A stretch of 64,000 nucleotides of DNA, taken from the NCBI GenBank assembly GCA_964432275.1, contig CAYSMH010000003.1:6718-70717 (forward strand), written 5' to 3'. This document shows, in pieces, positions 1 through 64,000 of the stretch (the stretch's first letter is position 1; each line of letters begins with the position of its first letter). The notes under the pieces are model-generated. The model saw nothing but the letters and a program-made list of their open reading frames with translations, did not search any database and was not told where the DNA came from. A program made the translations under genes and the position numbers. Origin of the DNA: an uncultured Candidatus Saccharibacteria bacterium (GTDB lineage: Bacteria > Patescibacteriota > Minisyncoccia > Phycocordibacterales > UBA9973).

Positions 1-1095
1 ACGGTAGTTGCAAGACTTCGTGCAGCTGGTGCAGTGATCATTGGTCGCACAAACATGGATGAGTTTGCGATGGGTTCTAGTACCGAGAACTCTGCATACG
101 GTGTGACTAAAAATCCAATCAATGAAACCAAGGTTCCCGGAGGATCATCTGGAGGATCAGCAGCTGCAGTTGCAGCTGGACTCGCAGTCGTGTCACTCGG
201 GTCTGATACGGGAGGAAGCATCCGACAACCAGCCGCATTTTGTGGAGTAGTCGGTATATTGCCGACCTATGGTACTGTGTCACGACATGGACTGATGGCA
301 ATGGGCTCGTCACTTGATGTGATTGGTCCATTTGCACATACGACAGCAGATGCACAGATCGTCTACGACGTCATCAGGGGTAAAGATCAGTATGACAGTA
401 CGTCTGTACAGAGCGGTGTAGCAAAACCTCTTACCAAGAAACTCGCGGTGCCCAAAGGAATATTTGATGCAGGAGGAGTAGATAGTGAAGTCAAGCACAA
501 CTTTGAGGAAATGATAGAGAAACTCAAAGCTGAAGGCTATACCGTTGACGAAATAGATCTTCCTCATTTCAAAAATGCACTTGCTGTCTACTACATACTC
601 ATGCCAGCAGAAGTCTCGTCGAACCTCGCACGGTTTGATGGTGTGCGTTATGGTCCGAGAGTTGAGGGTGGCAAGATCCGAGACTTGTACACGACAACTC
701 GAGGGACCCTGTTTGGAGAGGAAGTCCGTCGTCGTATACTGCTCGGTACCTACGTGCTCTCACATGGCTACTACGATGCGTACTACAACAAAGCAATAGC
801 AGTGCGTCATGTGATCAAGCGTGAGCTTGCAGATGCATTTGCTACCTACGATGCGATTCTTACGCCTACCACACCATCTCCTGCATTTGGTATTGGAGAC
901 AAGATAGCTGATCCTATCGCGATGTATCTCTCTGATCTGTACACTGTCCCCGCCAACATCGCACAAGTGCCCGCTATTTCTATACCCAGTGGTACGACCA
1001 GTAGTGGGTTGCCGATAGGTATGCAAATCATCGGTGCGCCGCATGCCGAAGATACACTGTTTGCACTCGGTGAGACACTCGAGCGAATCCGCTAA
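1..1095 (+). CDS. gatA: Glutamyl-tRNA(Gln) amidotransferase subunit A (GatA), 5' end runs off the window start
   Basis: Frame 1 is open from base 1. Amidase signature GSSGGSAAAVAAG...GSDTGGSIRQPAAFCGVVG is present, and the NMDEFAMGSSTENS motif is typical of GatA. Confidence 0.85.
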   Translation, partial: TVVARLRAAGAVIIGRTNMDEFAMGSSTENSAYGVTKNPINETKVPGGSSGGSAAAVAAGLAVVSLGSDTGGSIRQPAAFCGVVGILPTYGTVSRHGLMAMGSSLDVIGPFAHTTADAQIVYDVIRGKDQYDSTSVQSGVAKPLTKKLAVPKGIFDAGGVDSEVKHNFEEMIEKLKAEGYTVDEIDLPHFKNALAVYYILMPAEVSSNLARFDGVRYGPRVEGGKIRDLYTTTRGTLFGEEVRRRILLGTYVLSHGYYDAYYNKAIAVRHVIKRELADAFATYDAILTPTTPSPAFGIGDKIADPIAMYLSDLYTVPANIAQVPAISIPSGTTSSGLPIGMQIIGAPHAEDTLFALGETLERIR

Positions 1096-1113
1096 ATATG
1101 CGATACTAGTACT

Positions 1114-1752
1114 ATGCAATCAAACGTACCAGAGCCCATATTTCTCAACGTTGAGTATATCTTTTCGTGGCTGTGGGGACACATCTTTGGGCCACTGTTT
1201 TCACAGAACACGATCGCGTTCTTACAGTTTTTGCTATCGATATTGATCATCATCGGTATCACGATCATTTTGTACAGTCTGGTGCGCATTCATGAAATGA
1301 AGCAAGACGATGAACGCAAGTCTGCAAAAGCAAAAAAAGAAAAAAGTCCTGCACTAGTTTCTACGCAGGGCAAGGGGGGCGGTATGGAGTTACCAGGAGC
1401 TACTGCTGCGATGGGTGAAGCACAAATTATTGCTCGCAATGAAACATGGGAACATATTCGTAGCAAGCTACTTTCTGAGAGTCAGAGTGATTGGCGACTC
1501 GCAATCATAGAGGCTGACATCTACCTCGATCGGGTACTCGATACACGCGGGGTACCAGGAGACACACTTGGTGACAAGCTCAAAAATGTATCTCCCGACA
1601 TACTGCCGTCGGTGCAAATAGCTTGGGAAGCACACAAGGTGCGCAACCGTATCGCGCATGATGGCGCAGACTTTGCGCTCACGATGCCTGAATCTCGACG
1701 TGTATTGTCATATTTTGAAATAGTGTTTCGCGACCTTCAGGTGATCGAATAA
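1114..1752 (+). CDS. Hypothetical membrane-anchored protein (N-terminal TM helix, Lys-rich linker, C-terminal globular domain)
   Basis: 212-aa ORF with one hydrophobic segment. I recognise no family. Confidence 0.45.
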   Translation: MQSNVPEPIFLNVEYIFSWLWGHIFGPLFSQNTIAFLQFLLSILIIIGITIILYSLVRIHEMKQDDERKSAKAKKEKSPALVSTQGKGGGMELPGATAAMGEAQIIARNETWEHIRSKLLSESQSDWRLAIIEADIYLDRVLDTRGVPGDTLGDKLKNVSPDILPSVQIAWEAHKVRNRIAHDGADFALTMPESRRVLSYFEIVFRDLQVIE

Positions 1753-1802
1753 CTTGCACATGTGTACATCGTCTTGTATGATGTGCATCTGTACACATAT
1801 AT

Positions 1803-1873
1803 CGCGGGGTAGAGAAGAGGTATCTCGTAAGGCTCATAACCTTAAGACCCACGTTCGATTCGTGGCCCCGCAA
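1803..1873 (+). tRNA. tRNA-Met, initiator type (anticodon CAT, C1-A72 mismatch)
   Basis: Cloverleaf folds by eye: acceptor CGCGGGG/CCCCGC(A), anticodon stem TAAGG/CCTTA with loop CTCATAA, T-arm CCACG-TTCGATT-CGTGG. The 5' CGCGGGG and 3' CCCCGCAAC ends mirror the E. coli tRNA-fMet ends. Confidence 0.7.
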
Positions 1874-1882
1874 CAATCAAGC

Positions 1883-1912
1883 AAAAATCCCTATACAACA
1901 TAGGGATTTTTG
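1883..1912 (+). terminator. Rho-independent terminator (stem ATCCCTAT/ATAGGGAT followed by a T-run)
   Basis: Perfect 8-bp stem flanked by A/T runs, immediately after the tRNA. Confidence 0.6.
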
Positions 1913-2063
1913 CTATTGATGCCAATCATAATGGCGCGGACTGGTGGCCGAAGTGAGAACTGCAATTATCGCCCAGTATGAGCAAAACTTGCCGTGATAC
2001 TATCTTCGGCATTCGGAAGCCGAACTGCCGTCATATTCGCCAGAAGCCGTTTTGATCGTATCA

Positions 2064-2095
2064 CAAAAAAATAACCCCTGTAAAAAATACAGGGG
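2064..2095 (-). terminator. Rho-independent terminator for the minus-strand gene 2156..2770
   Basis: Stem CCCCTGTA/TACAGGGG, followed on the minus strand by TTATTTTTTT. Confidence 0.6.
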
Positions 2096-2155
2096 TGAAG
2101 ATTTGTAAAATCTTCAAAAACTTTTTCAATTCAATTTTATACCGAGAGCAAAGTA

Positions 2156-2770
2156 CTAAATTGCAAACATAGCAGCAGGATAGCATAAGTTGAAGTCATT
2201 ACTGGTGATATTAGTGTTAGCATGATCCCACCTATTAGCATTACCGCCACTCCAAGACAGGTAACGGACATAGAGTTCATTACGAGTTTCCTTGTAACAG
2301 CCCCGGTAAATGGTTCCCCAGAAAAGGATCTTTTTTGATTTCCAGTGTTCAGGAATGAATTCAGGGTGTTTCAACAGAAAGTCCAACACATTTGCGTTCA
2401 GTACTTTTTTGCCTCTCAATTCTCCTCGTAATGCCCAGCAATCGATATTGGCAATCTGCTGCTGACGTGCGAGATAGAGTACAACATTTGAAACGTCAAA
2501 CTTGATAGTGCCGCCTTTTTGGTGTTCCTCTAATTTCAAACCGGTTGGAATAAACGGTTCTGCATCGCAGTCAATATCATGTTTAGTACCCTTTATTTCG
2601 TGGGTGCCATGCATTACGCCGAGGACCAATTTCATCAGATTTTCGTCTTTTGAAAAGTCGTCCATGTTTTTTGGTTCCCAACCTGCTTTTGCGGCTGAAA
2701 TTGTAACTTCCCCCATAAGGGTACAGCCAAACTCATTTGATTTTGCCATTGTTTTAGATTTGTGACACAT
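2156..2770 (-). CDS. Hypothetical protein, island-1 cargo (likely true start at MAKSNEF, ~2749)
   Basis: 204-aa ORF, no recognised family. It has its own terminator and lies in an AT-rich island. Confidence 0.5.
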   Translation of the reverse strand: MCHKSKTMAKSNEFGCTLMGEVTISAAKAGWEPKNMDDFSKDENLMKLVLGVMHGTHEIKGTKHDIDCDAEPFIPTGLKLEEHQKGGTIKFDVSNVVLYLARQQQIANIDCWALRGELRGKKVLNANVLDFLLKHPEFIPEHWKSKKILFWGTIYRGCYKETRNELYVRYLSWSGGNANRWDHANTNITSNDFNLCYPAAMFAI

Positions 2771-3011
2771 CCGCTTTTGGCGGACTCATCGGTGAAAAAT
2801 GTATTAAAGAACTGCTATTATTATAGCACTACTCTACTATATAGTCAAGTATGTTCCCCACCTTCTTGATTTGTAATAGTAATTATATGTAACTTTAGTT
2901 TCCACCCACGGACGAACTCGTGCTATGTGTATTGAGAGGTGTCCGTAAGTTGGTTCGTTATATCAGTCACTGGAAGTATCAAAAAGGAGCTGAAAGTGCT
3001 AAAATCTCACC

Positions 3012-3770
3012 ATGCCAAATCCAAAAGATGAGAAAAACACCTTTTTTGACTTCAGTAAACTCCCGCCAGAAAAGGGTATTCTCTTATTCCCGCTTTCTAT
3101 CAGTCTTTTGCGAAACCGACAAAATGCCGATAATCTCATAAAAGATCTCTATAAGTTTTATCCGTCGAAAATGAGCAAACCTCTTATTGGTGTGAATTAT
3201 GTCTACAGCGACTTCCTGTATCTGTATAGCAACAAGCCTGCCCCTGAGCTGAAGCAATCTTTTATGAGCCAGACCATAAAGCATAAAAACGAAATTCAGA
3301 ACATCGTTAAGAAGAATCATGTTGATTTTCAGATTCAGCACGCATTCAGCTTTTCGTCATGGAATCAGTTGTATCTAGGCACAAGTGATTTTGAATTAGC
3401 CTTTGATAAAATCAAAAAACTCTACGCCGAAGATACTCTTTTTCAAAAATATGTAGAGGAAGACTGTGTGTCATATGGAAGAGATATGGAAGAAAATCAG
3501 ACCAACTTCTTTTTAGAAGAAGCGCTTATGTTTTATATGATTCAAAAGAACCAAGTAAGGCTCCCAAATGAGTACATTGAAAATCATCAACAGTGGGTAT
3601 TGCTTTGTTACCCAGGACGACCACTAAAAACAATTGTGTATCTAGCACAGCTTAATCCTTTGAAATTAGAATGGTCTGAAAATCCATATGAGAATGCATT
3701 TTACGATTTAGAATCAAAGCAGCTTATTGAGTACGATCGAGTTGATCTTGATACGTATACACTAAAGTAA
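3012..3770 (+). CDS. Hypothetical protein, island-1 cargo
   Basis: 252-aa ORF in a very AT-rich region, followed by a bidirectional terminator. I see only weak, unverified resemblance to cyclodipeptide synthases (see findings). Confidence 0.5.
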   Translation: MPNPKDEKNTFFDFSKLPPEKGILLFPLSISLLRNRQNADNLIKDLYKFYPSKMSKPLIGVNYVYSDFLYLYSNKPAPELKQSFMSQTIKHKNEIQNIVKKNHVDFQIQHAFSFSSWNQLYLGTSDFELAFDKIKKLYAEDTLFQKYVEEDCVSYGRDMEENQTNFFLEEALMFYMIQKNQVRLPNEYIENHQQWVLLCYPGRPLKTIVYLAQLNPLKLEWSENPYENAFYDLESKQLIEYDRVDLDTYTLK

Positions 3771-3804
3771 CCTTGGATTTATCTGGTTAGAATTGTTATG
3801 CAAT

Positions 3805-3832
3805 AAAAAACCACACATGTTGTGGTTTTTTA
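3805..3832. terminator. Bidirectional rho-independent terminator (AAAAAACCACA-CATGT-TGTGGTTTTTT)
   Basis: Perfect stem flanked by A and T runs. Confidence 0.6.
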
Positions 3833-3908
3833 TTGCTAGAAAAATCTGGGGCTTTTTGATCAAAAGTGCTAGGATACGCATATTGACCATAAATTACTAT
3901 TACTATCA

Positions 3909-6146
3909 ATGGCTGCCACAGAAAAAACTACAAAAAATGTTCGGCGAAGTAATGTATTTTCATACATAAAAACGACACACGATTTGCTCCAGCACAGAGA
4001 GTTATTTCAAAAAGTTTTAGCCATACTGGGCGATTTGAAATCTATTCATCCAAAGCATACCTATACCTATCCCACAGAGGAACGAAACGATGATCTGGTC
4101 CAGCTTTTAATCGATCTCAAAATCGCCTCATACGATTGGGAAGAAATGGAGAAGCAAACGCACCGCGCGGTCGGAAATCGAATAATCGAGTTCCGTTTTG
4201 ACGGGAGTAAAGTCATTGAACTTGTTGATCGCGTTTCAGGTAAGCATAGCCGTATACGGAAAGAAACTCTTGAACTTATTTCAAAAGATATTGGGGAGAG
4301 GTTTACGCTCAATAAGATTGTCGAGATATTTACCGACATTGGGACACCAGAAAGCATGTTTACTCAAGACACCAAATGGCGGGCTGTTTTTTATATCCTC
4401 TCCTTCTACACCACATCAAAAGATTCGAAAGATATTTTGATGTTCTTGAAAATACTTGAACGGTTCGTTCATCCACTTTCGTTTGGCGGCGATGAAACAA
4501 AAGCCAAAGAAACTGAAGAAAAATATAATAAATGGCTCAAGTATGACCGATTCGGAATAAAGACCGGCAAAGCGTTCATTGGTCCAACCGAAGAAGAAAT
4601 TGACCTTGGTATGGATGAGTGGACCAATTCGGATGGCGAAAGCTTCGAAACAAGAGGATTGACAATATCACCAGATGATGTCGCTCGATTGTGGGTTTTT
4701 TGGACTCAGGTAGTCTTAATTGTGAGTGCGTATGAAGGCAATCAGGGACTTGACCGCGATGAGCTTGAGAAGCTGTATCTGGAACTCATAGCGAAAGCGG
4801 AGCAATTGATTGATCGGGGCGATCTCGGGGATTTAAAACAATCCTACAAACGACCGTTCAACAGTCTTGTAACTGCCGAGATTGAAGCACGGTCAAAAGG
4901 ATTCAATAGCCCTTATGAACTAGCTGGTATTTTTCTGATTATAGTGGGTCAAATGCAACCAGATGCTACTGAAATTCAAAAAGAACGAGAGGAACATGCC
5001 GATCTGATCAAGCGTGTCGCCTCTGCAACTCGCGCTATTAGTGGAGAAAAAATCAATATTGCAAAATTATCCTACGAGCAAGCTCTTTTCATACTGAAAC
5101 TATATGTGACTTATATCTCGAACATATTTGAAGCGGTCGCAAGTGGAAACGTAAAAATTACTGACAGTGCCCTTAACGCAAAATATATCCTATTTACCGA
5201 CTCTGTTGAGCAAATCCTCAACAGGAATGATTTTGCCAAACTCAAAAAACAACAGCCTGATTATCTACCAGAACATCTCTATATTGGGGCGGATGAAATG
5301 GAAACATGGTTTGAGTATGGTGGGCAACCAGCCATCATGAGCTTTATCGGAGCAATCGAAAGCGCCTGGGTGAGAAGCGGGCAGCAATCATTTCCTATAT
5401 CTCTCGCTCTCAATAATCAACTAACGGAAACAGACGAGATCATTTCTCGGCACAAGAAATATAAGTCAGAAAAATGGAAACAGATCACTAAAAACCTCGA
5501 CGGCATGAAGGATGAGATGTTTGGTGGCAATAACAAAAAGGAGGAACCGAAAACTGAGCCCGATACACCTAAAAAAGTTATTCACGAACACCTCCATCGT
5601 TTCGAGAATAGCATCCAAGAAAAGGATATTGCATTCAACCACACGTTTTTTGAAGGCGACACTGAGGGAACGGTAGTTAAGAACAAAAAGAAGATTGTGC
5701 TTCCAAAGTTTCCTGCAACCCCCTACGAACAGATTTCGATCCGCTTTCTAACTGATCAAGATGTCCTAATCACAACCCCCAAGAAACAGGTTAGCTCAAA
5801 CTATGAAGCTCTTGGGTTTTCAAATGACAAAGAGAAGAAGCCTAACACTGCATGGGTACTCTTATTACTTCTGGCAAAGAATGGTGGCGAAATCAAAACA
5901 TCAAAGCCTATTCCTGATACGTTACGCCAACAGAAGCGCCAAATCTCTGATCAATTTAAGCTCATATTTAGAAACTCGCAGGACCCGTTTGAGGATTTTT
6001 CTGACACAAATTCTTATCGCTTAAAAATCAAGCTCGAAGTTGTTGGCAAAGATGAAGCCCCTGATCCGCTCGGTACCCAAGAATACCTCGATGAAACCAT
6101 GACCGAAGGAGCAGAAAACTACGGTCGTGATTTCACGCAATTTTAA
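3909..6146 (+). CDS. Large orphan hypothetical protein (745 aa), island-1 cargo
   Basis: Long uninterrupted ORF, Lys/Glu-rich, no recognisable catalytic motifs, followed by a terminator. Confidence 0.6.
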   Translation: MAATEKTTKNVRRSNVFSYIKTTHDLLQHRELFQKVLAILGDLKSIHPKHTYTYPTEERNDDLVQLLIDLKIASYDWEEMEKQTHRAVGNRIIEFRFDGSKVIELVDRVSGKHSRIRKETLELISKDIGERFTLNKIVEIFTDIGTPESMFTQDTKWRAVFYILSFYTTSKDSKDILMFLKILERFVHPLSFGGDETKAKETEEKYNKWLKYDRFGIKTGKAFIGPTEEEIDLGMDEWTNSDGESFETRGLTISPDDVARLWVFWTQVVLIVSAYEGNQGLDRDELEKLYLELIAKAEQLIDRGDLGDLKQSYKRPFNSLVTAEIEARSKGFNSPYELAGIFLIIVGQMQPDATEIQKEREEHADLIKRVASATRAISGEKINIAKLSYEQALFILKLYVTYISNIFEAVASGNVKITDSALNAKYILFTDSVEQILNRNDFAKLKKQQPDYLPEHLYIGADEMETWFEYGGQPAIMSFIGAIESAWVRSGQQSFPISLALNNQLTETDEIISRHKKYKSEKWKQITKNLDGMKDEMFGGNNKKEEPKTEPDTPKKVIHEHLHRFENSIQEKDIAFNHTFFEGDTEGTVVKNKKKIVLPKFPATPYEQISIRFLTDQDVLITTPKKQVSSNYEALGFSNDKEKKPNTAWVLLLLLAKNGGEIKTSKPIPDTLRQQKRQISDQFKLIFRNSQDPFEDFSDTNSYRLKIKLEVVGKDEAPDPLGTQEYLDETMTEGAENYGRDFTQF

Positions 6147-6165
6147 CTAAATACAGAAACCCAAT

Positions 6166-6194
6166 AAAACACTGGCTATAAGGCCAGTGTTTTT
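6166..6194 (+). terminator. Rho-independent terminator (AAAACACTGGC/GCCAGTGTTTT)
   Basis: 11-bp perfect stem followed by a T-run. Confidence 0.6.
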
Positions 6195-6267
6195 CGTTCA
6201 TCGTGATTTTTCACCCTATACATATGAGAGCACAAAACTCTCATATTACTCACTAGCAATTATTACT

Positions 6268-6549
6268 ATGACAAAAAAGAAAATGTCAGCGAGCGAGCAA
6301 AATCTGCTCAATGACCCGTCTGTTGTTTTTACAACGTATGACCTTGGTGTATCAGCCGCACTCCTCTGTGCGGATTTTGAGCTTCTGGCGGTCCAAAAAA
6401 CCAATCCGCGCAAAGCCCTGTTCGTTTTTAAGAAAGAAAAAGGTATCGAAGATGCAGCAAATAGCTACTTCTCCGATCGTCTCAAAGTCAAAGCACGGTC
6501 GTATTTTGACCATCTCAAGGCACTCAAGAACAAACTCTACAGCGAATAG
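6268..6549 (+). CDS. Small hypothetical protein (start moved downstream of the terminator to MTKKKMSAS)
   Basis: The ORF-track start at 6187 lies upstream of/within the terminator region. An in-frame ATG at 6268 follows it. Confidence 0.4.
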   Translation: MTKKKMSASEQNLLNDPSVVFTTYDLGVSAALLCADFELLAVQKTNPRKALFVFKKEKGIEDAANSYFSDRLKVKARSYFDHLKALKNKLYSE

Positions 6550-6552
6550 TTC

Positions 6553-6732
6553 ATGGTTCTTTCAGACGAGAAAATCAAAGAGTTCCAAGAGTTATACAAA
6601 GAACACTTTGGAGTAGAGATCAGCAAAGCGGATGCCTATGAAAATGGCACAAAGCTTTTGCGACTGATCTCACTGATTTATCGTCCAATCGAACAAGATG
6701 AAGATGAGCTCAATGAGATTAACACCCGCTAA
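6553..6732 (+). CDS. Small hypothetical protein (59 aa, acidic C-terminus)
   Basis: Short ORF packed tightly between neighbouring genes. It is below the ORF-track length cutoff. Confidence 0.25.
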   Translation: MVLSDEKIKEFQELYKEHFGVEISKADAYENGTKLLRLISLIYRPIEQDEDELNEINTR

Positions 6733-6737
6733 ATCCA

Positions 6738-7082
6738 ATGACAAAAATCAACCGCCAAAAAATCTGCGGTTCGATGAGCTACACCATCAACGAGATGTCA
6801 GAGTATTTGGGTATCAACAAAAAAACTTGCCTACGCTGGATCGAGAACGGACTGCCGATCGTTCCTGGCAGCAAGAAACCAATTCTTATGCTCGGCTCAC
6901 AGATCAAGGAGTTTTTGCGAAAGAAAGACTCAAAGAAGAAAGTTGAGCTTAAGAGAAACGAGTTTTATTGCCTCAGATGCAAAGCCCCTCGGAGAGCAAA
7001 ACGTGGCTCAATCAAGCGATTGGCGCATCACAAAACGAGCATTTGTAGTGTCTGTAGCGGGAAAATGAGTCGGACAATCTAA
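6738..7082 (+). CDS. HTH DNA-binding protein with C-terminal CxxC...CxxC zinc ribbon
   Basis: The N-terminal segment MSEYLGINKKTCLRWIENGLP resembles excisionase/MerR-type HTH. The C-terminal CLRC...CSVCSG fits a zinc ribbon. Confidence 0.5.
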   Translation: MTKINRQKICGSMSYTINEMSEYLGINKKTCLRWIENGLPIVPGSKKPILMLGSQIKEFLRKKDSKKKVELKRNEFYCLRCKAPRRAKRGSIKRLAHHKTSICSVCSGKMSRTI

Positions 7083-7202
7083 CTCTCCCAAAAGGACTAA
7101 ATGATATTCTCGATACCAACTTAAATGTCCATTATGACCCTCGTTATGTTCCTACATATTAACGACAAAAATTATCCATTATAAACACTAAAAAGTTACC
7201 CT

Positions 7203-7436
7203 ATGACTACGCCACAAATCGAAGAAAAAATAACTCTCAACATCAGCGCTAGAAATCTACCATTTGTCATATCGGCACTTGAGTCAGAGATAGAGCATCT
7301 AAACAAAATCCAAAAGGCATGCGTCAAGAAAAAGCAGTTCCAAGCAGCAAACGATTTACTGCCCAACATCATGTTACTGGAGAATATGGTGAAATACCTG
7401 AAACCTTTCAAGCCCACCCCTTTACCATTCAAATAA
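7203..7436 (+). CDS. Small hypothetical protein
   Basis: 77-aa ORF immediately upstream of the integrase. Confidence 0.3.
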   Translation: MTTPQIEEKITLNISARNLPFVISALESEIEHLNKIQKACVKKKQFQAANDLLPNIMLLENMVKYLKPFKPTPLPFK

Positions 7437-7443
7437 CCCATCC

Positions 7444-8559
7444 ATGACAAACACTATGTATGAAAACGAAATAGCTAAAAGAGCTTTTTTCGAGCACTTA
7501 AAAGGGGCTAAAGGATTTTCGAGAAGTTCGATCCGTACCCACGCAGAGGCGGTCAATCAATGGGAAATCTTTACAAAAAATGATTACTTTTCTACCTACG
7601 ATAAATCCAAAGCTACCTCTTTTACTGACTGGCTTGCTAGTCGACCAGCTAAAACAAAATCTGGAACGATTTCACTGGTCACGCAGTACAACTACCTACG
7701 TCGTGTAAAAAAGTTCTTTACATGGCTATGCGACCAATCAAAGTATAGAAGTAAGATTGTAAAAAGCGATGTTGAGTACTTGCGCCTTTCAAAAGCCGAT
7801 GCTCAAATTGCACGTTCGGGGACGACAAAGAAAATGCCAACCTTCGAGGACGTTAAAAAGATAATCGAGAGTATTGGTGAAAAGTCTGAAATCGACATGC
7901 GTGACAGAGCGCTCATCTCCTTTGCGCTCATCACGGGTGGCCGCATTTCTGCCATAGTCTCGCTCAAGATGAAGAACTTTGACAAAGAGCTCAAGCAGAT
8001 CGATCAAAACCCAGGAGACGGCGTAAAGACCAAGAACTCAAAAAGAATACTCACCACCTTTTTCCCAATCGGTTGGGACGAACCTGAAAAATACTTCATG
8101 GAATGGTATGACTATCTCATTTCAAAGGACTTTCAATCAGATGACCCTATCTTCCCAGTGACCGCTGGTTCATTCGTAAGCGGAGAACATAGCTACAGCA
8201 AGGAAACCGTTGGACAGGATGCCTGGAGCGGCACAGGAGCCGCACGCAAGATATTTGAGAAGCGATGCAAAAATGCTGGACTACCATATTTCCACCCGCA
8301 CTCATTCCGTCATTTGGTTGTGAACATCCTTAGCAAGAAACGCCTCACCGAAGAAGAGAAACGTGCAATCAGCATGAACCTCGGACATGAAAATGTTGGT
8401 ACAACGTTTGGATCATATGGCTACGGAAGTATGAGCAATGAAAGCGCGGTGAAGATTGTTCAAAAATTGAAAGACGTACAGGATGGCACCAGTAACAGCC
8501 TTATGTTATCAGAGCAGGAAAAAGCTCTGTTGGAGAGACTATTGAAGCGTATTTCATAA
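7444..8559 (+). CDS. Tyrosine-type site-specific recombinase/integrase
   Basis: C-terminal catalytic motifs HPHSFRHLVVN (H-x-x-R) and LGHENVGTTFGSYGY (catalytic Tyr), plus an N-terminal SAM-like domain. Confidence 0.8.
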   Translation: MTNTMYENEIAKRAFFEHLKGAKGFSRSSIRTHAEAVNQWEIFTKNDYFSTYDKSKATSFTDWLASRPAKTKSGTISLVTQYNYLRRVKKFFTWLCDQSKYRSKIVKSDVEYLRLSKADAQIARSGTTKKMPTFEDVKKIIESIGEKSEIDMRDRALISFALITGGRISAIVSLKMKNFDKELKQIDQNPGDGVKTKNSKRILTTFFPIGWDEPEKYFMEWYDYLISKDFQSDDPIFPVTAGSFVSGEHSYSKETVGQDAWSGTGAARKIFEKRCKNAGLPYFHPHSFRHLVVNILSKKRLTEEEKRAISMNLGHENVGTTFGSYGYGSMSNESAVKIVQKLKDVQDGTSNSLMLSEQEKALLERLLKRIS

Positions 8560-8596
8560 ACTTGCAATGTAAAGAATAGTAAAGTATCATAAAGAT

Positions 8597-8770
8597 ATGG
8601 AAAAAGATTTTTACACAGCCCGAGATTTGGCCGATAAGCTTGGTCTAAACATTATGACGATCTATCGATGGATCGATGCGAAAAAGCTCAAGGCATACAA
8701 ACTTGGCAAGGAGTTTCGCATTGAGAAAAAGGACTTTGATGCTTTCTTGAAAAAAGCGAGTACCAAATAA
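8597..8770 (+). CDS. Excisionase-family HTH DNA-binding protein (57 aa)
   Basis: MEKDFYTARDLADKLGLNIMTIYRWIDAKKLKAYKLGKEFRIEKKDF matches the helix-turn-helix excisionase family. It sits between the two recombinase genes. Confidence 0.6.
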   Translation: MEKDFYTARDLADKLGLNIMTIYRWIDAKKLKAYKLGKEFRIEKKDFDAFLKKASTK

Positions 8771-8771
8771 T

Positions 8772-10424
8772 ATGAATAATGAGTATTCAAAAATAAAATA
8801 CTTCACTTACGCTCGCAAGTCGCAGGAGGGTGAGGAAAAACAAGTGCAATCAATCCCCGATCAATTGCGCGAGGCTGATGTTGTTGCAAAGCGCTATAAC
8901 ATAAAAGTTGTAGATGTTCTGACCGAAGAAGGTTCTGCAAAAGAGCCTGGCAAGCGCCCCATCTTTGAGGAGATGCTTGAGCGTATTAAAAATGGTGAGG
9001 CAAATGGAATTATTTGTTGGAACCTCAATCGTCTCTCTCGAAACCCAGTCGACAGCGGCAAGCTCCAATGGATGCTCCAACAAGGGCATATCCAATCAAT
9101 ACTCACACCGTCGCGGGAATACAAGCCCAATGACAATGCAATTATTTTTAGTGTGGAAAGTGGTGGCGCAAACCAATTTATTCTTGACCTCAAGGTTGGA
9201 GTAAATCGAGGACTCACAAGTAAGGTGAAGAAGGGGCAGGCGCCTGTCCGCGCACCGCTTGGGTACTTAAATACCAAGCACGAAGCTCGAGGTGAAAACT
9301 ACATTATCAAAGACCCTGAACGATTCGATCTTGTCAAAAAAACATGGACGCTGATGCTCACTGGTGAATACTCTATTCCCAAGCTTCTCAAAATTGTAAA
9401 CGATGATTGGGGTATGCGTACGCGCAAGTTCAAACATCATGGCGGTGGACCGATCAACAAAAGCACGATGTACAACATCTTTACCAATATTTTCTATACT
9501 GGTCTCTTTTTGTATCGAGGAGAAATAAGCAATGGTGTACACGAACCCATGATCACACTCGAGGAGTTTGATAAGGTACAGGTGTTACTTGGCCGATACG
9601 GGCGACCACGATCCAAGACCCATTCATTTGCCTATACGGGCACCATGGTATGTGCAGAATGCGGCAGCGGCATCACTGCGTGCGAAAAGACGAAGTTAGT
9701 GAAAGCTACTGGAAAACTCAAGAGTTACACCTTCTATTACTGTTCCCATCGCAAGAATGGGGTGAAAAACAAGTGTACCCAACGAGCGTACATCCCTTTG
9801 GAAACGATGGAAGAAATGATAAAGGCAGAGATCGATAAGTATACGATTTCTGAAAAGTTCCGTGATTGGGCTCTCCGTATTCTCCAAGAAGAGCACTCAG
9901 AGGAGGCCAAGGAACGTGAGGCGATCTACAGCTCCCAACTGGCCTCCCTTGAGGGTACCCAAAGGGAGCTAGATGCGCTTATAACGATGCGTATGCGTGA
10001 TTTCATAAATGATGAGCAATACGTATCACGAAAGAAAGGCCTCACGGATAAAATCGTCATTCTGACACAGAAAGTCACCCAAACGCAGAAACGAGCACAC
10101 AACTGGATGGAACACACTGAAGAGGCCTTTAACTTTGCTCATACAGCAAAGGCAAGGTTTGATAACCCTAAAACAACCCTAGATGAGAAAAAATCCATCT
10201 TTATGTCCCTCGGTTGGAACTACGAGGTGAAAGACGAAAAACTCTTTATAAATCAGTGTAAGTACCTAGAACCAATAGCAGAAAAACGAAAAGCCGTTGA
10301 AAGTGAAATAAGTCGGTTGGAACTGGGAAAAACCTTTGCCTTAAAAGGACAAAACACCCATTTAGGGGTGTCTTGTCCAGTTCTGCGCGAACGACGGGAC
10401 TTGAACCCGCAACCTCCCGCGTGA
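8772..10424 (+). CDS. Large serine recombinase (resolvase/invertase N-terminal domain, recombinase domain, zinc ribbon)
   Basis: Catalytic YARKS serine motif, SRN motif, a Cys cluster CAECGSG...YYCSHRKNG, and a coiled-coil C-terminal region. The last 39 nt overlap the convergent tRNA-Asp. Confidence 0.85.
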   Translation: MNNEYSKIKYFTYARKSQEGEEKQVQSIPDQLREADVVAKRYNIKVVDVLTEEGSAKEPGKRPIFEEMLERIKNGEANGIICWNLNRLSRNPVDSGKLQWMLQQGHIQSILTPSREYKPNDNAIIFSVESGGANQFILDLKVGVNRGLTSKVKKGQAPVRAPLGYLNTKHEARGENYIIKDPERFDLVKKTWTLMLTGEYSIPKLLKIVNDDWGMRTRKFKHHGGGPINKSTMYNIFTNIFYTGLFLYRGEISNGVHEPMITLEEFDKVQVLLGRYGRPRSKTHSFAYTGTMVCAECGSGITACEKTKLVKATGKLKSYTFYYCSHRKNGVKNKCTQRAYIPLETMEEMIKAEIDKYTISEKFRDWALRILQEEHSEEAKEREAIYSSQLASLEGTQRELDALITMRMRDFINDEQYVSRKKGLTDKIVILTQKVTQTQKRAHNWMEHTEEAFNFAHTAKARFDNPKTTLDEKKSIFMSLGWNYEVKDEKLFINQCKYLEPIAEKRKAVESEISRLELGKTFALKGQNTHLGVSCPVLRERRDLNPQPPA

Positions 10425-10459
10425 CAGGCGGGTGCTCTAACCAGTTGAGCTACGTCCGC
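10386..10459 (-). tRNA. tRNA-Asp (anticodon GTC)
   Basis: The reverse complement folds as GCGGACG acceptor, D-arm GCTC/GAGC, anticodon stem CCCGC/GCGGG with loop CTGTCAC, and T-arm GCGGG-TTCAAGT-CCCGT. Confidence 0.85.
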
Positions 10460-10487
10460 AAATTGTTAACAAAGCCTTTCGGCCGGG

Positions 10488-10561
10488 TGTCGACGGGTGG
10501 GCACGATCCACCGACCTTAGCGTTATGAATGCTACGCTCTAACCAGCTGAGCTACGCCGAC
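10488..10561 (-). tRNA. tRNA with CAT anticodon (elongator Met or Ile2/lysidine type), atypical T-loop
   Basis: The reverse complement has acceptor GTCGGCG/CGTCGAC, D-arm GCTC-AGCTGGTTA-GAGC and anticodon loop TTCATAA. The T-arm GGTGG-ATCGTGC-CCACC is non-canonical and there is an A31-C39 mismatch. Confidence 0.6.
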
Positions 10562-10634
10562 AATCTTGCAATGACAGGGCTCAAAAAATATAGCATATAT
10601 CCACGAAAATTCAACACGTGCTATACTGTCAGTA

Positions 10635-11492
10635 ATGAAAAAGTATGGTCTAATAATCGCGCTAACTATTATAGTACTTCCGGTATGTGCCTTTGCAGCG
10701 CCTCGTACACCTGCGCCAACACTGAGCGCAAAAGGTGTTGCGATATATGGATGGAATGAAGGTGATACTGAACCAACACCGTTGTATTTGAAAAATGAAC
10801 ATCGACTATATCCGATCGCAAGCCTCACAAAGCTTGTGACTGCAAAGGTTGCAGAAGAGTTGTACGATAAGGAAACAATATTTACGCTTTCTAAAAAGGC
10901 GATATCTACGTACGGTATTACCAATGGGATGTATGTCGGTGCACAGTTTACTCGAGATGATTTACTCAAAGCGCTTTTGGTAAATTCTAGCAACGATGCC
11001 GCAGCTGCGCTCATGGAACGAGTAGGGACAAAGACATTTTTGGAAAAAATGAATAATGTGTTGCATACCAACAAATATACGATGACATCATTTGTAAACC
11101 CGTCAGGTCTCGATCCGGTGCAAAAAAGTATAAAACCAAATCGGATGACACCATATCACCTAACCCGGTTACTCAACGATATCTACCGTTCAGACCCGCT
11201 TCTTGTGGATCTTATGTCCAAAGACGCTGTAGAGATAACCAACCTCAAGACCAATACAACTGCGCTACTGAAGCAAACCAATATTTTGTATCGAGATGAA
11301 GCATACAAAGATAAAATACTGATGAGTAAGACCGGACTTACCAACCTTGCAGGTCAAAACGTTGCCTTTATTTCTCCTGGTACTGATGAGTATGAGTACG
11401 TATCTGTAGTGATCCTCGGCTCCAAGAGTAGGGCAACAGACTCACGCAAAGTGATCGATTGGCTCACTAGTGACCAAAACTTCGGGGGATAG
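10635..11492 (+). CDS. Serine-type D-Ala-D-Ala carboxypeptidase (peptidase S11 / class A PBP-like), secreted
   Basis: Signal peptide, then SxxK (SLTK), SxN (SSN) and KTG motifs in canonical order. Confidence 0.75.
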   Translation: MKKYGLIIALTIIVLPVCAFAAPRTPAPTLSAKGVAIYGWNEGDTEPTPLYLKNEHRLYPIASLTKLVTAKVAEELYDKETIFTLSKKAISTYGITNGMYVGAQFTRDDLLKALLVNSSNDAAAALMERVGTKTFLEKMNNVLHTNKYTMTSFVNPSGLDPVQKSIKPNRMTPYHLTRLLNDIYRSDPLLVDLMSKDAVEITNLKTNTTALLKQTNILYRDEAYKDKILMSKTGLTNLAGQNVAFISPGTDEYEYVSVVILGSKSRATDSRKVIDWLTSDQNFGG

Positions 11493-11595
11493 TTGACATA
11501 TAAACCAAAGGGTGTTATCATAGCTCATTACTCATTTTGTGTTATAGGACTTCGCTGTCTGGATGACACGAAGAAATTAATTAAATAACACAATA

Positions 11596-13029
11596 ATGGA
11601 ACCTAACATTTCGCGTCCACGTGGACGCTCAACAACCCCTCGTCGTACTAGTTCATCAGATACTGCACGACCATTTACCAAACGAGCACCTCGCACAAGT
11701 GGTGGCTTTTCCCCTGGGAAAATCATAACCTCTATTGGTTCTGGTACTCGCTATGAAGGCAAGAAACCAAGCTATCCAAGTCGAGGGTCTGACTTTGGCG
11801 CAAGTCGTCCAAGTTTTGGAGGATCTTCTCGTGGAGGCTACGGTGCTAGTCGGGGCGGATATGGTGGAGGAAGTAGAGGGGGCTTTGGAGGTAGTCGCGG
11901 CGGAGGTCGTCGTGGGCCAAAGGCTGATTTCATCGATGAGAACCGATTCATCAACAAAGCAGCAAAGATCGAAGACGAAGTAGTATACACACCGACACAC
12001 ACATTTTCTGATTTCAATATTCACGAAACACTCGGTAAAAACCTTGCCAAAAAGAATTTCGTACACCCATCTCCTATCCAAGATCAAGCTATTCCGGTAG
12101 CACTTGAAGGTAAAGACATCATCGGTATTGCAGCAACAGGTACTGGTAAGACTGCTGCATTCCTGATCCCTATCATCAACAAGTTCGTAGATGATCGTAT
12201 GCACCAAGCAATGGTGCTTGCGCCGACTCGCGAGCTCGCACAACAAATCGAAGAAGAGTTCCGACTCTTTACGGTTGGTATGCGACTCTACTCAGTATCT
12301 GCAGTTGGGGGTCTTCCGATCACCAAGCAGATCCGTGAGATCGATCAGGGTGTACACATCGTGATTGGTACACCGGGTCGCGTCAAAGATTTGATCGAAC
12401 GAGGCAAGCTCAAACCTGCTGACTTCAACACGATCGTGCTCGATGAAGCAGATCGCATGCTCGACATGGGATTTGTGGATGATATGCGGCAGATTCTCGG
12501 TGCAATGCCGGAGTCCAAGCAATCAATGTTTTTCTCTGCCACATTCTCACCAGAGATCAAGCGTCTTTGTTCAGATTTTCTTCGTGATCCAGTCACTATC
12601 TCGCTCAAAACTCGTGATACCTCTGCAAGTGTTGACCAAGATATTGTGCGTGTACCACGCGGCACTGAAAAAATCGAAGTACTTCATGACCTTCTCAACA
12701 AAGAAGATTTCAAAAAGGTGTTGATCTTCCGCGAAACCAAGCGCAACACTGACGAACTCGCACGAGATCTCAAGAAGCGTGGCTTTGCAGCAATGCCGCT
12801 CCACGGTGACATGAGAAGTCGTGAACGTATGCGTACCGTCGAATCATTCTCAAAAGGAATGACCAAAATTGTGGTAGCAACTGACGTTGCAGCTCGTGGT
12901 ATCGATATCCCTGATATCACACATGTGATCAACTACGATGTGCCATCAACATATGACACCTACGTACACCGTATCGGCCGAACAGGTCGCGGTAACAAAA
13001 AGGGAGTAGCACTTACGTTCGTTCGATAA
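11596..13029 (+). CDS. DEAD-box ATP-dependent RNA helicase with N-terminal RGG/Gly-Arg-rich low-complexity region
   Basis: Q-motif, AxTGTGKT (Walker A), DEAD (VLDEADRMLDMGF), SAT and HRIGRTGR motifs. Confidence 0.9.
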   Translation: MEPNISRPRGRSTTPRRTSSSDTARPFTKRAPRTSGGFSPGKIITSIGSGTRYEGKKPSYPSRGSDFGASRPSFGGSSRGGYGASRGGYGGGSRGGFGGSRGGGRRGPKADFIDENRFINKAAKIEDEVVYTPTHTFSDFNIHETLGKNLAKKNFVHPSPIQDQAIPVALEGKDIIGIAATGTGKTAAFLIPIINKFVDDRMHQAMVLAPTRELAQQIEEEFRLFTVGMRLYSVSAVGGLPITKQIREIDQGVHIVIGTPGRVKDLIERGKLKPADFNTIVLDEADRMLDMGFVDDMRQILGAMPESKQSMFFSATFSPEIKRLCSDFLRDPVTISLKTRDTSASVDQDIVRVPRGTEKIEVLHDLLNKEDFKKVLIFRETKRNTDELARDLKKRGFAAMPLHGDMRSRERMRTVESFSKGMTKIVVATDVAARGIDIPDITHVINYDVPSTYDTYVHRIGRTGRGNKKGVALTFVR

Positions 13030-13065
13030 TTGAAAAAACACTATTTTGTGATATCTTTGATAAGA

Positions 13066-13140
13066 CTTTATCCGTTGAAAAGGCCTACTTGGTTTTGATT
13101 GTTGTCCCAAAGAGTAGGCCGTACGGATAAAGTTATTTTT
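13066..13140 (+). terminator. Long imperfect hairpin plus T-run after the helicase gene
   Basis: CTTTATCCG...AAGGCCTACT / AGTAGGCC...GTACGGATAAAG followed by TTATTTTT. Confidence 0.5.
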
Positions 13141-13216
13141 GCCGTTATAGCTCAGCTGGTAGAGCACTCCATTGGTAATGGGGAGGTCATCGGTTCAAAC
13201 CCGATTAACGGCTCCA
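13141..13216 (+). tRNA. tRNA-Thr (anticodon GGT), CCA encoded
   Basis: Acceptor GCCGTTA/TAACGGC, anticodon stem CTCCA/TGGGG with loop TTGGTAA, T-arm ATCGG-TTCAAAC-CCGAT, 3' TCCA. Confidence 0.85.
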
Positions 13217-13256
13217 AATAAAAAGAGATTATCTTTCGATAATCTCTGTAATCAAT

Positions 13257-14336
13257 TTACTGCGCAACTTTTCGGAACATGTTGCTTCTCATCCAATCAC
13301 GATCAATGAGTGTCCGCGGGCCTGTTTTTACAATTCCAACAGGGATACCTGTCCAGTCTTCAAGACGTTCGATGAAATCCTCTATCTTTGAACTCAATGT
13401 TTCTTGTTCATAGACAGAGTGGTCAATGTGATCAAGGAATGTCAGCGCGATCTCGCTCGGAGCATTTATCTCGCATGCTCTCTTGATGCCTTGCCAGCTA
13501 AATGTTGCAACTCGACGAACAGTCTTGGTAACTGATGTTTTTTCAGTAATGTCATGTGGTGCACCAGAAAATTTCCTGACGTACTCCCAGTCCACCTCTT
13601 CTGAATCATCATCAAATGGCCCACTGTTACCACCAACACGGATGGGAAATGTACGAGCAACACCGATCGGTCTCACATCGTACGCATGTCCAGGCAATCC
13701 TGCTTCTGCGAGTAATGATGTCACGGTGGCATCTCGGCTTGTCGTATAAGGGAATGTCCCATGAAAGAGGCTTAGTCCAAATCCTTGCGTTCCTTCCAGT
13801 ACAATGACTCCACCTTCATGTAATTCTCTCAGCATAAGGGGAATCGTGTCGGAAATGTAGTCTTTGAGCTCTGGAACATCTTTTGCAAACATACATCGAG
13901 GATCTCGCATGGCCCGGTCTGCAGCAGCTATACCAATACCAAGACCTGCCTTTGCAGAGGTACTTGCAATAGCTGAAGCAAGCCCAGTAGCACGCTCACG
14001 ATCGATCTGGTCTTGAGTAATCACCATCGCATGTGCATCGATGTAGAGCCGGCGTTTGATAGATAACACTTTTTCAATCATTTCAATTTCTGGAAGCAGT
14101 ACATGAAGACTGATCTGTGCACCTTTTCCGATGACGAGCTTTACATGTGGATGTATGCAACCACACGGTATTTGTCGCATGATATACGGTCCTATCGTGT
14201 GGCCCGCATTTGCAGCACCAGTGCGAACAATCATAGATGCTATGGTGCATATATATGCAGCTATTTCTCCTTTGCTTTCTGATCCGAATTGAAGGCCTGT
14301 TACAGGGATAATAGTTCCCAATCTTTCTTTTATCAT
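13257..14336 (-). CDS. Adenylosuccinate synthetase (PurA)-like protein, short form with divergent catalytic loop
   Basis: NAGHT, LEGTQG, TKTVRRV (in place of TTGRRRR) and C-terminal KTGP motifs are collinear with PurA. GDEGKGK is replaced by GSESKGE. Start chosen at MIKERLG; the ORF track extends it to 14393. Confidence 0.7.
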   Translation of the reverse strand: MIKERLGTIIPVTGLQFGSESKGEIAAYICTIASMIVRTGAANAGHTIGPYIMRQIPCGCIHPHVKLVIGKGAQISLHVLLPEIEMIEKVLSIKRRLYIDAHAMVITQDQIDRERATGLASAIASTSAKAGLGIGIAAADRAMRDPRCMFAKDVPELKDYISDTIPLMLRELHEGGVIVLEGTQGFGLSLFHGTFPYTTSRDATVTSLLAEAGLPGHAYDVRPIGVARTFPIRVGGNSGPFDDDSEEVDWEYVRKFSGAPHDITEKTSVTKTVRRVATFSWQGIKRACEINAPSEIALTFLDHIDHSVYEQETLSSKIEDFIERLEDWTGIPVGIVKTGPRTLIDRDWMRSNMFRKVAQ

Positions 14337-14452
14337 ATAATGATCATTTTTCTTAAAACTACTATAAAACGAGCAAGAGTCAAACCTTTGCACTTTCCCA
14401 TTTTCATGCTATAAATAGTGCCTCCTAACGCCCGAAAATGGGCATTTATTTT

Positions 14453-16258
14453 ATGGAAATACGAAACATCGCAATCATCGCACACGTGGACCACGGCAAG
14501 ACAACCCTTACTGACAAAATGCTCGCATTTTGCGGCATTGTGCTCGATGGTGCATCTATGGACTCCAACGCACTTGAACAAGAGCGCGGCATCACTATCT
14601 ATGCGAAAAACACGGCAGTCATGTACAAAGGTACCAAGATCAACATCGTCGACACTCCAGGTCACGCCGACTTTGGATCTGAAGTAGAGCGTGTGTTGCG
14701 AAGTATCGACTCAGTGCTCCTGATCGTCGATGCTCAAGAAGGCCCAATGCCACAAACACGTTTCGTATTGAAAAAATCTCTTGAGCTCGGGCTCAAGCCA
14801 ATCGTCGTGATCAACAAGATCGACAAACCAGGTGCAGACTGTGCACATACTCATGATGCAGTGTTTGAGCTCTTTATGGAGCTCGGTGCTAGTGATGAAC
14901 AACTCGACTTCACCACTGTGTATGCTATTGGTCGTGAAGGTGTCGCAATGAAAAATGAAACTGACGAACGCAAAGATCTTGAACCACTCTTTGAGACAAT
15001 ACTTGAAAAGGTACCGGTTGCACTTAACGACACTACCAAGCAGTTTCGTATGCAGGCGTTCAACCTTGCGTATGACAACTTCCTCGGACGTCTTGCTGCA
15101 GGACGTGTGTATGAAGGTGTCGCAAAAGCAGGAGATACTGTCTATATCAAAACTGATGGACGTGAGACGCGTACAGCAAAGATCGTCAAACTCTTTACAT
15201 TCATGGGAATGAAGCGTGAAGAAGTGTCTGAAGCAGTAGCAGGAGACATTGTCATGATCGCAGGTATCCCTGACATTTTTATTGGAGAGACTATCTCTAC
15301 TAACAAAGATGCGGAGCTTCTCCCTGCTATCACTATCGATGAGCCGACTATCGTGCTTGACTTCTTGGTCAACAACTCTCCATTTGCTGGAAAAGAAGGA
15401 AAATTTGTCACTTCTCGCCAGATCCGTGAACGACTTGAGCGTGAGCTTGAGACCAACGTCGGACTCAAAGTAAATTTTGATGCAAACCCTGATCGTATTG
15501 CTGAAGGCTTCACTGTCTATGGTCGCGGAGAAATGCACATCGCAGTATTGCTCGAGACTATGCGCCGTGAAGGATATGAAATCCAAGTATCACAGCCACA
15601 AGTTATCATCAAAGAAATCGATGGCGTGAAGAGTGAGCCGTTCGAAGAAGTCACTATCGATGCACCCGCAGAACACCAAGGCGTCATTATCGAGAAGCTC
15701 GGGATGCGAGGATTTATCATGGGCGACATGAATTTGAAAAATAACACCGTCCGTATGGTCTTTACTGGACCTACTCGTGGACTCCTCGGCTACCGCAACC
15801 AGTTCCTCGTAGACACCAAAGGTGAGGGTATTATGAGTGCTCGTGTGCTCGGGTTCCGTCCATACGCAGGCGAGATCACTCGTCGCCAGGTAGGTAGTAT
15901 GATCAGTATGGAGAATGGCAAGGCGCTCGCATTTGCACTCTGGGGTCTCCAAGACCGCGGTACCCTCTATATCGGTCCCCAGACAGAAGTCTACGAAGGT
16001 ATGGTGATCGGCAACACTAGTAAAGGTGAAGAAATGAAAGTAAACCCTACGAAAGGGAAACAGCTCACCAACATGCGTGCATCAGGTACTGATGAAGCGG
16101 TGACGATTATTCCACCGTGGACAATGACGATAGAGCGTGGGCTCGAAGTCATGGTAGATGATGAATTCCTAGAAGTGACACCGCTATCTGTACGTCTTCG
16201 CAAACAGTATCTCAATGATACTGAACGAACAAAAGCTCGACGACCGAAGAACCAGTAA
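14453..16258 (+). CDS. typA: Translational GTPase TypA/BipA
   Basis: [14 protein letters not shown] and NKID G-motifs, with EF-G-like domains and a BipA-specific C-terminus. Start taken at [18 protein letters not shown]. Confidence 0.85.
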
Positions 16259-16261
16259 ATA

Positions 16262-16300
16262 AAAAAGCCCTCAAGATAGTAGTCTTGGGGGACTTTATTT
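16262..16300. terminator. Bidirectional rho-independent terminator (CCCTCAAGA/TCTTGGGGG)
   Basis: Hairpin between convergent genes, flanked by A and T runs. Confidence 0.5.
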
Positions 16301-16626
16301 TATGGCAAGATCCATTTTTTGCCTTTAAGAAAATAGTTATACTGATTATCTCCTAGAGTGACTGTTAGGTAATGACTATAAGCACTCAGTGAAGGCGCGG
16401 GATCTAGGGAGTAGGTACAAACTATGTTATGTTCAGCAGCAAAATTATCTACAACCACAGTTGCTGGTAAGGAACCGTAGTTGAGTTTATTGAGTAACTG
16501 CACAGATTCTTTCTTTGAATCCCTAATCTTTTTAAAGATAAGAAAAAGGAGATAAAATCCTATACATAGGAATGCCCAAAATAATAGGTTACTAAAGATT
16601 TTCATGATTTTTGTTTTTTGCAACAT
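16300..16626 (-). CDS. Small membrane-anchored hypothetical protein
   Basis: N-terminal TM segment. Weak support. Confidence 0.3.
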   Translation of the reverse strand: MLQKTKIMKIFSNLLFWAFLCIGFYLLFLIFKKIRDSKKESVQLLNKLNYGSLPATVVVDNFAAEHNIVCTYSLDPAPSLSAYSHYLTVTLGDNQYNYFLKGKKWILP

Positions 16627-16655
16627 TACAACTTTTCTGATAGAATGTCAACCAC

Positions 16656-17363
16656 ATGAACGAAAAGCGACTCAAAGAATTTTGGGATAAGGAATACAAG
16701 GATCCGGGGATGTTTGCACTCTCTGATGAAGTGTCTACAGACCTCGTCAAATGCGTCCGATGGATGATGAAGGAATACGGCAAGGATGTATTTCGTCCCG
16801 ATGTTACGGTACTGGATGCGGGGTGTGGCAACGGTCGCAACGTGCTGTGGCTCAACGACATGTTTCGCGTATATGGGTACGGCTACGACATTTCAGGGGA
16901 AGCTATCGCTCAAGCGCAAAAGCAGGCAGACAAACAACAGTGGGGTAGCAAGCTTACATTTTCTGTGCGATCGCTCGATGAGCTTATTCCTCTTGAAAAT
17001 GAGTCTGTAGATCTGGTGATCGATGCAATGTCGTCACACTTTTTAAAAAACGTAGAACGTGCGAGATTTATCTCAGAAGTTGCACGAGTGCTGAAACCGC
17101 AAGGACTATTATTTTTCAAATCATTTTACGCAGAGCGCGATAGCCATACCAAAGAGCTACTTGAGAAACATGGTGCTGGTGAAGAAAACGCATACATTCA
17201 CCCCAAGCTCAAAGTGTACGAGTACGTTTGGACCGATGCGGCACTTGCAGCATCGTTTGATGAACAGTTTATATTGATGAAGAAAGAGCTCTCAGGCAAG
17301 CACCATATCAAAGGCAAACCTGCCAAGCGGCGCTCTGTCGTGTGTTATTTTGAAAAAAAATAA
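16656..17363 (+). CDS. Class I SAM-dependent methyltransferase
   Basis: Motif I VLDAGCGNGRN and a D/E acidic loop. Confidence 0.65.
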   Translation: MNEKRLKEFWDKEYKDPGMFALSDEVSTDLVKCVRWMMKEYGKDVFRPDVTVLDAGCGNGRNVLWLNDMFRVYGYGYDISGEAIAQAQKQADKQQWGSKLTFSVRSLDELIPLENESVDLVIDAMSSHFLKNVERARFISEVARVLKPQGLLFFKSFYAERDSHTKELLEKHGAGEENAYIHPKLKVYEYVWTDAALAASFDEQFILMKKELSGKHHIKGKPAKRRSVVCYFEKK

Positions 17364-17389
17364 TAGCAAATCTAGGCTATACTATAGAA

Positions 17390-18556
17390 ATGAAAGTGCG
17401 ACCCAATGTTTCGCTACCACCTAAACCTCGAGGGCTGCTTATTTATGATGCCGATCGAGAACTCGATACGACACATCCATTGTGGAACGAAATCATGCTC
17501 TACTCAGAACGTCTCGAAGAAGTGCATGTGTTGGTATGTATAAAAAAGTTTCCACAAAAGGCAACCCGTGTAGTACATCTCAATACCAATACGTTCGTAT
17601 ATTATTTACCGAGTAGATGGTTGCTCTTGCGTCTCGGTACTATCCTACCACTCATTCGTTACAACATGGTTTGGAACAAGATGTTTCGTCCGCAATTTAT
17701 TCTCAACCATTCAACTCATAGTGGTGCAATACTCGGGTTTTTCCTTTCTTTGCGATATCGAATTCCGTATGTTGTGTCAACGACTGGAGGCTTTCTCGAA
17801 GCTCCTATTCTTTCGCGTGAATTTCTCTTGCACTATGCGCTCATGCGCTGCGCACAGCAAATACTTGTTCCAGGAGAGAAGACTGCACACGACCTATCAG
17901 CACATACTGGAGTACCGAGTACTCGTATTAGTGTAGTACCACCTGCCGTAGATCTTTCATTTTTGGGACAAAAGGTTGATGCAGTAAGTTTTGCAAAACA
18001 GTATCCTTTTCACAACTTCTTTTTAATTACTCAAACATCAATCGGACATCGGCGAGATATCATGTTTCTTATGCGAGTGTTTCGGCGAGTATTGTCCAAG
18101 TACCCCAAAACAGCGCTTATTATTGTTGTTCCCCGATCACAGGTTGCAGTAGTATCCCACATTGTTGGTGGTCGTCATGCCGCAAGTGTATATGTGTACC
18201 CACAAGGCGATGAGATTGCGCAGATGATTGCTGGTGCACATGTTTATCTTGCTACTTCAGAAACACAAGAAACAGTACTTCCTATAGTACGAGCACTGTC
18301 ACTACATATTCCTGTTGTAGCTACGTCAGTAGGTATTGCCAAAGACCTCTTTACGGGGACTCGGTATGCCCAGTGTACGGTAGCGGTAGGAGATGAAGAT
18401 GCGTACACCAAAGCAGTAGTTGACCTGATTGAACACCAGCAACTACGCGATGAGTATCGTCTCAACACGACAACACTTATTGCAACATTTACTCCTCAGA
18501 CGCCATCGGGGTATATTGCCGCAGTCCTTGCTCATGTGGTACAAGAAAAGGCATAG
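17390..18556 (+). CDS. Glycosyltransferase family 1 (GT4-like)
   Basis: C-terminal GT1 fold signature region ([13 protein letters not shown]-x7-E-like). Confidence 0.5.
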
Positions 18557-18557
18557 T

Positions 18558-19439
18558 ATGGACAAAGAAGCCCTCACTGCACGTATTGCCGAGATAGAAG
18601 CTGCTATGATGGACGGCGCGTTTTGGAATGACGTACCACAGGCACAAGCACAGATCAAAGAACTCCAAGAACTCAAAGACAAGCTCGAAGGCGGTAGTAT
18701 CTATGATAAAGGTGCGGCAATTCTTACGATATTTTCTGGAGCAGGTGGAGATGATGCAGAAGACTTTTCAGCAATGCTTTTGCGTATGTATACCAAATAC
18801 ATAGAACGCAAAGGTTGGAGTATGTCAGTAATTCATAGCAATACCAATGATCATGGTGGGTATCGCAATATTAGTATTGAAATCGAAGGTAAGGGAGTAT
18901 TCGGTAATCTCAAAAATGAAAGCGGGGTTCATCGACTTGTACGCATCTCACCATTTAATGCAAATAGTAAACGGCAAACATCTTTTTCACTTGTTGAAGT
19001 TATTCCCAAGCTTGCCAAGTCTGATACCGCAGTGGTGATTGCAGATAGTGATCTTGATATCTCATTTGCACGAGCAGGAGGACCTGGTGGGCAAAACGTT
19101 AACAAGCGTGAGACTGCAGTGCGTATGGTGCATATACCCACAGGCCTTTCAGTACATGTCACCAGTGAGCGCAGTCAGGAACAAAACAGAGACAAGGCTC
19201 TCGAGCTTCTCAAGGGTAAACTGTATAAACGTCAAGAAGAAGAGCGTATTGCGAAAGAAAAAGGATTGTATATTTCCAAGACTACTGATATCGAATGGGG
19301 TAATCAGATACGTTCCTATGTGCTCCATCCATACAAAATGGTGAAAGATCATCGCACCTCTGTAGAAACAGGAAATGTGGATAAAGTGCTCGAGGACGGA
19401 GACCTTGATGAGTTTATAGAAGCAGAACGAGGTTTGTAG
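18558..19439 (+). CDS. prfB: Peptide chain release factor 2, N-terminally shortened, no programmed frameshift
   Basis: SPF tripeptide (RF2-specific) and GGQ motif. Start placed at MDKEALT immediately after the upstream stop. Confidence 0.8.
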
Positions 19440-19460
19440 GTATGGTATACTACATGTCTC

Positions 19461-20141
19461 ATGATCAAGTTTGTAAACGTATCAAAAGTCTATCCCAACG
19501 GCGCAGTTGCGCTTGAGAATGTTAATTTAGAGATCGGAACAGGTGAGTTTGTCACACTTATCGGTCCTTCTGGTGCAGGCAAGACCACCTTGACCAAAAT
19601 GATTCTCGCTGAAGAAGAGCCGAGTGAGGGTACAGTATTGTTTGAAAACATTGATATCAACGCACTCAATCGTGGTGATACCACCAAGCTTCGTCGTCGT
19701 GTTGGTACTGTGTTTCAAGAATTTCGATTGCTTGGCAGCAAGACTGCGTATGAAAACATTGCATTTGCAATGGAAGCTGCAGGCAAAAGTGATGCAGAGA
19801 TTACCTCAGATGTACCACACGTACTTCAGCTCGTAGATTTACAAGATCGCATGTTCCATTTCCCCAACCAACTCTCAGGTGGAGAAAAACAGCGTCTTGC
19901 AATTGCACGCGCAATCATCAATCAACCAGAAGTACTTATCGCAGATGAGCCGACTGGTAACCTCGACGAGGCAAATACTAAAGAAGTTATTCATATTTTG
20001 AAAAAGATCAACGATCTCGGGACAACTGTAATACTCACTACTCATGATCCACTTCTTATTCATGCGGTGGGCAAGCGACTTATCAGCATGGAAAAAGGGC
20101 GCGTAGTCGGTGACGAGATACGCAAGCTCAAGGACAAATAA
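19461..20141 (+). CDS. ftsE: Cell division ATP-binding protein FtsE
   Basis: Walker A GPSGAGKTT, ABC signature LSGGEKQRLAIARA, Walker B LIADEPTGNLD. It is adjacent to ftsX. Confidence 0.85.
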   Translation: MIKFVNVSKVYPNGAVALENVNLEIGTGEFVTLIGPSGAGKTTLTKMILAEEEPSEGTVLFENIDINALNRGDTTKLRRRVGTVFQEFRLLGSKTAYENIAFAMEAAGKSDAEITSDVPHVLQLVDLQDRMFHFPNQLSGGEKQRLAIARAIINQPEVLIADEPTGNLDEANTKEVIHILKKINDLGTTVILTTHDPLLIHAVGKRLISMEKGRVVGDEIRKLKDK

Positions 20142-20155
20142 GGTATACTATATAT

Positions 20156-21079
20156 ATGTTTTGGATCAGATTACAACGAGTATTGCGCAGTGGGTGGATC
20201 AACTTCCGTCGCAACGGGCTCGTCTCATATGCAGCTATTTTGGTAACGACTATTACGCTTTCTGTTGCTACGGGTATTTTTCTTGCGCAGGCAGTGCTTG
20301 CAAGTGCTATTACACAAGTACAAGAGAAAGTAGATATCGCAGTCTATTTTACCGTAGATGCTTCAGAAGATGGTATTTTGGCGCTCCAGGATACACTACA
20401 GACGCTTCCCGAGGTCGCTACAACAACTTATATTTCTGCAGATGAACAAGTTCTCAACTTCCGCGAGCGCCACGCAGATGACTATCTCACACTCCAAGCT
20501 CTCGAAGAGCTCGGAGAGAACCCATTTGGTGGCTCACTGCTGATCAAGGCAAAAGACTCAACTCAGTACGAATCCATCGCTCGTGTACTTGAAGGGGATA
20601 GTGATATTGCTCGAGACAGTGCATCTATTATTGAGCGTATCAACTACTCACAAAATAAACTTGTTATTGATCGCCTCAACATGCTTATTAACAACATTAA
20701 CGATATTGGATTTGCGGTTACATTTGTACTCGGCCTCATTTCTATCGTGATTGTATACACGACCGTACGTCTGACTATTTACATCGCCAAAGAAGAAATA
20801 GGTATTATGCGTCTCGTAGGTGCAAGTTCACGCTATGTACGCGCACCGTTTATGGTGGGAGGTCTACTGTATGGATTATTCGCATTCCTAATCTCAGTTG
20901 CTATATTTTTGCCACTTACATATTTTGCAGGGCGACACGCTACTGATATTCTAGGGTTCAACATTTACACATACTACGTATCACACTTCTTTTCTATCGG
21001 AGGCACGGTGTTGCTTATTGGACTTTTCCTCGGAGCGATCTCAAGTTACTTGGCAGTCCGACGATACTTGGATGTATAA
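20156..21079 (+). CDS. ftsX: Cell division permease FtsX
   Basis: Four-TM topology with a large extracellular loop, immediately downstream of ftsE. Confidence 0.8.
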   Translation: MFWIRLQRVLRSGWINFRRNGLVSYAAILVTTITLSVATGIFLAQAVLASAITQVQEKVDIAVYFTVDASEDGILALQDTLQTLPEVATTTYISADEQVLNFRERHADDYLTLQALEELGENPFGGSLLIKAKDSTQYESIARVLEGDSDIARDSASIIERINYSQNKLVIDRLNMLINNINDIGFAVTFVLGLISIVIVYTTVRLTIYIAKEEIGIMRLVGASSRYVRAPFMVGGLLYGLFAFLISVAIFLPLTYFAGRHATDILGFNIYTYYVSHFFSIGGTVLLIGLFLGAISSYLAVRRYLDV

Positions 21080-21090
21080 CATAGTGAAGT

Positions 21091-21118
21091 AAACCTGGGT
21101 TGAAAAATCCGGGTTTTT
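21091..21118 (+). terminator. Rho-independent terminator after ftsX
   Basis: AAACCTGGG...CCGGGTTTTT hairpin followed by a T-run. Confidence 0.45.
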
Positions 21119-21139
21119 ACGTATAATGAGCGGACAAAT

Positions 21140-21213
21140 TGCGGAATCGTCTAATGGTAGGACGCATCCCTCTGGAGGATGTTATCTTGGTTCGAGTCCA
21201 GGTTCCGCAGCCA
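21140..21213 (+). tRNA. tRNA-Gln (anticodon CTG), U1-A72, 3-bp D-stem, CCA encoded
   Basis: Acceptor TGCGGAA/TTCCGCA, anticodon stem CATCC/GGATG with loop CTCTGGA, T-arm CTTGG-TTCGAGT-CCAGG, discriminator G plus CCA. The U1-A72 pair and short D-stem are typical of tRNA-Gln. Confidence 0.8.
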
Positions 21214-21360
21214 TTGACAGATAGCACGAGACGTGTTGAAATAACGATTCTCGAGCTAGCTCAATATACTATACTGAAATTGCTTACCCGCTGAGTGCGA
21301 TAACCAGAACAAAAGACATCTAATTTTAGGTGTCTTTTGTATTTACGATATCTCATCATT

Positions 21361-21759
21361 TTAGGATAGTTCATTTAAAAACTTTTCCGCAGTATCTTTG
21401 GTAGGAGCAATATCGTATATCTCTTCTGGTGTTAAAATCAACAAACCTTTTACTACTCTATCTGGCAACTGTTCTTTTATCCATGAGGTTGCATTATCAA
21501 AATATTCTCCATCTGTTATATATTCAACATTTCCTTTTATCTGATACCCCATCATTTTTTTCCAGCATACAAGAGAAACCGAGGGGTTAAGAAGAATATT
21601 TGCTAGTGTTTTATCAAGAAAATAGTTTATAAGCCAAATTTTCCCTTCCACAATCCTTATTGAAGATACAGGAACAACGTTTATGTTTGTGCCATATGTT
21701 GCAAGTGCTTTTGATTCGGCAGATAAAATAAATTTTTCAATATCTTCATCAATTTTCAT
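21361..21759 (-). CDS. Pyridoxamine 5'-phosphate oxidase-like FMN-binding split-barrel protein
   Basis: Size and sequence pattern of the PNPOx-like / general stress protein 26 family. Confidence 0.5.
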   Translation of the reverse strand: MKIDEDIEKFILSAESKALATYGTNINVVPVSSIRIVEGKIWLINYFLDKTLANILLNPSVSLVCWKKMMGYQIKGNVEYITDGEYFDNATSWIKEQLPDRVVKGLLILTPEEIYDIAPTKDTAEKFLNELS

Positions 21760-21908
21760 ATGTTTTTATTCTTATTTATATTTATAAATAGTACTCCTAA
21801 ATAAGGATAAGTCGATATTTCACACCTAAAATTAGAACCTTAATTCTAGTTACCTTTTAAGAATAATTGAAGAGTAGGCTATTACGATATTTAAGTATTT
21901 AAAATACC

Positions 21909-21937
21909 TTGACAATACCCCCCTGGGGGTATATACT
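21909..21937 (+). promoter_or_regulatory. Sigma70-like promoter (TTGACA-17-TATACT) with CsoR-type operator palindrome ATACCCCCCTGGGGGTAT in the spacer
   Basis: Perfect -35 hexamer, 17-nt spacer consisting exactly of an 18-bp GC-rich perfect inverted repeat, -10 TATACT, and the csoR ATG 7 nt downstream. Confidence 0.7.
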
Positions 21938-21943
21938 CGGTAC

Positions 21944-22207
21944 ATGTCTACGAATAAAGAAAAAATGATACGCCGGTTAAAAATAATTGAAGGTCAAGTA
22001 AGGGGTCTTCAAGACATGATTGAAAAAGGTACATATTGTATCGACGTCATCACGCAGGCATCCGCGATAAAGCAGGGAATTTCCAATGTTGAGGATACTC
22101 TTCTTGAGCATCATTTGGGCCATTGCTTAATTAACCAAATTAAGGATGGAAAAGCTGATAAAGCTACACAAGAAATCATCCAAGTTTATCGTTTAAAGCG
22201 CAAGTAA
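21944..22207 (+). CDS. csoR: CsoR/RcnR-family metal-sensing transcriptional repressor
   Basis: 87 aa. Conserved Cys (YCIDV) and His/Cys (EHHLGHC) metal ligands in the W-X-Y-Z arrangement, upstream of copA. Confidence 0.75.
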   Translation: MSTNKEKMIRRLKIIEGQVRGLQDMIEKGTYCIDVITQASAIKQGISNVEDTLLEHHLGHCLINQIKDGKADKATQEIIQVYRLKRK

Positions 22208-22229
22208 TTTAATAGAAATAATTATTTAT

Positions 22230-22793
22230 ATGAAAAAAATATCATTATATTTCGCAATTAGCATAGCAATTGTATCCGGGGTTCTTGGTCTTGTTATTGG
22301 GTATGCCCTTACTCCTGAATATAGAACTTCAATGTATGAAAAAAACACAATGGATTTAGGACGTGCTGACCGTACGTTTGATTTGCGTTATATTAACGCA
22401 ATGATTGCGCATCATCGGGGCGCAATGCTACTTGCTGAGCAACTCCAAAAAAATACTGATAGACCTGAACTACAAACGCTCGCAGCTGATATATTGAAAG
22501 GAGAGCCTGTGCTTATTGAAGAGCTTTATACATGGAAAAAAGAGTGGTACGGAGATAGTAGAAAAGTGCGTGATCCTATTGTTGCAAACCTTGGTCCAAA
22601 AGATGAAAAATTTGACCTTAGATTTTTAAACGCAATTATTGCACACCATGAAGCTGGTATTGAGATGACTCAAGAAACACGTATTAAATCAAGTAGGGCT
22701 GAAATTCTTAATAATGCAGATGGAGTAGAAGCATTTCTCAAAGGAGGTATAGAAACACTTAAAGGTCTTAGGTCAACATGGTATTCAATTTAA
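22230..22793 (+). CDS. DUF305 domain protein (two DUF305 repeats), membrane-anchored
   Basis: Two copies of the DxRFLxAMIxHHxGAIxM motif. The family is often linked to copper resistance loci. Confidence 0.6.
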
Positions 22794-22807
22794 CTCATTA
22801 CAAAGAT

Positions 22808-25066
22808 ATGAAAAAAGATGTCTATACAATAAAAGGGATGCACTGTGCAAGTTGTGCTTCCATAATTACGAAAACTGTTTCAAAGGTTCCAGGTGTGCGT
22901 GATATATCGGTGAATTTTGCGAGTGAAAAAGCGAATCTTTCGTTTGATCCGTCTGCTACCTCTATTGAAGTAATGAATACAGAGCTTGAGAAGTTAGGAT
23001 ATATGATTATGTCTACTGGTGAAGAAGAATCTGGAGTACATGATCATGCTAAAACTTCTGACAGCGAACTTGTGCTATTACAACAGAAAACACATTTTGT
23101 ACTACCAATCACTGGCGTAATATTTATACTTATGTTATGGGATATTCTCGCACGGACATTTGTTCGTGTTCCAAATCTTCCTATACCTATGGATCTTTTC
23201 AATATAATAAACATGGTACTTGCAACAATAGTATTGTTTTGGGTTGGAAAACCATTTTTAAAAGGTGTTACAAGATTCCTTCGATATAAGGTTGCTAATA
23301 TGGATACCCTTATTGGTATTGGTACGCTCACTGCATATTTATACAGTGTTGTTATAACGCTATTACCATCTATTCGCGACCTATTGCGCGTACCAGAATT
23401 CACCTATTTTGATGTGACTATTGTCGTGATTGGATTTATTACACTTGGAAAATACTTGGAGGCTCGATCAAAAAAGAAAACAGGGGATGCGATTGAAGCT
23501 CTACTCACGCTTCAGGCAAAAACCGCCCTTATTATTCGTCAGGGAGAAGAAGTTGAAATTCCAATCACTGAAGTGGTGCATGGGGATCTTATTGTTGTAA
23601 AGCCCGCCGGTAGAATCCCAGTTGATGGTGTTGTTGCTGAGGGGTCTTCATATGTGGATGAATCTATGATTACTGGCGAGCCAATTCCTGTGGAAAAAGG
23701 GGAGGGAGATACTGTGGTTGCAGGTACGATGAATACTACAGGGTCATTTACATTCAAGGCAACAAAAGTAGGAGCAGAAACTATGCTTGCGAATATTATC
23801 AAAATGGTAGAAGAGGCGCAGGGAAGTCGTGCGCCAATTCAGGCGCTCGCCGATAAAATCTCAAGCGTGTTTGTTCCTATTGTTCTAGTCATTGCCTTTC
23901 TTTCACTAGTTGCATGGCTAACTATTGGCTCAACCTATCTTGGCTTCTCACAAGCACTTTCACTTGGAATACTTTCGTTTGTAAGTGTGCTCGTAATTGC
24001 GTGTCCATGTGCGCTTGGACTTGCTACGCCGACAGCAATTATCGTTGGGGTCGGTAAAGGGGCAAGGAATGGCATTCTTATCAAAGACGCTGCTACGTTG
24101 CAGAAACTTCACGAAGTTACCACGGTTGTTGTTGATAAGACAGGGACTATTACAAAAGGAAAACCAGAGCTAGTGTCTATAAAAAATCTTTCTGATCGGT
24201 CAGATGAAGAGATTATTGCACTACTTGCTGCGCTTGAGAAAAAATCTGAACATCCTATTGCACATGCAATTGTTTCGTATGCGAAAGAAACAGATATACA
24301 AATTCCTCCAGTTGGATCATTTCAGATTGTAAAAGGTGAAGGTATTCGTGGTTCAATACTCGGAATAGAATATTTTGCTGGTAATATCCGGCTTATGGAA
24401 AACCTCAAGCACGCTATAGACATATCAATGATTGAGGCAGAGACAAAAACTGGAAAAACACCAGTGCTACTTGCTACGAAAGAAAAAATACTTGCAATCG
24501 TTATGGTTGCAGATGCGGTAAAGCCTGAAGCAAAAAATGCTATACAGGAGCTTCATAAGAAAGGAATTAAGGTTTACATGTTAACTGGAGATAATATAAA
24601 TACTGCGCAGTTTATTGCTTCTTCTGTGGGAATAGATGAGGTCATTGCCGAAGTAACACCTGAAGATAAACTCAATACAGTCAAAAAATTACAATCATCG
24701 GGAGAAGTAGTCGCAATGGCTGGAGATGGAGTCAATGACGCTCCAGCTCTCGCTCAAGCAGATGTCGGTATTGCTATGGCAACCGGGACAGATGTTGCTA
24801 TAGAGAGCGCGGGAATCACACTCTTGCACGGTGATATTACAAAACTTGTTAAGGCAATCAATCTTTCAAAGATTACGATGCGTGGGATTAAGCAAAATTT
24901 ATTCTGGGCATTTATATATAATATTGTAGGGATACCACTTGCGGCAGGTGTATTTTATCCACTATTTGGATGGCTGCTCAATCCGATATTTGCAGGGCTT
25001 GCAATGGCATTCTCGAGCGTGTCGGTGGTAGGAAACTCATTGCGGTTAAAAGCTAAAAAACTATAA
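22808..25066 (+). CDS. copA: Copper-translocating P1B-type ATPase CopA with N-terminal HMA domain
   Basis: GMHCASCAS (CxxC HMA), TGEP, CPC ([11 protein letters not shown]), DKTGT and [10 protein letters not shown] motifs. Start placed at [10 protein letters not shown] to avoid overlap with the upstream gene. Confidence 0.9.
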
Positions 25067-25068
25067 GT

Positions 25069-26109
25069 ATGAATAATACAGAAAAACAAACATATACATT
25101 TCATATACACGGTATGCACTGCAAGGCATGTATTCTGCTTACAGAGGGGGAACTGAATGAACTGCCGGAAGTAGAACATGCACACGCTAGTCTTTCGAAA
25201 CATACCGTCACGGTGACAGGTATGTTTGAGGGTAAAACGCAGGAAGAATTAGCAGAGCGGTTTACTGAAGTACTCAAATCTCATGGATATACAGTCTCTA
25301 CTCAAAAACAGAATGCGGTAAAAACAAAACGAACACGCGAGTTTTCGATCGCCATTCCTATAGCTATTGTATTTGCTGTACTATTTGTACTTTTGCAAAA
25401 GATGGGGATTGTAAATCTTGTTGATGCAAGTAATGTGTCGTACGGGACTGCATTTGTGATCGGTATCATAGCCTCACTCTCAACATGTATGGCAGTAGTT
25501 GGTGGACTCGTGCTTTCAATGTCGGCTACATTTGCGAGAGAGGGGGATAAAATTCGTCCACAAATTTTGTTTCAACTAGGACGTCTTATCTCATTCTTTA
25601 TTCTCGGAGGTGTTATTGGTGGAATCGGTTCAGCTTTTGCGCTCAACACAACAGCAACATTTATTCTTGGTATCGTAATCGGCATTGTCATGCTTCTTAT
25701 GGGGTTAAACTTGCTCGATGTTTTCCATTTCACAAAAAGATTGCAGCCGGGCATGCCAAAAATGATTTCGAAGAAAGCATTTTCAGTAAGTAAGCTGACA
25801 CATACGTTTACTCCTTTTCTGGTCGGTATTGCGACGTTCTTCCTTCCGTGCGGCTTTACTCAGTCAATGCAGATATACACTCTTTCCACGGGAACCTTTA
25901 TGAAAGGCGGTCTTACCATGCTTGCATATGCACTTGGTACGCTCCCTGTACTGCTCCTTGTGGGGTTTAGTTCATTTAGTATCAAGAAAAGTTCTCGTGC
26001 AGGAATATTCTTTAAATCTGCAGGATTGATTGTTATACTGTTTGCACTGTTCAATCTCATTAATAGCTTGGCGGTAATTGGTCTTATTCCACCTTTATTT
26101 AATTTATAG
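25069..26109 (+). CDS. HMA-domain fused to CcdA/DsbD-like polytopic membrane protein (putative metal/thiol transporter)
   Basis: N-terminal HGMHCKAC HMA motif. The membrane domain has intramembrane Cys motifs (STCM, LPCGF). Confidence 0.5.
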   Translation: MNNTEKQTYTFHIHGMHCKACILLTEGELNELPEVEHAHASLSKHTVTVTGMFEGKTQEELAERFTEVLKSHGYTVSTQKQNAVKTKRTREFSIAIPIAIVFAVLFVLLQKMGIVNLVDASNVSYGTAFVIGIIASLSTCMAVVGGLVLSMSATFAREGDKIRPQILFQLGRLISFFILGGVIGGIGSAFALNTTATFILGIVIGIVMLLMGLNLLDVFHFTKRLQPGMPKMISKKAFSVSKLTHTFTPFLVGIATFFLPCGFTQSMQIYTLSTGTFMKGGLTMLAYALGTLPVLLLVGFSSFSIKKSSRAGIFFKSAGLIVILFALFNLINSLAVIGLIPPLFNL

Positions 26110-26111
26110 CT

Positions 26112-26501
26112 ATGAAAAAAAATATTCTTGCAATCTCTATAGGTATCGTAATTATTGGGTTCGGAATACTCGTAGCGGTAAATAGTGCGCCAAAAGAAGA
26201 AGAGGTGCTTATAAATGTTGTTACTGTAGTTGATGGAAAGCAAATTATTGATTTACGGGCAAAAGGAGGGTTTACTCCTCGTAGTATTGATGCAAAAGCT
26301 GGAATTCCTACAGTGCTTCGTGTTACTACAAAAGGTACATTTGATTGTTCTTCTTCCGTACGAATTCCATCTCTGAACATATCACAAAATTTGCCACAAA
26401 CAGGTGTTACTGAACTTGATCTCGGGATCCAACAGGCGGGGGTACTAAAGGGTAGCTGTGGAATGGGTATGTATCCTTTTGAAATTAATTTCCAAGCGTA
26501 G
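26112..26501 (+). CDS. Secreted cupredoxin-like small protein (putative copper-binding)
   Basis: Signal anchor, beta-rich ~100-aa domain with Cys/Met cluster (CSSS...GSCGMGMY). Confidence 0.35.
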   Translation: MKKNILAISIGIVIIGFGILVAVNSAPKEEEVLINVVTVVDGKQIIDLRAKGGFTPRSIDAKAGIPTVLRVTTKGTFDCSSSVRIPSLNISQNLPQTGVTELDLGIQQAGVLKGSCGMGMYPFEINFQA

Positions 26502-26540
26502 ATGATTTATAAATTTAATAAGTTAAAATATACTATATCT

Positions 26541-26957
26541 ATGAATATACAAAAAATTGTACTTATAAAATTGAGAATCGTAATGGCACTCATTTTTTTG
26601 TGGGCGTTCTTTGATAAGGTCTTTGGTCTTGGATTCGCTACTAAACCAGAAAATGCATGGATAAACGGAGGTTCACCAACAACAGGGTTTTTATCGTTTG
26701 CAACCAAGGGTCCTTTTGCTGAATTTTTTAAAAGTCTTGCTGGTATACCAATTATCGACTGGCTTTTTATGCTCGGCCTACTTTTTGTAGGAATTACTTT
26801 TCTTTTTAATCGATATGTAAAATGGGGAGCAATCGCAGGTGCAGTAATGATGTTCCTTATGTACCTTGCAGTATTTCCTCCAGAAAATAACCCACTCCTC
26901 GACGAACATATTGTCTATGCACTCGTACTTTTATTCATTGGTTTTATAAAAAAATAA
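26541..26957 (+). CDS. DoxX-like small polytopic membrane protein
   Basis: Three or four TM helices, family-like length. Start taken at MNIQKIVLIKL. Confidence 0.35.
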   Translation: MNIQKIVLIKLRIVMALIFLWAFFDKVFGLGFATKPENAWINGGSPTTGFLSFATKGPFAEFFKSLAGIPIIDWLFMLGLLFVGITFLFNRYVKWGAIAGAVMMFLMYLAVFPPENNPLLDEHIVYALVLLFIGFIKK

Positions 26958-26958
26958 C

Positions 26959-28281
26959 CTAATTACTTAAATATATTTTCTTGTTATTCAGAAATATCTT
27001 CCCTTGCAGGTTGTTGAATATCTCTCGCTTCTCAAATATTGTTCCTTCTTTTAATATAAACTTTGCGTAGTTACGAACGTCGACATCTTCAATTTGTATA
27101 TCGTCTTTAATACCCAAAATGCTACGTTGGAATTTCTTAATTCTCGTTATTTCATCATTAATTTTATCTCTCATACCGACTTTGTTTAAATTCACCTTAT
27201 CAAGAAGGGTAGCAAATTGCTTAATCAAATCCTCTTCATTTAGATACCCACCTTTGCAGTTCCTATCTTTCGACCTCGTACAGCCATAGTACACATGTCG
27301 ATTTACTGTTCCATTCTTAAGCTTTTTAAATTTCTCATCTGCGCAAATTCCTGAATCACATAATCCACATATCATGAGCTTGGTGAATGCAAACTCTTTG
27401 TTTTCAACTCTTAGTACCTGACTTTTCACTTGTGCTTGTACTGCGTCATATAGTTCTTTTGTTATCAGTGCTTCATGTTTTCCTTGATACCAGTTACCGC
27501 TTTTAAGAGGATATTCAAATACTCCATAATAGAATGGATTTTCTAATATGCGATAGATATTTCCTAAACTTATATTCTTGTTTCCTTGTAATGTCTTGAA
27601 GTTCAAATCAAACTTTAACCAGTGGTGCAGCTTTCTTCCAGTCCATTTTTCATATGCAACTTTCTCAAACATCTTCTTTACAATTGGTCCTCGGTCTGGA
27701 TCAATGAGGGTCTCACACTTTCGATCCATTCGCTTTTCTTTCAAGTATCCTGTTGGAGCAGGGGCAGGCCATAATCCCATTTCAACTCGTGTTTTCAGTC
27801 CACGCTTTACATTTATACTTTTATTATCATTCTCAAGCTTTGCTTGCGAACAAAGAATCATCAGGAGGAATTTCTCGTTAGGGGAGTTACGAAACTGCTG
27901 CCCATACGTTCGTATTTCAATCAGCTTTTTCTCATCCATTAAATCAACTACTGATCCTAAATCTCCCGCATTTCTACTCAATCTATCAGGTGCCCAAGTT
28001 AATATGCCTGTATATCTTCCAGATCTGATGTCGCTCAGTAATTCTTTAAATACTGGTCGTTGACCAGAGTCTTTCGCAGAATGAGCCTCTCTCCGAACGT
28101 CTATTATTTCCAACCCATCTCGCTCTGCAATGGCCATCATTTCTTTTACTTGAGAATCAATGGAGAGTGCTTGTTTTTCATCTGATTCAGTTGATTTTCG
28201 AGCATAGAGGCAGTACTTCACCTTTTCTGCTGCTATAAGAGCAGGGAAGCCCGTTTGGGCTGTTTTAGCCAGTATTTCCAT
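26959..28281 (-). CDS. Large serine recombinase (paralog of the one in island 1)
   Basis: YARKS catalytic motif, DRLSRN, recombinase domain and Cys cluster CGLCDSG...YYGCTRS. It is collinear with the 8772..10424 protein. Confidence 0.85.
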   Translation of the reverse strand: MEILAKTAQTGFPALIAAEKVKYCLYARKSTESDEKQALSIDSQVKEMMAIAERDGLEIIDVRREAHSAKDSGQRPVFKELLSDIRSGRYTGILTWAPDRLSRNAGDLGSVVDLMDEKKLIEIRTYGQQFRNSPNEKFLLMILCSQAKLENDNKSINVKRGLKTRVEMGLWPAPAPTGYLKEKRMDRKCETLIDPDRGPIVKKMFEKVAYEKWTGRKLHHWLKFDLNFKTLQGNKNISLGNIYRILENPFYYGVFEYPLKSGNWYQGKHEALITKELYDAVQAQVKSQVLRVENKEFAFTKLMICGLCDSGICADEKFKKLKNGTVNRHVYYGCTRSKDRNCKGGYLNEEDLIKQFATLLDKVNLNKVGMRDKINDEITRIKKFQRSILGIKDDIQIEDVDVRNYAKFILKEGTIFEKREIFNNLQGKIFLNNKKIYLSN

Positions 28282-28403
28282 ATCTATATTAATGTCAGAC
28301 CAGTTGCGGAAGTAAAGCTAGACCATTACTCGGCATCACTTTACAAAATCTGTAAAGCATGCTATAATACGACTAATAAGTTCATTGTAATTTAGCTTGC
28401 GAA

Positions 28404-28453
28404 TGGTCATAGCTACGAGGTTCTGATTTCTCGGAATTTCATAGCTATGACCA
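28404..28453. repeat. Inverted repeat TGGTCATAGCTA-N26-TAGCTATGACCA, candidate serine-recombinase att site
   Basis: Perfect 12-bp arms with a 26-bp spacer, ~120 bp upstream of the recombinase start. Confidence 0.4.
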
Positions 28454-28505
28454 CGAATTGGTTGTAGTTCTGTCCCGGAGTAGGGAAAATTAAAACCATA
28501 ACGAC

Positions 28506-29141
28506 ATGGAAAAAACATTTGCATCTGCGGATCTCACCGCAGGACAACTGAACGCTATTGTAAAAAAGCTTGGCGGTCATGAAGGTGCTTTGAAATTTTT
28601 ACGCGGCGAAACTTCGGTTTCCGAACCTGAAAAAAGCTGGCGTGAGCATGACGGAGTGATTTACTTCACCGTCACTTCCGATGGTGCCACCGGTGCCGAA
28701 TGGATTGCCCGTCTTGAGAAAGGTGGATACCGCGTTGGCGATTACGCCAAGAGCGTTCTACTTTCAAAAGATTTTAAACCTACAAACGGTGTTACAACCG
28801 AAGTTGGAGTGTTGAAGGGTATGCTGTTTGAAGACAATCAACGCATTACCAAAAACATCCGTAAAAATGCCGAAGATCGCAAACTGGAAACACCAAATGC
28901 AGAGATAGCTTGCCTTATCCGTGAAAAATTCACTGATGAAGACATCGAAGCGATGGGTTTATGGTGGATCGTTGCAATGCATGAACCGATCAATGATTCC
29001 GGTGGTGATCCGCGCTTGCTCCTTGCGGACCGTAGTGACGATGGGCGTTGGCTGAACTCGGCGTATGGCATGCCTGACTTCAGGTGGATCCGTGGGAGCG
29101 GGTTCGCGTTTGCTGTTTCGCAAGTTAGTTCTCAAAACTAA
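28506..29141 (+). CDS. DGR target protein (variable C-terminal CLec/FGE-like segment containing the VR)
   Basis: The 3' 128 bp is the VR copy of a downstream TR. The differing codons correspond to AAC/AAT/A-containing codons in the TR. Confidence 0.7.
   Translation: MEKTFASADLTAGQLNAIVKKLGGHEGALKFLRGETSVSEPEKSWREHDGVIYFTVTSDGATGAEWIARLEKGGYRVGDYAKSVLLSKDFKPTNGVTTEVGVLKGMLFEDNQRITKNIRKNAEDRKLETPNAEIACLIREKFTDEDIEAMGLWWIVAMHEPINDSGGDPRLLLADRSDDGRWLNSAYGMPDFRWIRGSGFAFAVSQVSSQN
28996..29123 (+). repeat. DGR variable repeat (VR)
   Basis: 128-bp direct repeat of 29483..29610 at an offset of 487 bp. There are 16 mismatches, and 15 of them are positions where the downstream copy has A. Confidence 0.75.
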
Positions 29142-29482
29142 GACGCTGATCACTTCAGCTCTTTGAATTTAGTCCTTAGCCCTTGTTCCGCTACCATATT
29201 TCTGGTTTGGAATGAGGGCTAATTTTTTTTGCATAAACTTGTATAATGAGTACGGTAATAGGTGTAGTGCGGACGGCAAAAAGATTTATTCTGGGCTTTC
29301 CGCTACCGAATCCAGTATCCATACATCGAGAGTACTTAAGGTCACGGCTTCAGGTAGAGTGGTGTATGCAGAAACTTCAAAAAATGAAGATACTTGGTGT
29401 GAGAGATTAGGGCATTACGATGCCAGATACAATACAACCCTGAGAGTATTCGAGGGGTGGTGATACAGAAGATCTCTTGCAC

Positions 29483-29610
29483 ATTCCGATGGTGATCCGA
29501 ACTTGCTCAACGCGAACCGTAATGACGATGGGCGTTGGCTGAACACGGCGTATGACAAGCCTGACAACAGGTGGAACCGTGGGAACGGGTTCGCGTTTGC
29601 TGTTTCGCAA
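29483..29610 (+). repeat. DGR template repeat (TR), non-coding, adenine-rich AAC codon pattern
   Basis: Same repeat. Adenines occupy the variable positions. The shared 3' block GGGTTCGCGTTTGCTGTTTCGCAA is invariant (IMH-like), followed by a CTCTCCCA/TGGGAGAG hairpin plus T-run. Confidence 0.75.
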
Positions 29611-29635
29611 TTCTTTTCATTTTCTCTCCCAATAC

Positions 29636-29881
29636 TTACTGTTTGGGAGAGTTTTGTTTTGTGAGTTGGCCACTCCAACCGCCTAGCATTCTGCCGGCTT
29701 CATCAAGCTTCACCGAAAGTGCAATATATTTTTTATCGTCAATTGATTTAGTCTCCCAGAGTACAAGTAGTAGTAAGCGTAGAGTGTCAGCTTTTCTAAT
29801 GGCAAGACGCACATATGGGTGCTTTTCCTCCCGTGAGAGAAAGCTTGCGGCAGAAATTGCTTCTATTATTTCGACAAACAA
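29636..29881 (-). CDS. Avd-like (accessory variability determinant) four-helix-bundle protein, N-terminally short, TTG start
   Basis: The C-terminal segment ...LLLLVLWETKSIDDKKYIALSVKLDEAGRMLGGW parallels the Bordetella phage Avd C-terminus (...LAMLRFWLRFLAG...AEVGRILGSWI), a member of the 23S-IVS four-helix-bundle family. Confidence 0.5.
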   Translation of the reverse strand: MFVEIIEAISAASFLSREEKHPYVRLAIRKADTLRLLLLVLWETKSIDDKKYIALSVKLDEAGRMLGGWSGQLTKQNSPKQ

Positions 29882-30145
29882 AGTATCGATGCGTTGACCA
29901 AGAGAAACGGGGAGATGATTTCACGGTCACAAGCTCCGCACTTTAGTGCGCAAACAAAACTTCCGCTCTTTAGGCGGAAGTAGTTTATTTAAAAGTCCGT
30001 CAGCAGCAGCTACCATTACTGGAAGATCAATAAATGGATGGACTGCATGGAAAGATGAGCATGGAATAACGTTAAATGATAATTTAAGACAATAAATATA
30101 GAAATCAAAATTTTACACACAGCTTATCAGGGCTATAATAGAATT

Positions 30146-30535
30146 ATGGATAGGATATCTTCAAAAATAGCACCAATAGCCGGTATTATCATTCTGGTAA
30201 GCTATATATGGATTGCTGTATTTGGACTTCTCCAGACTGCTCATGCTTCAAATAGTCATACGCATTCAGCCTGTCCTTATATGGTTGGCCAGCATTCTAT
30301 TTGCTCCATGGATGTGTTTGACCATCTTCAAGCATGGCAGGCATTCTCTACAGTTACTGTGCCCGTATTAGAGATACTTGCTCTTGCAGTACTTTTATTT
30401 GTCACTGCATGGTTTTTACACGCACCACCACCCCTGTTAGGGCATTTATATACTAAACAAACTTATAGCCAAATACGTGAACCGTTATATCGGCGACTAT
30501 TTTCGCGTGGTATTCTTAACCCAAAAGCACCCTAA
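30146..30535 (+). CDS. Small two-TM membrane protein with Cys/His motif (CPYMVGQHSICSMD)
   Basis: ORF with hydrophobic helices inside a metal-resistance context. Confidence 0.35.
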   Translation: MDRISSKIAPIAGIIILVSYIWIAVFGLLQTAHASNSHTHSACPYMVGQHSICSMDVFDHLQAWQAFSTVTVPVLEILALAVLLFVTAWFLHAPPPLLGHLYTKQTYSQIREPLYRRLFSRGILNPKAP

Positions 30536-30581
30536 TAAGCACTCTGTAATATTTATTATCATTTAACTTAAATTAAAACTT

Positions 30582-30995
30582 ATGGAACAAAATAAAATAG
30601 TAACAGGAGTAATCTGTTTGGTTGCGGGGGTACTTCTCGGGGCAGTTATATTCGGTGGCAAAGGTGATACTGCTCCTGCAATAAGTAATACTAATAATAC
30701 TCATCATGTCATGCCGGATGGTTCTAATATGAACAACAGCATGGATATGGCCTCTATGATGGCAGGTATGAACGCAAATCTTTCAGGAAAGACTGGAGAT
30801 ACGTTTGATCAAGCATTTATCACCGAAATGATTATGCACCACGAAGGGGCAGTAGAGATGGCAGAGCTAGCTTTAACGAATGCTAAACATGCAGAAATTA
30901 AAACACTGGCTAATGCAATTATTTCTGCCCAGAATAGTGAAATTGCTCAGATGAAAACATGGCTTAAAAACTGGTATAAGGTAGAAACACAATAA
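30582..30995 (+). CDS. DUF305 protein with Met/His-rich putative Cu(I)-binding segment
   Basis: DQAFITEMIMHHEGAVEMA motif, preceded by HHVMPDGSNMNNSMDMASMMAGMN. Confidence 0.6.
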   Translation: MEQNKIVTGVICLVAGVLLGAVIFGGKGDTAPAISNTNNTHHVMPDGSNMNNSMDMASMMAGMNANLSGKTGDTFDQAFITEMIMHHEGAVEMAELALTNAKHAEIKTLANAIISAQNSEIAQMKTWLKNWYKVETQ

Positions 30996-30996
30996 T

Positions 30997-31494
30997 ATGA
31001 AAAAAATAAGTTTCGGAAGTTGGATAGGGATACTACTTATAGTATTAATTGGATTTGCTATATGGTGGACACCAAATGCTAAAGAAGCAAAGATTGAGCA
31101 ACAAAAAGAACAGACCAGTCGCGAAGTTGCGTTATTGTGTACAACAGATATGGCAACGCAATATCATATTCATCCCGAGTTACAAATTCTAATAAATGGA
31201 GAAAATAACTCTATTCCAAAAAATCTCGGCATTAAATCAAATTGTATGACCTCAATTCATACACATGATGAAATAGGAGTAATACATGTTGAAGCCCCAG
31301 TACAAAAAGACTTCACACTCGGAGACTTCTTTGCGGTATGGCAAAAGGATTTCTCAAAAAGTAAGATTCTTGATTACGTAGTAGATGAACAACATGAGAT
31401 TTCTGTTACAATTAATGGCGTACCGGTTGATACGTTCGAAAATACTATTCTTGGTGACAAAGATAAAATAGTCATCTCATATAAAACAAAATAA
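30997..31494 (+). CDS. Secreted His-rich hypothetical protein (possible metal-binding partner of the NirK-like protein)
   Basis: Signal anchor, HIHPE and IHTHDEIGVIHVE motifs. The stop overlaps the next gene start. Confidence 0.4.
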   Translation: MKKISFGSWIGILLIVLIGFAIWWTPNAKEAKIEQQKEQTSREVALLCTTDMATQYHIHPELQILINGENNSIPKNLGIKSNCMTSIHTHDEIGVIHVEAPVQKDFTLGDFFAVWQKDFSKSKILDYVVDEQHEISVTINGVPVDTFENTILGDKDKIVISYKTK

Positions 31495-31495
31495 T

Positions 31496-32731
31496 ATGTT
31501 TACTTATATACTATTTGAAATAATCGCAGCCCTCGTTGGAGGTATTGCCATTATTATAATTCTCGTACAATTGTATAAGAATAAGAGTGTAAAAAATTTC
31601 TTCAAAAAGAAAGTCGTTATAATACCCCTAGTATTGTTGGTCACTGCTTTCTTTGTTGGACTACTTGCGAACCGAACGTATCCACCACATTTTGCAATGC
31701 CAGCATGGATGAATTCTCATGCACCAGGCGGCGTTCCAGCATCAATTCCATTCCGTAATATCGTTGAATTCTTCACCTATAAAAACCGATTTGAAAAAGT
31801 GGCTGATATAGGTGCAGATCCGAATGCGGTCCCAGAACTTGCAGAGCCAGATCATGATAATGTGGTGAAGATAAGTTTAACGGCAAAAGAAGTCATCTCA
31901 GAAATTGCTCCAGGTATTTACTATAACTATTGGACATTCAATAAGCAGGTTCCAGGTCCGATGCTTCGGGTTAGAGAAGGGGATACTGTCGAGCTTACAC
32001 TCAGCAATGACCCGAGCAGTTTGCATGATCATAGTATTGATCTGCATGCAGTAAATGGTCCGGGCGGAGGGGCGGAATTCACACATCTTAAACCGGGAGA
32101 AACAAAAACCTTCCGATGGAAAGCTATGAATCCTGGATTGTATATTTATCACTGTGCGATGCCGAATGTGAGCACGCACAATTCTCATGGACAATATGGA
32201 CTCATATTGGTTGAACCAAAAGAAGGACTGCCTCCTGTTGATAAAGAGTTCTATGTGGTGCAAGGAGAACTTTACACAAATGGGGAAATTGGAAAGAAAG
32301 GTCTTGTCCCTTTTAATTCAAAAGATCTCATTGCGGGAAACCCAAATTACGTACTATTCAACGGTCGTGTAGAGTCTACACCTCGTATGGCAGCGGAAGT
32401 TGGTGATAAGGTTAGAATCTATGTTGGAAATGGCGGAGTAAATCTTATCTCATCGTTCCATGTCATAGGTGAAATCTTTGACACTGTCTATCCAGAAGGC
32501 GCAATAGGAAAAGAATCAGCAAAACTCCAGAACGTTCAGACAACAGCTGTTCTTCCTGGTGGTTCATCAATTGTAGAATTCACAGTTGATTATCCTGGCA
32601 AATACCTACTTGTCGATCATGCACTAGCACGATTAAATAAAGGTGCATGGGCAGTACTGGAAGTTACGGGTGAGAAAAACCCTGAAATTATAGAATCGGT
32701 AGGTGATACCAATCACGATCATACTCACTAA
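31496..32731 (+). CDS. Copper-containing nitrite reductase (NirK)-like two-domain multicopper oxidase, N-terminal two-TM anchor
   Basis: HDHSIDLHAVNGPGGG (NirK H-x4-H type-1/type-2 Cu motif), YHCAMPNVSTH (His-Cys...His) and SSFHVIGEIFD (NirK C-domain signature). Confidence 0.6.
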   Translation: MFTYILFEIIAALVGGIAIIIILVQLYKNKSVKNFFKKKVVIIPLVLLVTAFFVGLLANRTYPPHFAMPAWMNSHAPGGVPASIPFRNIVEFFTYKNRFEKVADIGADPNAVPELAEPDHDNVVKISLTAKEVISEIAPGIYYNYWTFNKQVPGPMLRVREGDTVELTLSNDPSSLHDHSIDLHAVNGPGGGAEFTHLKPGETKTFRWKAMNPGLYIYHCAMPNVSTHNSHGQYGLILVEPKEGLPPVDKEFYVVQGELYTNGEIGKKGLVPFNSKDLIAGNPNYVLFNGRVESTPRMAAEVGDKVRIYVGNGGVNLISSFHVIGEIFDTVYPEGAIGKESAKLQNVQTTAVLPGGSSIVEFTVDYPGKYLLVDHALARLNKGAWAVLEVTGEKNPEIIESVGDTNHDHTH

Positions 32732-33196
32732 TACAAAAACACCAGTCGAAAGCTGGTGTTTTTGTTATGAACTTATTGCTGAGGATGGCGCTCAAGAAAG
32801 TCGGATATCATCGCTTCTTGCTGTTCTATAAACTCAGGTCCATTGTGTTGTTCAAGGTATTTACGTAAGAATCCTACTTCTGCTCGTAAAGCCATTAGTA
32901 CACCTTTATCCTCTCCAAAACGAGTGGTTAATTCTTTTACAAATTCTTGATAAGTCATAATAAGATAATATCACTACTATTTTAAAAGTTACAATAAGGC
33001 GTAATTTAGACAACCCACCCTGTGTCACTTTTGTAACTTTTTAAGGTGCTCGAGACGCGTCGAAATGATATTATAAAATCATTAAAAATAACCTTACAGG
33101 GCAAAGCTAGCCATGGTTCTAGCTCGAGACGGCCAGCAGTTATAAAAATACCGGCTTAGATGAAATAATATACGACTCCAGTCGTCAAACCTATAT

Positions 33197-33652
33197 ATGA
33201 AAACAAAACAATTTATAGTACTTGCGGTTGCGGTGATAGTTGTCGTCATTGTGGCGCTTGGCATTGGTAAAAAGCAGGTAGTAGAAGAGCGTGCGTCTAT
33301 GGTGGGGTGCTATGTGGCAACACTTGGTAAAGATGTCTATACACTCACCATCACGTCGGAGCAGCGAGGTACAGTGCTCGGTACGGTGTCATTTGATAAC
33401 TTCGAAAAAGATAGCTCAAGTGGCACATTTGTCGGTACGTACAACGATGGTCTGCTCGTGGGTGACTACTCGTTTCAGTCAGAAGGTATGTCATCCGTGC
33501 GACAGCTCGCATTTCAGAAAGTAGATAATGGTTTTGTGCCAGGGTACGGAGAAGTAGTCGTGGTTGATGGTCGTGAGACATTTGTAGATAGTACAAACCT
33601 CTCGTACGACAACTCTACAGTATTTATCAAGCAAGCAACCTGTGCTCAATAA
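33197..33652 (+). CDS. Membrane-anchored hypothetical protein
   Basis: N-terminal TM, then a beta-rich domain. GC is higher than in the island. Confidence 0.4.
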   Translation: MKTKQFIVLAVAVIVVVIVALGIGKKQVVEERASMVGCYVATLGKDVYTLTITSEQRGTVLGTVSFDNFEKDSSSGTFVGTYNDGLLVGDYSFQSEGMSSVRQLAFQKVDNGFVPGYGEVVVVDGRETFVDSTNLSYDNSTVFIKQATCAQ

Positions 33653-33820
33653 AGCTTGTGAAATAATGTCTACTACACCATAAAGTTGACGAAGTAGTAT
33701 TCACATTTCTAATAAAAATCACACTTACCGTATCGTGATATAGTACAAGTACATAGTAGTAAGATGGATCGCGCCGGATGCTATGCATTAGTATAGTTAT
33801 TTTGTATTTTTGAAACCATT

Positions 33821-34123
33821 ATGAAAAAAATCTTAGCAACAGGGGCAATGCTCGCATACATCACGTGGTTTAACTCCGCTGGTGCACTGGCGGCGACCAT
33901 GCCTGAGATAGCAGCCAGTGAAGTACAGGGTCCTAAACATCATCAAAACATGCGTCATACCAAGCATGCGCATGACAAGCTTATGCGCTTGGCTGAAAAG
34001 TTTGAGATAGATCATATAGAACTCGAGCGTGATTTGCAGAGTAACAAATCAATCAAAGAAATATTGAGCAAGTACGGCATCACCAAAAATCAGTTTCGAG
34101 AAGTGATGGGCAAGCGTCGCTAA
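33821..34123 (+). CDS. Small secreted hypothetical protein
   Basis: Signal peptide followed by a helical His/Lys-rich domain. Confidence 0.35.
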   Translation: MKKILATGAMLAYITWFNSAGALAATMPEIAASEVQGPKHHQNMRHTKHAHDKLMRLAEKFEIDHIELERDLQSNKSIKEILSKYGITKNQFREVMGKRR

Positions 34124-34127
34124 AGCA

Positions 34128-34388
34128 GTGTATACTGTACCTATGACTACACTCGCACATGCAGACATGTTTTTCTTTATTTCGACGATTTGCTTTGTGC
34201 TTCTAACTATTTGTGGAGTTGTATTACTTGTGTACGTGATTGGTATTGTACGTAGTATCAAGAAAGCTTCAGATGCTATTGGTACAAGTTTGGCAGATAT
34301 GAGTACCGAAACCAAAGCGTTTATCAAGGATATTCGTGAGAGTATGGTGTACCGAATGTTTTTTGGGAGCTCACGCAAACGAAAATAA
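34128..34388 (+). CDS. DUF948-like small membrane protein
   Basis: Single TM plus coiled segment. Weak family resemblance. Confidence 0.35.
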   Translation: MYTVPMTTLAHADMFFFISTICFVLLTICGVVLLVYVIGIVRSIKKASDAIGTSLADMSTETKAFIKDIRESMVYRMFFGSSRKRK

Positions 34389-34427
34389 GGTATACTGTAG
34401 GTATTACTAGCACAATACAGAACAGTT

Positions 34428-34820
34428 ATGAAAAAGAATACAACCACAGGTGTCTCAAAAGGAAAGATAGTAGCTATTGGTGCAGGAGTAGCAGCACTCG
34501 CAGCAGCGTCATACTACTTCTTTGGCCCTCAAGGGAAAAAGAATCGTGCCACTGCAAAAGGATGGATGATCAAAATGAAGGGTGAGATCGTAGACAAAAT
34601 GGAGGACGCCAAAGAAGTCACCCAGGAAGTCTATGACACAATCGTCGACAAGGTAGCAGCTGGCTATGCCAAGAACGCCAAGGCACATCCAGAGCTCGCA
34701 CTCTATGTCGATACTCTCAAGAAGCAGTGGAAAGGTATCGCAAAGTCATTTGCTCCCAAGAAAAAAGTAGCAAAAAAGACAGCACCCAAGAAGGTCGCAA
34801 AGAAGGTGGGGAAAAAGTAA
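34428..34820 (+). CDS. YtxH-like general stress protein with Lys-rich C-terminal tail
   Basis: N-terminal GxxxAxGAGVAALAAxxYYFFGP hydrophobic motif typical of the YtxH family. Confidence 0.45.
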   Translation: MKKNTTTGVSKGKIVAIGAGVAALAAASYYFFGPQGKKNRATAKGWMIKMKGEIVDKMEDAKEVTQEVYDTIVDKVAAGYAKNAKAHPELALYVDTLKKQWKGIAKSFAPKKKVAKKTAPKKVAKKVGKK

Positions 34821-34879
34821 TTGCACTACGGTACTCACGGGCTATACTGAGAGTGTTACTAGACAAACAATAATTCGTC

Positions 34880-35032
34880 ATGCTTACAACTATCGCAGTT
34901 ATCTTGCTCATATTATGGTTGCTCGGAGTAGTGGGACTCTACACGATTGGTAGCTTCATCCATGTACTCCTCGTAGTCGCAGTGATCATGATCTTGATCC
35001 GACTTATTCGTGGTCAAAACCCTATAAAGTAG
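34880..35032 (+). CDS. lmo0937-family small membrane protein (50 aa)
   Basis: MLTTIAVILLILWLLGVVGLYTIGSFIHVLLVVAVIMILIRLIRG matches the conserved ~50-aa two-helix family. It is below the ORF-track cutoff. Confidence 0.5.
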   Translation: MLTTIAVILLILWLLGVVGLYTIGSFIHVLLVVAVIMILIRLIRGQNPIK

Positions 35033-35076
35033 ATAGAAATAGTACTCTCGCAAAAGGCCCTCTCGGGTTTTTTGCT

Positions 35077-35904
35077 TTGTGGTACGATATGGCCATGAAT
35101 GCCACAGAGCATACCTTGGTCCAGATAGTAAAAAGATACTATAAAAAGCATGGTCGGCACGACCTGCCATGGCGTCACACCACAGATGCGTACAAGATAG
35201 CTGTTTCTGAAATCATGCTTCAGCAGACGCAGGTCGCTCGTGTGATAGAAAAATACCAAGAATTTTTGAAGAAATTCCCCACACTACGAGCACTTGCCAA
35301 GGCGCCACTATCTGATGTGTTACGAATCTGGAGCGGGCTTGGCTACAACCGCCGTGCGAAGTTCTTGCATCAAATGGCACAATCGATCGTGCGAGATCAC
35401 AAGGGAAAATTTCCAACTACGTATGAAGCTTTGAAATCTCTGCCGGGTATCGGCCCATACACCGCCGGAGCAATCTACGCATTTGCATACAACAAACCTT
35501 TTCCTGTTATTGAGACCAATATTCGCACGGTGTATATTCACCATTTTTTTCCAAAGAAAGATAAAGTTTTAGATATAGACTTGATGAAAATCATAGAAAA
35601 AACACTCGATCAGAAAAATCCGAGAGAATGGTACTGGGCACTTATGGATTATGGTTCACATCTAAAACAAACAGGGAATAAAGTCCATCGTGCGAGTAAA
35701 CACTATACAAAGCAGTCGAAGTTTGAGGGATCAAAAAGACAAATAAGGGGAGCGATCATGCGAGAGCTTTTGAAAGGACCGGCGACGATAGTAAAAATAG
35801 TAAAAGAGATTGAGAAAGAAAAGGGGAGTGTACAAGAAGTGTTTGGTGATTTGGTGAGAGAAGGATTTGTGAAGAAGGTGAGGGGGAAGTATGCGATAGT
35901 ATAA
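35077..35904 (+). CDS. HhH-GPD family DNA glycosylase (MutY/Nth-like, no Fe-S cysteines seen)
   Basis: LPGIGPYTAGAI helix-hairpin-helix, GPD-loop region and catalytic Asp context. Confidence 0.65.
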   Translation: MWYDMAMNATEHTLVQIVKRYYKKHGRHDLPWRHTTDAYKIAVSEIMLQQTQVARVIEKYQEFLKKFPTLRALAKAPLSDVLRIWSGLGYNRRAKFLHQMAQSIVRDHKGKFPTTYEALKSLPGIGPYTAGAIYAFAYNKPFPVIETNIRTVYIHHFFPKKDKVLDIDLMKIIEKTLDQKNPREWYWALMDYGSHLKQTGNKVHRASKHYTKQSKFEGSKRQIRGAIMRELLKGPATIVKIVKEIEKEKGSVQEVFGDLVREGFVKKVRGKYAIV

Positions 35905-36103
35905 CTCTGCTCCGAACATTAGAGGATCTTCGAAACTCTTTAACGTAAAAAGAGGGGATTATAGCCTGGTGAATAAAGACTTTTTATATATTGACAAATA
36001 ATAGATTATATGCTATTATAATTCTATAGTTCTTTGAGATAGTTTTAGTGTTTAACACAGACCCTAACACACGAGTTTGTGCTAAACACTAAAACTTCAA
36101 ATA

Positions 36104-36634
36104 ATGAATAAGTATAAAACAATTCTTCGTCTACTCTGGTTTACAATTGCGTTTTGCTGCCTCTTTCCTCTATTTTACTATAAGAATCGAGGAATGGGTA
36201 AGGACGGACTTTTTATCGGAGGAGAAACAACTACTTCAAAATTAAAAGATTTGTTAAAAAGAGGAAAATTTCTTTTGTGTTGGCAATTCTTCTGGGCTAA
36301 ATGGAACCCTGTTGTAACTTATGAGACAACAAGACCACTTTACCAGTTATGCGGAGGCCACAAAAATCCATTTTTTGCTTCCATTATAACTTTCTTGTAC
36401 AGTGGAATTTTTCTTCACGGTTTCTCAATAATGAGTCCTTATTACATTTATTTAGTTATTGTAGGTAAATTTACCGCACATAACCTGCCTATTATTAATG
36501 TAATGATCTGGTTTATTTTAGGGTTACCTGTAGCAATAGCAAATACTTTAAGATTAAGAAGAATAAACAAAAGGGAAAAAAGATATGATGCTAAATTGGT
36601 ATACCATTTTCCACAAACAGCCATCTCTGCATAG
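36104..36634 (+). CDS. Polytopic membrane hypothetical protein
   Basis: Several hydrophobic helices. Confidence 0.35.
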   Translation: MNKYKTILRLLWFTIAFCCLFPLFYYKNRGMGKDGLFIGGETTTSKLKDLLKRGKFLLCWQFFWAKWNPVVTYETTRPLYQLCGGHKNPFFASIITFLYSGIFLHGFSIMSPYYIYLVIVGKFTAHNLPIINVMIWFILGLPVAIANTLRLRRINKREKRYDAKLVYHFPQTAISA

Positions 36635-36696
36635 AGGTGGCTTTTTCATATATCTATATCTAGAGCCTATCCTGTGCCAGTAGGGGACCCATATGC

Positions 36697-36724
36697 TTGA
36701 CTATATGAACAAATATGCTATAAT
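36697..36724 (+). promoter_or_regulatory. Sigma70-like promoter TTGACT-16-TATAAT upstream of the M50 protease gene
   Basis: Near-consensus hexamers with 16-nt spacing, ~65 nt upstream of the ATG. Confidence 0.4.
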
Positions 36725-36790
36725 GAAACAAAAAGGAATTGCCAAATCCTACTAAATCAAAAAAGAGGCCAAAACATTAAAAACTTAATA

Positions 36791-37729
36791 ATGAAAAGTA
36801 AAGTAAACACGTTAGTTGCTCTAGCTATTAAGAGCCCAAAAATTTTTAAGCTCATAAAGGCGATAAAGTTGTTAAAATTTGCTAAACCGATGGTAACAAT
36901 GATTTCAATTGTTATTTCAGTTGGGGCATATGCAATCATATACGACCCATGGATTGCCGTAGGATTAGTAGCACTCATCTTTGTTCATGAAATGGGACAT
37001 GTGGTGGCTATGAATAACCAGGGATTTAAGACAAGTGGACCCGTCTTCATTCCATTTTTAGGTGCAGCATTGTTTGCGCCAAAAGATATGAATAGGAGAC
37101 AGGAAGCAATAATCGGAATCGGTGGGCCGATACTCGGTTCGATTGCCGCATTTCTACTTATCGGATTATATTTTATCTTTCACGCAAAGTGGATGTTGAT
37201 GATGGGGTATGTTGGGATTTTCTTAAATCTCTTCAACATGATACCTATCTCACCGCTCGATGGCGGAAGGGTAACACAAGCAGTTGGCAAATGGTTCAAG
37301 TTTGTTGGATTTGCAATGCTTCTCGCATTGACGATCTCAATGGGACAGCCAGGAATGTTATTAATTTGGATTATTGTTTTGTTTGACTTTCATTTTATTC
37401 CAGTTAAAGGAAGATTTGCTCTTGCTCTAATCACGGAACTAGCAATGATAGTGCTGATTGCAGCAAAGGTAGGTATCCATAACGATAGTGAATTCTGGGT
37501 TACCTGTTTTGATGCCATCGTCGGCGGGATCTATCTTGTACTTATTGGACTCGCTATTCGTGGTAATTCAAAAGAGCTGGAAAATGCATTAGATGAAAAT
37601 TCAAAGCGACCACATCTTACAGCACAGGCAAAAATTAATTGGTTTCTCGTATGGTTGATTACAACTGCGATACTTTTCACAACAATGTTGCTATTGGCGC
37701 CATCGTTGAAAATTATTATGGTTTCATAA
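36791..37729 (+). CDS. Site-2 protease family zinc metalloprotease (peptidase M50)
   Basis: HExxH (VHEMGH) in a TM helix and an LDGG motif (PISPLDGGRV). Confidence 0.7.
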   Translation: MKSKVNTLVALAIKSPKIFKLIKAIKLLKFAKPMVTMISIVISVGAYAIIYDPWIAVGLVALIFVHEMGHVVAMNNQGFKTSGPVFIPFLGAALFAPKDMNRRQEAIIGIGGPILGSIAAFLLIGLYFIFHAKWMLMMGYVGIFLNLFNMIPISPLDGGRVTQAVGKWFKFVGFAMLLALTISMGQPGMLLIWIIVLFDFHFIPVKGRFALALITELAMIVLIAAKVGIHNDSEFWVTCFDAIVGGIYLVLIGLAIRGNSKELENALDENSKRPHLTAQAKINWFLVWLITTAILFTTMLLLAPSLKIIMVS

Positions 37730-37932
37730 AGACCGTACTCGAAAATTGCGAAAAAAGGCTATTTTGTACAAAATAGGCGATTACTTATTCAGGTAATCGC
37801 CTATTATTATTTTCGATATATTATTTAAAAATTAGATCCGAATGTGAGATGCTGTTCTAAATATAGTGAAATAAAAAACCACATTGATAATATCAATGTG
37901 GTAATACGATTATGCGGGTAGGCTGGTCATGT

Positions 37933-38343
37933 TTAGTAAGCCGTACTTAATCTTCCATTTTTTTTCAATACATAACAGCAAAAATCAAATACTATAAGAG
38001 TTACAAAACAGTTAAACAAAATGTTAGTACTGGTAAATGTATTCTTAGAATAATAGATTATTTCTATAATTATAGAAAACGGAATTACAGAAAATAGAAG
38101 AACTGCACGGTTATTTTTTCCACCAACAAACACTATAAGCATGTAGATACTCATAGATACGAAAAAATGGGTTACGGTTAACGCGATGAATGCAAAAGTA
38201 AAACTCACAATCTCAGTAGTCATACTAACCGGAGGATCTGATTTACAATAGTTAAATACAGAGGGAATTGTGTAAATTCCAAGATTTACGATTACCAACC
38301 ATAGAGCCACCCAAAGGGGTATTTTTGAAAGTAACTTTTTCAT
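37933..38343 (-). CDS. Polytopic membrane hypothetical protein
   Basis: Four hydrophobic helices. Confidence 0.35.
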   Translation of the reverse strand: MKKLLSKIPLWVALWLVIVNLGIYTIPSVFNYCKSDPPVSMTTEIVSFTFAFIALTVTHFFVSMSIYMLIVFVGGKNNRAVLLFSVIPFSIIIEIIYYSKNTFTSTNILFNCFVTLIVFDFCCYVLKKNGRLSTAY

Positions 38344-38532
38344 TTGTTTGATTATTTAATTGTTAGATTTATTGAGCCATCTCTAATCCCAATAAGGAGC
38401 AGGGAAAACCCAACAAAATCAACACTAAATAACCGAATATATCGAAGAACTACTATAGTTATATAATAGCATGAATAATAAGAAAAGTCAATAAAAGCGC
38501 TCCGAACCTTAGAGGATATTCAGATTTAATAA

Positions 38533-39672
38533 CTACTCCACTTTCAATCTCCTCGTATACACCATCGCCGCTACCAATAAAGCTGCGAGGACAGCAAATA
38601 GGAGTCGCATGTCGCCGATTGCGAGTACGAGTGCGCCGGCCAGTGGTGCAATGATATAGGCAAGTGGGAGCGTCATACGAAGTGTGCTGATGAGAGCAGT
38701 GTCGCGTTCGGTGACGTGTTTGAAAAACGCACTCTCTCCAGCGACCTCTACGATACTCGCTCCGACACGTGTAAGGAAAAGGATCGCTGCGAAAACAACA
38801 GCCTTGGTCGGGAGTGGGAGTGCAAGGAGGAGGGTCGCAAGTGCGGTGATCGCAAAGCCTAGGCGCAAGAGGTGTGGTTCGTTGTTGTACCGGTCAGCTA
38901 CCTTGCCAGTCCAGTATTGAAACAGTACAAACGGCAGCAGCATGACTGAGAGGATGATACCGATCGTACCGAGACCAAACCCGAGACTACTGAGGTATGG
39001 TGTCATGTAGAGCACCATCCATGCAAAGAAAAACTGCATGACGAAGTACAGCGTGACGATGCGCCGTGCATATGGGTGTACTACGAGTGCATGGAACGAC
39101 TCGGTAAATGATAGTCGCGGCACGTGTGTGTCGCGTGGAACCCGTGAGGTGGAGCTGATCACGATCAATGAGACAAAGATCGCTATCGCTCCGGCTATGT
39201 ACATGCCCGTAAATCCTACCGTACCCGCGATTAGACTCGCTGCCATGGGTGCGATCACCCAGCCGGCGTTGTTGAGTGTGAGGTAGAGCCCGCGGATGTT
39301 GCCGGTGTTGTGCACGCGACTGTAGTGCTCGATCACAAGATCAAAACCGTACCAGATAATCGTGTTGAGTGAGAAATATAGTACAAACAGCGCGACAAAT
39401 GCATTGTCGGTCGTACTCGTCCCAAGCAGTCCGAGCAATACTCCCGCCACGGCGAGTACCGCGATCAAGAACCTGCTGGAGCCCATACGTCGCACGAGGT
39501 TGCCCGCACCGATCAGGAGTACAAATGATAGTGCAGACGCTACGGTGTACGCCACCGTCATGCCTTGTGCACTCGTGTGGAGTGCAAGTGCTGTCGTGTT
39601 GAGGTACGACAGGAGTGCCAGATGTAGCGAGAAGAAAAATGATGCAAGAAAGACTGGTCGAAGTGGATGCAT
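38533..39672 (-). CDS. MFS transporter
   Basis: About 12 TM helices with the MFS motif-A-like loop (GNLVRRMG). Confidence 0.6.
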   Translation of the reverse strand: MHPLRPVFLASFFFSLHLALLSYLNTTALALHTSAQGMTVAYTVASALSFVLLIGAGNLVRRMGSSRFLIAVLAVAGVLLGLLGTSTTDNAFVALFVLYFSLNTIIWYGFDLVIEHYSRVHNTGNIRGLYLTLNNAGWVIAPMAASLIAGTVGFTGMYIAGAIAIFVSLIVISSTSRVPRDTHVPRLSFTESFHALVVHPYARRIVTLYFVMQFFFAWMVLYMTPYLSSLGFGLGTIGIILSVMLLPFVLFQYWTGKVADRYNNEPHLLRLGFAITALATLLLALPLPTKAVVFAAILFLTRVGASIVEVAGESAFFKHVTERDTALISTLRMTLPLAYIIAPLAGALVLAIGDMRLLFAVLAALLVAAMVYTRRLKVE

Positions 39673-39673
39673 A

Positions 39674-41539
39674 CTAGAGTACTAGTATAACAGGGATCAC
39701 GAGTGGACGCTTTGCGGTCTTTTGTAGCAAGTACTTGCTCACGGTTTCTGCAACAGTGTTTTTGAGGTTCTCGAGGTTGTTGGGATCCATTTGCTTGGAG
39801 TAGGTCTCGATCGTGCGTTTGGTGAGGATACGAGTTTGGCGCAAAAGTTCTTGGTTTTCTTTGAGGTAGACAAACCCACGAGAGATAATGTCGGGAGATT
39901 TGCGGAGCATACCAGTTTGACTATTGATCACTGCCATCACTACAAACATACCGTCTTCTGCAAGCATCTGGCGATCTCGAATAACGACGTTTTGCTCATC
40001 ACCGACTGAGAAGCCGTCGACCATCATAGGACTTGATGGAGCCTTTTCTTTACGAACACCGATCTTGGTACCACCGTGAGTGATTTCAATAATAGATCCG
40101 TTGTCTGGGACCACAATGTGATCTTCGGGCATACCGAGCTCCATAGCGAGCTCTTTGTGCAGCTCGAGGTGGTAGTGGTTGCCGTGAATAGGGATAAAGA
40201 ATTTCGCATGCATTTTGCGGTGGAGCCATTTGATATCTTCTTTGTTGCCGTGACCGGTCGCGTGAACGAAGTCTTCACCAGGAGTACGGTATGAGATGAT
40301 CTTGACGCCTTGGCGAGAGAGACCGTCTTTCATTGCTTGGACTGAGCGCTCATTTCCGGGAACGACTGATGCTGAGAGAATAATGCGATCTCCTTTACGT
40401 AGTACGAGTTTCTTGTTGGTTTTGTTTGCGGCACGATTGAGTGCGCCAAACTCTTCTCCTTGCGCACCTGTGATGAGCACGAGGATACGATCTGGTGGGT
40501 ATTTGTCGATGTCTTCGATTGGGATGATTGTACCTTTTTGTGGCTTGAGTAATCCTGCTTGGATGATGACGTCAATGTTAGTTTTCATTGATCGGCCTTC
40601 TACTACGATCTTTTTCCCAAGCTCTTCAGCAATCTGTACAATTTTGATTAGACGAGTGATGTGAGATGCAAACGCGGCGATGAGGATACGGTTGTTTTTC
40701 TCACGACGCAAGATAGCCTCGATACCTTGGTGTACTTTGATTTCGGCGAGAGAGAATCCTTCGTTTTCGATGTTGGTCGAATCAGTCATCAAAAGTAGGT
40801 TATTTGCATTATCAAACTGTGCATACTCTTTTTCTTCACTTTCAGAAACAACACCATCGATTTGGTCGAGTTTGTAGTCACCAGGAGTCACAATGTTGCC
40901 ATATGGTGTTTCGATAATGATACCCATAGAGTCTGGGATCGTGTGGGTTACGCCCCAAAACCGAACAACAAGGTTGCCAATAGTCACAGTCTGATCCTTT
41001 TCCACAATAACAGGGTTCATTGGTGGCAGGTGAGAAAACTCTGCTTGACGCTTTTGTGTCATCAGTACGGTGAGGTTACGAGAATACACAGGCGGGTTGC
41101 CGATACGAGAGAGTACTAGTGGTACGCCACCGATGTGGTCAAGGTGACCGTGGGTGATGATGAGTGCGCGAATCTTTTCTTTGCGCTCTTCGAGATAGCG
41201 AGTGTTGGGGATCACGTAGTCGATACCAGGAGTTGATTCGTTGGAGAACGACATACCTGCGTCGATGACGATGATATCGTTACCGATTTCGATAGCAGTC
41301 ATGTTTTTGCCGATTTCTTCGACACCTCCAAGTGGAATGATACGAATCACACCTTCCTCTGGTGCGGGAATATGCGCGGTTTTGCGATCAGTGGGTTCTG
41401 CCATCACGTCGATAGGTCCTCCTGGGTGTGGTGGTTTGCGACCACGGTCAAATGCTCGACGATTTCCAAATCGTTTTGGTTTTGAAAAAGGTTTTTTAGG
41501 TGTTGTAGGGGTTGGTTTAGTGTGTGTTGTGTGTTCCAT
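39674..41539 (-). CDS. rnj: Ribonuclease J (metallo-beta-lactamase / beta-CASP) with basic Pro/Lys-rich N-terminal extension
   Basis: HGHLDHIGGVP motif, beta-CASP motifs and C-terminal domain. ~60-aa basic N-terminal tail. Confidence 0.85.
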   Translation of the reverse strand: MEHTTHTKPTPTTPKKPFSKPKRFGNRRAFDRGRKPPHPGGPIDVMAEPTDRKTAHIPAPEEGVIRIIPLGGVEEIGKNMTAIEIGNDIIVIDAGMSFSNESTPGIDYVIPNTRYLEERKEKIRALIITHGHLDHIGGVPLVLSRIGNPPVYSRNLTVLMTQKRQAEFSHLPPMNPVIVEKDQTVTIGNLVVRFWGVTHTIPDSMGIIIETPYGNIVTPGDYKLDQIDGVVSESEEKEYAQFDNANNLLLMTDSTNIENEGFSLAEIKVHQGIEAILRREKNNRILIAAFASHITRLIKIVQIAEELGKKIVVEGRSMKTNIDVIIQAGLLKPQKGTIIPIEDIDKYPPDRILVLITGAQGEEFGALNRAANKTNKKLVLRKGDRIILSASVVPGNERSVQAMKDGLSRQGVKIISYRTPGEDFVHATGHGNKEDIKWLHRKMHAKFFIPIHGNHYHLELHKELAMELGMPEDHIVVPDNGSIIEITHGGTKIGVRKEKAPSSPMMVDGFSVGDEQNVVIRDRQMLAEDGMFVVMAVINSQTGMLRKSPDIISRGFVYLKENQELLRQTRILTKRTIETYSKQMDPNNLENLKNTVAETVSKYLLQKTAKRPLVIPVILVL

Positions 41540-41542
41540 ATA

Positions 41543-42940
41543 TTATTTGTTGAAAATTTTCCATACATTGTTGGTCCGTACATACCAGCGTGCACTGGAT
41601 CTGTATCGATCTCCACCAGGCTGTGCAGGTAGGTCGATAGAGATGGATCGGCGACGAATCAGGGGTGTTGTAGGTGTATAGAGTGGGACTGCTAAGGTAT
41701 ATCCTGATGGTATATCGCGTGTGCTCAATGAATCTAAAAAGAGTGCGTATCGAGCATTGCGTACATCATCCTGAAACAGACCACGGTCAAATGCTTGGAT
41801 AGTCAGCGTACTGCCACTAGCAGCGAGTTGGTCGCGTAGTGCGTATGCTACTGCAAGCACAGTAGGGTCGTTGAGTACTGCCATCGAGAAATCAGGAGGC
41901 GTAGTCTCAGGAGTGTTTGTTGGAGTACCTGTAGGTATTCCATAACCAAACTCTATGGTATCAACGATTTGGTTTTTGTCAATCGTACTATCAACTACAG
42001 CTAGTGACGAACGTGACATATCACTGCGAGCATAGATTCCAACTGTCATTCCTGTGTCGATTGGTGTTTGTTCGTAGCCGGATATCATGGCTGCTGTTTG
42101 AGGTGTCGCTGCAAAAGTCATGTCAATATCACGCGCATTGAGCGCAGAGAGAAGTGCTGTTTGGTTTGCGAAAAACATGATTTGGTATGTATCAATGTAT
42201 GCTTTGTCGTGCGTGTAGTGTTTGTTGCGCTTGAGTGTTACAGAAGTGGTGATGCCATTGGTTTCGGTACGGGTCCGCCATACAAATGGTCCAGATCCTA
42301 TAGGTGCAAGGGTGTATGGCGAGACTTCCATAGATGTACCGCCTTGATCCCATACGTGCATCGGGATGATGCCGATAGTTGCAAGTTGTAAAAATGAAGC
42401 ATTGGGTGCAGGTAGTGTGACAACTACTGTTTGCGGGTCTGGTGCGGTGGTGACAACACCTCGCCAGTCTGCATCGGTCAGAGCAAGTGTATCGAAAGTG
42501 AACGTTACGTCAGCACTTGTTAATGATATGCCGTCGCTCCATTTAAGATCAGGGCGTAACGTAAATGTATAGGTGGTACCATTTGGAGATACTGTATATG
42601 ACATTGCAAGGTCTTCCTCAACATCGTCATTGGTTTTGCGTAGTAGTCCGCTATAGAGGAGCTGTACGAGTGCTCGGTCTGTCTCTGTGGTTGCAAGCAG
42701 TGGATGTACGAGTCGTGGTGCGCCGATCATACCTTCGACTAGTGTGCCTCCACGAGCGGGGATAGTGGTTAAAAAGCTTTGGTTGATAGAAAGTATAAGT
42801 ATGTATAGTGATATCAGTATTGCGATACCAAATGTATACAACCCAACACCATACCACGACAGTGGTCGAGCGAGTACACGACGAAGTGTGTCGCGTGAGG
42901 GAAGTTTGTGTGTAGTGAGAAATGAAAAAAAGGTCGCCAT
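41543..42940 (-). CDS. ABC transporter substrate-binding protein, family 5 (peptide/nickel type), membrane-anchored
   Basis: SBP_bac_5-like sequence pattern with an N-terminal TM anchor. Confidence 0.55.
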   Translation of the reverse strand: MATFFSFLTTHKLPSRDTLRRVLARPLSWYGVGLYTFGIAILISLYILILSINQSFLTTIPARGGTLVEGMIGAPRLVHPLLATTETDRALVQLLYSGLLRKTNDDVEEDLAMSYTVSPNGTTYTFTLRPDLKWSDGISLTSADVTFTFDTLALTDADWRGVVTTAPDPQTVVVTLPAPNASFLQLATIGIIPMHVWDQGGTSMEVSPYTLAPIGSGPFVWRTRTETNGITTSVTLKRNKHYTHDKAYIDTYQIMFFANQTALLSALNARDIDMTFAATPQTAAMISGYEQTPIDTGMTVGIYARSDMSRSSLAVVDSTIDKNQIVDTIEFGYGIPTGTPTNTPETTPPDFSMAVLNDPTVLAVAYALRDQLAASGSTLTIQAFDRGLFQDDVRNARYALFLDSLSTRDIPSGYTLAVPLYTPTTPLIRRRSISIDLPAQPGGDRYRSSARWYVRTNNVWKIFNK

Positions 42941-42970
42941 GAAATAAGGCTCACCTAAGTATCTGTAGAA

Positions 42971-43189
42971 CTACAGGACAATAACCGCAAGACTAGATCC
43001 TGCGAAAACAACTGCAGCACTAACTGTCAGGATAAAAAGCAGACGCTCTGCTCCGCGACGTGTCTGGAAAAATGATAGGGAATCGCCCCCAAGTGATGTG
43101 CCGCTGTCGCCTTGTGAACGTTGAAGGAGGACAAGAACGATAAGTGCGATACTTGAGATAATCTGAATGAGATGCAGTGTGTATGTCAT
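42971..43189 (-). CDS. secG: Preprotein translocase subunit SecG
   Basis: ~73 aa, two TM helices, LLQ...GG...F motif. The ORF-track start was trimmed to MTYTLHL. Confidence 0.6.
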   Translation of the reverse strand: MTYTLHLIQIISSIALIVLVLLQRSQGDSGTSLGGDSLSFFQTRRGAERLLFILTVSAAVVFAGSSLAVIVL

Positions 43190-43256
43190 AGGTGAAACGT
43201 GATAAGTATAACAGAAAAGAATATAAACGCGATTATTGACAAAAATCAATAGTATT

Positions 43257-44258
43257 TTATTTCGACAAGCTTTCGATCAGGCGTTTGCCTTGCTCAAACA
43301 TATCAAGCACAGGAATACCTTCTTTTGAGAGAAGTACTGAGGTGAAGTCGTATGTTGTAGGAGTACCTTTTTCTAGTGTCGCAGTCAGTATACCTGAGAC
43401 ACCGAGTGTATCACTGACGACGAGTCGGCCACCTCCGACGAAGTTGCCGAGTGAATACGCAATAGGTACACCTCGGTACACCTCTATTTTGCGCAGGACA
43501 TGTGGGCCTGCACCGAGTACGAGGTCTGCACCTGCGTCTATCGCAGTGTACGCGACTTGTTGGACATTACCGCGATCTTCACTGCCTACATATTCATTTA
43601 CACCTGGTACATCTGTTTTATTTACACCTTCTGCACCACCATGGAAAATGACGATAACGAAGTCATTAGTTTCTTTGAGTTTCGCAACTTCGCGCGCAAT
43701 GAAGTCGTAGTCAGTAATAGTACGCGCGGGTTCAGTACTTGAGAGTCCCAGTATCCCAATCTTTTTATCTTTTATAACGATACTTGTAGAAGGATTGGTA
43801 GGAGAAATATACGGGATACCAACTTCGTTGAGCACTCGTTCCGTATCAGTGAGTCCTTCGGAGAAATAATCGTATGAGTGATTGTTGACGAGCGATACGA
43901 AATCAAAGCCCGCATCGGAGAGTGCGTATGCAAATGATGGATCTCCGCGAAATGCATGGCACATACTAGATAGATAGATGCATTTGTCCATGCGCCCCTC
44001 AGCTGCAAAAGTCCCTTCGAGGTTGCCTATCATAAGATCGGGTTTATTGAGTACATGGCGTACTGTCGCAAATGCGCGGTAGTTGTAGTCTCTGTCACTA
44101 CTCGGAACCATGTCGCCGACCCAACCGATTGTGATGTTGGTAGGTCTCGGTGCTGGCGTAATAAAGACGCTCGTAGGTGCTTGTGCCCATAATGCACCAG
44201 TGCCGATGATGCCAGCGATGATTACGAGAGCAATGATAGAACGAAGAGTCGTGCGCAT
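43257..44258 (-). CDS. CapA-family metallophosphoesterase (poly-gamma-glutamate / capsule biosynthesis type)
   Basis: Metallophosphatase motifs (GNLE, NNH, GGAEG) in CapA order, with a signal anchor. Confidence 0.65.
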   Translation of the reverse strand: MRTTLRSIIALVIIAGIIGTGALWAQAPTSVFITPAPRPTNITIGWVGDMVPSSDRDYNYRAFATVRHVLNKPDLMIGNLEGTFAAEGRMDKCIYLSSMCHAFRGDPSFAYALSDAGFDFVSLVNNHSYDYFSEGLTDTERVLNEVGIPYISPTNPSTSIVIKDKKIGILGLSSTEPARTITDYDFIAREVAKLKETNDFVIVIFHGGAEGVNKTDVPGVNEYVGSEDRGNVQQVAYTAIDAGADLVLGAGPHVLRKIEVYRGVPIAYSLGNFVGGGRLVVSDTLGVSGILTATLEKGTPTTYDFTSVLLSKEGIPVLDMFEQGKRLIESLSK

Positions 44259-44260
44259 AC

Positions 44261-46192
44261 TTATACGAGAGCGTAGTCGAGCAGTCGCTTCACAATATCA
44301 GCGTTGGTTACCTTGAATCGTACGCTGTCTCCAATACGAAACTCTTTACGAGTTTTGCGACCGACGATTGTCATTTCTTTTTCTCGGTACTCAAAGTAGT
44401 CGTTCCCAATATCGCGCAGGCGAACCATACCTTCACACTTTGTTTCTTTTTCTTCGACGAAAATACCGTTAGGGGAGACACCAGTGATCGTACCGTTAAA
44501 TACTTGTCCAACTCGGGTCGACATATACTCTACTTGCTTGTACTTAATAGATGCGCGTTCTGCATCAGCCGCTTCTTTTTCGCGTATAGACGAATGACTA
44601 CAGACTCGGTCGTAGTATTCCCACATTTCTTTAGGGATCGTACCGTTTGCGAGGTAGTGTGTCAGTAGTCGATGTACGATCGTGTCTGGGTATCGACGAA
44701 TAGGGGACGTGAAGTGTGTATAGAACTCAAAGGCGAGCCCATAGTGACCGATATTTTTCGTACTATAGATAGCTTTTGCCATAGATCGGACGATGGCGGT
44801 CTGGATTGTTTCTTTTTCAGGTTTACCGTCAAGAGACTGCACGAGTTCGTTGAGCGCACGTGCGGGAATGATACCTTCATCGTTTACTTTGAGGTTGTAC
44901 CCCATGCGCTTGAGGAATGTTTTGAGGTCTTCCATGCGTTCAGGGTCAGGGTTGTCGTGGACTCGGTAGACAAAGACGCGACTGTTATCCTTATCACCCT
45001 TGGTGATGAACTCCGCGACTTTGCGATTGGCGAGCAACATGAGCTCTTCGATCATGTGGTGTGTTTGACCTCGTTCTTTGACGTATGCAGACAACGGTAT
45101 CCCATTTTCATCGAGCTTGAACTTCACTTCAACCGTGTCCAGTACCATTGCTCCAGCAGCAAAGCGTTTCTTTTCTAAATCCTGCGCGATCGTAAGCGCC
45201 GCTTCGAGTTCTTTCAAAAATGGACCATCTTTAGTATCCAAGACTTTTTGTGCATTTTCGTAGGTAAATCGCTGGTGGGAGTGGATCACTGTTTTGCCGT
45301 ACCATTCATCAACGACGTTCATCTGTTTATTAATAACAAACACTGCTGACATGGTGAGACGATCTACGTCGGGATTGAGCGAACAGAGATCGTTTGAGAG
45401 TGCTTCTGGAAGCATGGGGATTGTACGGTCGACGAGATAGACAGATGTTGCGCGGCGGTATGCTTCTGCATCGAGCGCAGTGTCGGGGCGCACATAGTGT
45501 GAGACATCTGCGATGTGGATACCTATTTCTACCTTACCTTCATCGAGGAACTGCACTGAGATTGCATCGTCGAAATCTTTGGCGTCTTCGGGGTCGATGG
45601 TAAATGTCGTGATTTGTCGGAAGTCTCGGCGATTTGCTTTTTCTTCCTCGGTAATACCATGCGCTTTGATTGCCTGAGCTTCTGCATCAACTTGTGGTGG
45701 GTAATCAGTATCAAAGCCTTTTTCAAGTGCAAGTGAGAGCATCTCAGCGTTGTTTTCAAGTGGTTTGCCGAGCACCTTCATCACTTCTCCTGTTGGCGAT
45801 TGCATCGGGTCAGGCCAGTCAGTGATCGCGCAAAACACTTTGTCGCCCTGTTTTGCACCAGCGAGTTTGGAGTCGGGAATAGTGATCGGTGTGTACATGC
45901 GACCATCGTTGGTTACGATGCAGTGAGCACCTTGTTCAAACGAGAGGGTACCGGAGTAGCCGATCTTGGCACGACGAGTGATGTCGATGACCCTGCCATA
46001 CGGGTTGTCATGGTTTACATTAGGGAGTTCGGTAATCTCGACTTTGACGATATCGCCATGAAATGCGCGGTTGAGTGCCTCGCGCGGGACTTCTACTGCC
46101 ATTTTAGGGTCGCGGACCTTTACAAAGCCAATGCCTTTAGTTGATATATTGATCGAACCCTCATATAGAGAGCCTACAGAGACGTTTTCCAT
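44261..46192 (-). CDS. rnr: Ribonuclease R / RNase II family 3'-5' exoribonuclease
   Basis: RNB domain with the DFDDA-type catalytic motif (DAKDFDDAISV) and a C-terminal S1 domain. Confidence 0.85.
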   Translation of the reverse strand: MENVSVGSLYEGSINISTKGIGFVKVRDPKMAVEVPREALNRAFHGDIVKVEITELPNVNHDNPYGRVIDITRRAKIGYSGTLSFEQGAHCIVTNDGRMYTPITIPDSKLAGAKQGDKVFCAITDWPDPMQSPTGEVMKVLGKPLENNAEMLSLALEKGFDTDYPPQVDAEAQAIKAHGITEEEKANRRDFRQITTFTIDPEDAKDFDDAISVQFLDEGKVEIGIHIADVSHYVRPDTALDAEAYRRATSVYLVDRTIPMLPEALSNDLCSLNPDVDRLTMSAVFVINKQMNVVDEWYGKTVIHSHQRFTYENAQKVLDTKDGPFLKELEAALTIAQDLEKKRFAAGAMVLDTVEVKFKLDENGIPLSAYVKERGQTHHMIEELMLLANRKVAEFITKGDKDNSRVFVYRVHDNPDPERMEDLKTFLKRMGYNLKVNDEGIIPARALNELVQSLDGKPEKETIQTAIVRSMAKAIYSTKNIGHYGLAFEFYTHFTSPIRRYPDTIVHRLLTHYLANGTIPKEMWEYYDRVCSHSSIREKEAADAERASIKYKQVEYMSTRVGQVFNGTITGVSPNGIFVEEKETKCEGMVRLRDIGNDYFEYREKEMTIVGRKTRKEFRIGDSVRFKVTNADIVKRLLDYALV

Positions 46193-46258
46193 GGAGACAC
46201 TTTATCATGAGAGTTTTGTATTGCATAATCTCGAACTTCCTGCTATTATCTGCCCTAC

Positions 46259-46564
46259 ATGTTAAAGATCAGATTACAACGTATCGGACGCAAGAACGCA
46301 CCAGCTTTTCGCCTGGTTGTTACCGATAGCAAAAACGCTGCACAGAGCGGGAAGTTTCTCGAGATTTTGGGTACCCATACTGTGAAAAATGATGCAGTCG
46401 CATTTGATGGTGACCGCGTCAAACACTGGATCAAAAACGGTGCACAGGTTTCTGCTACTGCACACAACATGCTTGTGAAGGCAGGTATCATCGAAAGTAA
46501 AAAGAAAAATGTGTTACCTAAAAAAGCTCCAACTGTAAAACGAAAAGAACTCAAGAAGAAATAA
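46259..46564 (+). CDS. rpsP: 30S ribosomal protein S16
   Basis: MLKIRLQRIGRKNAPAFRLVV start, characteristic of S16, with a Lys-rich tail. Confidence 0.9.
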   Translation: MLKIRLQRIGRKNAPAFRLVVTDSKNAAQSGKFLEILGTHTVKNDAVAFDGDRVKHWIKNGAQVSATAHNMLVKAGIIESKKKNVLPKKAPTVKRKELKKK

Positions 46565-46624
46565 TAACATCCCCACATCGGGGATTTTATTTTATAGCAA
46601 GACTTTCGGTATATACTATTTAGT

Positions 46625-48910
46625 ATGAATAAAAAATATGTAGCTTGCCTTCTTTTTCTAGCTTTCTTTTTTCCGCAGGTAGCTGATGCACTGACTTTGT
46701 CACCACAACTTATACAAAAAAACTCTCCGGCTATTATAAAAGAAATTGACCCTTCTATGGTCTCCTATGGCCTCATAAAGAACCCTGTAGTTCGTACGGT
46801 ACAAGAGCGACTTCAGCAGCTCGGGTACTATCAAGGTACACTTGATGGAAGTTATGGCAAACTCACTGTGAGGGCGGTTGCTGCATTTCAAAAGACACGC
46901 AGTATTGCAGGAAACGGTACGGTAGTTGATATAACAACACTCAAGGCACTCACCAGTACAACAACTCAACCCGAAAAAATACTTGTTCTCGGAGGTGGAC
47001 CAGCAGCAACTCCAGGAAGTGATCTTAATGATATATACGCAACCAGTGATATGAACAACTGGTCGCTCATATCTGCAAATAATCCTACGACTACGACCAA
47101 ATGGTCGACTCGTGTAGATCCTGGTATGGCGTATATGAACGGCATGTTCTATCTTGTCGGTGGAGGACCAGGCAACTGCTGTGGGGATATGGATCGTGGA
47201 GACGTATGGTCGTCAGCAGATGGGATGTCTTGGACCAAGCTCACGAGTAGTGCGCCTTTTATCGGGAGAAATATTCTTCATCCTGCTGTACTCAATAACA
47301 AGATGTATGTTATTGAAACGAGCTCAACTGCAGGGTCTGGTACGTCTGGACCTCGAGTCTGGTCATCAGCCGATGGTGCGACATGGGTACTAGTCACGAG
47401 TAGTGCAGCGTTTGGGCAGGTGTATCAGCCGACAGCTGTCGCATTTAATGGCAAACTCTACGTGATTAGTGGTCAACAAGGGGTAAATACACTTGCCAAT
47501 GTGTGGTCATCTGTCGATGGGGCTACTTGGACCAAGGTTTCAACGACAGGACCACAAACTGCACAAGCTCGTGCGTATGTATACAACGGCAAACTCTATG
47601 TGATTGGTGGATACCGATCGGGTAGTCCTACAAACTCAGTCTGGTCGTCACCCGACGGGGTAAGTTGGACACTTGTCACCAACGCTATGGCAACACAACT
47701 TAGCCTCAATCCGACAAGTGGCACCATCAATGCAGCAGTAGTTGCTGGAGGAAAAATGTGGGTCGCCGCCAAGTCTGACAATGCAGCATCTGAAAAAATG
47801 TATTCATCTACTGATGGGGCAACATGGACACCTGCATGTACCGCGGTCAACTGGCAATGGCCATCGCGGACAAACTTCGGCATGATTTCAAATGGCGGTA
47901 CACCAAGTAGTGTTGATCCATGTACAACACAATCAGGAATTACCAACACCATTCTCTTTATGGGTGGAGGTAACGAGCAAAATGGATATCGGTCATTCAA
48001 TGATGTATACAACAACACGATACCTGGATGTCTTTCAACTATGGGATATAGTTCTCTCACTGGTCAGTCTTGTACAACAGCAAGCTCGACATGGAATCAA
48101 ATCTCTCCAAGTACAACTAGTGCTTCCAAGTGGTCTGCGCGCCGCAATTTCCAAACACTGCTTTATAACAACCGATATTGGGTGATCGGTGGAGAAACTC
48201 CGACTGGGCTTGCAACAGATGTCTGGAACTCCCTCGATGGAGTCAGTTGGACGCAAGTTGCAACAACTGTTCCGTTTGCAAACTATACGTACTACAAGTC
48301 TATTGTTTTTAATAACAAAATCTATGTAGTAGGTGGCAGATCGTCCGCCAATTCTTCGGTATTTGCCAAGGCATGGTCTACAACGGATGGGGTGACATGG
48401 ACAACAACAACACTCCCATTTCGTGAACGACAAAACCCAACTCTCGGTATGATCAACGGCAAACTCTACGTGATCGGGGGTGTAGAAATTGGAGGCGCAA
48501 AAAGTGATGTGTGGTCCACCGCCAATGGAGTAAGTTGGACACCTATGAATGACTTCCCATACAAGGTCAGTGATGCAAAAATACTCACGTACAACGGCAC
48601 AACACTTATGCTTGGCGGACTCATATGGGATGCGGCTGGAACTGGTGCATCTTCTACCAAGACTATATGGAAGTATATACCGGCGAGTGATACTTGGAGT
48701 GTGGTAAGTAAAACATTCCCAGCTCCATCAAGTGCGTTTACCGAGATCGATGCGGTTATTGCAAACGGCAAACTATGGGTAAGTGAAGCGCTGTACCAGT
48801 CTGGTCAGCAGCGACTATGGACATCTGCTGATGGAGGTAGTACGTGGACCCTATCAAACATGTCGATACCGTGGTCTCCTCGTCATGCGTACAAGATGAT
48901 TGCAAAATAA
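46625..48910 (+). CDS. Secreted beta-propeller protein with N-terminal peptidoglycan-binding domain and at least nine BNR/Asp-box (S-x-D-G-x-T-W) repeats
   Basis: Signal peptide. The PG_binding_1-like segment (LQQLGYYQGTLDGSYGKLTVRAVAAFQ) is followed by repeated VWSSADG(A/V)(S/T)WT motifs. Confidence 0.7.
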   Translation: MNKKYVACLLFLAFFFPQVADALTLSPQLIQKNSPAIIKEIDPSMVSYGLIKNPVVRTVQERLQQLGYYQGTLDGSYGKLTVRAVAAFQKTRSIAGNGTVVDITTLKALTSTTTQPEKILVLGGGPAATPGSDLNDIYATSDMNNWSLISANNPTTTTKWSTRVDPGMAYMNGMFYLVGGGPGNCCGDMDRGDVWSSADGMSWTKLTSSAPFIGRNILHPAVLNNKMYVIETSSTAGSGTSGPRVWSSADGATWVLVTSSAAFGQVYQPTAVAFNGKLYVISGQQGVNTLANVWSSVDGATWTKVSTTGPQTAQARAYVYNGKLYVIGGYRSGSPTNSVWSSPDGVSWTLVTNAMATQLSLNPTSGTINAAVVAGGKMWVAAKSDNAASEKMYSSTDGATWTPACTAVNWQWPSRTNFGMISNGGTPSSVDPCTTQSGITNTILFMGGGNEQNGYRSFNDVYNNTIPGCLSTMGYSSLTGQSCTTASSTWNQISPSTTSASKWSARRNFQTLLYNNRYWVIGGETPTGLATDVWNSLDGVSWTQVATTVPFANYTYYKSIVFNNKIYVVGGRSSANSSVFAKAWSTTDGVTWTTTTLPFRERQNPTLGMINGKLYVIGGVEIGGAKSDVWSTANGVSWTPMNDFPYKVSDAKILTYNGTTLMLGGLIWDAAGTGASSTKTIWKYIPASDTWSVVSKTFPAPSSAFTEIDAVIANGKLWVSEALYQSGQQRLWTSADGGSTWTLSNMSIPWSPRHAYKMIAK

Positions 48911-48953
48911 TTTGCTATACTGGTAGTATTAGTATCTAAGTACCATATACATT

Positions 48954-49259
48954 ATGTCTGACAAAGAATTTCTTGAATTTACTGTAAAAGCATTGGTTGA
49001 CAATCCTGCTGATGTGGTGATCGACCGTACTGTAGATGAAATGGGTGTACTTTTGACACTTTCCGTCAATCAAAACGATATGGGTAAGATCATTGGCCGC
49101 CAAGGTAACACTGCCAAGGCAATACGTACACTCTTGCGTGTAGTAGGTATGAAGCACAATGCTCGGGTGAATCTCAAGATCAATGAACCGGTAGGGTACA
49201 AAGGGCAACCAGGTGTTGCAGATCTTGATGATGCAATGGCAGATCTCAAGGATTTGTAA
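48954..49259 (+). CDS. khpA: KH-domain RNA-binding protein KhpA (UPF0109/YlqC)
   Basis: GKIIGRQGNTAKAIRTLL KH motif, in the conserved position downstream of rpsP. Confidence 0.8.
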   Translation: MSDKEFLEFTVKALVDNPADVVIDRTVDEMGVLLTLSVNQNDMGKIIGRQGNTAKAIRTLLRVVGMKHNARVNLKINEPVGYKGQPGVADLDDAMADLKDL

Positions 49260-49270
49260 TGTTTTACAAG

Positions 49271-49298
49271 AAAAACCGGACCTTCTAGGTCCGGTTTT
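49271..49298 (+). terminator. Rho-independent terminator (AAAACCGGACC/GGTCCGGTTTT)
   Basis: Perfect 11-bp stem plus a T-run after khpA. Confidence 0.65.
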
Positions 49299-49355
49299 GA
49301 CATATATGGAAAAAGTGGTAGGCTAACAAAAACGATATTTTTTAACTTTTAAATA

Positions 49356-49685
49356 GTGATCTTTATGAAAAAAATAGTGTTAATGGTGTTTTTCACGATC
49401 GCGCTAAGTCAGCAGTCGTGTAATGTACTCCGGCCATATTGCGTGAATGGACCTTTTCAACCAGACACATTTGTTGTTACGAGCCTTGCTTTTGATCGAC
49501 TATATCCGTACGCGTATATGGTAAATGATCAATATTACTGCGGGTGTGATCAATCAATCCCTTTTTCGTATAGCAACAGATGGCCCAACTATTGGGTGAT
49601 ACGAAATAGAATTCAAACACAAGGCTATGCCATTGTGTATCGTCATTTTGATCCGTGGTGGGGAGGATATGTTCTTTCATATTAA
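49356..49685 (+). CDS. Small secreted Cys-rich hypothetical protein
   Basis: Signal peptide and six cysteines. Weak support. Confidence 0.3.
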   Translation: MIFMKKIVLMVFFTIALSQQSCNVLRPYCVNGPFQPDTFVVTSLAFDRLYPYAYMVNDQYYCGCDQSIPFSYSNRWPNYWVIRNRIQTQGYAIVYRHFDPWWGGYVLSY

Positions 49686-49775
49686 TTTCTCAACGCTTCC
49701 GAAGGTATATTCGGTAAGCGTTTTTTATTTTGACTTTTAAATGTGGATGGCATAAGGTAGTAAAAATAGTAAATT

Positions 49776-50105
49776 ATGTACACGTTTATTCTCAGTCTAA
49801 AAGAACAACAAGTATTACAATTGATATGTGAAGACCATACAACTAAGGAGATAGGAAAAATCTGCAATATGAGTGGTAGAACTGTAGAGCACTATCGGTC
49901 GAATTTGAGAAAAGTTTTTAATGTAAAAACAATATCAGGCTTAGTGTATAAAGCTGTGAAGTTTGATTATTATCAAATAAACAATACAGTTCAAAGCGAT
50001 CTTGTTTTAATACTTTTTCATAAAATAGATCCTAAAATGTTACCTCCTGAACGTGCTGAAAATATTAAGAAAAAGCTTGAGGGTTTGCTTAGTCTTTTTT
50101 CGTAA
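49776..50105 (+). CDS. LuxR/GerE-type HTH transcriptional regulator (stand-alone DNA-binding domain)
   Basis: LKEQQVLQLICEDHTTKEIGKICNMSGRTVEHYRSNLRKVF matches the LuxR-type HTH. Confidence 0.6.
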   Translation: MYTFILSLKEQQVLQLICEDHTTKEIGKICNMSGRTVEHYRSNLRKVFNVKTISGLVYKAVKFDYYQINNTVQSDLVLILFHKIDPKMLPPERAENIKKKLEGLLSLFS

Positions 50106-50191
50106 TCAATGTAAAAAAGTTGTATGAGTACTGAAAACAGCAGAAATTTCTGCTGTTTTGACTTTTTATATAAATATTGTATTGTTATATT

Positions 50192-50836
50192 ATGAAATTC
50201 CATTTTCTCACCATTTTTCCAGAAATGATCAACTCCTATATAGGCGAGAGTATTTTGAAGCGGGCTGCTGATAAAAAGATTGTATCGTTTGATGTGAAAA
50301 ATATTCGTGACTATTCCAAAGATCGTCACAACAAGACTGATGATCGTCCATATGGTGGTGGGCCTGGCATGGTCATGACACCGGAGCCGATACTCAATGC
50401 TTTTACTAAGCTTAAAACAAAAAAAGATGGCAAGGTAAAAGTCATTCAGCTTTCTCCCAGTGGTAAATTATTTGATAATGCAACCGCAAAGAAGTTTGCA
50501 AAGACGTACACCGACATTGTGTTTGTCTGTGGGCGTTATGAGGGGGTAGATGATCGTGTACGCAAAATATTGCGAGCAGATGAATACAGTATAGGACCAT
50601 ACACACTTACAGGTGGAGAGCTCCCAGCGCTTGCTATGACTGATGCTATAGCACGCCAGATCCCCGGAGTACTAGGTAAAGGGGAGTCAGTAGAAGAGAG
50701 TCGCATCGCGAGTCCTCGGGTGTACACTCGCCCAGAAAGCTTGATATATAAGGCTAAAAAGTATCGCGTGCCCAAGGTTCTGACTACCGGTGATCACAAG
50801 AAAATCGACGAATGGAGAAAAAAGCAGCAGAAATAG
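50192..50836 (+). CDS. trmD: tRNA (guanine37-N1)-methyltransferase TrmD
   Basis: MKFHFLTIFPEM N-terminus, GRYEGVDDR and SPOUT knot motifs. Confidence 0.85.
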   Translation: MKFHFLTIFPEMINSYIGESILKRAADKKIVSFDVKNIRDYSKDRHNKTDDRPYGGGPGMVMTPEPILNAFTKLKTKKDGKVKVIQLSPSGKLFDNATAKKFAKTYTDIVFVCGRYEGVDDRVRKILRADEYSIGPYTLTGGELPALAMTDAIARQIPGVLGKGESVEESRIASPRVYTRPESLIYKAKKYRVPKVLTTGDHKKIDEWRKKQQK

Positions 50837-50898
50837 GAAAGTATTGACTTTTATATCAATATATGTTAATATACATTCAAACCTTAAATCGATAGTAT

Positions 50899-51177
50899 AT
50901 GTCAAATAGAGATAGAAAATATTTTAAAAAATTAATAATAAAAGCAACAGGACCACTGTCTGTTGTACCGCCACCTGCAAAGGTTATTGTGCACCCAAGT
51001 GTGCATATAGAACCCACTGCAAAACCAGTGGATACCACAGATCCTTCAGATATGATCCCGTCAAAACCCAGTCTGTCAGAGCAAATGCGTGCCAGATACG
51101 AGTTATTCATGAACGATTGCCGTTCGATAGACCGCCGGGTTGATCTTTCAAAACAAAAATATACCGAGGGGGAGTAA
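50899..51177 (+). CDS. Small Pro-rich hypothetical protein
   Basis: 92-aa ORF, weak. Confidence 0.25.
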   Translation: MSNRDRKYFKKLIIKATGPLSVVPPPAKVIVHPSVHIEPTAKPVDTTDPSDMIPSKPSLSEQMRARYELFMNDCRSIDRRVDLSKQKYTEGE

Positions 51178-51206
51178 GCCAGATATGAGTACTTTGTGTT
51201 CATATC

Positions 51207-51240
51207 GAAGCCGTTTCGTTTACGAAGCGGCTTTTTTATT
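51207..51240 (+). terminator. Strong hairpin plus T-run ~155 nt upstream of rpoB (terminator of the upstream gene and/or rpoB leader attenuator)
   Basis: 12-bp stem GAAGCCGTTTCG/CGAAGCGGCTTT with loop TTTA, followed by TTTTTATT. Confidence 0.55.
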
Positions 51241-51393
51241 GACATACCTATATCTCTTTGGTACACTGCAATCCCTACAGATTACGGAAGAGTTGCGATT
51301 GATTGCTGTATTTTATTAGACGAGAGAGATAGAAAGCCTCCACCACAATGGTCGGATGGCGATTTTTGCGTTTATATACATTTTATATTACCC

Positions 51394-54300
51394 ATGAGTA
51401 AGACAAAACCTACGTCAACAAAGCGTCCAAAAAAGTATTTTTCTAAATACAAAGAACCATTGGTCGAATTTCCTAACCTTATTCAACACCAGATTGACTC
51501 GTACAACTGGTTGATCGAAAAAGGACTTAAAGAAGTTTTTAAGGAATTTACTCCAATCAACGATTACTCAGGCAAGAAGTTTCAGCTCGATTTGGTTTCA
51601 TTTCATTTGACACCACCGACATACGATGAACACTATGCCAAAGAAAACAAGCTTTCACTCGAAACAGCACTCAAGGCTCGCATCAAACTAACCAACAAAC
51701 AAACAGGATCTGAAAAAGAGCAAGAAATCTTTCTCTCTGATATTCCTGTGATGACCAATCATGGTACGTTCATCATCAATGGTGTTGAGCGATCTCTCAT
51801 TCCGCAACTCTCTCGTTCAAGTGGTGTATTTTTTACCGAGCTTGAAATAAAAGGCAAGCGGTTTTTCGGTGCAAAGATCATCCCAAACCGTGGTGTTTGG
51901 ATTGAGATAGAATCTGATCCGTCAGGTGAAGTATTTGTTCGTATCGACAAGAAGCGTAAGTTCTCTGTGATGACACTTTTGCGAGCTCTAGGACTTACCG
52001 AAGACGAACAGATTCTCAAGCAGTTCAAGGGTGAGACTGCGCAAGCGATCATCAAGGCTGCTATCGAAAAAGACCCTGTCAAAGATCAGGCAACTGCATT
52101 TGTTGAAATATATCGTAAGCTTCGTGATGGTGACCTCGCCAACGCCGACAACGCACGAGAGTTCGTCAACACACTCTTTGGAGACGAACGCTACGACCTC
52201 TCACAAGTTGGACGCTTCCGTTTCAACAAGCGTTTTGAGCTTGATATGAGCGACAAAGAAATGAATCGCAAGACACTCTCTGCTGCTGATATTGCAGTGA
52301 TTATTGCGCATATCATTCACCTCAACACTACTCCTGGCAGTCACCCAGACGACATCGACAACCTCTCATCACGACGCGTACGTTTTGTTGGTGAGCTCTT
52401 GCAATCCAAAATTCACATGGGCTTCACCCAGATCAAACGCAACGTGCAAGATCGTATGAGTACGATTGATGCATCTAATGCGCTCCCGATCCAGGTCGTC
52501 AACCAGCGACCATTGCAGGCTCGTATCAAAGAGTTCTTTACGACCAACCAACTTTCGCAGTTTATGGCGCAAGACAACATTCTCTCAGAGATTGAAGAGC
52601 TCCGTACAGTATCAGCACTTGGTCCAGGAGGACTGACTCGAGAGCGTGCCACACTTGAAGTACGCGATGTACACACTTCTCACTATGGTCGTGTGTGTCC
52701 CATTCACACTCCTGAAGGTCCAAACATCGGTTTGATTTTGCGTCTTGCTATTTATGCGCGAGTTAATGAGTTTGGTATTATCGAAACTCCATATGCAAAA
52801 GTAAAAGGAGGTAAAATCACTGATGAAATCGTGTACTTGAACGCAGCTGAAGAAGAAAAGTACATCATTGCACACGCAGGTATGCGTCAAGACAGTAGTA
52901 TGCTTCCTGACCGTGTTGAAGCTCGTATTCGTACATCACCAGGGATTGTTGATAAAAAAGATGTCGATTTTATTGATGTTGCACCAAACCAAGCGTTTTC
53001 TGTTGCGACCTCTATGGTGCCGTTTCTTGAACACAACGATGCAAACCGTGCATTGATGGGTAGTAACATGCAAAAGCAGGCAGTCCCAGTTATTCGTCCA
53101 GAAGCTCCGCTTGTGGCAACTGGCATGGAAGAACTCGCGGCTCCATACTCAGGACGTCTCGTAATAGCAGAAGAATCTGGTGAAGTAGTGGCAGTAGATG
53201 CAACAAAAGTTTCTATCAAAAATGATAAGACAGGCAAAGATCATATCTACTCACTTGTTAACTTCCAACGAACCAACTCATTCAACGCATTTCACCAGCG
53301 ACCAGTGGTCTCTCTCGGACAAAAAGTAAAGAAGGGTGACCTACTCGCTGACACATCTACAACTGATCAAGGGCAAATAGCGCTCGGACAAAACATGCGT
53401 GTTGCATTTATGTCATGGAACGGTAACAACTTCGAAGATGCGATCATTCTTTCTGAGCGATTGATCAAGGATTCCAAGTTCACTTCTATGTATATCGCAG
53501 AATTTACCTGTGTTGTACGCGATACTAAGCTTGGTCCAGAAATCACTACTCGTGATATTCCCAATGTTGGTGAAGCACGACTCAAAGATCTTGATGAAGA
53601 AGGTATTATTCGTGTTGGTGCAGAAGTAAAAGAAGGAGATATATTGGTCGGGAAAATCACTCCAAAGGGTGAGACAGAACTCACTCCAGAAGAACGACTT
53701 CTCCGAAGTATCTTTGCTGAGAAGGCACGTGATGTGAAAGATACATCGCTGAAAATGGATCACGGAAAACGGGGTCGTATCATTCGCGTCAAAGTATTCT
53801 CACGTGAACACGGACACACCCTTGAAAGTGGCGTTCTGAAAAAAATCGTGATTGAAGTTGCACAGCTTCGAAACATTTCAGTCGGTGACAAGCTCGCAGG
53901 ACGACACGGAAACAAAGGTGTTATTTCGGTTGTACTTCCTGAAGAAGACATGCCATACATGGCAGATGGTACACCAGTAGATGTGGTGCTTACTCCGTTG
54001 GGTGTTCCATCTCGTATGAACCTTGGACAAATTCTTGAAGTTCACTTGGGACTTGCAGCGCATGAGTTGGGCTACCAAGCAATCGTGCCACCATTTAGTG
54101 GTGCAACTGACGCTGAGATCAAGGCAGAACTCGTCACTGCAGGACTTCCAGAAAACGGTCTTGTACCACTATATGACGGTCGTACCGGAGAAAAGTATGA
54201 ACAAGATATTGCAGTAGGGTACATGTACATCTTGAAACTTCACCACATGGTAGAAGACAAGATTCACATGCGAAGTATTGGTCCATACTCTTTGATTACA

Positions 54301-54600
54301 CAGCAGCCACTCGGTGGTAAGGCACAAGGTGGAGGTCAGCGTTTCGGAGAAATGGAGGTCTGGGCATTGGAAGGATATGGTGCCGCGCACACACTTCGCG
54401 AAATGCTTACAATCAAGTCTGACGACATTCGCGGACGTGCAGCAACCTTTGATTCAATCATCAAAGGAGAACCGATTCGTGAGCCAAACACTCCCGCATC
54501 GTTTATGGTGATGTTGAACTATCTCCGTGGACTTGCGCTTGATGTCGAACTCAACTCGTCACATACACCATTATCAGCGGATGAAGAAATAACTGCATAA
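51394..54600 (+). CDS. rpoB: DNA-directed RNA polymerase subunit beta
   Basis: Full-length collinear RpoB motifs (rifampicin cluster region, GDKLAGRHGNKGV, NADFDGD-partner regions). Start chosen at MSKTKPTSTKRPKK; the ORF-track 5' extension is rejected. Confidence 0.95.
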   Translation: MSKTKPTSTKRPKKYFSKYKEPLVEFPNLIQHQIDSYNWLIEKGLKEVFKEFTPINDYSGKKFQLDLVSFHLTPPTYDEHYAKENKLSLETALKARIKLTNKQTGSEKEQEIFLSDIPVMTNHGTFIINGVERSLIPQLSRSSGVFFTELEIKGKRFFGAKIIPNRGVWIEIESDPSGEVFVRIDKKRKFSVMTLLRALGLTEDEQILKQFKGETAQAIIKAAIEKDPVKDQATAFVEIYRKLRDGDLANADNAREFVNTLFGDERYDLSQVGRFRFNKRFELDMSDKEMNRKTLSAADIAVIIAHIIHLNTTPGSHPDDIDNLSSRRVRFVGELLQSKIHMGFTQIKRNVQDRMSTIDASNALPIQVVNQRPLQARIKEFFTTNQLSQFMAQDNILSEIEELRTVSALGPGGLTRERATLEVRDVHTSHYGRVCPIHTPEGPNIGLILRLAIYARVNEFGIIETPYAKVKGGKITDEIVYLNAAEEEKYIIAHAGMRQDSSMLPDRVEARIRTSPGIVDKKDVDFIDVAPNQAFSVATSMVPFLEHNDANRALMGSNMQKQAVPVIRPEAPLVATGMEELAAPYSGRLVIAEESGEVVAVDATKVSIKNDKTGKDHIYSLVNFQRTNSFNAFHQRPVVSLGQKVKKGDLLADTSTTDQGQIALGQNMRVAFMSWNGNNFEDAIILSERLIKDSKFTSMYIAEFTCVVRDTKLGPEITTRDIPNVGEARLKDLDEEGIIRVGAEVKEGDILVGKITPKGETELTPEERLLRSIFAEKARDVKDTSLKMDHGKRGRIIRVKVFSREHGHTLESGVLKKIVIEVAQLRNISVGDKLAGRHGNKGVISVVLPEEDMPYMADGTPVDVVLTPLGVPSRMNLGQILEVHLGLAAHELGYQAIVPPFSGATDAEIKAELVTAGLPENGLVPLYDGRTGEKYEQDIAVGYMYILKLHHMVEDKIHMRSIGPYSLITQQPLGGKAQGGGQRFGEMEVWALEGYGAAHTLREMLTIKSDDIRGRAATFDSIIKGEPIREPNTPASFMVMLNYLRGLALDVELNSSHTPLSADEEITA

Positions 54601-54607
54601 CTCGTAT

Positions 54608-57600
54608 ATGAAAACACTTGATACAACAAATTTTGATTCTATTGTCTTGAAACTCGCGAGCCCAGAACGCATCCGCGAATGGTCATTCGGTGAAGTTACC
54701 AAGCCAGAGACGATCAACTACCGAACCTCACGATCAGAACGAGGAGGGCTCTTTGATGAGCGTATCTTTGGGCCTGAGAAAGACTACGAATGTTACTGTG
54801 GTAAATACAAGCGTATCCGATACGCAGGTATTGTCTGTGAAAAATGTCAGGTTGAAGTCACGCAGTCTATCGTTCGTCGTGAACGTATGGGACATATCGA
54901 ACTTGCAAGTCCTGTTGCACACATTTGGTTCCTTCGTGGTGTACCATCACGCATGAGTATTTTGCTCAACGTCTCACTCGCAGATCTTGAAAAGGTTGTG
55001 TACTTTGCAGGGTATATCATCACCGCAGTACATGAAGATGAGCGTGCGCGCGTAGTAGCAGACCTTGAAGCAGAGTTTAAAAACAAACTCAAAAACGCTG
55101 CTGATGAAGAAACTCGTGAGAAACTTCGTACACTACTTGCCAACACAAAAAAAGAAATTGCAGAAATCCGTGTAGGTAAAGTACTCAACGAACTTTCATA
55201 CCACCATTTCTCCCTTAAGTATGGTTCATCATTTGAAGCAAACATTGGTGCAGAAGCAGTGTTTCAACTGTTTCAGCAAATGGATCTTGAGAAGCTCAAG
55301 GCTCAGACCGAGAAATCTCTCGAAAAGACAAGTGCTGCAGAACGTGAGAAGTTGCAAAAGCGTCTTTCACTCTTGCGCTCTATGATCTACTCCAAGATTC
55401 GTCCTGAATGGATGTTTCTCTCGGTAATCCCCGTGATCCCTCCAGCGATCCGACCAATGGTTGCGCTCGAAGGTGGACGACATGCGACCTCTGACATCAA
55501 CGACCTCTATCGTCGTGTGATCAACCGCAACAACCGTCTCAAGAAACTCAAAGAAATCGGCGCACCAGATGTGATCTTGCGTAACGAAAAGCGTATCTTG
55601 CAAGAAGCAGTCGATGCACTCATCGACAACTCCATCGCAGGTCAAGATTCTCCTGCAATGTCACAAGCACAGCGACGTGCATTGAAATCTTTGTCTGATA
55701 ACTTGAAATCAAAGCAAGGATTGTTCCGACAAAACCTTCTTGGTAAGCGTGTGGACTACTCAGCTCGATCAGTGATCGTCGTTGGACCTCAGCTACGTTT
55801 GAATCAGTGTGGGTTGCCCAAGCATATGGCACTAGAACTTTTCCGACCATTTGTGATCTCCAAGATCATCGCTCGAGAACTCGCGTACAACATTCGCGGT
55901 GCTAACAAGCTCATCGAGGACGGAATCCCAGAAGTGTGGGCTATTCTTGAAGAAGTAATTCAGGGCAAATACGTTATGCTCAACCGTGCACCGACATTGC
56001 ACCGTCTTGGTATTCAGGCGTTTATGCCGGTACTGATCGAAGGTAACGCGATCCAAGTGCACCCGCTCGTTTGTCCTGCGTTCAACGCTGACTTCGACGG
56101 TGACCAGATGGGTGTCTACTTGCCACTTTCTGAAGCTTCACAAGCAGAAGCAAAAAACCTCATTGCTGCTGACAAAAACCTCTTGAAACCACAAAATGGT
56201 GATCCTATTGTTTCTTCGAAACTTCTCGATATCGTACTTGGATGTTATTGGATGACATCATCTGTTGATGGTGAAAAAGGTGAAGGAATGTACTTTGCAA
56301 GTCCTAATGAAGCTATTCTTGCAACAGATCACAACATCGTTTCGTACCGTGCCAAGATAAACGTACTTGGTACACGCAATGAAAAATATGAAGTATTTGG
56401 CGGAAAGCCATTTGAAACTACGGTCGGACGACTCTTGTTCAATGCTATTTTGCCTGCAGACTTCCCATACATGAACGAAGAAATGACATCAAAGAAAATG
56501 GTTGTTATCGTCGACAATCTCATTTCCAAGTATGGTGTTGATCCGATCGCTGCTATCTTGGACCGTATCAAAACATTTGGGTACAAATATGCAACGAAAA
56601 GTGGTGTTAGTTGGGGTATCGACAACGTGATTGTTCCTACAGAAAAACCAGCAATCATTGCAAAACACCGCGCAATGGAAGAAGAAGTGAAAGCTCAATT
56701 TGAAGAAGGTTTGCTTTCAGAAGAAGAACGATATCAAAATGTGCTTACTATCTGGAACAAAGCAAAGGCTGAGATCGAAAAAGTATTGCCTAACACAATT
56801 GCTAAGCACTCATCTGTCTATGACATGATTACTTCTGGTGCTCGAGGTACAGTCTCCAACGTAACGCAGATGGCGGGTATGAAAGGGTTGATTCAAAACA
56901 CGACTGGTCGTACGATCGACTTCCCGATTATTCCATCATACAAAGAAGGTCTTTCTCCGCTAGAGTACTTCATTACTACCCACGGTTCTCGTAAGGGTCT
57001 TGCTGACACTGCGCTCAACACTGCTCGTGCCGGGTACCTTACTCGTCGTCTTGTCGATGTCGCACAAGATGTGATTGTTACCGAAGATGATTGTGGTACC
57101 AAGAGCTCAAAGCGTGTCACCAAAGAAGTCATTTCAGGATTTGAGATCCCATTGTCTAAAAACATTCGTGGCCGTGTACTTGCCAAAGAAATAGTACTTC
57201 CTGATGGAACTACTATGTTCAAGCGTGGACACCTTATCACTCGTGATGAAGCACTCGAAGTAGAAGCACGTGGTGCAACCGAAGTATTTATTCGAACACC
57301 AATGATTTGTAAAACTGTATACGGTATCTGCCGACAGTGTTATGGTCTTGATCTTGGACGAAATGAGTTGGTAGAAAACGGCGCATCAGTTGGTATTGTT
57401 GCAGCGCAAGCGATCGGTGAACCAGGAACTCAGTTGACCCTTCGTACATTCCACGCCGGAGGTGTGGCGGGTGTTGACATTACCCAAGGTCTTCCTCGTG
57501 TCGAAGAAATCTTTGAACGACGTGATGTGAAAAACCCTGCTGTTGTTGCCAAGTATTCAGGTATGGTTAGTGAGATCAAGGACAACGGCGCTGAAAAGAT

Positions 57601-58231
57601 TATTTCAGTTATGTCTGAAAAATCTGAAACATCCAAAGAAAGTGTTGACTACACGATCAACCCACGTCGTATGCCTATCGTAAAGGTAGGGCAAGAAATA
57701 CAAAAAGGTGACTTGCTTACTGATGGTTCTGCAAACATTGATGAGGTATATCAGTACGGTGGCAAAGAAGCTGCAGAAGATTACATCATTCGCGAAATCA
57801 GTAAGGTGTACGAACTCCAAGGTGCATCGATTGCTCGTAAACATCTTGAGATTATCATTCGTCAAATGTTCTCACGCCGCAAGATCAAAGAAGCAGGGGA
57901 CACTTCATTCTCTCCTGGTGAAATCGTAGAAATGACTGAACTTCTTGAAGAGAATGGCAATATGAAGGCGCAAGGACTTCGTGAAGCAAAAGCAGATCTC
58001 ATTATCCTTGGTATTACACAGACCGCACTCCATGCCAAGAGTTGGATCTCAGCTGCCTCATTCCAAAATACTAACCGAGTTCTTATTCAAAACGCGGTTA
58101 AGGGTGGAGTAGATAACCTACGTGGTCTCAAGGAAAACGTTACTGTTGGACGATTGATCCCTGCGGGTACCGGATTTAAAGACCGCAAGGCACTTGCCGT
58201 CAACAAAGACGAAAACCGAGAACAAGAATAA
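54608..58231 (+). CDS. rpoC: DNA-directed RNA polymerase subunit beta'
   Basis: Zinc-binding CxxC motifs (CYCGKYKRIRYAGIVCEKC) and NADFDGDQM catalytic motif. Confidence 0.95.
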   Translation: MKTLDTTNFDSIVLKLASPERIREWSFGEVTKPETINYRTSRSERGGLFDERIFGPEKDYECYCGKYKRIRYAGIVCEKCQVEVTQSIVRRERMGHIELASPVAHIWFLRGVPSRMSILLNVSLADLEKVVYFAGYIITAVHEDERARVVADLEAEFKNKLKNAADEETREKLRTLLANTKKEIAEIRVGKVLNELSYHHFSLKYGSSFEANIGAEAVFQLFQQMDLEKLKAQTEKSLEKTSAAEREKLQKRLSLLRSMIYSKIRPEWMFLSVIPVIPPAIRPMVALEGGRHATSDINDLYRRVINRNNRLKKLKEIGAPDVILRNEKRILQEAVDALIDNSIAGQDSPAMSQAQRRALKSLSDNLKSKQGLFRQNLLGKRVDYSARSVIVVGPQLRLNQCGLPKHMALELFRPFVISKIIARELAYNIRGANKLIEDGIPEVWAILEEVIQGKYVMLNRAPTLHRLGIQAFMPVLIEGNAIQVHPLVCPAFNADFDGDQMGVYLPLSEASQAEAKNLIAADKNLLKPQNGDPIVSSKLLDIVLGCYWMTSSVDGEKGEGMYFASPNEAILATDHNIVSYRAKINVLGTRNEKYEVFGGKPFETTVGRLLFNAILPADFPYMNEEMTSKKMVVIVDNLISKYGVDPIAAILDRIKTFGYKYATKSGVSWGIDNVIVPTEKPAIIAKHRAMEEEVKAQFEEGLLSEEERYQNVLTIWNKAKAEIEKVLPNTIAKHSSVYDMITSGARGTVSNVTQMAGMKGLIQNTTGRTIDFPIIPSYKEGLSPLEYFITTHGSRKGLADTALNTARAGYLTRRLVDVAQDVIVTEDDCGTKSSKRVTKEVISGFEIPLSKNIRGRVLAKEIVLPDGTTMFKRGHLITRDEALEVEARGATEVFIRTPMICKTVYGICRQCYGLDLGRNELVENGASVGIVAAQAIGEPGTQLTLRTFHAGGVAGVDITQGLPRVEEIFERRDVKNPAVVAKYSGMVSEIKDNGAEKIISVMSEKSETSKESVDYTINPRRMPIVKVGQEIQKGDLLTDGSANIDEVYQYGGKEAAEDYIIREISKVYELQGASIARKHLEIIIRQMFSRRKIKEAGDTSFSPGEIVEMTELLEENGNMKAQGLREAKADLIILGITQTALHAKSWISAASFQNTNRVLIQNAVKGGVDNLRGLKENVTVGRLIPAGTGFKDRKALAVNKDENREQE

Positions 58232-58232
58232 T

Positions 58233-59939
58233 ATGCAGACGGTCTTTGACGAAATCAAGGATCGTTTGCCTATTACTGACGTGCTCGCAAGCTATATCAC
58301 TCTGACTCCGTCTGGCACGCAGTACAAGGCAAAATGTCCATTTCACTCCGAACGTTCAGCATCGTTTTCGGTGTCGCCTGAGCGAGGGTTGTACTACTGT
58401 TTTGGCTGTGGTGCCAAGGGTGACATATTTACCTTTGTTGAACAGTTTGAGGGACTTGATCGCAAAGGTGCACTCAAGGTACTTGCAGATCGAGCAGGGG
58501 TTCAGTTGACACGCACCTTTGTTGAGCGTGCAAGCACTGATCCGCTCTATGACGTTCTTGAACGTACAACAACAAGATATCAACACGAACTCGCACGTGC
58601 TACTGTCGTAAAAGATTACTTGATTGCACGTGGACTTACTCAAGCTACGATTGATACATTTCGTATTGGGTATGCACCAGATGAGTGGCGCTATGTAGCA
58701 AACTCTTTGACTGACCAAGCCCAAGCAGTGGTTGGAGAGCGCGCCGGTCTTATTAAAAATACTCCAAAAGGGTACTACGACCGTTTCCGTAAACGGGTTA
58801 TGTTCCCACTTACTGACGCAAGTGGTCGTGTTGTAGGATTTTCGGGCCGGCTCTATCCTGTTGATCCGCAATCAGATGCCCAAAGCCCTAAATATCTCAA
58901 CTCTCCTGAAACAGAACTGTTCCAAAAGTCACGCATTCTCTTTGCTTTTGACAAGGCGAAAGCTGCGATTCGACAGCACAACTTTGCGATTCTAGTAGAA
59001 GGGCAAATGGATTGTGTACTCGCGCATCAGGCAGGTTTTCGCAATACTGTTGCAACTAGCGGTACCGCTGTTTCTGACGCGGCCGCAGCTGACCCAACTG
59101 CAAATTTAGTAGTACTTTCACGATTGACGCCCAATGTTTTTCTTGCATTTGATGGAGATGCTGCAGGACAAAAAGCGCTTGATCATGCAGCTATTGTTGC
59201 ATTGGGGTTAGGGATGAATCCTCGTGTTGTGCCGTTACCTACCGGAGTAGATCCTGCAGACTATATTCAGGCGCATGGTGCAGCTGGGTGGAAGGCACTG
59301 TTGAAAGAAAGTCAGCATTTCATTATTCATCAGTTGCGTTCGATTACCCGTCACAACGTTTCTCCGCATACACTCGTACAGACCCTCAAGGATCGATTGT
59401 TCCCATTTCTCATCAAGATTACCTCACCCGTTGAGCAGGGAAGTTATATTGAAGCTATCGCCAAAGAACTTGATATACCCAAGTCAGATATTGCTCGTGA
59501 ACTCATGCTCTTTGCTGCAGCAAAACCACAAACAGAACAAATACCTGTCGACACGATCGCTCGAGAAACAGTCACACTTCCTGAGAGATTCTTGGCTTTA
59601 TCGATCAAATATCCTACCCCTGTTGCAATAGAAACACGTAAAGCGCTCGAATCGCTATCATTTGATGATCAGCAATTTGCCTTTCCGGTAGTTGACGCAG
59701 ACCGCATGACGGAACTTGAGGTATTGGTTGAGAGAGAGTACGGTACGTTAGTACCTGGTGAGCGAGACATGTTGATACAAGAGCTTGGTGAAAAGATTCG
59801 CGCCACATTTGAATCGACTCTTCGTCGAACATTGAGCAAAAAACTTGAGCAAGCAGAGCGTGACGGCAACGAAGAAGCTGTTCAGCTATTGATGACCACA
59901 TTACACACACTCAACCAACGCCGTCATGGTGCGCCATGA
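58233..59939 (+). CDS. dnaG: DNA primase DnaG
   Basis: CHC2 zinc finger (CPFHSERSASF...CFGCG) and TOPRIM (EGQMD, DGDAAGQKA). Confidence 0.85.
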   Translation: MQTVFDEIKDRLPITDVLASYITLTPSGTQYKAKCPFHSERSASFSVSPERGLYYCFGCGAKGDIFTFVEQFEGLDRKGALKVLADRAGVQLTRTFVERASTDPLYDVLERTTTRYQHELARATVVKDYLIARGLTQATIDTFRIGYAPDEWRYVANSLTDQAQAVVGERAGLIKNTPKGYYDRFRKRVMFPLTDASGRVVGFSGRLYPVDPQSDAQSPKYLNSPETELFQKSRILFAFDKAKAAIRQHNFAILVEGQMDCVLAHQAGFRNTVATSGTAVSDAAAADPTANLVVLSRLTPNVFLAFDGDAAGQKALDHAAIVALGLGMNPRVVPLPTGVDPADYIQAHGAAGWKALLKESQHFIIHQLRSITRHNVSPHTLVQTLKDRLFPFLIKITSPVEQGSYIEAIAKELDIPKSDIARELMLFAAAKPQTEQIPVDTIARETVTLPERFLALSIKYPTPVAIETRKALESLSFDDQQFAFPVVDADRMTELEVLVEREYGTLVPGERDMLIQELGEKIRATFESTLRRTLSKKLEQAERDGNEEAVQLLMTTLHTLNQRRHGAP

Positions 59940-59984
59940 TAGGTTGACTTTAGTTCTATTTTTAGTAATGTAAAGTGATACTGT

Positions 59985-61304
59985 ATGCCAACCAAGAAAA
60001 AAAACGTAAAAAAATCCGTTAAAAAATCTAATAGTTCTAAAAAACCGACTTCAAAAAGTCGTCCTACAGCTAAAAAGCCAGCCAAGAAATCTACGCCCAA
60101 AAAAGCAAAGAAATCAGCGTCACCAAAAGTAAAGAAAGTAGTAAAAAAAGTTGCCGCAAAGCCCAAGCATAAGCCGCGACCAATCACTATCCGACACGAA
60201 GGACAGGGTACTCGTCGTGAAGTAAATATTGAAAAAAAACTTCGAGAACTTGAAGCAAAAGCAGATGAGCTTATTGCCAAGGGTAAGAAGCGTGGGTTTA
60301 TTACCTATGATGAGATTTTGAAAATGTTTCCTGATATTGAGAACAATATTATGTTTCTCGATGAGCTCTATGAGAAGTTTGGTACCGCAGGTATCGACGT
60401 ACTCGAGGGAGGCAACTTGCTCGATATAGACAACCATGAAGATCTCAGTAAGTATGTTAAAGAAAGTCACAGCTTTTCTTCGGTGCAAATGTACCTCAAA
60501 GACATTGGGCAGTACCCATTGATCGCTGCAGCACAAGAACGTGAGCTTGCGAAACGTATTGAAGCAGGAGATGAAGAAGCGAAAAACTTGCTCGCTCGTT
60601 CCAACCTTCGCCTTGTAGTTTCTATTGCAAAGAAGTATGCAAACAGAACTGCAGATCTCACGCTTCTTGACTTGATCCAAGAAGGAAACATTGGACTCTT
60701 TAAGGCGGTAGAAAAGTTTGACTATACCAAAGGTTTCAAGTTTTCAACCTATGCAACGTGGTGGATTCGTCAATCGATCACTCGAGCACTTGCAGATCAG
60801 TCTCGCACGATCCGTATCCCTGTGCACATGGTAGAAACGATTAGTAAGTACAAACAGGTGCTTCGTCGTCTTGCTCAAGACCTCGGCCGTGATCCTATGC
60901 CCGAAGAAGTCGCAAATGAAATGGGTATTGAAGTTGAAAAGGTGCATGTGATCGAACAGATCAATCAAGAGACTCGCTCACTCGAGCAACCGATCGGGGA
61001 TGACGAAGACAAGTCTACCTTTGGAGAGTTTATCCCTGATGACAAGATCTTGCGTCCTGACCAAGAAGCATCTCGTCGCATGCTTACTGATGCGATTCGT
61101 GGTGTCCTCGAAGAAATCTCTCCCAAAGAGAAACGAATTCTCGAAATGCGCTACGGACTCATCGATGGTGTGCAGCACACACTGGAGGAAGTAGGGAAGG
61201 AGTTTGGTGTTACTCGTGAACGTATTCGACAAATCGAAGCCAAGGTCCACGAAAAGCTCCGCCAAAACGACCGTATCCAACGACTACGCAACTATTTCGA
61301 CTAG
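59985..61304 (+). CDS. rpoD: RNA polymerase sigma-70 factor RpoD with Lys-rich N-terminal tail
   Basis: Regions 1.2, 2 ([14 protein letters not shown]), 3 and 4 ([20 protein letters not shown]). Confidence 0.9.
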
Positions 61305-61325
61305 ATAACTACTACAGAAATCCAT

Positions 61326-61355
61326 AAAAAGCCTTTAGAAATAAGGGCTTTTTAT
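61326..61355 (+). terminator. Terminator-like hairpin after rpoD
   Basis: AAAGCCTTT...AAGGGCTTTTT. Confidence 0.4.
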
Positions 61356-61400
61356 ATTGACTTTATATGAATAGATTATATAATATGTAAAAATTATTAT

Positions 61401-61709
61401 ATGGATCATTTAGATGATTTCCAGGTTAAAAAAAGAAATACTGCATTGAATGTGTACAATCTAATATTGAGAATTGTTTCAGTAGTATTAATTAGTGGGC
61501 CACAATTAGAATATGAATTCTTACGAGTTACATTTTATTATGTACAATTAGGTATGTGGTGCCTATTGGGTGGATTACTACTATCGATTATTTGCTCAAT
61601 TATTACTATAAAACATACCAAGCACTCAGGAAATAAATTTTTCCACTACTTGATGATTGCTTGCTCCGCTATTCTATTTGTAATGTTTTTCTGCAGATAT
61701 TTCATTTAA
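61401..61709 (+). CDS. Small polytopic membrane hypothetical protein
   Basis: Three hydrophobic helices, followed by a strong terminator. Confidence 0.35.
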   Translation: MDHLDDFQVKKRNTALNVYNLILRIVSVVLISGPQLEYEFLRVTFYYVQLGMWCLLGGLLLSIICSIITIKHTKHSGNKFFHYLMIACSAILFVMFFCRYFI

Positions 61710-61712
61710 AGT

Positions 61713-61745
61713 AAAAGCCCCGTCATGGACGGGGCTTTTTTATTT
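61713..61745. terminator. Bidirectional rho-independent terminator (AAAAGCCCCGTC/GACGGGGCTTTTTT)
   Basis: Perfect 12-bp stem flanked by A and T runs, between convergent genes. Confidence 0.7.
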
Positions 61746-61762
61746 CCAATTTTTAGGAATTA

Positions 61763-62536
61763 TTATTTCAATAACGCATCTATCTTTGTCTTTACATCAG
61801 CGATCGGATATGCGCCAGGGACGGTGTCGTATTTGCCAGTCTTGAGGTTTACGATGATGGAGAACGGAGTACCTTGTGCACCGATAGATTGCGCTTCTGC
61901 GGTTTCTCGAGCTACACGATCAGATGCCGCAGTACCTGCCATACATGCCGCAAAGAGCTTCTCGTCTACACCTACTGCCTTGGCGTATGAGGTGAGGGCT
62001 GCGGTACTTGCACTGCCTGGGTCGAGTGTGACCCCGATGATTTTGTCGAGGTATGCGTTGAACGCATCATTACCACCCAGAGAACCTACACATTCTGCTG
62101 CAACTGCTTCAGCAGCGGCGTTGGGGTGTAGAGAAGTCAGTGGGAAGTGGCGATATACCCATACTACTGAGCCTTTGTAGTCAGTGACTATTTGTTGCAT
62201 CGTCGTGTGGAACCGTGAGCAGAATGGGCAGTCTGAATCTGAGTATTCGATTACCGCGATTTGTGCGGTTTCAAGAGAGCCTCGTATACGATCATCGCTT
62301 TTTATAGAGAGTACTTCTTTGTTAATACTTTTGGGTGCAGATGGAGCATTAGCTCCAGCAGGTTGTGTGGTGCCACTATTACTTGGTCCAAATACGACAA
62401 TCAGCGCTACTGCGATAATCGCTGCTGCGGTAATGATTGCAGCGGGTAGACTGAGTGCGGTTTTTTTGTGTTCAGGTACTTGTTCAGGGGTTGGTTGATT
62501 TGTTGTTTCTGTTTGCATGCTAGTAGTATAGCGCAT
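61763..62536 (-). CDS. DsbA-like thiol:disulfide oxidoreductase, membrane-anchored
   Basis: Thioredoxin-fold CPFC active site (DSDCPFCSRFH) with an N-terminal TM anchor. Confidence 0.7.
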   Translation of the reverse strand: MRYTTSMQTETTNQPTPEQVPEHKKTALSLPAAIITAAAIIAVALIVVFGPSNSGTTQPAGANAPSAPKSINKEVLSIKSDDRIRGSLETAQIAVIEYSDSDCPFCSRFHTTMQQIVTDYKGSVVWVYRHFPLTSLHPNAAAEAVAAECVGSLGGNDAFNAYLDKIIGVTLDPGSASTAALTSYAKAVGVDEKLFAACMAGTAASDRVARETAEAQSIGAQGTPFSIIVNLKTGKYDTVPGAYPIADVKTKIDALLK

Positions 62537-62547
62537 AGATACGCCAT

Positions 62548-63822
62548 TTGAAAAAAGGGGGTAAAAATGGTAGTATGGTACCCATGAACATCGCTGAAGT
62601 GGCGACCTACGCCATCACCTTTTTGGCTCTCTACGTCCAGATCTTCCTTTTTGTGACCTATCTCGAACGAAGAAAAACACTAGCCAAAGAAACTACACAG
62701 ACTATATCCCTCGATCATTTCCCTAGTATTGCGATTGTTGTGCCGTGCTGGAACGAGGGTACAACAGTCCATGGCACGATAGAGTCATTACTTGCGCTCG
62801 ACTACCCCAAAGACAAGCTTCAAGTGATTGCAGTGGATGACGGTTCTACAGATACTACATGGCAAGAAATACTCAAATACAAAGATCATCCACAAGTGCA
62901 AATACTTCAGAAAGAAAATGGAGGCAAGCACACTGCAGTCAACTACGGTATTGATCATACAAGCACGGACTTCGTTAGCTGTCTCGATGCAGATTCATTT
63001 GTTGCTCCAGATGCACTCAAGCGCATCATGTATATGTTTCAAACACAACCTGACTGCATGGCAGTTGCTCCTTCTATCATTATTTTTAAACCAAAAACAT
63101 TTATCCAGAAGGTACAAAAGGTTGAATACAACATGGGTATCTATGTGAAAAAGATGCTCGCATATCTTGGGGCGATTCACGTCACCCCTGGACCTTTTTC
63201 GGTGTTTCGTCGAGAGGTTTTTGATAAGCTGGGTGGGTTCCGCAAGGCGCACAACACTGAAGATATGGAGATAGCATATCGCATGCAAGAAGCACGTATG
63301 CGAATCGGGCACTGTCATACTGCACATATTTTCACCGTAGCGCCTTCGACTATTCCTAAGCTGTTCAAGCAACGCGTACGCTGGATTTATGGATTTATTC
63401 AAAACACCATAGACTATCGCCGACTTATTTTTAGGAAATCATATGGGAACTTTTCATTTTTTACCTTACCTTCAGGTATTGTCTCTATTACTGCGACGGT
63501 GTATATATTTTTCACGATTCTCTACAATGCACTTGTCTGGATAGTAGAAAAGATAGCGCAGTGGCGTACTGTGGGGCTTCAGGGTAATCTTGGGATTAAT
63601 CTCAATTGGTTTTATATCAATACACAAACCATATTATTTATTACCGTTGTACTGTATGTGATTATTGCATTTGTTACTTATATCGGTAGCCGTATGGCAC
63701 ACGAGCGACTCAACCCGTTTTATCTCTTATGGTATATACTGACCTACAGTGTGATCGCACCGTTTTGGCTTATGAAAGCGGTCTGGAGCTCGCTCACTCG
63801 ACACAAGCCAAGTTGGCGATAA
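62548..63822 (+). CDS. Glycosyltransferase family 2, polytopic (processive synthase-like)
   Basis: N-terminal GT-A domain (VVPCWNEG, DDGSTD, DAD motif SCLDADSF), Q-x-x-RW motif (QRVRWIYG) and C-terminal TM helices. Confidence 0.75.
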   Translation: MKKGGKNGSMVPMNIAEVATYAITFLALYVQIFLFVTYLERRKTLAKETTQTISLDHFPSIAIVVPCWNEGTTVHGTIESLLALDYPKDKLQVIAVDDGSTDTTWQEILKYKDHPQVQILQKENGGKHTAVNYGIDHTSTDFVSCLDADSFVAPDALKRIMYMFQTQPDCMAVAPSIIIFKPKTFIQKVQKVEYNMGIYVKKMLAYLGAIHVTPGPFSVFRREVFDKLGGFRKAHNTEDMEIAYRMQEARMRIGHCHTAHIFTVAPSTIPKLFKQRVRWIYGFIQNTIDYRRLIFRKSYGNFSFFTLPSGIVSITATVYIFFTILYNALVWIVEKIAQWRTVGLQGNLGINLNWFYINTQTILFITVVLYVIIAFVTYIGSRMAHERLNPFYLLWYILTYSVIAPFWLMKAVWSSLTRHKPSWR

Positions 63823-63829
63823 TACCTCT

Positions 63830-64000
63830 ATGAGAAAACATATTCCTAAATACATTCTTGTTTTTTTGGTGACACTCGCAGTGTTTGCAAGTGCGTGGGT
63901 GCTTAGTACACAGATCAATGAACGCAAATTTGCTAACCTTAAAGCTGAGCAAAACCAAGTGTCTATTGATATTTTGTCATCTGAAACAGAGTTTGATTTG
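63830..64000 (+). CDS. Hypothetical membrane-anchored protein, 3' end runs off the window
   Basis: ATG followed by a hydrophobic N-terminus. Open to the window end. Confidence 0.3.
   Translation, partial: MRKHIPKYILVFLVTLAVFASAWVLSTQINERKFANLKAEQNQVSIDILSSETEFDL

Follow-up and report, generated by a model that had tools for sequence, protein, structure and literature searches.

The window analysed here is a 64,000-nucleotide stretch of a contig from an uncultured Candidatus Saccharibacteria bacterium. A host tRNA-Met(CAT) gene (1803..1874, + strand; ARAGORN and Rfam), initiator-like in its C1/A72 mismatch, and a convergent host tRNA-Asp(GTC) gene (10385..10459, − strand; ARAGORN, and Rfam at 71 bits) were found by ARAGORN at the positions given in a first-pass annotation, and a third tRNA gene, also tRNA-Met and not listed there, follows at 10485-10562 (− strand). 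The open reading frames listed in that annotation, including those of a 371-aa tyrosine recombinase (TyrInt), a 57-aa helix-turn-helix (HTH) protein and a 550-aa large serine recombinase (LSR), all exist and were examined for Pfam domains. The GC content of the island, 0.415, is lower than that of the left flank (0.480) and the right flank (0.448); the composition drop claimed earlier is therefore present but modest rather than sharp, as 8.4-kb windows of host DNA span 0.405-0.473.

The first 2 kb of the island (1939-3896; GC 0.385) carry p204 (204 aa; 2156-2770, − strand), which had no match in Pfam, PHROGs, PADLOC, NCBIfam or PDB sequences and is confined to copies of the same element, and p252 (252 aa; 3012-3770, + strand), for which neither the HMM libraries (Pfam, PHROGs, PADLOC, NCBIfam) nor PDB sequences gave a match. 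This part is lineage-specific cargo. The next gene encodes p745 (745 aa; 3909-6146, + strand), a large modular protein of a kind usual in CPR elements and the hallmark protein of the family, with 3560 relatives in a profile search. It is short by about 75 N-terminal residues in comparison with homologues of about 820 aa, the tblastn alignment beginning at homologue residue 73. The description of p204, p252 and p745 as orphans was borne out by the lack of HMM matches, and the defence-system comparison suggested for the cargo gave no match in PADLOC. Sub-threshold matches to AbiJ_NTD3 occurred in a few p745 relatives, and the AlphaFold2 (AF2) model of p745 (pLDDT 78.8) matched no fold in PDB or BFVD. 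Two core genes of the family follow on the + strand: a DUF5659 protein gene (6283-6549; PF18903, 2.5e-10), which is found upstream of the LSR gene in most of 80 related loci, and the gene of the small conserved protein p59 (59 aa; 6553-6732), whose tblastn matches adjoin DUF5659 in most related loci.

The island had been described as a mobile, tRNA-bounded interval from 1874 to 10460, with an empty tRNA-Met/tRNA-Asp junction to be looked for in relatives. Such a junction was found in a related Saccharibacteria genome (L001), where the two tRNA genes are 56 nt apart, a neighbouring protein is 88% identical, and synteny with the window breaks at 1941/10385. Alignment of this empty site with the left and right junctions of the window defined attL and attR and placed the edges at 1939 and 10384/10389. 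The mobility of the island was thereby upheld, as also by identical copies in other hosts and sites, while its limits had to be redrawn: the integrative element occupies 1939-10384 (8,446 bp) and is flanked by two copies of the core GCGCG (1934-1938 and 10385-10389), and the insertion affects only the last bases of tRNA-Asp, which is host DNA. The tRNA-Met gene at 1803..1874 borders the insertion site on the left, outside the element, and stands beside the empty site in L001 too. The host spacer at 1875-1933 contains a native bidirectional terminator hairpin (1880..1914; inverted repeat and terminator scan), now on the attL side, which lay between the convergent tRNA genes and is conserved in the L001 empty site.

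In a second genome (L002), the element DNA is identical at 8446/8446 positions, as against 74% identity for the trmD flank. This copy sits off-target in a secreted-protein ORF, its junctions share 2 bp, and the ORF is back in frame once the element is taken out with a 2-bp overlap; the L002 empty site is thus a reconstruction, whereas that of L001 was observed. A third host (L003) has an identical element at tRNA-Asp.

Three-way alignment showed that attL (1932..1938, TGGCGCG, with the core at 1934-1938) is the displaced tRNA-Asp 3′ tail (reverse complement CGCGCCA, including the encoded CCA). It is followed by the attP right arm, GACTGGTGGCCGAAGTGAGAACTGC (1939..1965, + strand), which forms the left end of the element. 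This arm is identical at attL of L002 and L003, related arms occur at the left ends of L018, L020-22, L028, L079 and L090-92, and a related arm adjoins the LSR gene in a contig representing the circular form (L031), which is circularly permuted and has an intact attP. By junction alignment, the attR core GCGCG (10385..10389) consists of the tRNA-Asp discriminator and the last acceptor-stem bases, an insertion position also used in 23 related tRNA-Asp loci. The tRNA-Asp body is intact; its encoded CCA is now CAG, where the L001 copy ends ...GCGCCA. Inside the element, at 10343..10378 (− strand), lies an intrinsic terminator for tRNA-Asp with a 13-bp stem and UUUU on the tRNA strand (RNA fold −26.1 kcal/mol, z = −4.1) and compensatory changes in 5/5 core pairs (19 loci), positioned antisense within the C-terminal codons of the LSR gene and the attP left arm. 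The junction comparison and the family-wide conservation show that the element swaps out the tRNA-Asp 3′ trailer and brings a new intrinsic terminator.

The LSR gene (8772-10424, + strand) encodes 550 aa with the Pfam domains Resolvase, Recombinase and Zn_ribbon_recom and invariant residues R15 and S17. The protein matches the A118 and SPbeta integrases, and its identity to phage LSRs is at most 26%. Its domain architecture and catalytic Arg/Ser motif are those of the integrases of A118, phiC31, Bxb1 and SPbeta, SCCmec Ccr, Tn4451 TnpX and Tn5397 TndX. Like the elements of these enzymes, the present one has minimal junction identity of the 2-bp type (the junctions of the window share 5 bp and those of L002 share 2 bp, as in a serine-type crossover), an integrase gene adjoining attP, and a small partner protein gene beside it; TnpX and TndX share with it the occasional insertion at a secondary site. 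A convergent tRNA gene is present at the LSR 3′ end in 62 of 79 LSR loci, and in four more the tRNA is an intron-containing tRNA-Asp. At ≥67% identity, seven of eight LSR clusters have one target each. The short crossover, the location of attP in the last LSR codons, and these approximately 66 loci with an LSR abutting a convergent tRNA point to the LSR as the integrase of the element. As the junctions and the conservation across the family show, the LSR recombines attP (...GTCCAGTTCT-GCGCG-GACTGGTGGCC...), located within the final codons of its own gene, with the last bases of tRNA-Asp, leaving the tRNA body untouched because the exchange needs just 2-5 bp of identity.

Since the LSR ORF crosses attR, it ends in 11 codons of antisense tRNA-Asp, and its length depends on context (550 aa in the window, 539 aa in L002 and, by prediction, 558 aa in the circular form). 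SSV-type archaeal integrases also have the attP crossover inside the integrase ORF, so that in both cases integration changes the 3′ end of the integrase gene; the SSV-type enzyme, however, is a tyrosine recombinase whose gene is split in two, whereas in this serine recombinase just a dispensable C-terminal tail is exchanged. Further features set the element apart from known LSR elements: attP is combined with an antisense tRNA terminator in the last LSR codons, the whole clade targets the 3′ terminus of tRNA genes, and the core is composed of palindromic dinucleotides only. Characterised LSRs target mostly protein genes, and in studied LSRs palindromic core dinucleotides abolish orientation control. 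Every dinucleotide of GCGCG is palindromic and yet the insertion orientation is constant, which counts against our explanation.

The 57-aa HTH_17 protein of the excisionase family (8597-8770, + strand; PF12728, 2e-13; TIGR01764, 2e-13) is encoded by a gene that stops 1 nt ahead of the LSR start. In L041, a homologue occurs immediately upstream of the LSR gene in a locus devoid of TyrInt. Translationally coupled to the LSR, the protein would probably serve this enzyme as directionality factor in excision or as regulator.

TyrInt (371 aa; 7444-8559, + strand; PF00589, 3e-15; PF02899) has residues R167, K197, H286, R289, H315 and Y325 invariant in 35 homologues. The top fold matches of its AF2 model were XerA, IntI, Cre and XerH, and neither domain search nor fold comparison revealed an arm-binding domain. 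From its sequence and model, TyrInt is judged to be a catalytically intact, Xer/Cre-like ‘simple’ tyrosine recombinase, sharing the two-domain arm-less fold and full catalytic set with XerA, XerH, IntI, Cre and plasmid resolvases. We grouped the ‘Cand’ subgroup of Smyshlyaev et al. 2021 (PMC8138268) with these Xer/Cre-type simple recombinases for comparison, not as an assignment of TyrInt. In contrast with Xer proteins, TyrInt scores 57 bits against an NCBIfam Xer cut-off of 220 bits, and it resides on a mobile element rather than on the chromosome.

It is very improbable, in our estimate, that the roles are reversed, with TyrInt integrating into the tRNA and the LSR serving as resolvase or invertase. 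The excisionase-like HTH gene does come after TyrInt, and tRNA 3′ ends are classic targets of tyrosine integrases, as stated where PMC12884075 cites Williams 2002. However, the junctions share just 2-5 bp and there is no duplicated tRNA segment, relatives that have an LSR but no TyrInt share both the GCGCG position and the attP arms, the LSR gene contains attP, tRNA identity tracks the LSR clade, and TyrInt has no arm-binding domain.

The tyrosine-recombinase block begins with p114 (114 aa; 6738-7082, + strand; PF12728, 2e-6), a DNA-binding protein with HTH_17 and a zinc ribbon that is 53-78% identical in every TyrInt context examined. It is followed by a conserved non-coding motif, AAAAGGACTAaATGATA-N12-ACTTAAATGTCC (7090..7130, + strand), then by the small protein p77 (77 aa; 7203-7436, + strand), TyrInt and the HTH protein. 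The genes of p77 and TyrInt occur together in L004, L008, L010, L013, L090 and L092. The motif is present in one copy per element, with 0-2 mismatches in all TyrInt-bearing loci even at 65% TyrInt identity, and may be an operator or a tyrosine-recombinase site. The TyrInt contexts were a small sample, ten distinct ones picked from long contigs, out of approximately 540 homologues. In 10/10 of them the block was within an LSR-bounded element with a terminal LSR (in L090, inside the LSR att boundaries), and none of the ten had TyrInt without LSR. The LSR partners belong to at least four clades (LSR identity 79, 41/37, 24 and 23%) adjoining tRNA-Asp, Gln, His and Asn, and the block stays 65-85% identical while LSR clade and tRNA target change. 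TyrInt does not choose the chromosomal target.

These findings also bear on the earlier proposal of a nested or tandem element, in which a small tyrosine-integrase element (p114-p77-TyrInt-HTH) would lie in or beside an independent LSR element, each enzyme moving its own. The block has its own Xis-like HTH protein, substitutes for another module at the same position, and was present in 11 of 93 LSR loci; since most LSR-element relatives are without it, it was acquired as a unit. A repeat search, on the other hand, detected no direct repeats or tRNA fragments around the block, which was internal to an LSR-bounded element in all ten contexts and alone in none. Because the TyrInt-LSR pairing spans 100-65% TyrInt identity and four LSR clades, recent nesting is unlikely, and we regard the composite structure as quite improbable. 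The comparisons place the element in an undescribed family that pairs an Xer-like tyrosine recombinase with an LSR, and we consider it probable that the locus holds a single integrative element (8,446 bp) of Candidatus Saccharibacteria (Patescibacteria/CPR), integrated by the LSR, and not two elements. The roles assigned here derive throughout from sequence comparison; recombination itself was not seen directly.

It is very unlikely that the element is instead a prophage remnant or phage satellite and not an autonomous integrative element. It is small, lies beside a tRNA gene, has integrase and excisionase-like genes, and matches PHROG integrase families, but the PHROGs search gave no capsid, terminase, portal or packaging matches and there was no close relative in IMG/VR or INPHARED.

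LSR-only relatives carry a primase or Rep-like replication gene where the tyrosine-recombinase block sits, and in the LSR loci compared the block was never together with primase, 396-aa protein or HTH_36 genes; the block takes the place of the replication gene. A similar layout is known from the tycheposons of Prochlorococcus, which have a replication module and an integrase that is a tyrosine recombinase in 910 of 937 and an LSR in the rest (bioRxiv 10.1101/2020.12.28.424599). Both are small cargo elements beside tRNA genes, with a site-specific integrase, in streamlined genomes lacking conjugation systems, and our LSR-only relatives, with their primase or Rep-like gene, share the layout. Here, however, the standard integrase is the LSR, to which the tyrosine recombinase is added as an internal module replacing the replication gene, the far end has only 5 bp and not a partial tRNA duplication, and the likeness shown is one of layout.

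The suggestion that one recombinase integrates and the other resolves or inverts is compatible with these results, its first half being substantiated for the LSR. TyrInt most likely acts on the single internal motif. At that site it would resolve multimeric, tandem or cointegrate forms of the element, a role that we propose tentatively, at less than even odds. In Cre/loxP and XerS/dif the site adjoins the recombinase gene, and TyrInt likewise has one candidate site beside its gene. The motif has no evident core-site structure (two arms with a 6-8 bp spacer) and could alternatively be a plain promoter or operator. It also counts against multimer resolution that TyrInt-type elements have no recognisable replication gene, so that multimers should be rare.

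The main alternative, which we hold to be somewhat unlikely, is that TyrInt is a DNA-binding regulator of excision, like MrpR/YopR of SPbeta or SroF of phi3T, that binds the motif upstream of its own operon. These are tyrosine-recombinase-fold proteins in LSR-integrated elements, YopR (8bj6) and SroF (9rd5) were among the TyrInt fold matches, SPbeta uses such a repressor and integrates by an LSR (PMC10516654), and the single-copy motif stands exactly at the upstream edge of the operon. MrpR, however, has lost most catalytic residues (Arg, His, Arg, Trp/His) and has no recombinase activity (PMC10516654), whereas R, K, HxxR, H and Y of TyrInt are invariant in the 35 homologues, which argues for retained catalysis.

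It is more doubtful that TyrInt is a second integrase, giving a non-replicating element an alternative landing site in the chromosome, another mobile element or a phage. Such an element would gain from another integration route after entry, the block and replication genes are mutually exclusive, and arm-less simple tyrosine recombinases can integrate, as exemplified by the Brujita integrase (among the TyrInt fold matches). Against this, the bipartite motif was absent from the viral contigs searched, the motif was intact and internal and the ends were of LSR type in 10/10 contexts, and the off-target L002 copy arose by the same LSR attP crossover.

A genome scan with a neighbouring 285-aa host protein returned a single relative, L001, an uncultured Candidatus Saccharibacteria MAG whose copy of this protein was 88% identical; identical-protein look-ups for the host flank proteins gave no record. 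ARAGORN and Rfam agreed on tRNA-Met(CAT) (1803–1874, +), tRNA-Asp(GTC) (10385–10459, −) and a second tRNA-Met (10485–10562, −) in the window. In L001, the convergent tRNA-Asp lay 56 nt after tRNA-Met with nothing between them, and thus the empty tRNA-Met/tRNA-Asp junction that the first-pass annotation had proposed as a check was present in a relative. Whole-locus blastn showed synteny between the window and L001 at 80–89% identity, which stopped at window position 1941 and resumed at 10385. The three-way junction alignment gave ATAATG-GCGCG-AACGACGGG for attB, ATAATG-GCGCG-GACTGGTGG for attL and AGTTCT-GCGCG-AACGACGGG for attR, and thereby defined an element of 8,446 bp (1939–10384) with GCGCG as the sole shared stretch. 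The predicted circular junction (attP) reads ...CCAGTTCTGCGCGGACTGGTGG..., and the tRNA-Asp predicted to be repaired by excision reads ...ATAATGGCGCGAACGACGGG.... No direct repeats of 12 nt or more of the tRNA ends were found as att sites, the core being merely 5 bp.

The crossover position corresponds to the discriminator and the last acceptor-stem bases of tRNA-Asp. The 3′ end of this tRNA is ...CGTTCGC-G-CCA in L001 and ...CGTTCGC-G-CAG in the window, where the displaced CGCGCCA tail stays at attL. Since the neighbouring tRNA-Met, as read from the sequence, likewise has no encoded CCA, the CCA would have to be added enzymatically in this host, and its loss from the tRNA-Asp gene should be tolerated.

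Exact copies of the 745-aa cargo protein p745 were found on two other assemblies. One of these loci, L002, contained the whole element (8446/8446 identical bases), and the other, L003, contained its first 4,838 bases with zero mismatches. The insertion in L003 was also at a tRNA-Asp tail, behind a different host spacer, while that in L002 was at a non-tRNA site with a left neighbour, trmD, merely 74% identical to the trmD of the window. Judged from these sequences, there is little doubt that the element was passed between different Saccharibacteria-like hosts in the very recent past. The integrative island proposed in the first-pass annotation was therefore borne out, with a precise empty site (L001), ends known to the base and identical element DNA in different contexts (L002 and L003). 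The L002 junctions had GC alone in common with attP, and removing the element with a 2-bp overlap restored one continuous signal-peptide ORF (...VGVPHFAQAA joined to EGWTVRTDIGSS...). When the right flank of L002 (9785–9830) was compared by eye with window 1939–1965, GGTGG was seen at the same crossover offset and AGTGAGAAC two bases closer. This likeness of the off-target site to the right attP arm may explain the use of the pseudo-site.

Over the whole element the GC content was 0.415, with 0.385 in the first 2 kb, as compared with 0.480 in the left and 0.448 in the right flank; host windows of 8.4 kb spanned 0.405–0.473. The fall in GC over the island, described earlier as sharp, is modest yet real. 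ORF calls recovered all the genes that had been named. Pfam analysis identified a DUF5659 protein (6283–6549), a 114-aa protein with HTH_17 and zinc ribbon domains (p114, 6738–7082), the tyrosine recombinase TyrInt (7444–8559; PF00589, 3e-15, plus a SAM-like N-domain), the 57-aa excisionase-type HTH_17 protein HTH57 (8597–8770), which ends 1 nt before the start of the next gene, and the large serine recombinase LSR (8772–10424) with Resolvase, Recombinase and Zn_ribbon_recom domains. The 204-, 252- and 745-aa proteins p204, p252 and p745 had no match in Pfam, PHROGs, PADLOC or NCBIfam. The suggested screening of this cargo against defence HMMs thus gave nothing in PADLOC, and a PADLOC defence identity was rejected, as two HTH proteins of the element resembled mad1 through the HTH alone. 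No replication module (primase, helicase or Rep) was recognisable in the element with Pfam, PHROGs and NCBIfam.

The sequence of LSR displayed the features of an integrating serine recombinase. Its resolvase domain matched PF00239 (6e-14), with Y13, R15, K16 and S17, the Arg-x-Ser nucleophile motif, invariant in 33 homologues. The C-terminal part matched PF07508 (2.5e-6) and PF13408 (5.8e-9), and residues 233–411 aligned to the C-terminal domain of the A118 integrase (2e-11); the SPbeta integrase was also aligned. Serine recombinases cut with a 2-bp stagger, whereas tyrosine integrases exchange over 6–8 bp and as a rule leave part of the tRNA duplicated. The identity shared by attL, attR and attB was 5 bp in the window and 2 bp (GC) in L002. 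Since junction identity of 2–5 bp is what a serine recombinase requires, the insertion was most probably made by LSR and not by TyrInt.

We scanned metagenomes with an alignment of LSR homologues and obtained 80 loci, of which 79 were analysed. The 3′ end of the LSR gene overlapped a convergent tRNA gene in 62 of the 79 loci, the targets being tRNA-Asp (28), His (14), Ser (10), Trp (3), Met (2), Arg (2), Glu (2) and Asn (1), and four further loci had an intron-containing tRNA-Asp overlooked by ARAGORN. The rest consisted of eight contigs ending too early, one circular form, L002 and three unresolved loci. When the LSRs were clustered at ≥67% identity, seven of eight clusters were associated with a single tRNA species, and the cluster of the window's LSR comprised 17 tRNA-Asp loci, L002 and two contig ends. 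In 23 tRNA-Asp loci, conservation of the left attP arm extended to the identical GCGCG. Ten loci also had the right arm, GCGCG-GACTAGTGGACGAAGTgAGAACTG, at their far ends, where it delimits elements of 7.3–11.5 kb. Since most of the relatives with the same att arms have no tyrosine recombinase, TyrInt is dispensable for integration into tRNA-Asp. Scans of IMG/VR with LSR and with the LSR alignment found nothing close (one locus at 35% identity), and among the INPHARED phage records there was no match to TyrInt and at most 26% identity to LSR.

The intron-containing tRNA-Asp genes were located just downstream of LSR in L034 (7838–8035, −), L014, L030 and L037. The anticodon loop contained an insert of ~200 nt, which accounts for their being missed by ARAGORN, and this insert matched the group I intron model RF00028 below its gathering score (31.7 bits, E = 1.6e-6).

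In the GCGCG core every dinucleotide is GC or CG and hence palindromic, which departs from the non-palindromic central dinucleotide expected of LSR integrating elements. In the LSRs that have been studied, orientation is no longer controlled when the central dinucleotide is palindromic. Despite the palindromic core, the orientation of LSR relative to the tRNA was constant in 66 loci. With regard to excision, HTH57 is a candidate directionality factor for LSR. We assigned it to LSR because, in L041, a related locus with a 393-aa protein in place of the tyrosine recombinase genes and without TyrInt, an HTH57 homologue is directly upstream of LSR.

The LSR ORF crosses the crossover point, and its tail changes with the context. 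The protein has 550 aa at tRNA-Asp, where its tail ERRDLNPQPPA is antisense of the tRNA, and 539 aa in L002, while 558 aa are predicted for the circle; the C-terminal tail is evidently dispensable. The attP of SSV-type archaeal integrases is also within the int ORF, but in the present element the exchange affects the dispensable tail alone. Just inside the element there is a hairpin (10343–10378, on the minus, tRNA strand) with compensatory changes in all five core pairs among 19 loci. Read on the tRNA strand, it is a 13-bp stem with UUUU after it, and it begins 6 nt past the tRNA 3′ end (−26.1 kcal/mol, z = −4.1). The structure and covariation suggest that it is an intrinsic terminator which the element gives to tRNA-Asp in place of the native bidirectional hairpin (1880–1914), the latter being left at attL.

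One related contig, L031 (14,441 bp), consisted of element DNA throughout, with an intact attP at about 5533 after LSR. Both contig ends were within the gene for the 59-aa protein p59 and in register, and this permuted gene is the sole support for circularity, as the terminal overlap contained no exact repeat. The arrangement is consistent with a free or excised circle of a related element, or with a tandem copy. No free circular form of the window's own element was seen.

To account for two recombinase classes in one module, the first-pass annotation had suggested either a nested or tandem element, or two enzymes with different tasks. We examined the contexts of TyrInt in the window and in L004, L008, L010/L092, L013, L090, L094, L096 and L097, and in all 10 contexts the element with TyrInt ended on the right with LSR. 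In L090, the tyrosine block (p114, a conserved motif, the 77-aa protein p77, TyrInt and then HTH57) was located between mapped LSR-type attL and attR. A composite of two independent elements, and with it the nested or tandem arrangement, was rejected on the basis of this terminal position of LSR and of an inner block without flanking repeats. The division of labour stood in so far as LSR is the integrase, and resolution or inversion by TyrInt is retained as a reading.

The partner LSRs 76–79% identical to that of the window were adjacent to tRNA-Asp, those 41% and 37% identical to tRNA-Gln, and those 24% and 23% identical to tRNA-His and tRNA-Asn, respectively. Over the same range, p114, TyrInt and HTH57 kept 53–85% identity. 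Since LSR changes with the tRNA while the tyrosine block stays similar, the chromosomal target tracks LSR and not TyrInt. The LSR partner by tRNA-Gln in L004 (15094–16803, 41% identical) was broken into three reading frames, and L004 may be a decaying, immobilised copy.

Homologues of TyrInt at 63–100% identity numbered more than 120, all about 370 aa; those available for a full survey number ~540 for TyrInt and ~2,400 for LSR. R167, K197, H286, R289, H315 and Y325 were invariant in 35 sequences, so that the catalytic R-K-H-R-H/W-Y set is complete. The AF2 model (pLDDT 67.5) gave XerA as the best fold match (1.4e-7) and, after it, IntI, Cre, XerH and Brujita Int, so that the full-length matches were to enzymes of two domains. 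The SAM-like core-binding domain begins at residue 14, and the N-terminal arm-binding domain of lambda-type integrases is absent. Nor does TyrInt qualify as a chromosomal XerC/XerD/XerA, as its best NCBIfam Xer score was 57 bits with a cut-off of 220 and its gene is on a mobile element.

Directly after the p114 stop codon, and directly upstream of the p77–TyrInt operon, the window contains a bipartite non-coding motif, AAAAGGACTATATGATA-N12-ACTTAAATGTCC (7090–7130). It was present with 0–2 mismatches in all TyrInt loci (L004, L008, L010, L013, L090, L094, L096 and L097), in one copy per element, and was more conserved than the genes around it; in a motif-like site in L023 the second half was absent. 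The motif is a candidate operator, promoter or recombination site. A sigma-70 promoter was rejected, as no good −35/−10 spacing was visible by eye and a scan did not report it. A viral att site was likewise rejected: IMG/VR contained 59 exact 16-mer matches, none of them with the second half, which indicates chance. That TyrInt is a second integrase is quite improbable, since no element bounded by the motif halves was found and the motif is absent from viral contigs.

The usual gene order in the related loci was variable cargo, DUF5659, p59, one slot gene, and LSR against the tRNA. In a census of 93 LSR loci, the slot contained a Toprim DNA primase (phrog_47, 5e-24) in 24, a ~396-aa protein without a family match in 18, the tyrosine block in 11 and an HTH_36 replication-initiator-like protein in 4; nothing was recognised in 36, many of them on short contigs. 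The tyrosine block and a replication-type gene never occurred together in the 93 loci. The ~396-aa protein (L009 613–1803, L012 8100–9308 and 16 other loci) had no Pfam or PHROG match, and it may be an undescribed replication initiator.

Of the roles considered for TyrInt, the likeliest, though at well below even chances, is that of a recombinase which uses the one internal motif to resolve multimers, tandem copies or cointegrates. An intact active site, a build like that of Xer and Cre and the lone site beside the gene argue for this, as do tandem remnants such as those in L092, whereas the absence of a replication gene speaks against it. At the left end of the TyrInt-type element in L092, two attL-like right-arm sites (60 and 840) lie 780 bp apart, a sign that part of a previous occupant of this tRNA-Asp site may persist. 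That TyrInt is instead a regulator of the MrpR/YopR type appears unlikely. There is a precedent for such a regulator in the LSR-integrating phage SPbeta (PMC10516654), and YopR and SroF were among the fold matches, but MrpR is without its catalytic residues (PMC10516654) whereas those of TyrInt are all kept.

Recombination at the internal motif could be part of a wider and rather doubtful scheme, an obligate, CPR-specific system of one tyrosine and one serine recombinase. An LSR clade would have diversified to use no fewer than nine tRNA species, in each case at the 3′ end, with attP and a replacement tRNA terminator in its own coding sequence, and the TyrInt block would substitute for the replication module, keeping or transferring a non-replicating element via the internal site. 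We know of no description of such a life cycle for integrative elements, and, to our knowledge, hardly any of the mobile elements in the Candidate Phyla Radiation have been characterised. If true, the scheme would provide ready-made att/integrase pairs for the engineering of Patescibacteria. The interchangeable LSRs and the constant, intact Xer-like partner, exclusive with replication genes, raise the testable question of what use a second recombinase is to a small element.

By mechanism, the element belongs with the LSR integrating elements. Among known systems, tycheposons are the most similar in lifestyle; they lie next to tRNA genes in streamlined genomes and combine an integrase with a replication module and cargo. 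Unlike in tycheposons, LSR is the rule here, and the sub-lineage of the window has no replication gene. The tRNA 3′ end is a niche usually credited to tyrosine integrases, whereas in this family serine recombinases are systematically found there. With 2–5 bp of homology, the element would keep the tRNA functional because it provides a trailer and a terminator itself. The literature searched, with some journals outside its coverage, contained no description of a conserved tyrosine and serine recombinase pair in one small element, and nothing on this CPR element family or on DUF5659. With attP, attB and the integrase identified, the element offers starting material for an integration tool to be used in organisms that are very difficult to manipulate.

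The cargo varied by element and included type III and Dcm/Vsr restriction-modification, copper resistance, a beta-lactamase-fold protein and an NYN nuclease; across the family, the target tRNAs were tRNA-Asp, His, Ser, Gln and others. The leftmost 2 kb of the window's element (p204 and p252) were specific to it, and neither protein had a sequence match among solved structures. Homology of p745 to its ~820-aa relatives begins at their residue 73, the first ~75 codons being missing. The break (window 3793–3969 / 3897) falls at the boundary with the low-GC cargo, after a 27-nt hairpin (3789–3847), and points to a cargo-exchange breakpoint. In a profile search, the p745 superfamily was large and modular (3,560 proteins). 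The AF2 model of p745 was usable (pLDDT 78.8), with no fold match in PDB or BFVD. A few relatives displayed sub-threshold similarity to AbiJ_NTD3, a weak lead towards a role in a conflict system.

Comparison with L001 also revealed a second insertion in the window (21212–33681, 12.5 kb, GC 0.392), directly 3′ of tRNA-Gln (21140–21213). It encodes a copper P-type ATPase (22778–25066), a DsbD_2/HMA protein (25069–26109), a multicopper oxidase (31496–32731), a DUF305 protein and a 440-aa LSR (26959–28281, −). As this LSR is in the middle of the island and not at its edge, the second insertion may be two elements in tandem.

Follow-up and report, generated by a model that had tools for sequence, protein, structure and literature searches.

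A Ser13 homologue of adenylosuccinate synthetase with PurZ-like pocket residues in Candidatus Saccharibacteria

PurZ-type enzymes, with which genomes containing 2-aminoadenine (Z) are built, are seen as having arisen in phages from archaeal PurA, and cells are not known to make Z nucleotides. In phiVC8 PurZ, residues F12, S14 and T262 are reported to accommodate the 2-NH2 group of dGMP, and the S14D change to abolish selectivity (bioRxiv 10.1101/2025.10.22.683976). Czernecki et al. found that Arg303 of PurA contacts O2' of IMP, and that a loop insertion in PurZ pulls Val241 towards C2', with a role in 2'-deoxy selection (PMC8342488). Asp13 is 99% conserved in true PurAs, and four archaeal sequences with Ser or Gly at this position were placed basal to PurZ0 and PurZ with weak support (2026 NAR paper, PMC12884076). 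The same paper's account of Tong et al. (2023) describes PurZ0 as a GTP-dependent 2-aminodeoxyadenylosuccinate synthase of actinophages such as Archimedes, Wayne and Ghobes, represented by structure 7VF6.

The gene in this study lies in a 64-kb stretch of Candidatus Saccharibacteria DNA, the whole of which is referred to here as the window. It is an intact CDS of 359 aa on the minus strand (13257..14336), beginning with ATG at 14336; an alternative GTG start at 14393 would add 19 residues, but the N-termini of homologues match the ATG instead. A terminator-like hairpin with a 10-bp stem and a T-run, located by consensus scan, follows directly after the stop codon (13224..13247, minus strand). 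The protein matches Pfam PF00709 (adenylosuccinate synthetase) with E=3e-43, and Pfam, NCBIfam, AlphaFold and Foldseek together place it in the PurA/PurZ superfamily with the short, archaeal-type architecture. Its scores fall below the curated equivalog cut-offs of NCBIfam NF003295 for archaeal-type PurA (246.2 bits, cut-off 368) and of TIGR00184 for PurA (172.7 bits, cut-off 395.55), and also below that of NCBIfam NF038379 for PurZ (205.7 bits, cut-off 300). Amongst solved structures, the best sequence match is Pyrococcus horikoshii PurA (E=4e-51), with further matches to the phiVC8 PurZ/'DgsS' entries (E=9e-36) and to PurZ0 7VF6 (E=5e-30). Whether judged by the defining residue of the family or by curated score, the sequence is not that of a canonical PurA.

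The sequence-only reading had recognized a PurA-family ORF from the motifs NAGHT, LEGTQG, an altered TTGRRRR and KTGP, and all of these are present. The motifs were located by alignment, and coordinates are on the minus strand, with PurA equivalents in E. coli numbering. At the N-terminus, F17 precedes the P-loop G18-S19-E20-S21-K22-G23-E24 (14265..14288); F17 corresponds to W11 (phiVC8 F12), S21 to Gly15 and E24 to Lys18, whilst the PurA-defining Asp13 is absent, Ser19 standing there (phiVC8 S14). NAGHT (residues 43-47; 14196..14210) contains His46, the equivalent of the catalytic acid His41. The 5'-phosphate loop, ASTSAKAGLGIG (residues 124-135; 13932..13967), has S125 in place of T128, a substitution found in all CPR, PurZ and PurZ0 sequences aligned but also in 6 of 15 Asp13 PurAs, and hence not exclusive; the same loop carries a 4-residue insertion (SAKA) that is specific to the CPR clade (G-S-T-S-AKAG-LGIG). 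LEGTQG (residues 180-185; 13782..13799) includes the base-binding Gln184 (Gln224). In RVGGNSG (residues 233-239; 13620..13640), Val234 (Val273) is followed by a 2-residue insertion that is common to the query, PurZ0 (AGNSG) and PurZ (GGTSG) but is lacking in Asp13 PurA (VGAGP), so that the loop reads RVG-GNSG-P in the query and RVG-AGP in PurA.

Further towards the C-terminus, TSVTKTVRR (residues 267-275; 13512..13538) has T267 in place of G298 (phiVC8 T262) and K271, T272 and V273 in place of G302, R303 and R304, with R274 (R305) kept. Residues 268-276, SVTKTVRRV, thus stand where PurA has TTGRRRR, and in the phiVC8 alignment GSTGKG and TVTKKVRRV lie opposite GSESKGE and SVTKTVRRV of the query. 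The Arg303 position, which in PurA touches both IMP O2' and L-Asp, is Thr272 here and K, N, T or L across the CPR. In the NTP-base pocket, TFLDH (residues 299-303; 13428..13442) comprises F300, equivalent to PurZ F295; D302, equivalent to the guanine-specifying Asp333, which is retained in PurA, PurZ0 and 41/41 CPR sequences and is N or Q in PurZ; and H303, which is Tyr in most CPR sequences and in PurZ. The C-terminal nucleotide-pocket motif KTGP (G416-P417) occupies residues 337-340 (13317..13328). The catalytic and ligand residues Lys16 (K22), His41 (H46), Thr129 (T126), Arg143 (R144), Gln224 (Q184), Thr239 (T199), Thr301 (T270), Arg305 (R274) and Asp333 (D302) are all kept. Beyond doubt, the protein is an intact ligase and a member of the Ser13 (PurZ-type) branch.

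The earlier assignment of Asp13 to Ser, Gly15 to Ser and Lys18 to Glu was in the right register, as evidenced by HMMER and MAFFT alignments with P. horikoshii and E. coli PurA, PurZ and PurZ0. A mis-registered N-terminal loop was considered and rejected, since HMMER, MAFFT and Foldseek all put Ser19 at the Asp13 position. The 120 closest database proteins (46-100% identity to the query) have Patescibacteria as their named sources (Paceibacterota, Saccharimonadales, Tagabacteria and others), and all of those with a complete N-terminus carry G-S-E-(G/A/S/R)-K-G. Ser at the Asp13 position is invariant in >100 Patescibacteria homologues, in 41/41 aligned CPR sequences and in 8/8 PurZ and PurZ0 sequences. 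A broader survey drew on 1.84 billion proteins clustered at 50% identity; of the 150 best-matching cluster representatives, 146 were aligned, and among these the position is Ser in 140 (about 96%), Gly in three and Asp in one. By contrast, the 120 nearest relatives of P. horikoshii PurA, from Thermococcales, Archaeoglobales and Methanococcales, have GDEGKG without exception, and Asp occupies position 13 in 15/15 aligned Asp13 PurAs.

The weight that the sequence-only reading had placed on the other two P-loop changes is not justified by their distribution. G15S is confined to the query, its closest relative and a few others, the residue being Gly in 92% of CPR homologues and Ala in PurZ0, whilst none of the short PurAs conserves Lys18, the position being occupied by Ala in most CPR sequences and by Ser in P. 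horikoshii. Of the changes that the sequence-only reading listed, D13S and the loss of R303/R304 alone are family-wide, and G15S and K18E are minor and lineage-specific.

Signature positions were sought in an alignment of 41 CPR sequences, 15 Asp13 PurAs (E. coli and 14 archaeal-type sequences, P. horikoshii among them), five PurZ (JSF15/phiVC8-type, SH-Ab 15497, ZP6, K21lambda1, S-2L) and three PurZ0 (Wayne, Ghobes, Goodman). A position qualified if 8/8 PurZ and PurZ0 agree on one state whilst another residue is at least 85% conserved there in Asp13 PurA. At six such positions (D13S, C103A, D114E, K267R, T271I and G298T) the PurZ state is found in 40-41 of the 41 CPR sequences, and at the seventh, Val72, the CPR sequences have Ala or Ser and never the PurA state. 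The phiVC8 residues F12, S14 and T262 have F17, S19 and T267 as their counterparts in the query, and across the CPR these positions are F/Y in 37/41, S in 41/41 and T in 41/41. The change of Trp11 to Phe or Tyr and the loss of both Arg303 and Arg304 are also common to CPR, PurZ and PurZ0. Where PurZ and PurZ0 vary, the CPR clade has many PurA-like states, which tells against a PurZ0-like enzyme, and many PurA-like residues are also present in its C-terminal half.

Neighbour-joining trees with 100 bootstraps place the query in a Ser13 radiation with PurZ and PurZ0 and not with the Asp13 PurAs (98/100 for all Ser13 proteins). Support is 92/100 for the CPR clade and 100/100 each for PurZ and PurZ0; the CPR clade and the Ser13 group both lie outside the Asp13 PurAs, and PurZ0 is monophyletic without the CPR. 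There is no well-supported candidate for the sister of the CPR clade in these trees (PurZ plus PurZ0, 30; PurZ, 18; a DPANN/phage group, 23-39).

Besides the CPR clade, the Ser13 radiation contains PurZ and PurZ0 of phages, homologues from DPANN and proteins from two bacterial gene cassettes that are as yet uncharacterised. Ser13 genes occur in phage genomes and phage-like contigs (212 phage records, 273 IMG/VR contigs), including one phage-like contig on which a YfbR-like (DatZ-like) HD gene adjoins the Ser13 gene and another with a Ser13 kinase fusion beside dCMP deaminase and PolA. In the CPR loci examined the gene is always solitary amid housekeeping genes, and one DPANN homologue lies between ribosomal-protein operons on a 218-kb contig. 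The two conserved cassettes were observed in the chromosomes of many free-living bacteria, with kinases and dUTPase/dCTP-deaminase-like genes as neighbours of the Ser13 gene. The taxa that carry them ordinarily encode canonical PurA too; the Ser13 gene would therefore be an extra gene there and is probably not the housekeeping adenylosuccinate synthetase (AdSS), a point in favour of the PurZ0-like reading given below. A role as a defence-system component was considered for the query and rejected, as it has no PADLOC match and no cassette partners are present at any CPR or DPANN locus. The best IMG/VR match to the CPR family is only 43% identical, compared with 46-72% within the CPR; members of the CPR clade proper are thus not seen among viruses. 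The clade is chromosomal and apparently vertically inherited across Patescibacteria.

Of the explanations considered, the one tentatively preferred, with confidence a little short of even, is that the protein is a catalytically competent, cellular, GTP-dependent PurZ0-like synthase of the Ser13 branch that uses (d)GMP. The sequence evidence favours a guanine-nucleotide substrate and GTP as the phosphoryl donor, and the substrate is probably a deoxynucleotide. The family placement, the identity of the residues, the complete catalytic set and the cellular setting outside any phage are shown directly, whereas the substrate, the preferred sugar and what becomes of the product are inferred from the homologous PurZ0 and PurZ. 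On this model the enzyme would bind a guanine mononucleotide, most likely dGMP, with the 2-amino group fitted by F17, S19 and T267; the 2'-OH contact would fall away with Arg303 gone and the loop extended after Val234. O6 would be phosphorylated with GTP, the guanine of which would be read by Asp302, and His46, Lys22 and Mg2+ would play the same parts as they do in PurA. Through its alpha-amino group, L-aspartate would then displace the phosphate to give N6-succino-2-amino-(2'-deoxy)adenylate, which adenylosuccinate lyase would convert to (d)ZMP. The sequence-only reading had offered a different substrate, an altered mechanism or a non-catalytic paralogue, and the first of these, a PurZ-like substrate, is best supported by the signatures and the 2-NH2 residues, whereas the last is discarded below.

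Several observations speak against a PurZ0-like enzyme. A solitary gene in a housekeeping context, widely kept in very small genomes, is what would be expected of an essential AdSS; there is no obvious physiological use of Z nucleotides in the CPR; and the residues in common may mark the clade by inheritance without determining specificity. As the substrate pocket matches that of the Z-making phage enzymes, the cells may make Z nucleotides or, instead, AMP by an unorthodox route. The fullest version, in which Patescibacteria (and probably DPANN archaea too) have a vertically inherited chromosomal PurZ0-type enzyme and therefore make Z deoxynucleotides, as the first cellular Z pathway, is considered unlikely, though not to the point of being dismissed.

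The strongest competitor to a PurZ0-like synthase is an ordinary Patescibacteria AdSS, making adenylosuccinate from IMP, Asp and GTP for AMP salvage with an Asp-independent activation of O6, which is quite conceivable even if it would sooner be expected to prove wrong than right. Phage PurZ0 and PurZ would then have evolved later from such a cellular enzyme, so the common residues would reflect ancestry and not specificity. Physiology favours this alternative. Purine-auxotrophic parasites typically depend on AdSS and adenylosuccinate lyase. The sequence-only reading was right to suppose a reduced genome, the organism being a member of the Patescibacteria. The window is cellular, with five tRNAs and the housekeeping genes gatA, dacA (D-Ala-D-Ala carboxypeptidase), a DEAD-box helicase, typA/bipA, prfB, ftsEX, RNase J, RNase R, trmD, rpoB, rpoC, dnaG and rpoD. 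The gene order is the same (gatA ... dacA - DEAD helicase - PurA-like - typA - methyltransferase - GT4 - RF - ftsEX) around the closest homologue, which is 72% identical and is carried by a 353-kb contig of the MAG GCA_964474435.1, labelled Candidatus Saccharibacteria; this conserved synteny of a solitary gene with TypA, the DEAD helicase and DacA supports a housekeeping AdSS. So do its spread across CPR classes, the occurrence of a similar form in DPANN beside ribosomal-protein operons and the single PurA-family gene in each locus examined. The GTP pocket and the C-terminal half are PurA-like, P. horikoshii PurA is the best overall match, and PurZ shows that O6-phosphorylation works without Asp13.

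Against an AdSS stands the near-constancy of Asp13 in true PurAs (PMC12884076) and in all of the archaeal proteins surveyed, given that it was never regained in the CPR clade. The triad that accommodates the 2-NH2 group and the loss of Arg303 are strictly conserved, and the query scores below the PurA equivalog cut-off. Additionally, 93% of Patescibacteria genomes are without de novo nucleotide synthesis (bioRxiv 10.64898/2026.06.21.733656), so that the supply of IMP is not obvious, which counts against an AdSS.

The sequence-only reading had named purB and DatZ- or MazZ-like genes as informative companions, and within the 64-kb window none was found, which tells against the PurZ0-like reading. 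A Pfam scan of about 50 window ORFs returned no purB, HD/YfbR-like (DatZ), MazG (MazZ), Dut-like or NDT-like protein. Searches by tblastn with E. coli PurB, GuaC and S-2L DatZ and MazZ found none, either in the window or across ~340 kb of CPR/DPANN flanks. The power of this test is low, as 80 viral loci searched with these queries gave no match either. DpoZ, too, is absent from the window and from those flanks. Literature searches returned nothing linking CPR, Patescibacteria or Saccharibacteria to PurZ, purA/purB or adenylosuccinate, and nothing on DUF7002.

A promiscuous 6-oxopurine nucleotide:aspartate ligase, accepting IMP, dIMP, GMP and dGMP and rebalancing scavenged purine (deoxy)nucleotides, is rather improbable. 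It would suit a pocket that combines PurZ-type base and sugar contacts with a PurA/PurZ0-type GTP site, and Patescibacteria do live on host-derived nucleotides (bioRxiv 10.64898/2026.06.21.733656). However, no known enzyme turns 2-aminoadenine nucleotides into adenine nucleotides, and the characterised relatives are reported to be selective (bioRxiv 10.1101/2025.10.22.683976).

The non-catalytic or decaying paralogue, one of the options of the sequence-only reading, is very unlikely and is rejected here. The query and its closest relative are a fast-evolving pair, with 11 and 10 deviations, respectively, against a median of 3 (counted over 109 positions at least 90% conserved in 116 CPR homologues), and the two extra P-loop substitutions, G15S and K18E, could be read in the same way. 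None of these deviations, however, falls on a known catalytic residue, the ORF is full-length with its catalytic and ligand residues kept, and Ala at Gly15 is tolerated by PurZ0. The family is strongly conserved, with 57 invariant columns across 35 CPR sequences, and the AlphaFold2 model built from a 35-sequence CPR alignment is confident (pLDDT 92.5, pTM 0.91). Foldseek matches the model to P. horikoshii PurA 5K7X (TM-score 0.85 query/0.90 target), PurZ0 7VF6 (0.83/0.82) and phiVC8 PurZ 6FKO (0.80/0.83); the predicted fold confirms the family, but separates neither PurA from PurZ0 and PurZ nor one substrate from another. Finally, a phage PurZ on a prophage or mobile element, suggested by an integrase/recombinase island at ~2.1-10.4 kb of the window (integrase and recombinase genes at 7.4-10.4 kb) and by the mostly viral non-CPR relatives, is effectively refuted by synteny, since the island is separated from the gene by DacA, the DEAD helicase and two tRNAs, the flanks are housekeeping, the best viral match is distant, and GCA_964474435.1 is without the island yet retains the PurA-like gene, which is therefore not prophage cargo.

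What is new here is a large cellular clade of PurZ-type enzymes with a GTP pocket that is currently annotated as ordinary adenylosuccinate synthetase, the PurZ-like pocket signature being fixed across Patescibacteria, organisms that are mostly unable to make IMP de novo. If these cells do make Z nucleotides, ultra-small symbionts would represent a new cellular nucleotide chemistry, with a testable prediction on their DNA; partial A-to-Z substitution could mark their own DNA against scavenged host nucleic acids, and these cells, rather than Asp13 archaeal PurA, would be the evolutionary source of phage PurZ0 and PurZ. If the enzyme is an AdSS, Ser13 and the '2-NH2 triad' alone would not define PurZ function; Ser13 could then no longer serve as a diagnostic for PurZ when metagenomes are surveyed for Z-phages, and the origin of PurZ would be relocated. 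Either outcome affects automatic annotation, as these genes currently go under the label 'adenylosuccinate synthetase' and serve as purine-pathway markers when CPR metabolism is reconstructed.

Compared with the described systems, the query resembles PurZ0 in having Ser at Asp13, F/Y at Trp11, Thr at Gly298, Ser at Thr128, a non-Arg residue plus Val at Arg303/Arg304, the GNSG insertion after Val273, Asp333 of the GTP pocket and the short architecture. Identity to PurZ0 is only about 30%, however, and PurZ0 forms a separate clade with 100% support; the CPR proteins differ further in the 4-residue phosphate-loop insertion, a longer segment before the TSVT tip, a PurA-like C-terminal half and a cellular chromosomal location without DutZ or DmtZ neighbours. 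With archaeal short PurA (P. horikoshii, 5K7X/2D7U; NF003295), its best overall match in sequence and fold, the query shares length class, the Asp333 GTP pocket and the KTGP C-terminus, but it is changed at Asp13, Trp11, Gly298, Arg303 and Arg304 and has the insertion after Val273. With the ATP/dATP-dependent PurZ (phiVC8 6FM1/6FKO, S-2L 7ODX) it shares the F-G-S start of the P-loop, the TxVTKxxRR tip, the F295 equivalent and a D/E-rich segment after the GNSG loop (FDDDSEEVDW vs HYPDQEELTW), whereas it has Asp at 333 where PurZ has Asn or Gln (ATP specificity), Glu14 where PurZ has Thr, and a cellular setting in place of the phage Z-cluster with DatZ and MazZ.

The region between tRNA-Met (positions 1803-1874 of the window) and the tRNA-Asp/tRNA-Met pair (10385-10562) is occupied by an insertion of ~8.5 kb (1803-10562), which contains a 745-aa ORF without a Pfam match (3909-6146) and genes for a tyrosine integrase (7444-8559) and a large serine recombinase (8772-10424), as well as for an HTH_17 protein and a DUF5659 protein. 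This insertion is an integrated mobile element, since the syntenic relative (L009) carries only a NUDIX gene at the same site. A copper/metal-resistance island (21140-34820) adjoins tRNA-Gln, and is missing downstream of ftsX in the synteny of the relative. Its genes encode a Cu-type P1B ATPase with an HMA domain (22778-25066), a serine recombinase on the minus strand (26959-28281), a multicopper oxidase (31496-32731), two DUF305 proteins, an HMA-DsbD_2 protein and a cupredoxin, with GC content falling to 0.36 at 26-28 kb.

Several other proteins were observed in the window. The DEAD-box helicase (11596-13029) possesses an N-terminal Arg/Gly/Ser-rich, low-complexity (RGG-like) extension of ~120 residues, the relative (468 aa) having conserved a comparable length. 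In the region 17390-19439, a release-factor ORF with PCRF and RF-1 domains has a putative TTG start at 18429, from which it would overlap the upstream glycosyltransferase ORF by ~130 nt. A 761-aa protein (46625-48910), in which a peptidoglycan-binding domain occurs together with Kelch/BNR beta-propeller repeats, is a surface-type protein unusual in a CPR bacterium.

Homologues of the PurA-like gene with Ser at the Asp13 position (Ser13) were also found in a cellular context in DPANN archaea (loci L029, L031, L033, L036, L049 and L058), with the motifs GSEGKG and GGPQAGH. On the 218-kb contig of a Nanoarchaeota MAG (L029), the gene (9989-11164) is flanked on both sides by ribosomal-protein operons, and a protein encoded ~3.3 kb upstream has an N-terminus that we take to be AMP-phosphorylase-like. 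Protein P0125, from a virus-like contig, falls in the same subclade as the DPANN proteins (support 100/100).

A cassette conserved in ~30 chromosomes (L050-L100) of Acidobacteriota, Dehalococcoidia, Bacteroidota, Proteobacteria, Actinobacteria, Planctomycetes, Verrucomicrobia and Thermoplasmata encodes an IrrE/M78 peptidase with a Macro domain, a fusion of a P-loop kinase to the Ser13 PurA-like domain (~540 aa) and DUF7002, in that order, with or without a second P-loop kinase. Examples are found in Pseudomonas sp. TH43 (L100, 8031-12273), Dyadobacter psychrotolerans (L089, 7791-11661) and Marinobacter confluentis (L093, 9425-12963), where the cassette adjoins a Kiwa KwaA gene. The peptidase is capP-like according to PADLOC and the Macro part DarG-like; no PADLOC model matched the PurA-like part, and no mention of DUF7002 was found in the literature. 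The cassette resembles an uncharacterised system of defence or toxin-antitoxin type centred on a PurZ-like enzyme.

A second cassette, conserved in ~25 bacterial genomes (L039-L092), encodes an RNase_H_2-type exonuclease joined to a P-loop kinase (~690 aa), a stand-alone Ser13 PurA-like protein (~345 aa) and a PF22769 dCTP-deaminase/dUTPase-like protein, in that order and with or without a deoxynucleoside kinase, as in Lacibacter sp. MH-610 (L077, 7941-12786) and Aetokthonos hydrillicola (L066, 7924-12152). In one metagenomic protein (P0177), the PurZ-like and Dut-like domains are fused. The pairing of a PurZ-like with a Dut-like protein in the cassette is reminiscent of the PurZ0 and DutZ pair of PurZ0 phages but, unlike that pair, the cassette resides in bacterial chromosomes.

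Follow-up and report, generated by a model that had tools for sequence, protein, structure and literature searches.

Evidence for an integrative island with a large serine recombinase, copper genes and NirK at the 3′ end of a tRNA-Gln gene in a Patescibacteria genome

The 64,000-nucleotide stretch of DNA analysed here (the window) belongs to an ultra-small Patescibacteria/CPR bacterium, and contains a tRNA-Gln gene followed by a block of copper-related genes of low GC content. Is this block one mobile element, and how could it have come to lie there? We propose, with a probability of roughly 0.7, that positions 21212-33137 form one integrative genomic island, about 11.9 kb long, whose own recombinase inserted it at the 3′ end of tRNA-Gln(CTG). 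These are the best boundaries, with CAGC on both flanks, and the end at 33190 given in the initial annotation is within about 50 bp of our right end. The features at the two ends are the following.

21140-21213, plus strand: tRNA-Gln(CTG), the proposed integration target (ARAGORN, Rfam)
21212-21265, plus strand: predicted island left end (element-side arm of attL), with the motif TTGACAGATAGCACGAGACG at 21214-21233
21309-21340, no strand: terminator-like hairpin between tRNA and cargo (inverted repeat I13, 15-nt arms, 93% complementary)
33046-33138, plus strand: far-end terminal module (predicted element-side arm of attR), about 95 nt, conserved
33197-33652, plus strand: membrane-anchored protein of 151 aa (p151), outside the island boundaries; GC 45.6%, GC3 0.43, host-like

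The composition of the island is atypical. Its GC content is 39.2% (about 38-39%), compared to 44.9% for the backbone. A drop to roughly 33% after tRNA-Gln had been announced; the drop is real, but the value is too low, as even the first kilobase of the island is at 35.0%. By segment, GC amounts to 37.9%, 44% and 39.5%, the middle, host-like one being the DGR segment. The low-GC parts, 21212-28325 and 30146-33681, are each below all size-matched backbone windows. Tetranucleotide deviation, which the initial annotation had suggested computing along the window, was 0.27-0.35 in every 3.5-kb window of the island, and the backbone maximum was 0.245.

Sibling genomes show that the island is polymorphic in its presence. 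In the closest one, L010 (FtsX 94% identical), a MAG with only about 80% identity in this region, which gives an empty site from neither the same species nor the same strain, positions 21212-33681 are missing: tRNA-Gln is directly followed by homologues of window genes from about 33682-33821 on. Reading the junctions base by base, homology breaks off at 21211, exactly at the tRNA end, and resumes at 33682. This empty site and the atypical composition both support the earlier proposal of an insertion beside tRNA-Gln. None of the eight other sibling loci holds the window gene set at tRNA-Gln, where other islands or nothing are found. In L018, a 72%-identical recombinase at the same tRNA-Gln is accompanied by ThsB-TIR and T5orf172 as cargo; L011 has a decayed copper element at this site, and L016 and L017 have elements of the type of island 1, which carries the other serine recombinase of the window. 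Four independent Logan contigs whose flanks are identical or nearly so all stop inside or at tRNA-Gln, and one Logan contig covers 22846-30491 with no variation. A circular junction or excised form of the island was looked for, and none was seen.

L010 also lacks 33138-33681, which contains p151, and hence does not match the predicted right junction exactly. Since p151 is host-like and has homologues downstream of tRNA-Gln in L013 and L015, at least part of the L010 difference is due either to sequence lost from L010 or to a gain that had nothing to do with the element. The same protein could be taken to mean that the whole segment is an old, fixed part of the chromosome, its recombinase domesticated or dead, and the L010 gap a deletion or a binning or assembly artefact; assemblies such as this MAG may skip strain-variable segments, and a decayed DGR inside the segment implies some age. 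We regard this reading as very improbable, given that the gene set is found in none of the eight other sibling loci, that composition is atypical, that homology breaks exactly at the tRNA end, with family-specific terminal motifs at both ends, and that the recombinase is full length in a highly conserved family.

Returning to an inserted island, the tRNA itself bears the trace of the junction. Up to 21211 it is 100% identical to the L010 tRNA; there the host-derived part ends, and the last two bases (CA), supplied by the island, give an encoded CCA end. In the eight sibling loci without a directly adjoining element of this recombinase type (L010-L017), tRNA-Gln ends in GCAGCA(N), not CCA. Of 30 related occupied sites, about 20 have a motif N3-5 + CG(A/T)G(N)TAGC(A/T)CGAG after the 3′ end of the tRNA. 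The window holds in addition an inverted partial copy of the left-end motif, TCTCGAGCTAG, at 21249-21259, and the sequence from CAGAACAAAA to the hairpin has homologues at the left ends of related elements in L018, L056, L062 and L063.

The enzyme that would be responsible is encoded inside the island.

26959-28281, minus strand: large serine recombinase SerRec2, 440 aa (PF00239 E=2e-20, PF07508 E=7e-13, PF13408 E=3e-5)
28404-28453, no strand: imperfect palindrome upstream of the recombinase (inverted repeat I3, two 23-nt arms, each with CATAGCTA)

SerRec2 has the full LSR domain set (Resolvase, Recombinase, Zn ribbon), contains YARKS and DRLSRN, and is full length relative to its family; judged by its sequence it is intact, and the island may still be mobile. 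No recombination directionality factor was identified. More than 468 relatives of SerRec2 were found in metagenomes, the best 80 being 64-76% identical over nearly the whole length. In 29 of 85 related loci a tRNA is found downstream of the recombinase, in convergent orientation and 0.1-9.8 kb away (Gln 13, Ser 14, Asn 1, Trp 1); only one of the 85 has a tRNA upstream, and many related contigs stop at the downstream tRNA. What is new here is this targeting of tRNAs by a very large serine recombinase family, which is unusual, together with the link in relatives to LOOT RNA. Between recombinase and tRNA, family members mostly carry restriction-modification genes, and also defence and metal resistance; the copper cassette recurs in at least six loci (L045, L047, L055, L064, L109, L011). 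With the L018 orthologue and its cargo, this bears out the idea that serine-recombinase elements move different cargos. Palindromes similar to that of the window (CATAGCTATG / GATAGCA..TGCTATC) are found upstream of the gene in relatives, and the one at 28404-28453 probably serves as operator or accessory site, not as an element end.

The two recombinases of the window had been called clear paralogs. They are indeed homologous over residues 20-339 (34% identity, E=4e-50), that is the N-terminal ∼320 residues, but the C-terminal third is not, so that homology is neither full length nor that of one narrow family. SerRec2 has 440 aa against 550 for the island-1 enzyme, whose gene abuts and overlaps its tRNA, whereas that of SerRec2 is internal to the island. 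From these comparisons the two are distinct LSR lineages with a common tRNA-end strategy.

At the other end of the island, the far-end module has two direct GCTCGAGACG repeats and terminates in GGTTCTAGCTCGAGACGGCCAGCA, which imitates the 3′ end of tRNA-Gln. At least 12 tRNA-Gln-type loci of the family have the module with its orientation kept, upstream of the recombinase at a distance of 2.7-10 kb, and it is also found in L011 and in L016, where the far-end motif is an identical 24-mer although the recombinase is of another type. In L011, L054, L056, L059 and L089 it leads directly into the left-end motif of the next element. The module showed no RNA structure and no Rfam match. It is absent from tRNA-Ser-type loci, two of which have a pseudo tRNA-Ser end in its place (L095, 20/24; L101, 17/24); island 1 has a pseudo tRNA-Asp end with the original trailer. 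In the window, the module and the 3′ end of the tRNA are only modestly alike (13/23 in register, ∼1e-3 per site), and the flanking repeat of the island is 4 nt only.

The following scheme would account for these ends. SerRec2 would recombine the attP of the element with an attB formed by the tRNA-Gln end. The attP would consist of the far-end module (33046-33137) and, joined to it, the left-end motif (21212-21233); the final 23 nt of the module are similar to tRNA-Gln from the T-loop to the discriminator. Crossover would take place in or beside the 4-nt CAGC which closes the acceptor stem plus discriminator; on the right, it is predicted within CAGC at 33134-33137. Because of a crossover at CAGC, the tRNA body would stay host-encoded and intact, and the element would give it a new trailer starting with CA. 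The full predicted attP is 33040-33137 joined to 21212-21265, and the predicted attB is the 3′ half of tRNA-Gln joined to 33138-33180. The resulting empty site, GCAGC|AG (spelled out, GCAGC|AGTTATAAAAATACC), agrees with the GCAGCA(N) ends of the sibling loci mentioned above.

The middle of the island contains the DGR components.

28506-29141, plus strand: DGR target gene, 211 aa, VR at 28996-29123
29483-29610, plus strand: DGR template repeat TR, with no reverse transcriptase gene after it
29636-29881, minus strand: bAvd-like accessory protein fragment, 81 aa (PF22296 E=2e-4, 22 bits vs cutoff 40)

Of the DGR cassette described initially, the VR/TR pair is real: the repeats are 88% identical, TR adenines account for 14 of the 15 mismatches and, as in known DGRs, VR is at the C-terminus of the target and an Avd-like gene is nearby. 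Unlike in these systems, a reverse transcriptase is missing, as no RVT domain was found in the ORFs scanned across the 64-kb window, which were the main long ones other than rpoB/rpoC and other than frames lying over larger genes, with ORFs below 100 aa covered at 19-36 kb. Avd is a fragment, matched at profile positions 65-104 alone, and it runs against the target gene and TR, an order that departs from the usual one in DGRs; VR is identical in L005, a contig from an independent sample. The DGR thus looks dead or decayed, a remnant.

This decay raises the question of whether the island is one unit. It might have arisen by accretion of two or more units at a tRNA-Gln hotspot: a mobile SerRec2 element of 7.1-7.3 kb (21212 to ∼28330-28500), which carries the CsoR-CopA cassette and has the recombinase as its last gene, and an adjoining, older and immobile remnant (∼28500-33137) comprising the second copper set and NirK as well as the dead DGR. 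The recombinase is indeed mid-island, segment GC is uneven, gene decay is seen in the middle only (the Avd fragment, the missing RT, and a C-terminal protein fragment at 29946-30095), and homology to relatives upstream of the recombinase ends ∼40 nt from its ATG. Tandem junctions exist in L011, L054, L056, L059, L089 and L101. In L011, where a second recombinase remnant proves accretion at the tRNA-Gln locus, copper cassette and recombinase form a compact unit, beyond which are DUF5946, Cyt-b5 and DoxX genes. In L013, sequence matching this part of L011 comes after tRNA-Gln, which suggests an element end near the recombinase in L011, with ∼520 bp there unaccounted for. The L011 junction, however, is a deletion which took away the recombinase N-terminus. 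A tandem junction should also have both a left-end motif and a tRNA-like far-end module, and neither is present near 28.3-28.5 kb. In relatives the far-end module is kilobases past the recombinase with genes in between, so that an internal recombinase is normal for the family, and the Logan contig spanning the supposed boundary is invariant. On balance we consider accretion unlikely, and keep to a single island.

Could this island be what is left of a prophage or phage satellite, and not simply a cargo island? Five IMG/VR contigs have recombinases 51-62% identical to SerRec2, also beside tRNA-Ser, DGRs are often phage-borne, and a ParB-methylase and a small-terminase-like HTH protein adjoin the recombinase of L078. 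Yet the island ORFs scanned with Pfam included no capsid, portal, terminase, tail or replication gene, 11.9 kb is too small for a tailed phage, and the family cargo is of the restriction-modification, defence and metal resistance kinds. A phage origin is therefore hardly credible.

As an integrative cargo island, it resembles several known systems. With SCCmec/Ccr it shares the small, non-conjugative cassette format, an internal LSR gene, site specificity for the 3′ end of a housekeeping RNA-related gene, resistance cargo including copper, and a tendency to tandem or composite arrays. In Staphylococcus, copper cargo of the COMER/ACME type adjoins SCCmec cassettes. The best NCBIfam match of SerRec2 is CcrB, but at 109.6 bits it is far under the equivalog cutoff of 900, which rules out a Ccr; moreover the island targets a tRNA gene and not rlmH, with one recombinase instead of a ccrAB pair, in a Patescibacteria host. 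Islander-type islands likewise integrate at tRNA 3′ ends, preserve the tRNA, have a tRNA-end-like distal end, accessory cargo and atypical composition, and form tandem arrays at hotspots. Their integrase, however, is a tyrosine recombinase, and they duplicate a long tRNA fragment, compared to a flanking identity of ∼4 nt here. Prochlorococcus tycheposons are also small elements at tRNA genes of streamlined genomes, in variable islands and with ecologically relevant cargo. They are overwhelmingly tyrosine-recombinase based, large serine recombinases being found in a minority (27/937), and often have replication or packaging modules (bioRxiv 10.1101/2020.12.28.424599); no such modules were seen in the island.

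The remaining genes of the island are listed below.

21361-21759, minus strand: PNPOx-like protein, 132 aa (PF01243 E=1.9e-11)
21944-22207, plus strand: CsoR-type Cu(I)-sensing repressor (PF02583 E=3.2e-24; Cys/His/Cys ligand pattern in sequence)
22230-22793, plus strand: DUF305 protein with two repeats (PF03713 E=3e-18, two matched stretches)
22778-25066, plus strand: CopA, P1B-type Cu(I)-exporting ATPase (HMA, E1-E2 and HAD; TIGR01511 607 bits vs cutoff 397)
25069-26109, plus strand: HMA fused to a DsbD_2/CcdA-like membrane protein (PF13386 E=8e-33, PF00403 E=5e-9)
26112-26501, plus strand: cupredoxin-like secreted protein (PF13473 E=1.9e-8)
26502-26957, plus strand: DoxX-like membrane protein, a weak assignment (PF07681 E=0.0023, 19 bits vs cutoff 23.6)
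30146-30535, plus strand: small Cys/His-rich membrane protein (no Pfam or NCBIfam match)
30582-30995, plus strand: Met-rich DUF305/CopM-like putative copper-binding protein (PF03713 E=7e-21)
30997-31494, plus strand: secreted or anchored protein of 165 aa with His clusters (no Pfam or NCBIfam match)
31496-32731, plus strand: membrane-anchored copper-containing nitrite reductase NirK, class II, AniA-like (TIGR02376 313.7 bits vs cutoff 296.3)
32773-32958, minus strand: ORF of 61 aa (in L125-L127, a 63-aa ORF has the same place and strand beside NirK)

The gene calls made earlier all survived Pfam/NCBIfam checks, the DoxX-like one weakly, and the PNPOx-like gene was missing from that list. The first cargo set would be a CopA Cu(I) efflux cassette under CsoR control, together with extracytoplasmic proteins that handle copper, the second a small copper-handling set beside NirK, the decayed DGR being accessory as well. 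The Cu(I) sensing and export module is present, according to the CsoR and CopA profile matches; as in known CsoR-CopA operons, CsoR has its C-H-C ligands and CopA its HMA, CPC (residue 409) and DKTGT (453) motifs. The DUF305 protein at 22230-22793 is a candidate extracytoplasmic metal-binding protein. The cupredoxin-like protein has Cys/Met residues but not the canonical type-1 copper His ligands, and its homologue adjoins the recombinase 3′ end in L045, L047, L055, L064 and L011. In the second set, homologues of the 30146-30535 protein pair with DUF305 in L078, L111 and L122, and the Met-rich protein scores 69.5 bits against NF049983 (CopM), below the cutoff of 90. The island would likely benefit its host through copper tolerance and nitrite reduction or detoxification.

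NirK is genuine, as it clears the curated NCBIfam equivalog cutoff of TIGR02376, and its ligands are aligned with those of PDB 2zoo (E=5e-98) and 1kbv (E about 1e-96). The axial position of its type-1 copper is a Gln and not a Met (Q233, invariant in 12 clade members); this substitution and an N-terminal membrane anchor are features of its clade. More than 100 full-length relatives are at least 70% identical, the named ones being assigned to Paceibacterota. nirK is reported in >140 Patescibacteria MAGs of >50 lineages (PMC12931201), and copA is noted as common in the phylum (PMC8672522). Both are thus already known as common in Patescibacteria, and the initial view of this cargo as unusual does not hold for the phylum; the difference is that here both would be cargo of one mobile island. 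In L125-L127, a PNPOx_N gene is directly upstream of an 83%-identical NirK, and the 63-aa ORF found there may, from its position and size, be homologous to the 61-aa ORF of the island.

Nine close siblings were obtained by scanning species-representative genomes with the FtsX protein that flanks tRNA-Gln, and their loci at this tRNA were compared with the window. In the closest of them, L010, FtsX is 94% identical, and homology runs through tRNA-Gln up to window position 21211 and resumes at 33682; tRNA-Gln is followed at once by homologues of the window genes at 33821, 34428 and 35077. The initial annotation had called the stretch next to tRNA-Gln an inserted island, and the siblings bear this out: the island is absent from L010, and the content after the same tRNA-Gln differs in the other eight (L011 to L018). 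In L018, ThsB-TIR and T5orf172 genes accompany an orthologous recombinase (72% identity); L011 has a decayed copper cassette, a recombinase reduced to its C-terminal third and a second recombinase remnant; in L016 and L017, recombinases of the type found in island 1 (the other serine-recombinase island of the window, 1942-10384) overlap tRNA-Gln. Four Logan contigs whose FtsX is the same as that of the window, or nearly so, all stop inside tRNA-Gln or at it, as expected for a strain-variable junction. Exact-protein look-ups of the flanking genes for a same-species empty site returned only short contigs from a few samples, identical or nearly so to the window, or nothing.

Composition along the window agrees with an insertion as well. 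The tetranucleotide distance is 0.27-0.35 in every 3.5-kb window of the island, against a backbone maximum of 0.245. The announced drop in GC content is real (39.2% for the island versus 44.9% for the backbone shared with L010), the figure of about 33% overstating it; the two low-GC parts of the island are each below every backbone window of the same size, and the segment holding a diversity-generating retroelement (DGR) is host-like, at 44%. With its sporadic presence, atypical composition, its own large serine recombinase (LSR) and the 3′ end of tRNA-Gln as target, this is a genomic island.

L010 also lacks island 1 (1942-10384) and a third segment, 35932-38524, where it has 465 bp. At a GC content of 34.2%, the latter segment is very AT-rich; its genes are those of a 176-aa protein, an M50 peptidase (36791-37729) and a 136-aa protein, with no sign of an integrase.

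Profile searches (Pfam, NCBIfam) supported nearly all gene names of the initial annotation, which had overlooked a PNPOx-like gene. The features are as follows.

10385-10459, minus strand: tRNA-Asp, target of island 1
21140-21213: tRNA-Gln(CTG), by ARAGORN and Rfam
21361-21759, minus strand: PNPOx-like gene
21944-22207, left half: CsoR (PF02583, E=3e-24)
22230-22793, left half: DUF305 protein, two repeats
22778-25066, left half: CopA (HMA, CPC at residue 409, DKTGT at 453)
25069-26109, left half: HMA-DsbD_2 fusion
26112-26501, left half: cupredoxin-like protein
26502-26957, left half: DoxX-like protein, a weak assignment
26959-28281, minus strand: large serine recombinase SerRec2, 440 aa (Resolvase, Recombinase and Zn ribbon)
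28996-29123 and 29483-29610, middle: 128-nt repeat pair, variable and template repeats (VR/TR)
30146-30535, right half: Cys/His membrane protein, no family assignment
30582-30995, right half: DUF305/CopM-like protein, Met-rich
30997-31494, right half: His-containing protein, 165 aa
31496-32731, right half: NirK, 411 aa, two cupredoxin domains

CsoR combines the Trns_repr_metal fold with the Cys-His-Cys pattern of Cu(I) ligands (C32...H..C), and CopA has the N-terminal HMA domain (CxxC), the transmembrane CPC and the DKTGT phosphorylation site of a P1B-1 Cu(I) ATPase. Judging from family membership, binding of Cu(I) to CsoR would derepress copA; the export of Cu(I) would fall to CopA, and the handling of copper outside the cytoplasm to the HMA-DsbD_2 fusion, the cupredoxin-like protein and the DUF305/CopM-like proteins. 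NirK would reduce nitrite to NO, and its copper may also come from the second copper-handling set. The cupredoxin-like protein is unlikely to be the electron donor of NirK, as it has no His ligands; moreover, five relatives have it together with CopA in cassettes that yielded no NirK homologue.

SerRec2 carries a resolvase catalytic domain with the nucleophilic serine (PF00239, E=2e-20, residues 25-169, including the YARKS motif), a PF07508 domain (E=7e-13, above cutoff) and a zinc beta-ribbon at the borderline of PF13408 (24.8 vs 25.3 bits), in which the Cys cluster is visible. This domain set is that of a large serine recombinase, and integration and excision activity is predicted for it. 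More than 468 relatives were found in a metagenome scan, the best 80 being 64-76% identical over essentially their full length, and five more came from IMG/VR; tRNAs were located with ARAGORN in these 85 family loci. In 29 of them the first tRNA downstream of the recombinase is on the opposite strand, 0.1-9.8 kb away, and these target-side tRNAs are Ser (14), Gln (13), Asn (1) and Trp (1). A single tRNA was found upstream of a recombinase in the entire set, and many of the 85 contigs end at the downstream tRNA. The 3′ end of tRNA-Gln is the target here, as in 13 related loci. The 98 ORFs lying between recombinase and tRNA, sorted by Pfam, mostly encode type I/IIG restriction-modification systems, helicases, PLD nucleases and AbiEii-like ATPases, with HlyD/ABC and copper genes in the minority. 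The copper cassette, made of a cupredoxin gene abutting the recombinase, HMA-DsbD_2, CopA and DUF305, recurs (L045, L047, L055, L064, L109 and L011).

An integrase-bearing island at a tRNA is a textbook object, and copper/NirK cargo is already known in the phylum; what is not standard is the type of integrase, serine rather than tyrosine. To our knowledge, tRNA genes are held to be targets of tyrosine integrases only. Serine-integrase ICEs of streptococci target protein-coding genes (PMC4701971), and LSRs were present in only 27 of 937 Prochlorococcus elements of the tycheposon type (bioRxiv 10.1101/2020.12.28.424599). In the part of the literature covered, no description of the SerRec2 family or of serine integrases at tRNA genes was found.

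The ends of the element were then delimited by comparison within the family. In most loci the motif N3-5-CG(A/T)G-N-TAGC(A/T)CGAG directly follows the tRNA 3′ end; in the window this left-end motif reads TTGACAGATAGCACGAGACG (21214-21233). At the other end is a 95-nt block at 33046-33138, hereafter the far-end module, composed of GTGCTCGAGACGCGTCG, about 50 nt and GGTTCTAGCTCGAGACGGCCAGCA. At least 12 family loci of the tRNA-Gln type have it in the same orientation, on the upstream side of the recombinase and 2.7-10 kb away from it, and it is also present in L011 and L016. The module ends in CCAGC(C)A, resembling the acceptor end of tRNA-Gln, and agrees with the window tRNA 3′ end at 13 of 23 positions in register (about 1e-3 per site); no long displaced fragment of tRNA-Gln was found inside the island. 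Since the module has no Rfam match and no consensus structure (−0.26 kcal/mol), we rejected an RNA gene in favour of a DNA site. In L011, L054, L056, L059 and L089 it is immediately followed by the left-end motif of another element, forming a tandem junction that looks like an intact chromosomal attP. Analogous ends exist at other targets: the tRNA-Ser-type locus L095 has a 20/24 copy of the tRNA-Ser 3′ end at its far side, and L101 a 17/24 copy of the tRNA end and then the left-end motif.

Because of the far-end module, its tandem junctions and the analogous ends at other targets, the island is best placed at 21212-33137 (11,926 bp), with putative CAGC flanks at 21208-21211 and 33134-33137. 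The family-conserved motifs at both ends and the 4-nt CAGC repeat would fit the short att sites with a central 2-bp crossover, and the hybrid attL and attR flanks, expected of a large serine recombinase. The empty site predicted from this placement, GCAGC joined to AGTTATAAAAATACC, has the same GCAGCA(N) form as eight sibling loci devoid of an adjacent SerRec2-type element. The empty attB junction would read GGTTCGAGTCCAGGTTCCGCAGC joined to AGTTATAAAAATACCGGCTTAG, and the circular attP junction TCTAGCTCGAGACGGCCAGC joined to CATTGACAGATAGCACGAGACG; a search of IMG/VR for the excised form, with the predicted attP junction and the far-end motif, gave zero hits. The 151-aa gene at 33197-33652 is beyond these boundaries and host-like in GC (45.6%); L013 and L015 have a homologue of it downstream of tRNA-Gln. 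As it is nonetheless missing from L010, the comparison with L010 overestimates the island by about 540 bp. A right end some 45 nt upstream of the recombinase ATG, derived from the alignment of the window with L018, was discarded, as the relatives conserve 70-350 nt, and often genes, beyond that point. No consistent dyad symmetry was detected between the left end and the region upstream of the recombinase.

These elements often occur in tandem arrays or as decayed remnants (L011 11468-11659 and 18623-19120; far-end junctions of L054, L056, L059, L089 and L101). In L016, positions 12137-12229 match window 33046-33138, a 17-mer and a 24-mer being identical and the flank similar; despite this shared module, the recombinase beside tRNA-Gln is of the island-1 type there. 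Either a SerRec2 element has been lost from L016 and left its right end behind, or both recombinase lineages use the far-end module.

The presence/absence polymorphism, the geometry common to the family and the terminal motifs are direct observations, and we consider, with a probability of roughly 0.7, that the island is a serine-integrase island inserted as a single element. Its attP would consist of the far-end module joined to the left-end motif, and attB of the T-loop-to-discriminator part of tRNA-Gln and its trailer. Strand exchange would occur within or beside the shared CAGC, so that the tRNA body would stay host-encoded; the new trailer brought by the element would begin with CA and yield an encoded CCA, as in most occupied Gln sites. 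Where the crossover lies, whether the element is active today and any directionality factor are matters of inference.

The main alternative is a composite origin, a SerRec2/CopA element lying next to an older DGR/NirK remnant. The VR/TR pair in the middle of the island is genuine, 14 of its 15 mismatches over 128 nt being at TR adenines, the signature of a diversity-generating retroelement. However, Avd is a truncated minus-strand fragment (29636-29881), there is no ORF above 108 aa between TR and the next gene, and no RVT domain was found in the scanned ORFs of the window (the main long ones that do not overlap larger genes, other than rpoB/rpoC, with ORFs below 100 aa included at 19-36 kb). 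VR is identical in L005, a contig from an independent sample. The DGR is best regarded as an inactivated remnant. Such mid-island debris (the Avd fragment, a protein C-terminus at 29946-30095, the absent RT), together with the GC heterogeneity along the island, the compact copper-plus-recombinase unit of L011 and the accretion proven at the tRNA-Gln locus, is what a composite would leave. However, neither terminal motif is present near 28.3-28.5 kb, where two elements would meet, an internal recombinase is normal for the SerRec2 family, and the L011 junction is a deletion. We therefore regard a composite as rather unlikely and retain the single element. The C-terminal fragment at 29946-30095 (..INGWTAWKDEHG..) lies inside the DGR region, 28506-30095, which also gave a weak Rfam RT-7 match at 29326-29379 (19 bits, E=0.23).

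The relation of SerRec2 to the island-1 enzyme is looser than the initial annotation had it. The two proteins align over residues 20-339 (34% identity, E=4e-50) and their C-terminal 100-200 residues do not align, so that homology does not extend over the full length. The island-1 enzyme has 550 aa, and the 3′ end of its gene overlaps the target tRNA-Asp; SerRec2 is internal to its island. The proposal that one family moves different cargos holds in that both are LSR elements at tRNA ends, but is too strong literally, given the extent of the alignment. The enzymes of island-1 type that L016 and L017 have at tRNA-Gln are themselves only 34-38% identical to the island-1 enzyme of the window. In L017 the island-1 cargo itself is at tRNA-Gln, with 83-87% protein identity and a different serine recombinase (38% identical); this disparity indicates that recombinase modules were swapped between cargos. 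At the far end of island 1 (~1905-1945), a pseudo tRNA-Asp 3′ end (..CAGTCCGCGCCA) is joined to the original trailer seen in L010, with CGCGC flanks. Island 1 also encodes a tyrosine integrase (7444-8559).

A structured RNA accompanies many SerRec2 relatives. LOOT RNA (Rfam RF03000) was found 140-290 nt upstream of the recombinase gene and divergent from it in all four loci tested, with 68-80 bits against a gathering score of 46.4.

L044 9706-9838, minus relative to the recombinase: LOOT RNA
L062 9684-9807, minus relative to the recombinase: LOOT RNA
L064 588-716, minus relative to the recombinase: LOOT RNA
L080 2509-2635, minus relative to the recombinase: LOOT RNA

An nhmmer profile of the conserved block containing LOOT matched 45 of the 85 family loci; the block is absent from the window. 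An ORF of 52-60 aa begins just past LOOT, so that LOOT may serve as the leader of this ORF or may regulate the recombinase. In its main text, the paper that described the motif mentions no link to recombinases (Weinberg 2017). The SerRec2 family ties this orphan RNA to a mobile element, which, if true, would be its first functional context. A broader picture, which as a whole we put somewhat below even odds, is that of a very large clade largely confined to Patescibacteria, whose natural attB would be a tRNA 3′ end (Gln, Ser, Asn, Trp) and whose attP arm would imitate the target tRNA from T-loop to discriminator. In these reduced genomes, defence and metal-resistance genes would be carried mainly by its members, most of them (not the window's) having LOOT beside the recombinase, in possible control of it or of the neighbouring small ORF. 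The family illustrates the circulation of defence systems and metal resistance among ultra-small symbiotic bacteria. The data suggest a huge and compact family of serine integrases with short, predictable tRNA-end targets and defined element ends; such integrases are wanted as genome-engineering tools, and these would also offer an obvious first means of manipulating Patescibacteria genetically.

The last gene of the island is, by sequence, NirK. It scores 313.7 bits with the NCBIfam equivalog TIGR02376 (cutoff 296.3) and matches the solved structures 2zoo and AniA 1kbv across the entire catalytic region (E ~1e-96), on which grounds a two-domain laccase-type multicopper oxidase was rejected. 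The type-2 copper His and the catalytic Asp and His (H184, H219, H375, D182, H322) align with residues of AniA and 2zoo and are invariant across 12 relatives. The type-1 His-Cys-His-Met set is incomplete: His179, Cys220 and His228 are present, and the axial Met is replaced by Gln233 (GQYG vs GMYG), a change invariant in 12 of the 12 sequences sampled from the Patescibacteria clade. Since other cupredoxins are known to use Gln as an alternative axial ligand, this site is probably functional. The 12 sampled proteins also share a double membrane anchor at the N-terminus and a C-terminal tail rich in His.

Copper genes with NirK had been presented as unusual cargo for a reduced genome. They are not exotic for the phylum, since nirK is reported for over 140 Patescibacteria MAGs belonging to more than 50 lineages (PMC12931201), copA is noted as a common patescibacterial gene (PMC8672522), and over 100 full-length proteins are related to this NirK at 70% identity or above, those with a name being assigned to Candidatus Paceibacterota. 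The copper-efflux and NirK genes are here horizontally acquired, strain-variable accessories and not core metabolism. The assignment of nitrogen-cycle or metal-tolerance roles to CPR MAGs should take this into account, because islands of this kind interrupt assemblies at tRNAs and can end up in the wrong bin.

The nearest NirK relatives found beyond the strain of the window, those of L125 to L127, are 83% identical, and there a PNPOx_N gene is directly upstream of nirK (L125 3390-5052). The window has its PNPOx-like gene and nirK at opposite ends of the island and on opposite strands, which suggests a functional pairing split by rearrangement.

Follow-up and report, generated by a model that had tools for sequence, protein, structure and literature searches.

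A probable relic of a Patescibacteria-type diversity-generating retroelement without reverse transcriptase and with a truncated avd

Introduction

The prototype of diversity-generating retroelements (DGRs) is the element of Bordetella phage BPP-1 (mtd-avd-TR-brt), which is characterized by a target gene whose 3′ end holds a VR deviating from TR by A-to-N substitutions, by a GC-rich conserved 3′ end common to VR and TR (IMH/IMH*), by an Avd-family accessory gene, and by a C-type-lectin fold which bears the variable residues. The locus described here shares the first three of these features, and the fourth is probable for its target protein. However, the BPP-1 element is phage-borne and its target is a tail fibre, whereas the present element is cellular, with no IMG/VR relatives, and its target is a small protein of 211 aa. 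Further differences from BPP-1 are an avd which is inverted and located behind TR, equivalents of IMH and IMH* which are identical over 25 bp, and the absence of a reverse transcriptase (RT) gene.

More closely comparable are the DGRs of CPR genomes, which have been assigned to cellular DGR clade 2 (Roux et al., 2021, PMC8144416) and for which an architecture B3, “TR-(avd)-RT,” has been described (Wu et al., 2018, NAR 46:11, PMC5758913). Order and orientation in B3 elements are the same as in our locus, i.e., target gene with VR first, TR second, and an avd in reverse orientation behind it. In both cases the target has no recognizable domain or transmembrane segment, and TR adenines occupy the first two positions of AAC codons. 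In contrast to B3 elements, in which RT is present and avd is whole, the copy studied here has no RT, and its avd is cut at codon ~42. Because of these two defects, it would have been dropped from curated sets of “putatively functional” CPR DGRs. It resembles decayed DGRs, in which essential components are lost and the VR/TR scar is still readable, but differs from them in that the breakpoint could be mapped to within ~3 bp, that the replacing DNA was partly identified (a mobile copper module), and that the decay appears to be recent. In the following, “the window” denotes the whole stretch of DNA analyzed, which covers 64 kb of a 70.8-kb contig.

Results

VR/TR Repeat Pair and Adenine Signature

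In the initial annotation of this DNA, VR had been placed at 28996–29123 and TR at 29483–29610, 487 bp apart. An ungapped alignment over 128 bp agrees with this placement (both repeats on the plus strand, 88% identity), and no further copies of the repeat were found in the 64-kb window. The annotation had counted 16 mismatches, 15 of them at TR adenines. Our recount arrives at 15 mismatches, 14 of which have A in TR and G, C or T in VR, and the annotation's own list of coordinates also holds 14 plus one. The adenine bias as such stands: when mismatches are tabulated by TR base, the 14 of 15 at A correspond to P = 1.1e-9 (Fisher/hypergeometric) or P = 1.8e-8 (binomial). The single exception, a C at 29511 in TR and a T at 29024 in VR, falls on position 3 of a codon in which positions 1 and 2 are substituted, too. 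TR contains 30 adenines in 128 nt, 14 of which are substituted in VR, in line with the annotated proportion of about half. Read in the frame of the target gene (28506–29141), 29 of the 30 adenines occupy codon position 1 or 2, and the same is true for all 14 adenine substitutions. AAC or AAT codons, which had been named as the main sites of change, indeed hold 10 of the 14.

At their 3′ ends, VR (29099–29123, plus strand) and TR (29586–29610) are identical over 25 bp, and not over the 24 bp originally given. This IMH-like segment has a GC-rich start, CGGGTTCGCG, codes for the family-invariant peptide GFAFAVSQ and may act as IMH in homing.

Target Gene and Protein Family

VR spans codons 164–206 of a 211-codon ORF on the plus strand (28506–29141), the DGR target gene. 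Its product consists of a conserved N-terminal scaffold of ~163 aa and a variable C-terminal part of ~45 aa. A promoter-like site (TTTACA-17-TATAAT with extended TG, 11/12 matches, consensus scan alone) is located at 28340–28368 on the same strand, and L087, the closest intact relative, is homologous from 28360 onwards, inside this site. More than 1,899 homologs of the target protein were found at 70–87% identity, and all named ones originate from Patescibacteria/CPR genomes. In an alignment of 29 homologs, hypervariability is found precisely in the columns whose codons carry TR adenines, and the ~163-residue scaffold is strongly conserved.

No Pfam or NCBIfam family matched the 211-aa protein, a comparison with solved structures gave no sequence match, and neither a recognizable domain nor a transmembrane segment was found. 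The protein probably adopts a C-type-lectin fold. As relatives of the target were not found in IMG/VR viral contigs, a phage origin of the element was rejected.

Intact Relatives and Family Layout

To describe the family, we used one genome per species and scored each of 80 loci for TR, avd and RT. A complete cassette was present at 26 loci; five retained TR with RT absent or partial (L008, L020, L026, L044, L072), and 30 retained the target gene only. Seven further loci were ambiguous, and at 12 the downstream sequence was too short. About 1 in 12 of the assessable loci retains TR without RT, and about half retain only the target gene; decay is common in this target family.

In complete cassettes, the target gene and its VR are separated by ~330 bp from a TR of equal orientation; a reversed avd (~130 aa) follows TR directly, and RT (~330–340 aa) comes last, oriented like TR. 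As far as gene order and orientation go, this layout is the published architecture B3. Mismatches between VR and TR in complete loci are mostly at adenines, and in several loci exclusively so, e.g., 15/15 in L007, L012 and L019 and 21/21 in L013, L043 and L077. The family RTs bear LGNLTSQ (L007, L100), a form of the motif [ILV]GxxxSQ typical of DGR RTs. The nearest intact relatives, L087–L090 (protein P0005), have 86% amino acid identity in the target protein and 81% nucleotide identity over window positions 28360–29905. They encode a 130-aa Avd above the Pfam cut-off and an RT (RVT_1, E = 1e-24 in L087). In comparison with L087, no segment of the cassette is better conserved than TR (92% identity).

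On sequence grounds, the VR/TR pair is a genuine DGR product, since the adenine bias coincides with hypervariability of the family at the same codons and since intact relatives carry avd and a DGR-type RT.

Missing Reverse Transcriptase and Truncated avd

Neither an RT nor an RT remnant was detected across the 64-kb window. A tblastn search with the family RT (L087) against all 64 kb gave a best E-value of 0.6, and a six-frame search of the window for [YF]xDD returned only two matches, both located in a DEAD-box helicase gene.

The Avd protein forms a four-helix bundle, binds RT and is needed for cDNA synthesis. At our locus, tblastn, alignment and profile matches consistently identify an avd pseudogene remnant on the minus strand (29636–29905), comprising codons 42–130 of 130. 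With the Avd of L089 as query, residues 42–130 align at 94% identity to 29905–29639. The missing N-terminus amounts to ~41 codons according to tblastn and to ~50 residues in the alignment to full-length Avd proteins. In-frame stops are found directly upstream of the remnant and the native start is lost; the 81-aa ORF previously recorded here is a mechanical one, starting at a TTG at 29881 (minus strand). This ORF had been said to resemble the C-terminal half of Avd, for which an HMM search had been suggested. We obtained matches to PF22296 (bAvd; E = 2e-4, 22 bits vs. a cut-off of 40, profile positions 65–104 of 107) and to NF033474 (DivGenRetAVD; E = 3e-8, 34 bits vs. a cut-off of 80, positions 39–102 of 104), both confined to the C-terminal 60% of the models. 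The full-length Avd of L089, in comparison, clears the PF22296 cut-off (43.4 vs. 40). The annotated Avd identity of the ORF is supported, but the consequence of its truncation and the missing RT were overlooked: a protein from which helix 1 and a portion of helix 2 are missing is not expected to fold. Compared with L087, codon differences in the remnant are 44 synonymous and five conservative non-synonymous ones, and no frameshift or stop is present.

Homology to all intact cassettes ends at 29906–29908, inside avd codon ~42. The end points of blastn alignments are 29904–29906 in 12 loci, 29914 in L035 and 29905 in L100, the break is also seen in a multiple alignment, and the breakpoint is located to within ~3 bp. 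We also searched for a near-identical intact ancestor, probing metagenome contigs for an exact 41-nt piece of avd; only the intact locus L100, which is 80% identical, was found.

Of the original claim of a DGR cassette, the DGR origin holds, given the adenine bias and the intact relatives. However, the locus is not a working cassette, because RT is absent from the 64-kb window and avd is without its first ~41 codons.

DNA Beside the Truncated Cassette

The breakpoint is followed by a filler of 77 bp (29907–29983), which showed homology neither to the DGR relatives nor to the copper module as found elsewhere. It contains two small hairpins, one of which (29959–29981) is terminator-like on both strands. 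Next to it lies a copper-resistance module of 3.17 kb on the plus strand (29984–33150), which has sharp ends at 29984 and 33150 and is 98.9–99.2% identical to L095–L099, i.e., to copies from other samples with unrelated flanks. The gene order of the module is DUF4357 fragment, 129-aa ORF, DUF305 protein, 165-aa ORF, multicopper-oxidase/NirK-like protein and 61-aa ORF. The fragment at its left end is the C-terminal part of a DUF4357 gene (29982–30095; PF14267, E = 6e-12, profile positions 23–54 of 54 only). In three of the copies L095–L099, the copper block sits ~70 bp downstream of a tRNA-Gln(ttg). In the window, a copy of the motif GCNCGAGAYGYGT follows tRNA-Gln (21224) and a second one is located at 33048; two matches were also obtained in 20 of 100 shuffles. 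As markers of island borders, the two motif copies are suggestive only.

On the other side, a gene for a large serine recombinase (26959–28281, minus strand; Pfam Resolvase, Recombinase and Zn_ribbon_recom) is oriented divergently from the target gene. The protein is similar to CcrB and XisF. Adjacency of recombinase and target gene was seen in the window and in L016, with a distant recombinase in L054, and is absent in intact relatives such as L087. We treat the recombinase gene as a neighbor; its being part of the element is uncertain.

Spacer, Hairpins and Base Composition

VR and TR are separated by a non-coding spacer (29142–29482), the length of which, ~330 bp, is kept in the family. In comparison with L087 it is the least conserved segment of the cassette (75% identity with indels). 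A long hairpin with a U8 run is found 3′ of the target stop codon (29176–29231, plus strand) and is terminator-like (RNA fold z = −5.7 vs. shuffles). An 83-aa ORF in the spacer (29212–29463) was rejected as a gene; its weak match to BT_3044-like_C (E = 0.009) is below the cut-off, and the ORF is uncalled in relatives. The sole match in an Rfam scan of 26–32 kb was RT-7 RNA at 29326–29379 (19 bits vs. a gathering score of 117, E = 0.25). We treated this match as a chance hit since it did not recur in relatives, being absent in five intact ones (E up to 5) and in twelve loci at the gathering threshold.

A second hairpin is located between the 3′ end of TR (plus strand) and the stop codon of avd (minus strand). 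The hairpin plus T-run which had been noted behind TR was recovered here (29624–29661), with a stem at 29624–29651, the T-run UUUUGUUUUG and a fold z of −5.2 vs. shuffles. In a multiple alignment, its CTCTCC/GGAGAG stem and TTTTGTTTTG tail are kept in L087, L018, L012 and L008, and the structure looks like a bidirectional terminator. An intact TR, terminator and IMH-like end would also fit continued use. The GC content is 45–49% over 28500–29700 vs. 33–42% in the flanks, so that the cassette is GC-richer than its surroundings, as had been described.

VR Variation and Alternative Explanations

The VR/TR pair could still be diversified if a complete DGR of the same family, located elsewhere in the genome, supplied RT and Avd in trans. 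Either the local TR transcript or the TR of the remote element would then be copied into VR, and the locus would be an active, non-autonomous satellite. We consider this unlikely. The undamaged state of TR, terminator hairpin and IMH-like end is compatible with it, several target genes per genome do occur in the family, and our view covers 64 kb of the 70.8-kb contig, which is itself part of a genome. Cases from the family also point in this direction: in assembly VMFZ01, 17 of 22 mismatches between the orphan L065 and the TR of L039 are at adenines, and 17 of 31 are for the pair L032/L024. However, the truncated avd at the locus itself argues for a damaged self-contained cassette rather than a designed remote target.

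The variation data likewise speak against ongoing diversification. At the DNA level, VR does not differ among five sequencing runs (L001–L005), the contigs of which are 100% identical throughout and may represent one clone resampled. Among 15 billion proteins, VR variants of this scaffold were not encountered; an exact-sequence look-up is by its nature restricted to identical proteins. At 90% identity, the cluster of the target protein has one member. The initial annotation had made its reading depend on VR polymorphism; at the level of assemblies, there is none. Intact relatives, in contrast, readily yield VR variants. P0005, an intact relative, and P0002 share all 163 residues of the scaffold but are different at 13 residues of VR, and the P0007 cluster has five variable columns in the scaffold vs. 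19 in VR. The RT-less orphan P0004 (L086), which has no TR, avd or RT behind the gene, is almost invariant in VR. Being assembly-level evidence, which is weaker than read-level evidence, the identity of VR across assemblies leans towards inactivity of the locus.

That the missing RT is an assembly artefact, caused by a chimeric join or a collapsed repeat, deserves very little credence. The sequence is metagenome-derived, and short Logan contigs break in the VR–TR spacer (L002 and L003 end at 29385, L091 starts at 29369). Nevertheless, the junction at 29906–29984 is crossed at 100% identity in five independent assemblies (L001, SRR25168019; L091, SRR12762275; L092, SRR17409987; L093, ERR14888783; L094, SRR12762323), and their concordance leads us to exclude an assembly chimera. 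Least credible, and excluded because of the mismatch spectrum and the intact homologous cassettes, is a plain duplication of the 3′ end of the gene followed by drift without any retroelement, which would account for two 128-bp copies 487 bp apart with no RT nearby, but not for the concentration of 14 out of 15 differences at adenines of a single copy (P = 1e-9), nor for an adjacent ORF which is Avd and relatives of the same layout which carry a DGR RT.

Discussion

We propose, with a probability of roughly 80%, that the locus is the remnant of a Patescibacteria-type DGR, the RT and half of the avd of which were removed by a rearrangement, and that it is now frozen and non-autonomous. According to established DGR biology, TR would have been transcribed in the intact stage, and a complex of RT and Avd would have copied it, inserting random nucleotides opposite adenines. 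The resulting cDNA would have replaced VR and thereby rewritten ~14 codons at the C-terminus of the 211-aa target protein. Sequence comparison shows that a rearrangement then took away the RT gene and the first ~41 avd codons. Their place is now occupied by the 77-bp filler and by the copper-resistance module of 3.17 kb, which was acquired horizontally. The sharp break in avd with mobile copper DNA alongside is the reason why we favor loss of RT and of the avd head in a rearrangement. Left over are the target gene with the VR last written, TR and its terminator in intact form, and an avd pseudogene without its head. In its present state the cassette should be unable to diversify alone, and VR would be frozen because there is neither an RT nor a foldable Avd.

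In relation to the split from the L087 lineage, the loss of RT and of the avd head looks recent, because none of the 30 TR adenines has been lost, a single non-adenine position separates VR from TR, and the avd remnant is unshifted with nearly all of its changes being synonymous. As it lacks two defining features of a functional DGR, namely RT and an intact accessory gene, the locus is best classified as a decayed representative of the known CPR B3 type. A decayed DGR will not surprise specialists, as over half of the candidate DGRs were discarded as truncated or inactive in a survey (Wu et al., 2018, PMC5758913).

At the level of the family, RT-less TR/VR loci might be kept as working satellites, each consisting of a target gene and a TR with a terminator of its own, for which RT and Avd would be provided from another place in the small genome. 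We regard this as quite improbable, and the present evidence leans against it. If it were true, the many “decayed” copies and orphans of Patescibacteria would not be junk but the parts of a distributed DGR network acting in trans, which would extend the view of DGR organization in reduced genomes.

The locus also serves as a caution and a calibration point: an adenine-biased VR/TR pair of textbook quality next to an Avd-like ORF is no proof of an active DGR. Relics of this kind keep the last variant written into the protein and could serve to date the loss of a DGR or to study whether selection acts on frozen variants.

Genomic surroundings of the probable DGR relic

To the right of the DGR relic lies a 3.17 kb copper-related module (29984-33150), which comprises the tail of a DUF4357 gene, a 129-aa ORF, a DUF305 protein, a 165-aa ORF, a multicopper-oxidase/NirK-like protein and a 61-aa ORF. 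Five contigs from other samples (L095-L099) share this module with 98.9-99.2% identity to the window, whereby its ends are sharp and the flanks differ. In three of them (L096-L098), the module is found approximately 70 bp 3′ of a tRNA-Gln(ttg). It looks like a mobile module which was transferred recently. The module is separated from the breakpoint of the DGR relic by a 77-bp filler (29907-29983), which is homologous neither to the DGR relatives nor to what precedes the copper module on its left side in other genomes. Two hairpins are present in the filler, GCACT..AGTGC and ACTTCCGC..GCGGAAGT, the latter being terminator-like on both strands.

The window also contains a tRNA-Gln(ctg) (21140-21213), and the motif GCNCGAGAYGYGT occurs 11 nt past this gene and a second time at 33048, close to the right-hand border of the copper module. 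Around the two copies (regions 21140-21236 and 33033-33150), about 22 of 28 nt are alike. The segment from 21.2 to 33.15 kb, which holds CopA, DsbD_2/HMA, a cupredoxin, DoxX, a recombinase, the DGR relic and the copper module, may be a single tRNA-associated island; this reading is only suggestive, because two matches to GCNCGAGAYGYGT also arose in 20 of 100 shuffles.

The recombinase of this segment is a large serine recombinase, CcrB/XisF-like; its gene, on the minus strand (26959-28281), lies upstream of the DGR target and is oriented away from it. The same divergent arrangement was detected in a Nomurabacteria locus (L016, approx. 70% identical), with the recombinase at 4669-5715 (−) upstream of a target gene without TR, avd or RT. 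No recombinase was found in intact relatives such as L087, the closest one. Its position beside the DGR target may reflect either co-mobilization or coincidence. The leader of the target gene itself carries an inverted repeat (28404-28453; 23 nt, 83% complementary, loop of 4 nt), which is placed after a promoter-like site (28340-28368) and ahead of the start codon, and may form a regulatory hairpin.

Related loci in other assemblies

Two Logan metagenome contigs matching the DGR locus (L002 and L003), originating from two samples, both end exactly at 29385, and a third (L091), from the same sample as L002 (SRR12762275), starts at 29369. These ends point to an assembly-graph branch within the VR-TR spacer, possibly because the same communities harbour a related DGR.

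Orphan second targets were present in the assemblies VMFZ01 (L039/L065) and CAZNDY01 (L024/L032). Their VRs differ from the TR of the respective other locus mainly at adenines, which account for 17 of 22 mismatches in VMFZ01 and for 17 of 31 in CAZNDY01, and the non-adenine differences concentrate in the 3′ IMH-like end. These genes may be remote targets or, alternatively, older relics.

In other genomes, the cassette is reduced to various degrees: TR and a full avd are kept while RT is gone (L026), TR alone is left (L044, L072), RT persists as fragments (L008, L020), or two ORFs make up a split RT (L013). These six loci represent the same cassette in independent states of decay.
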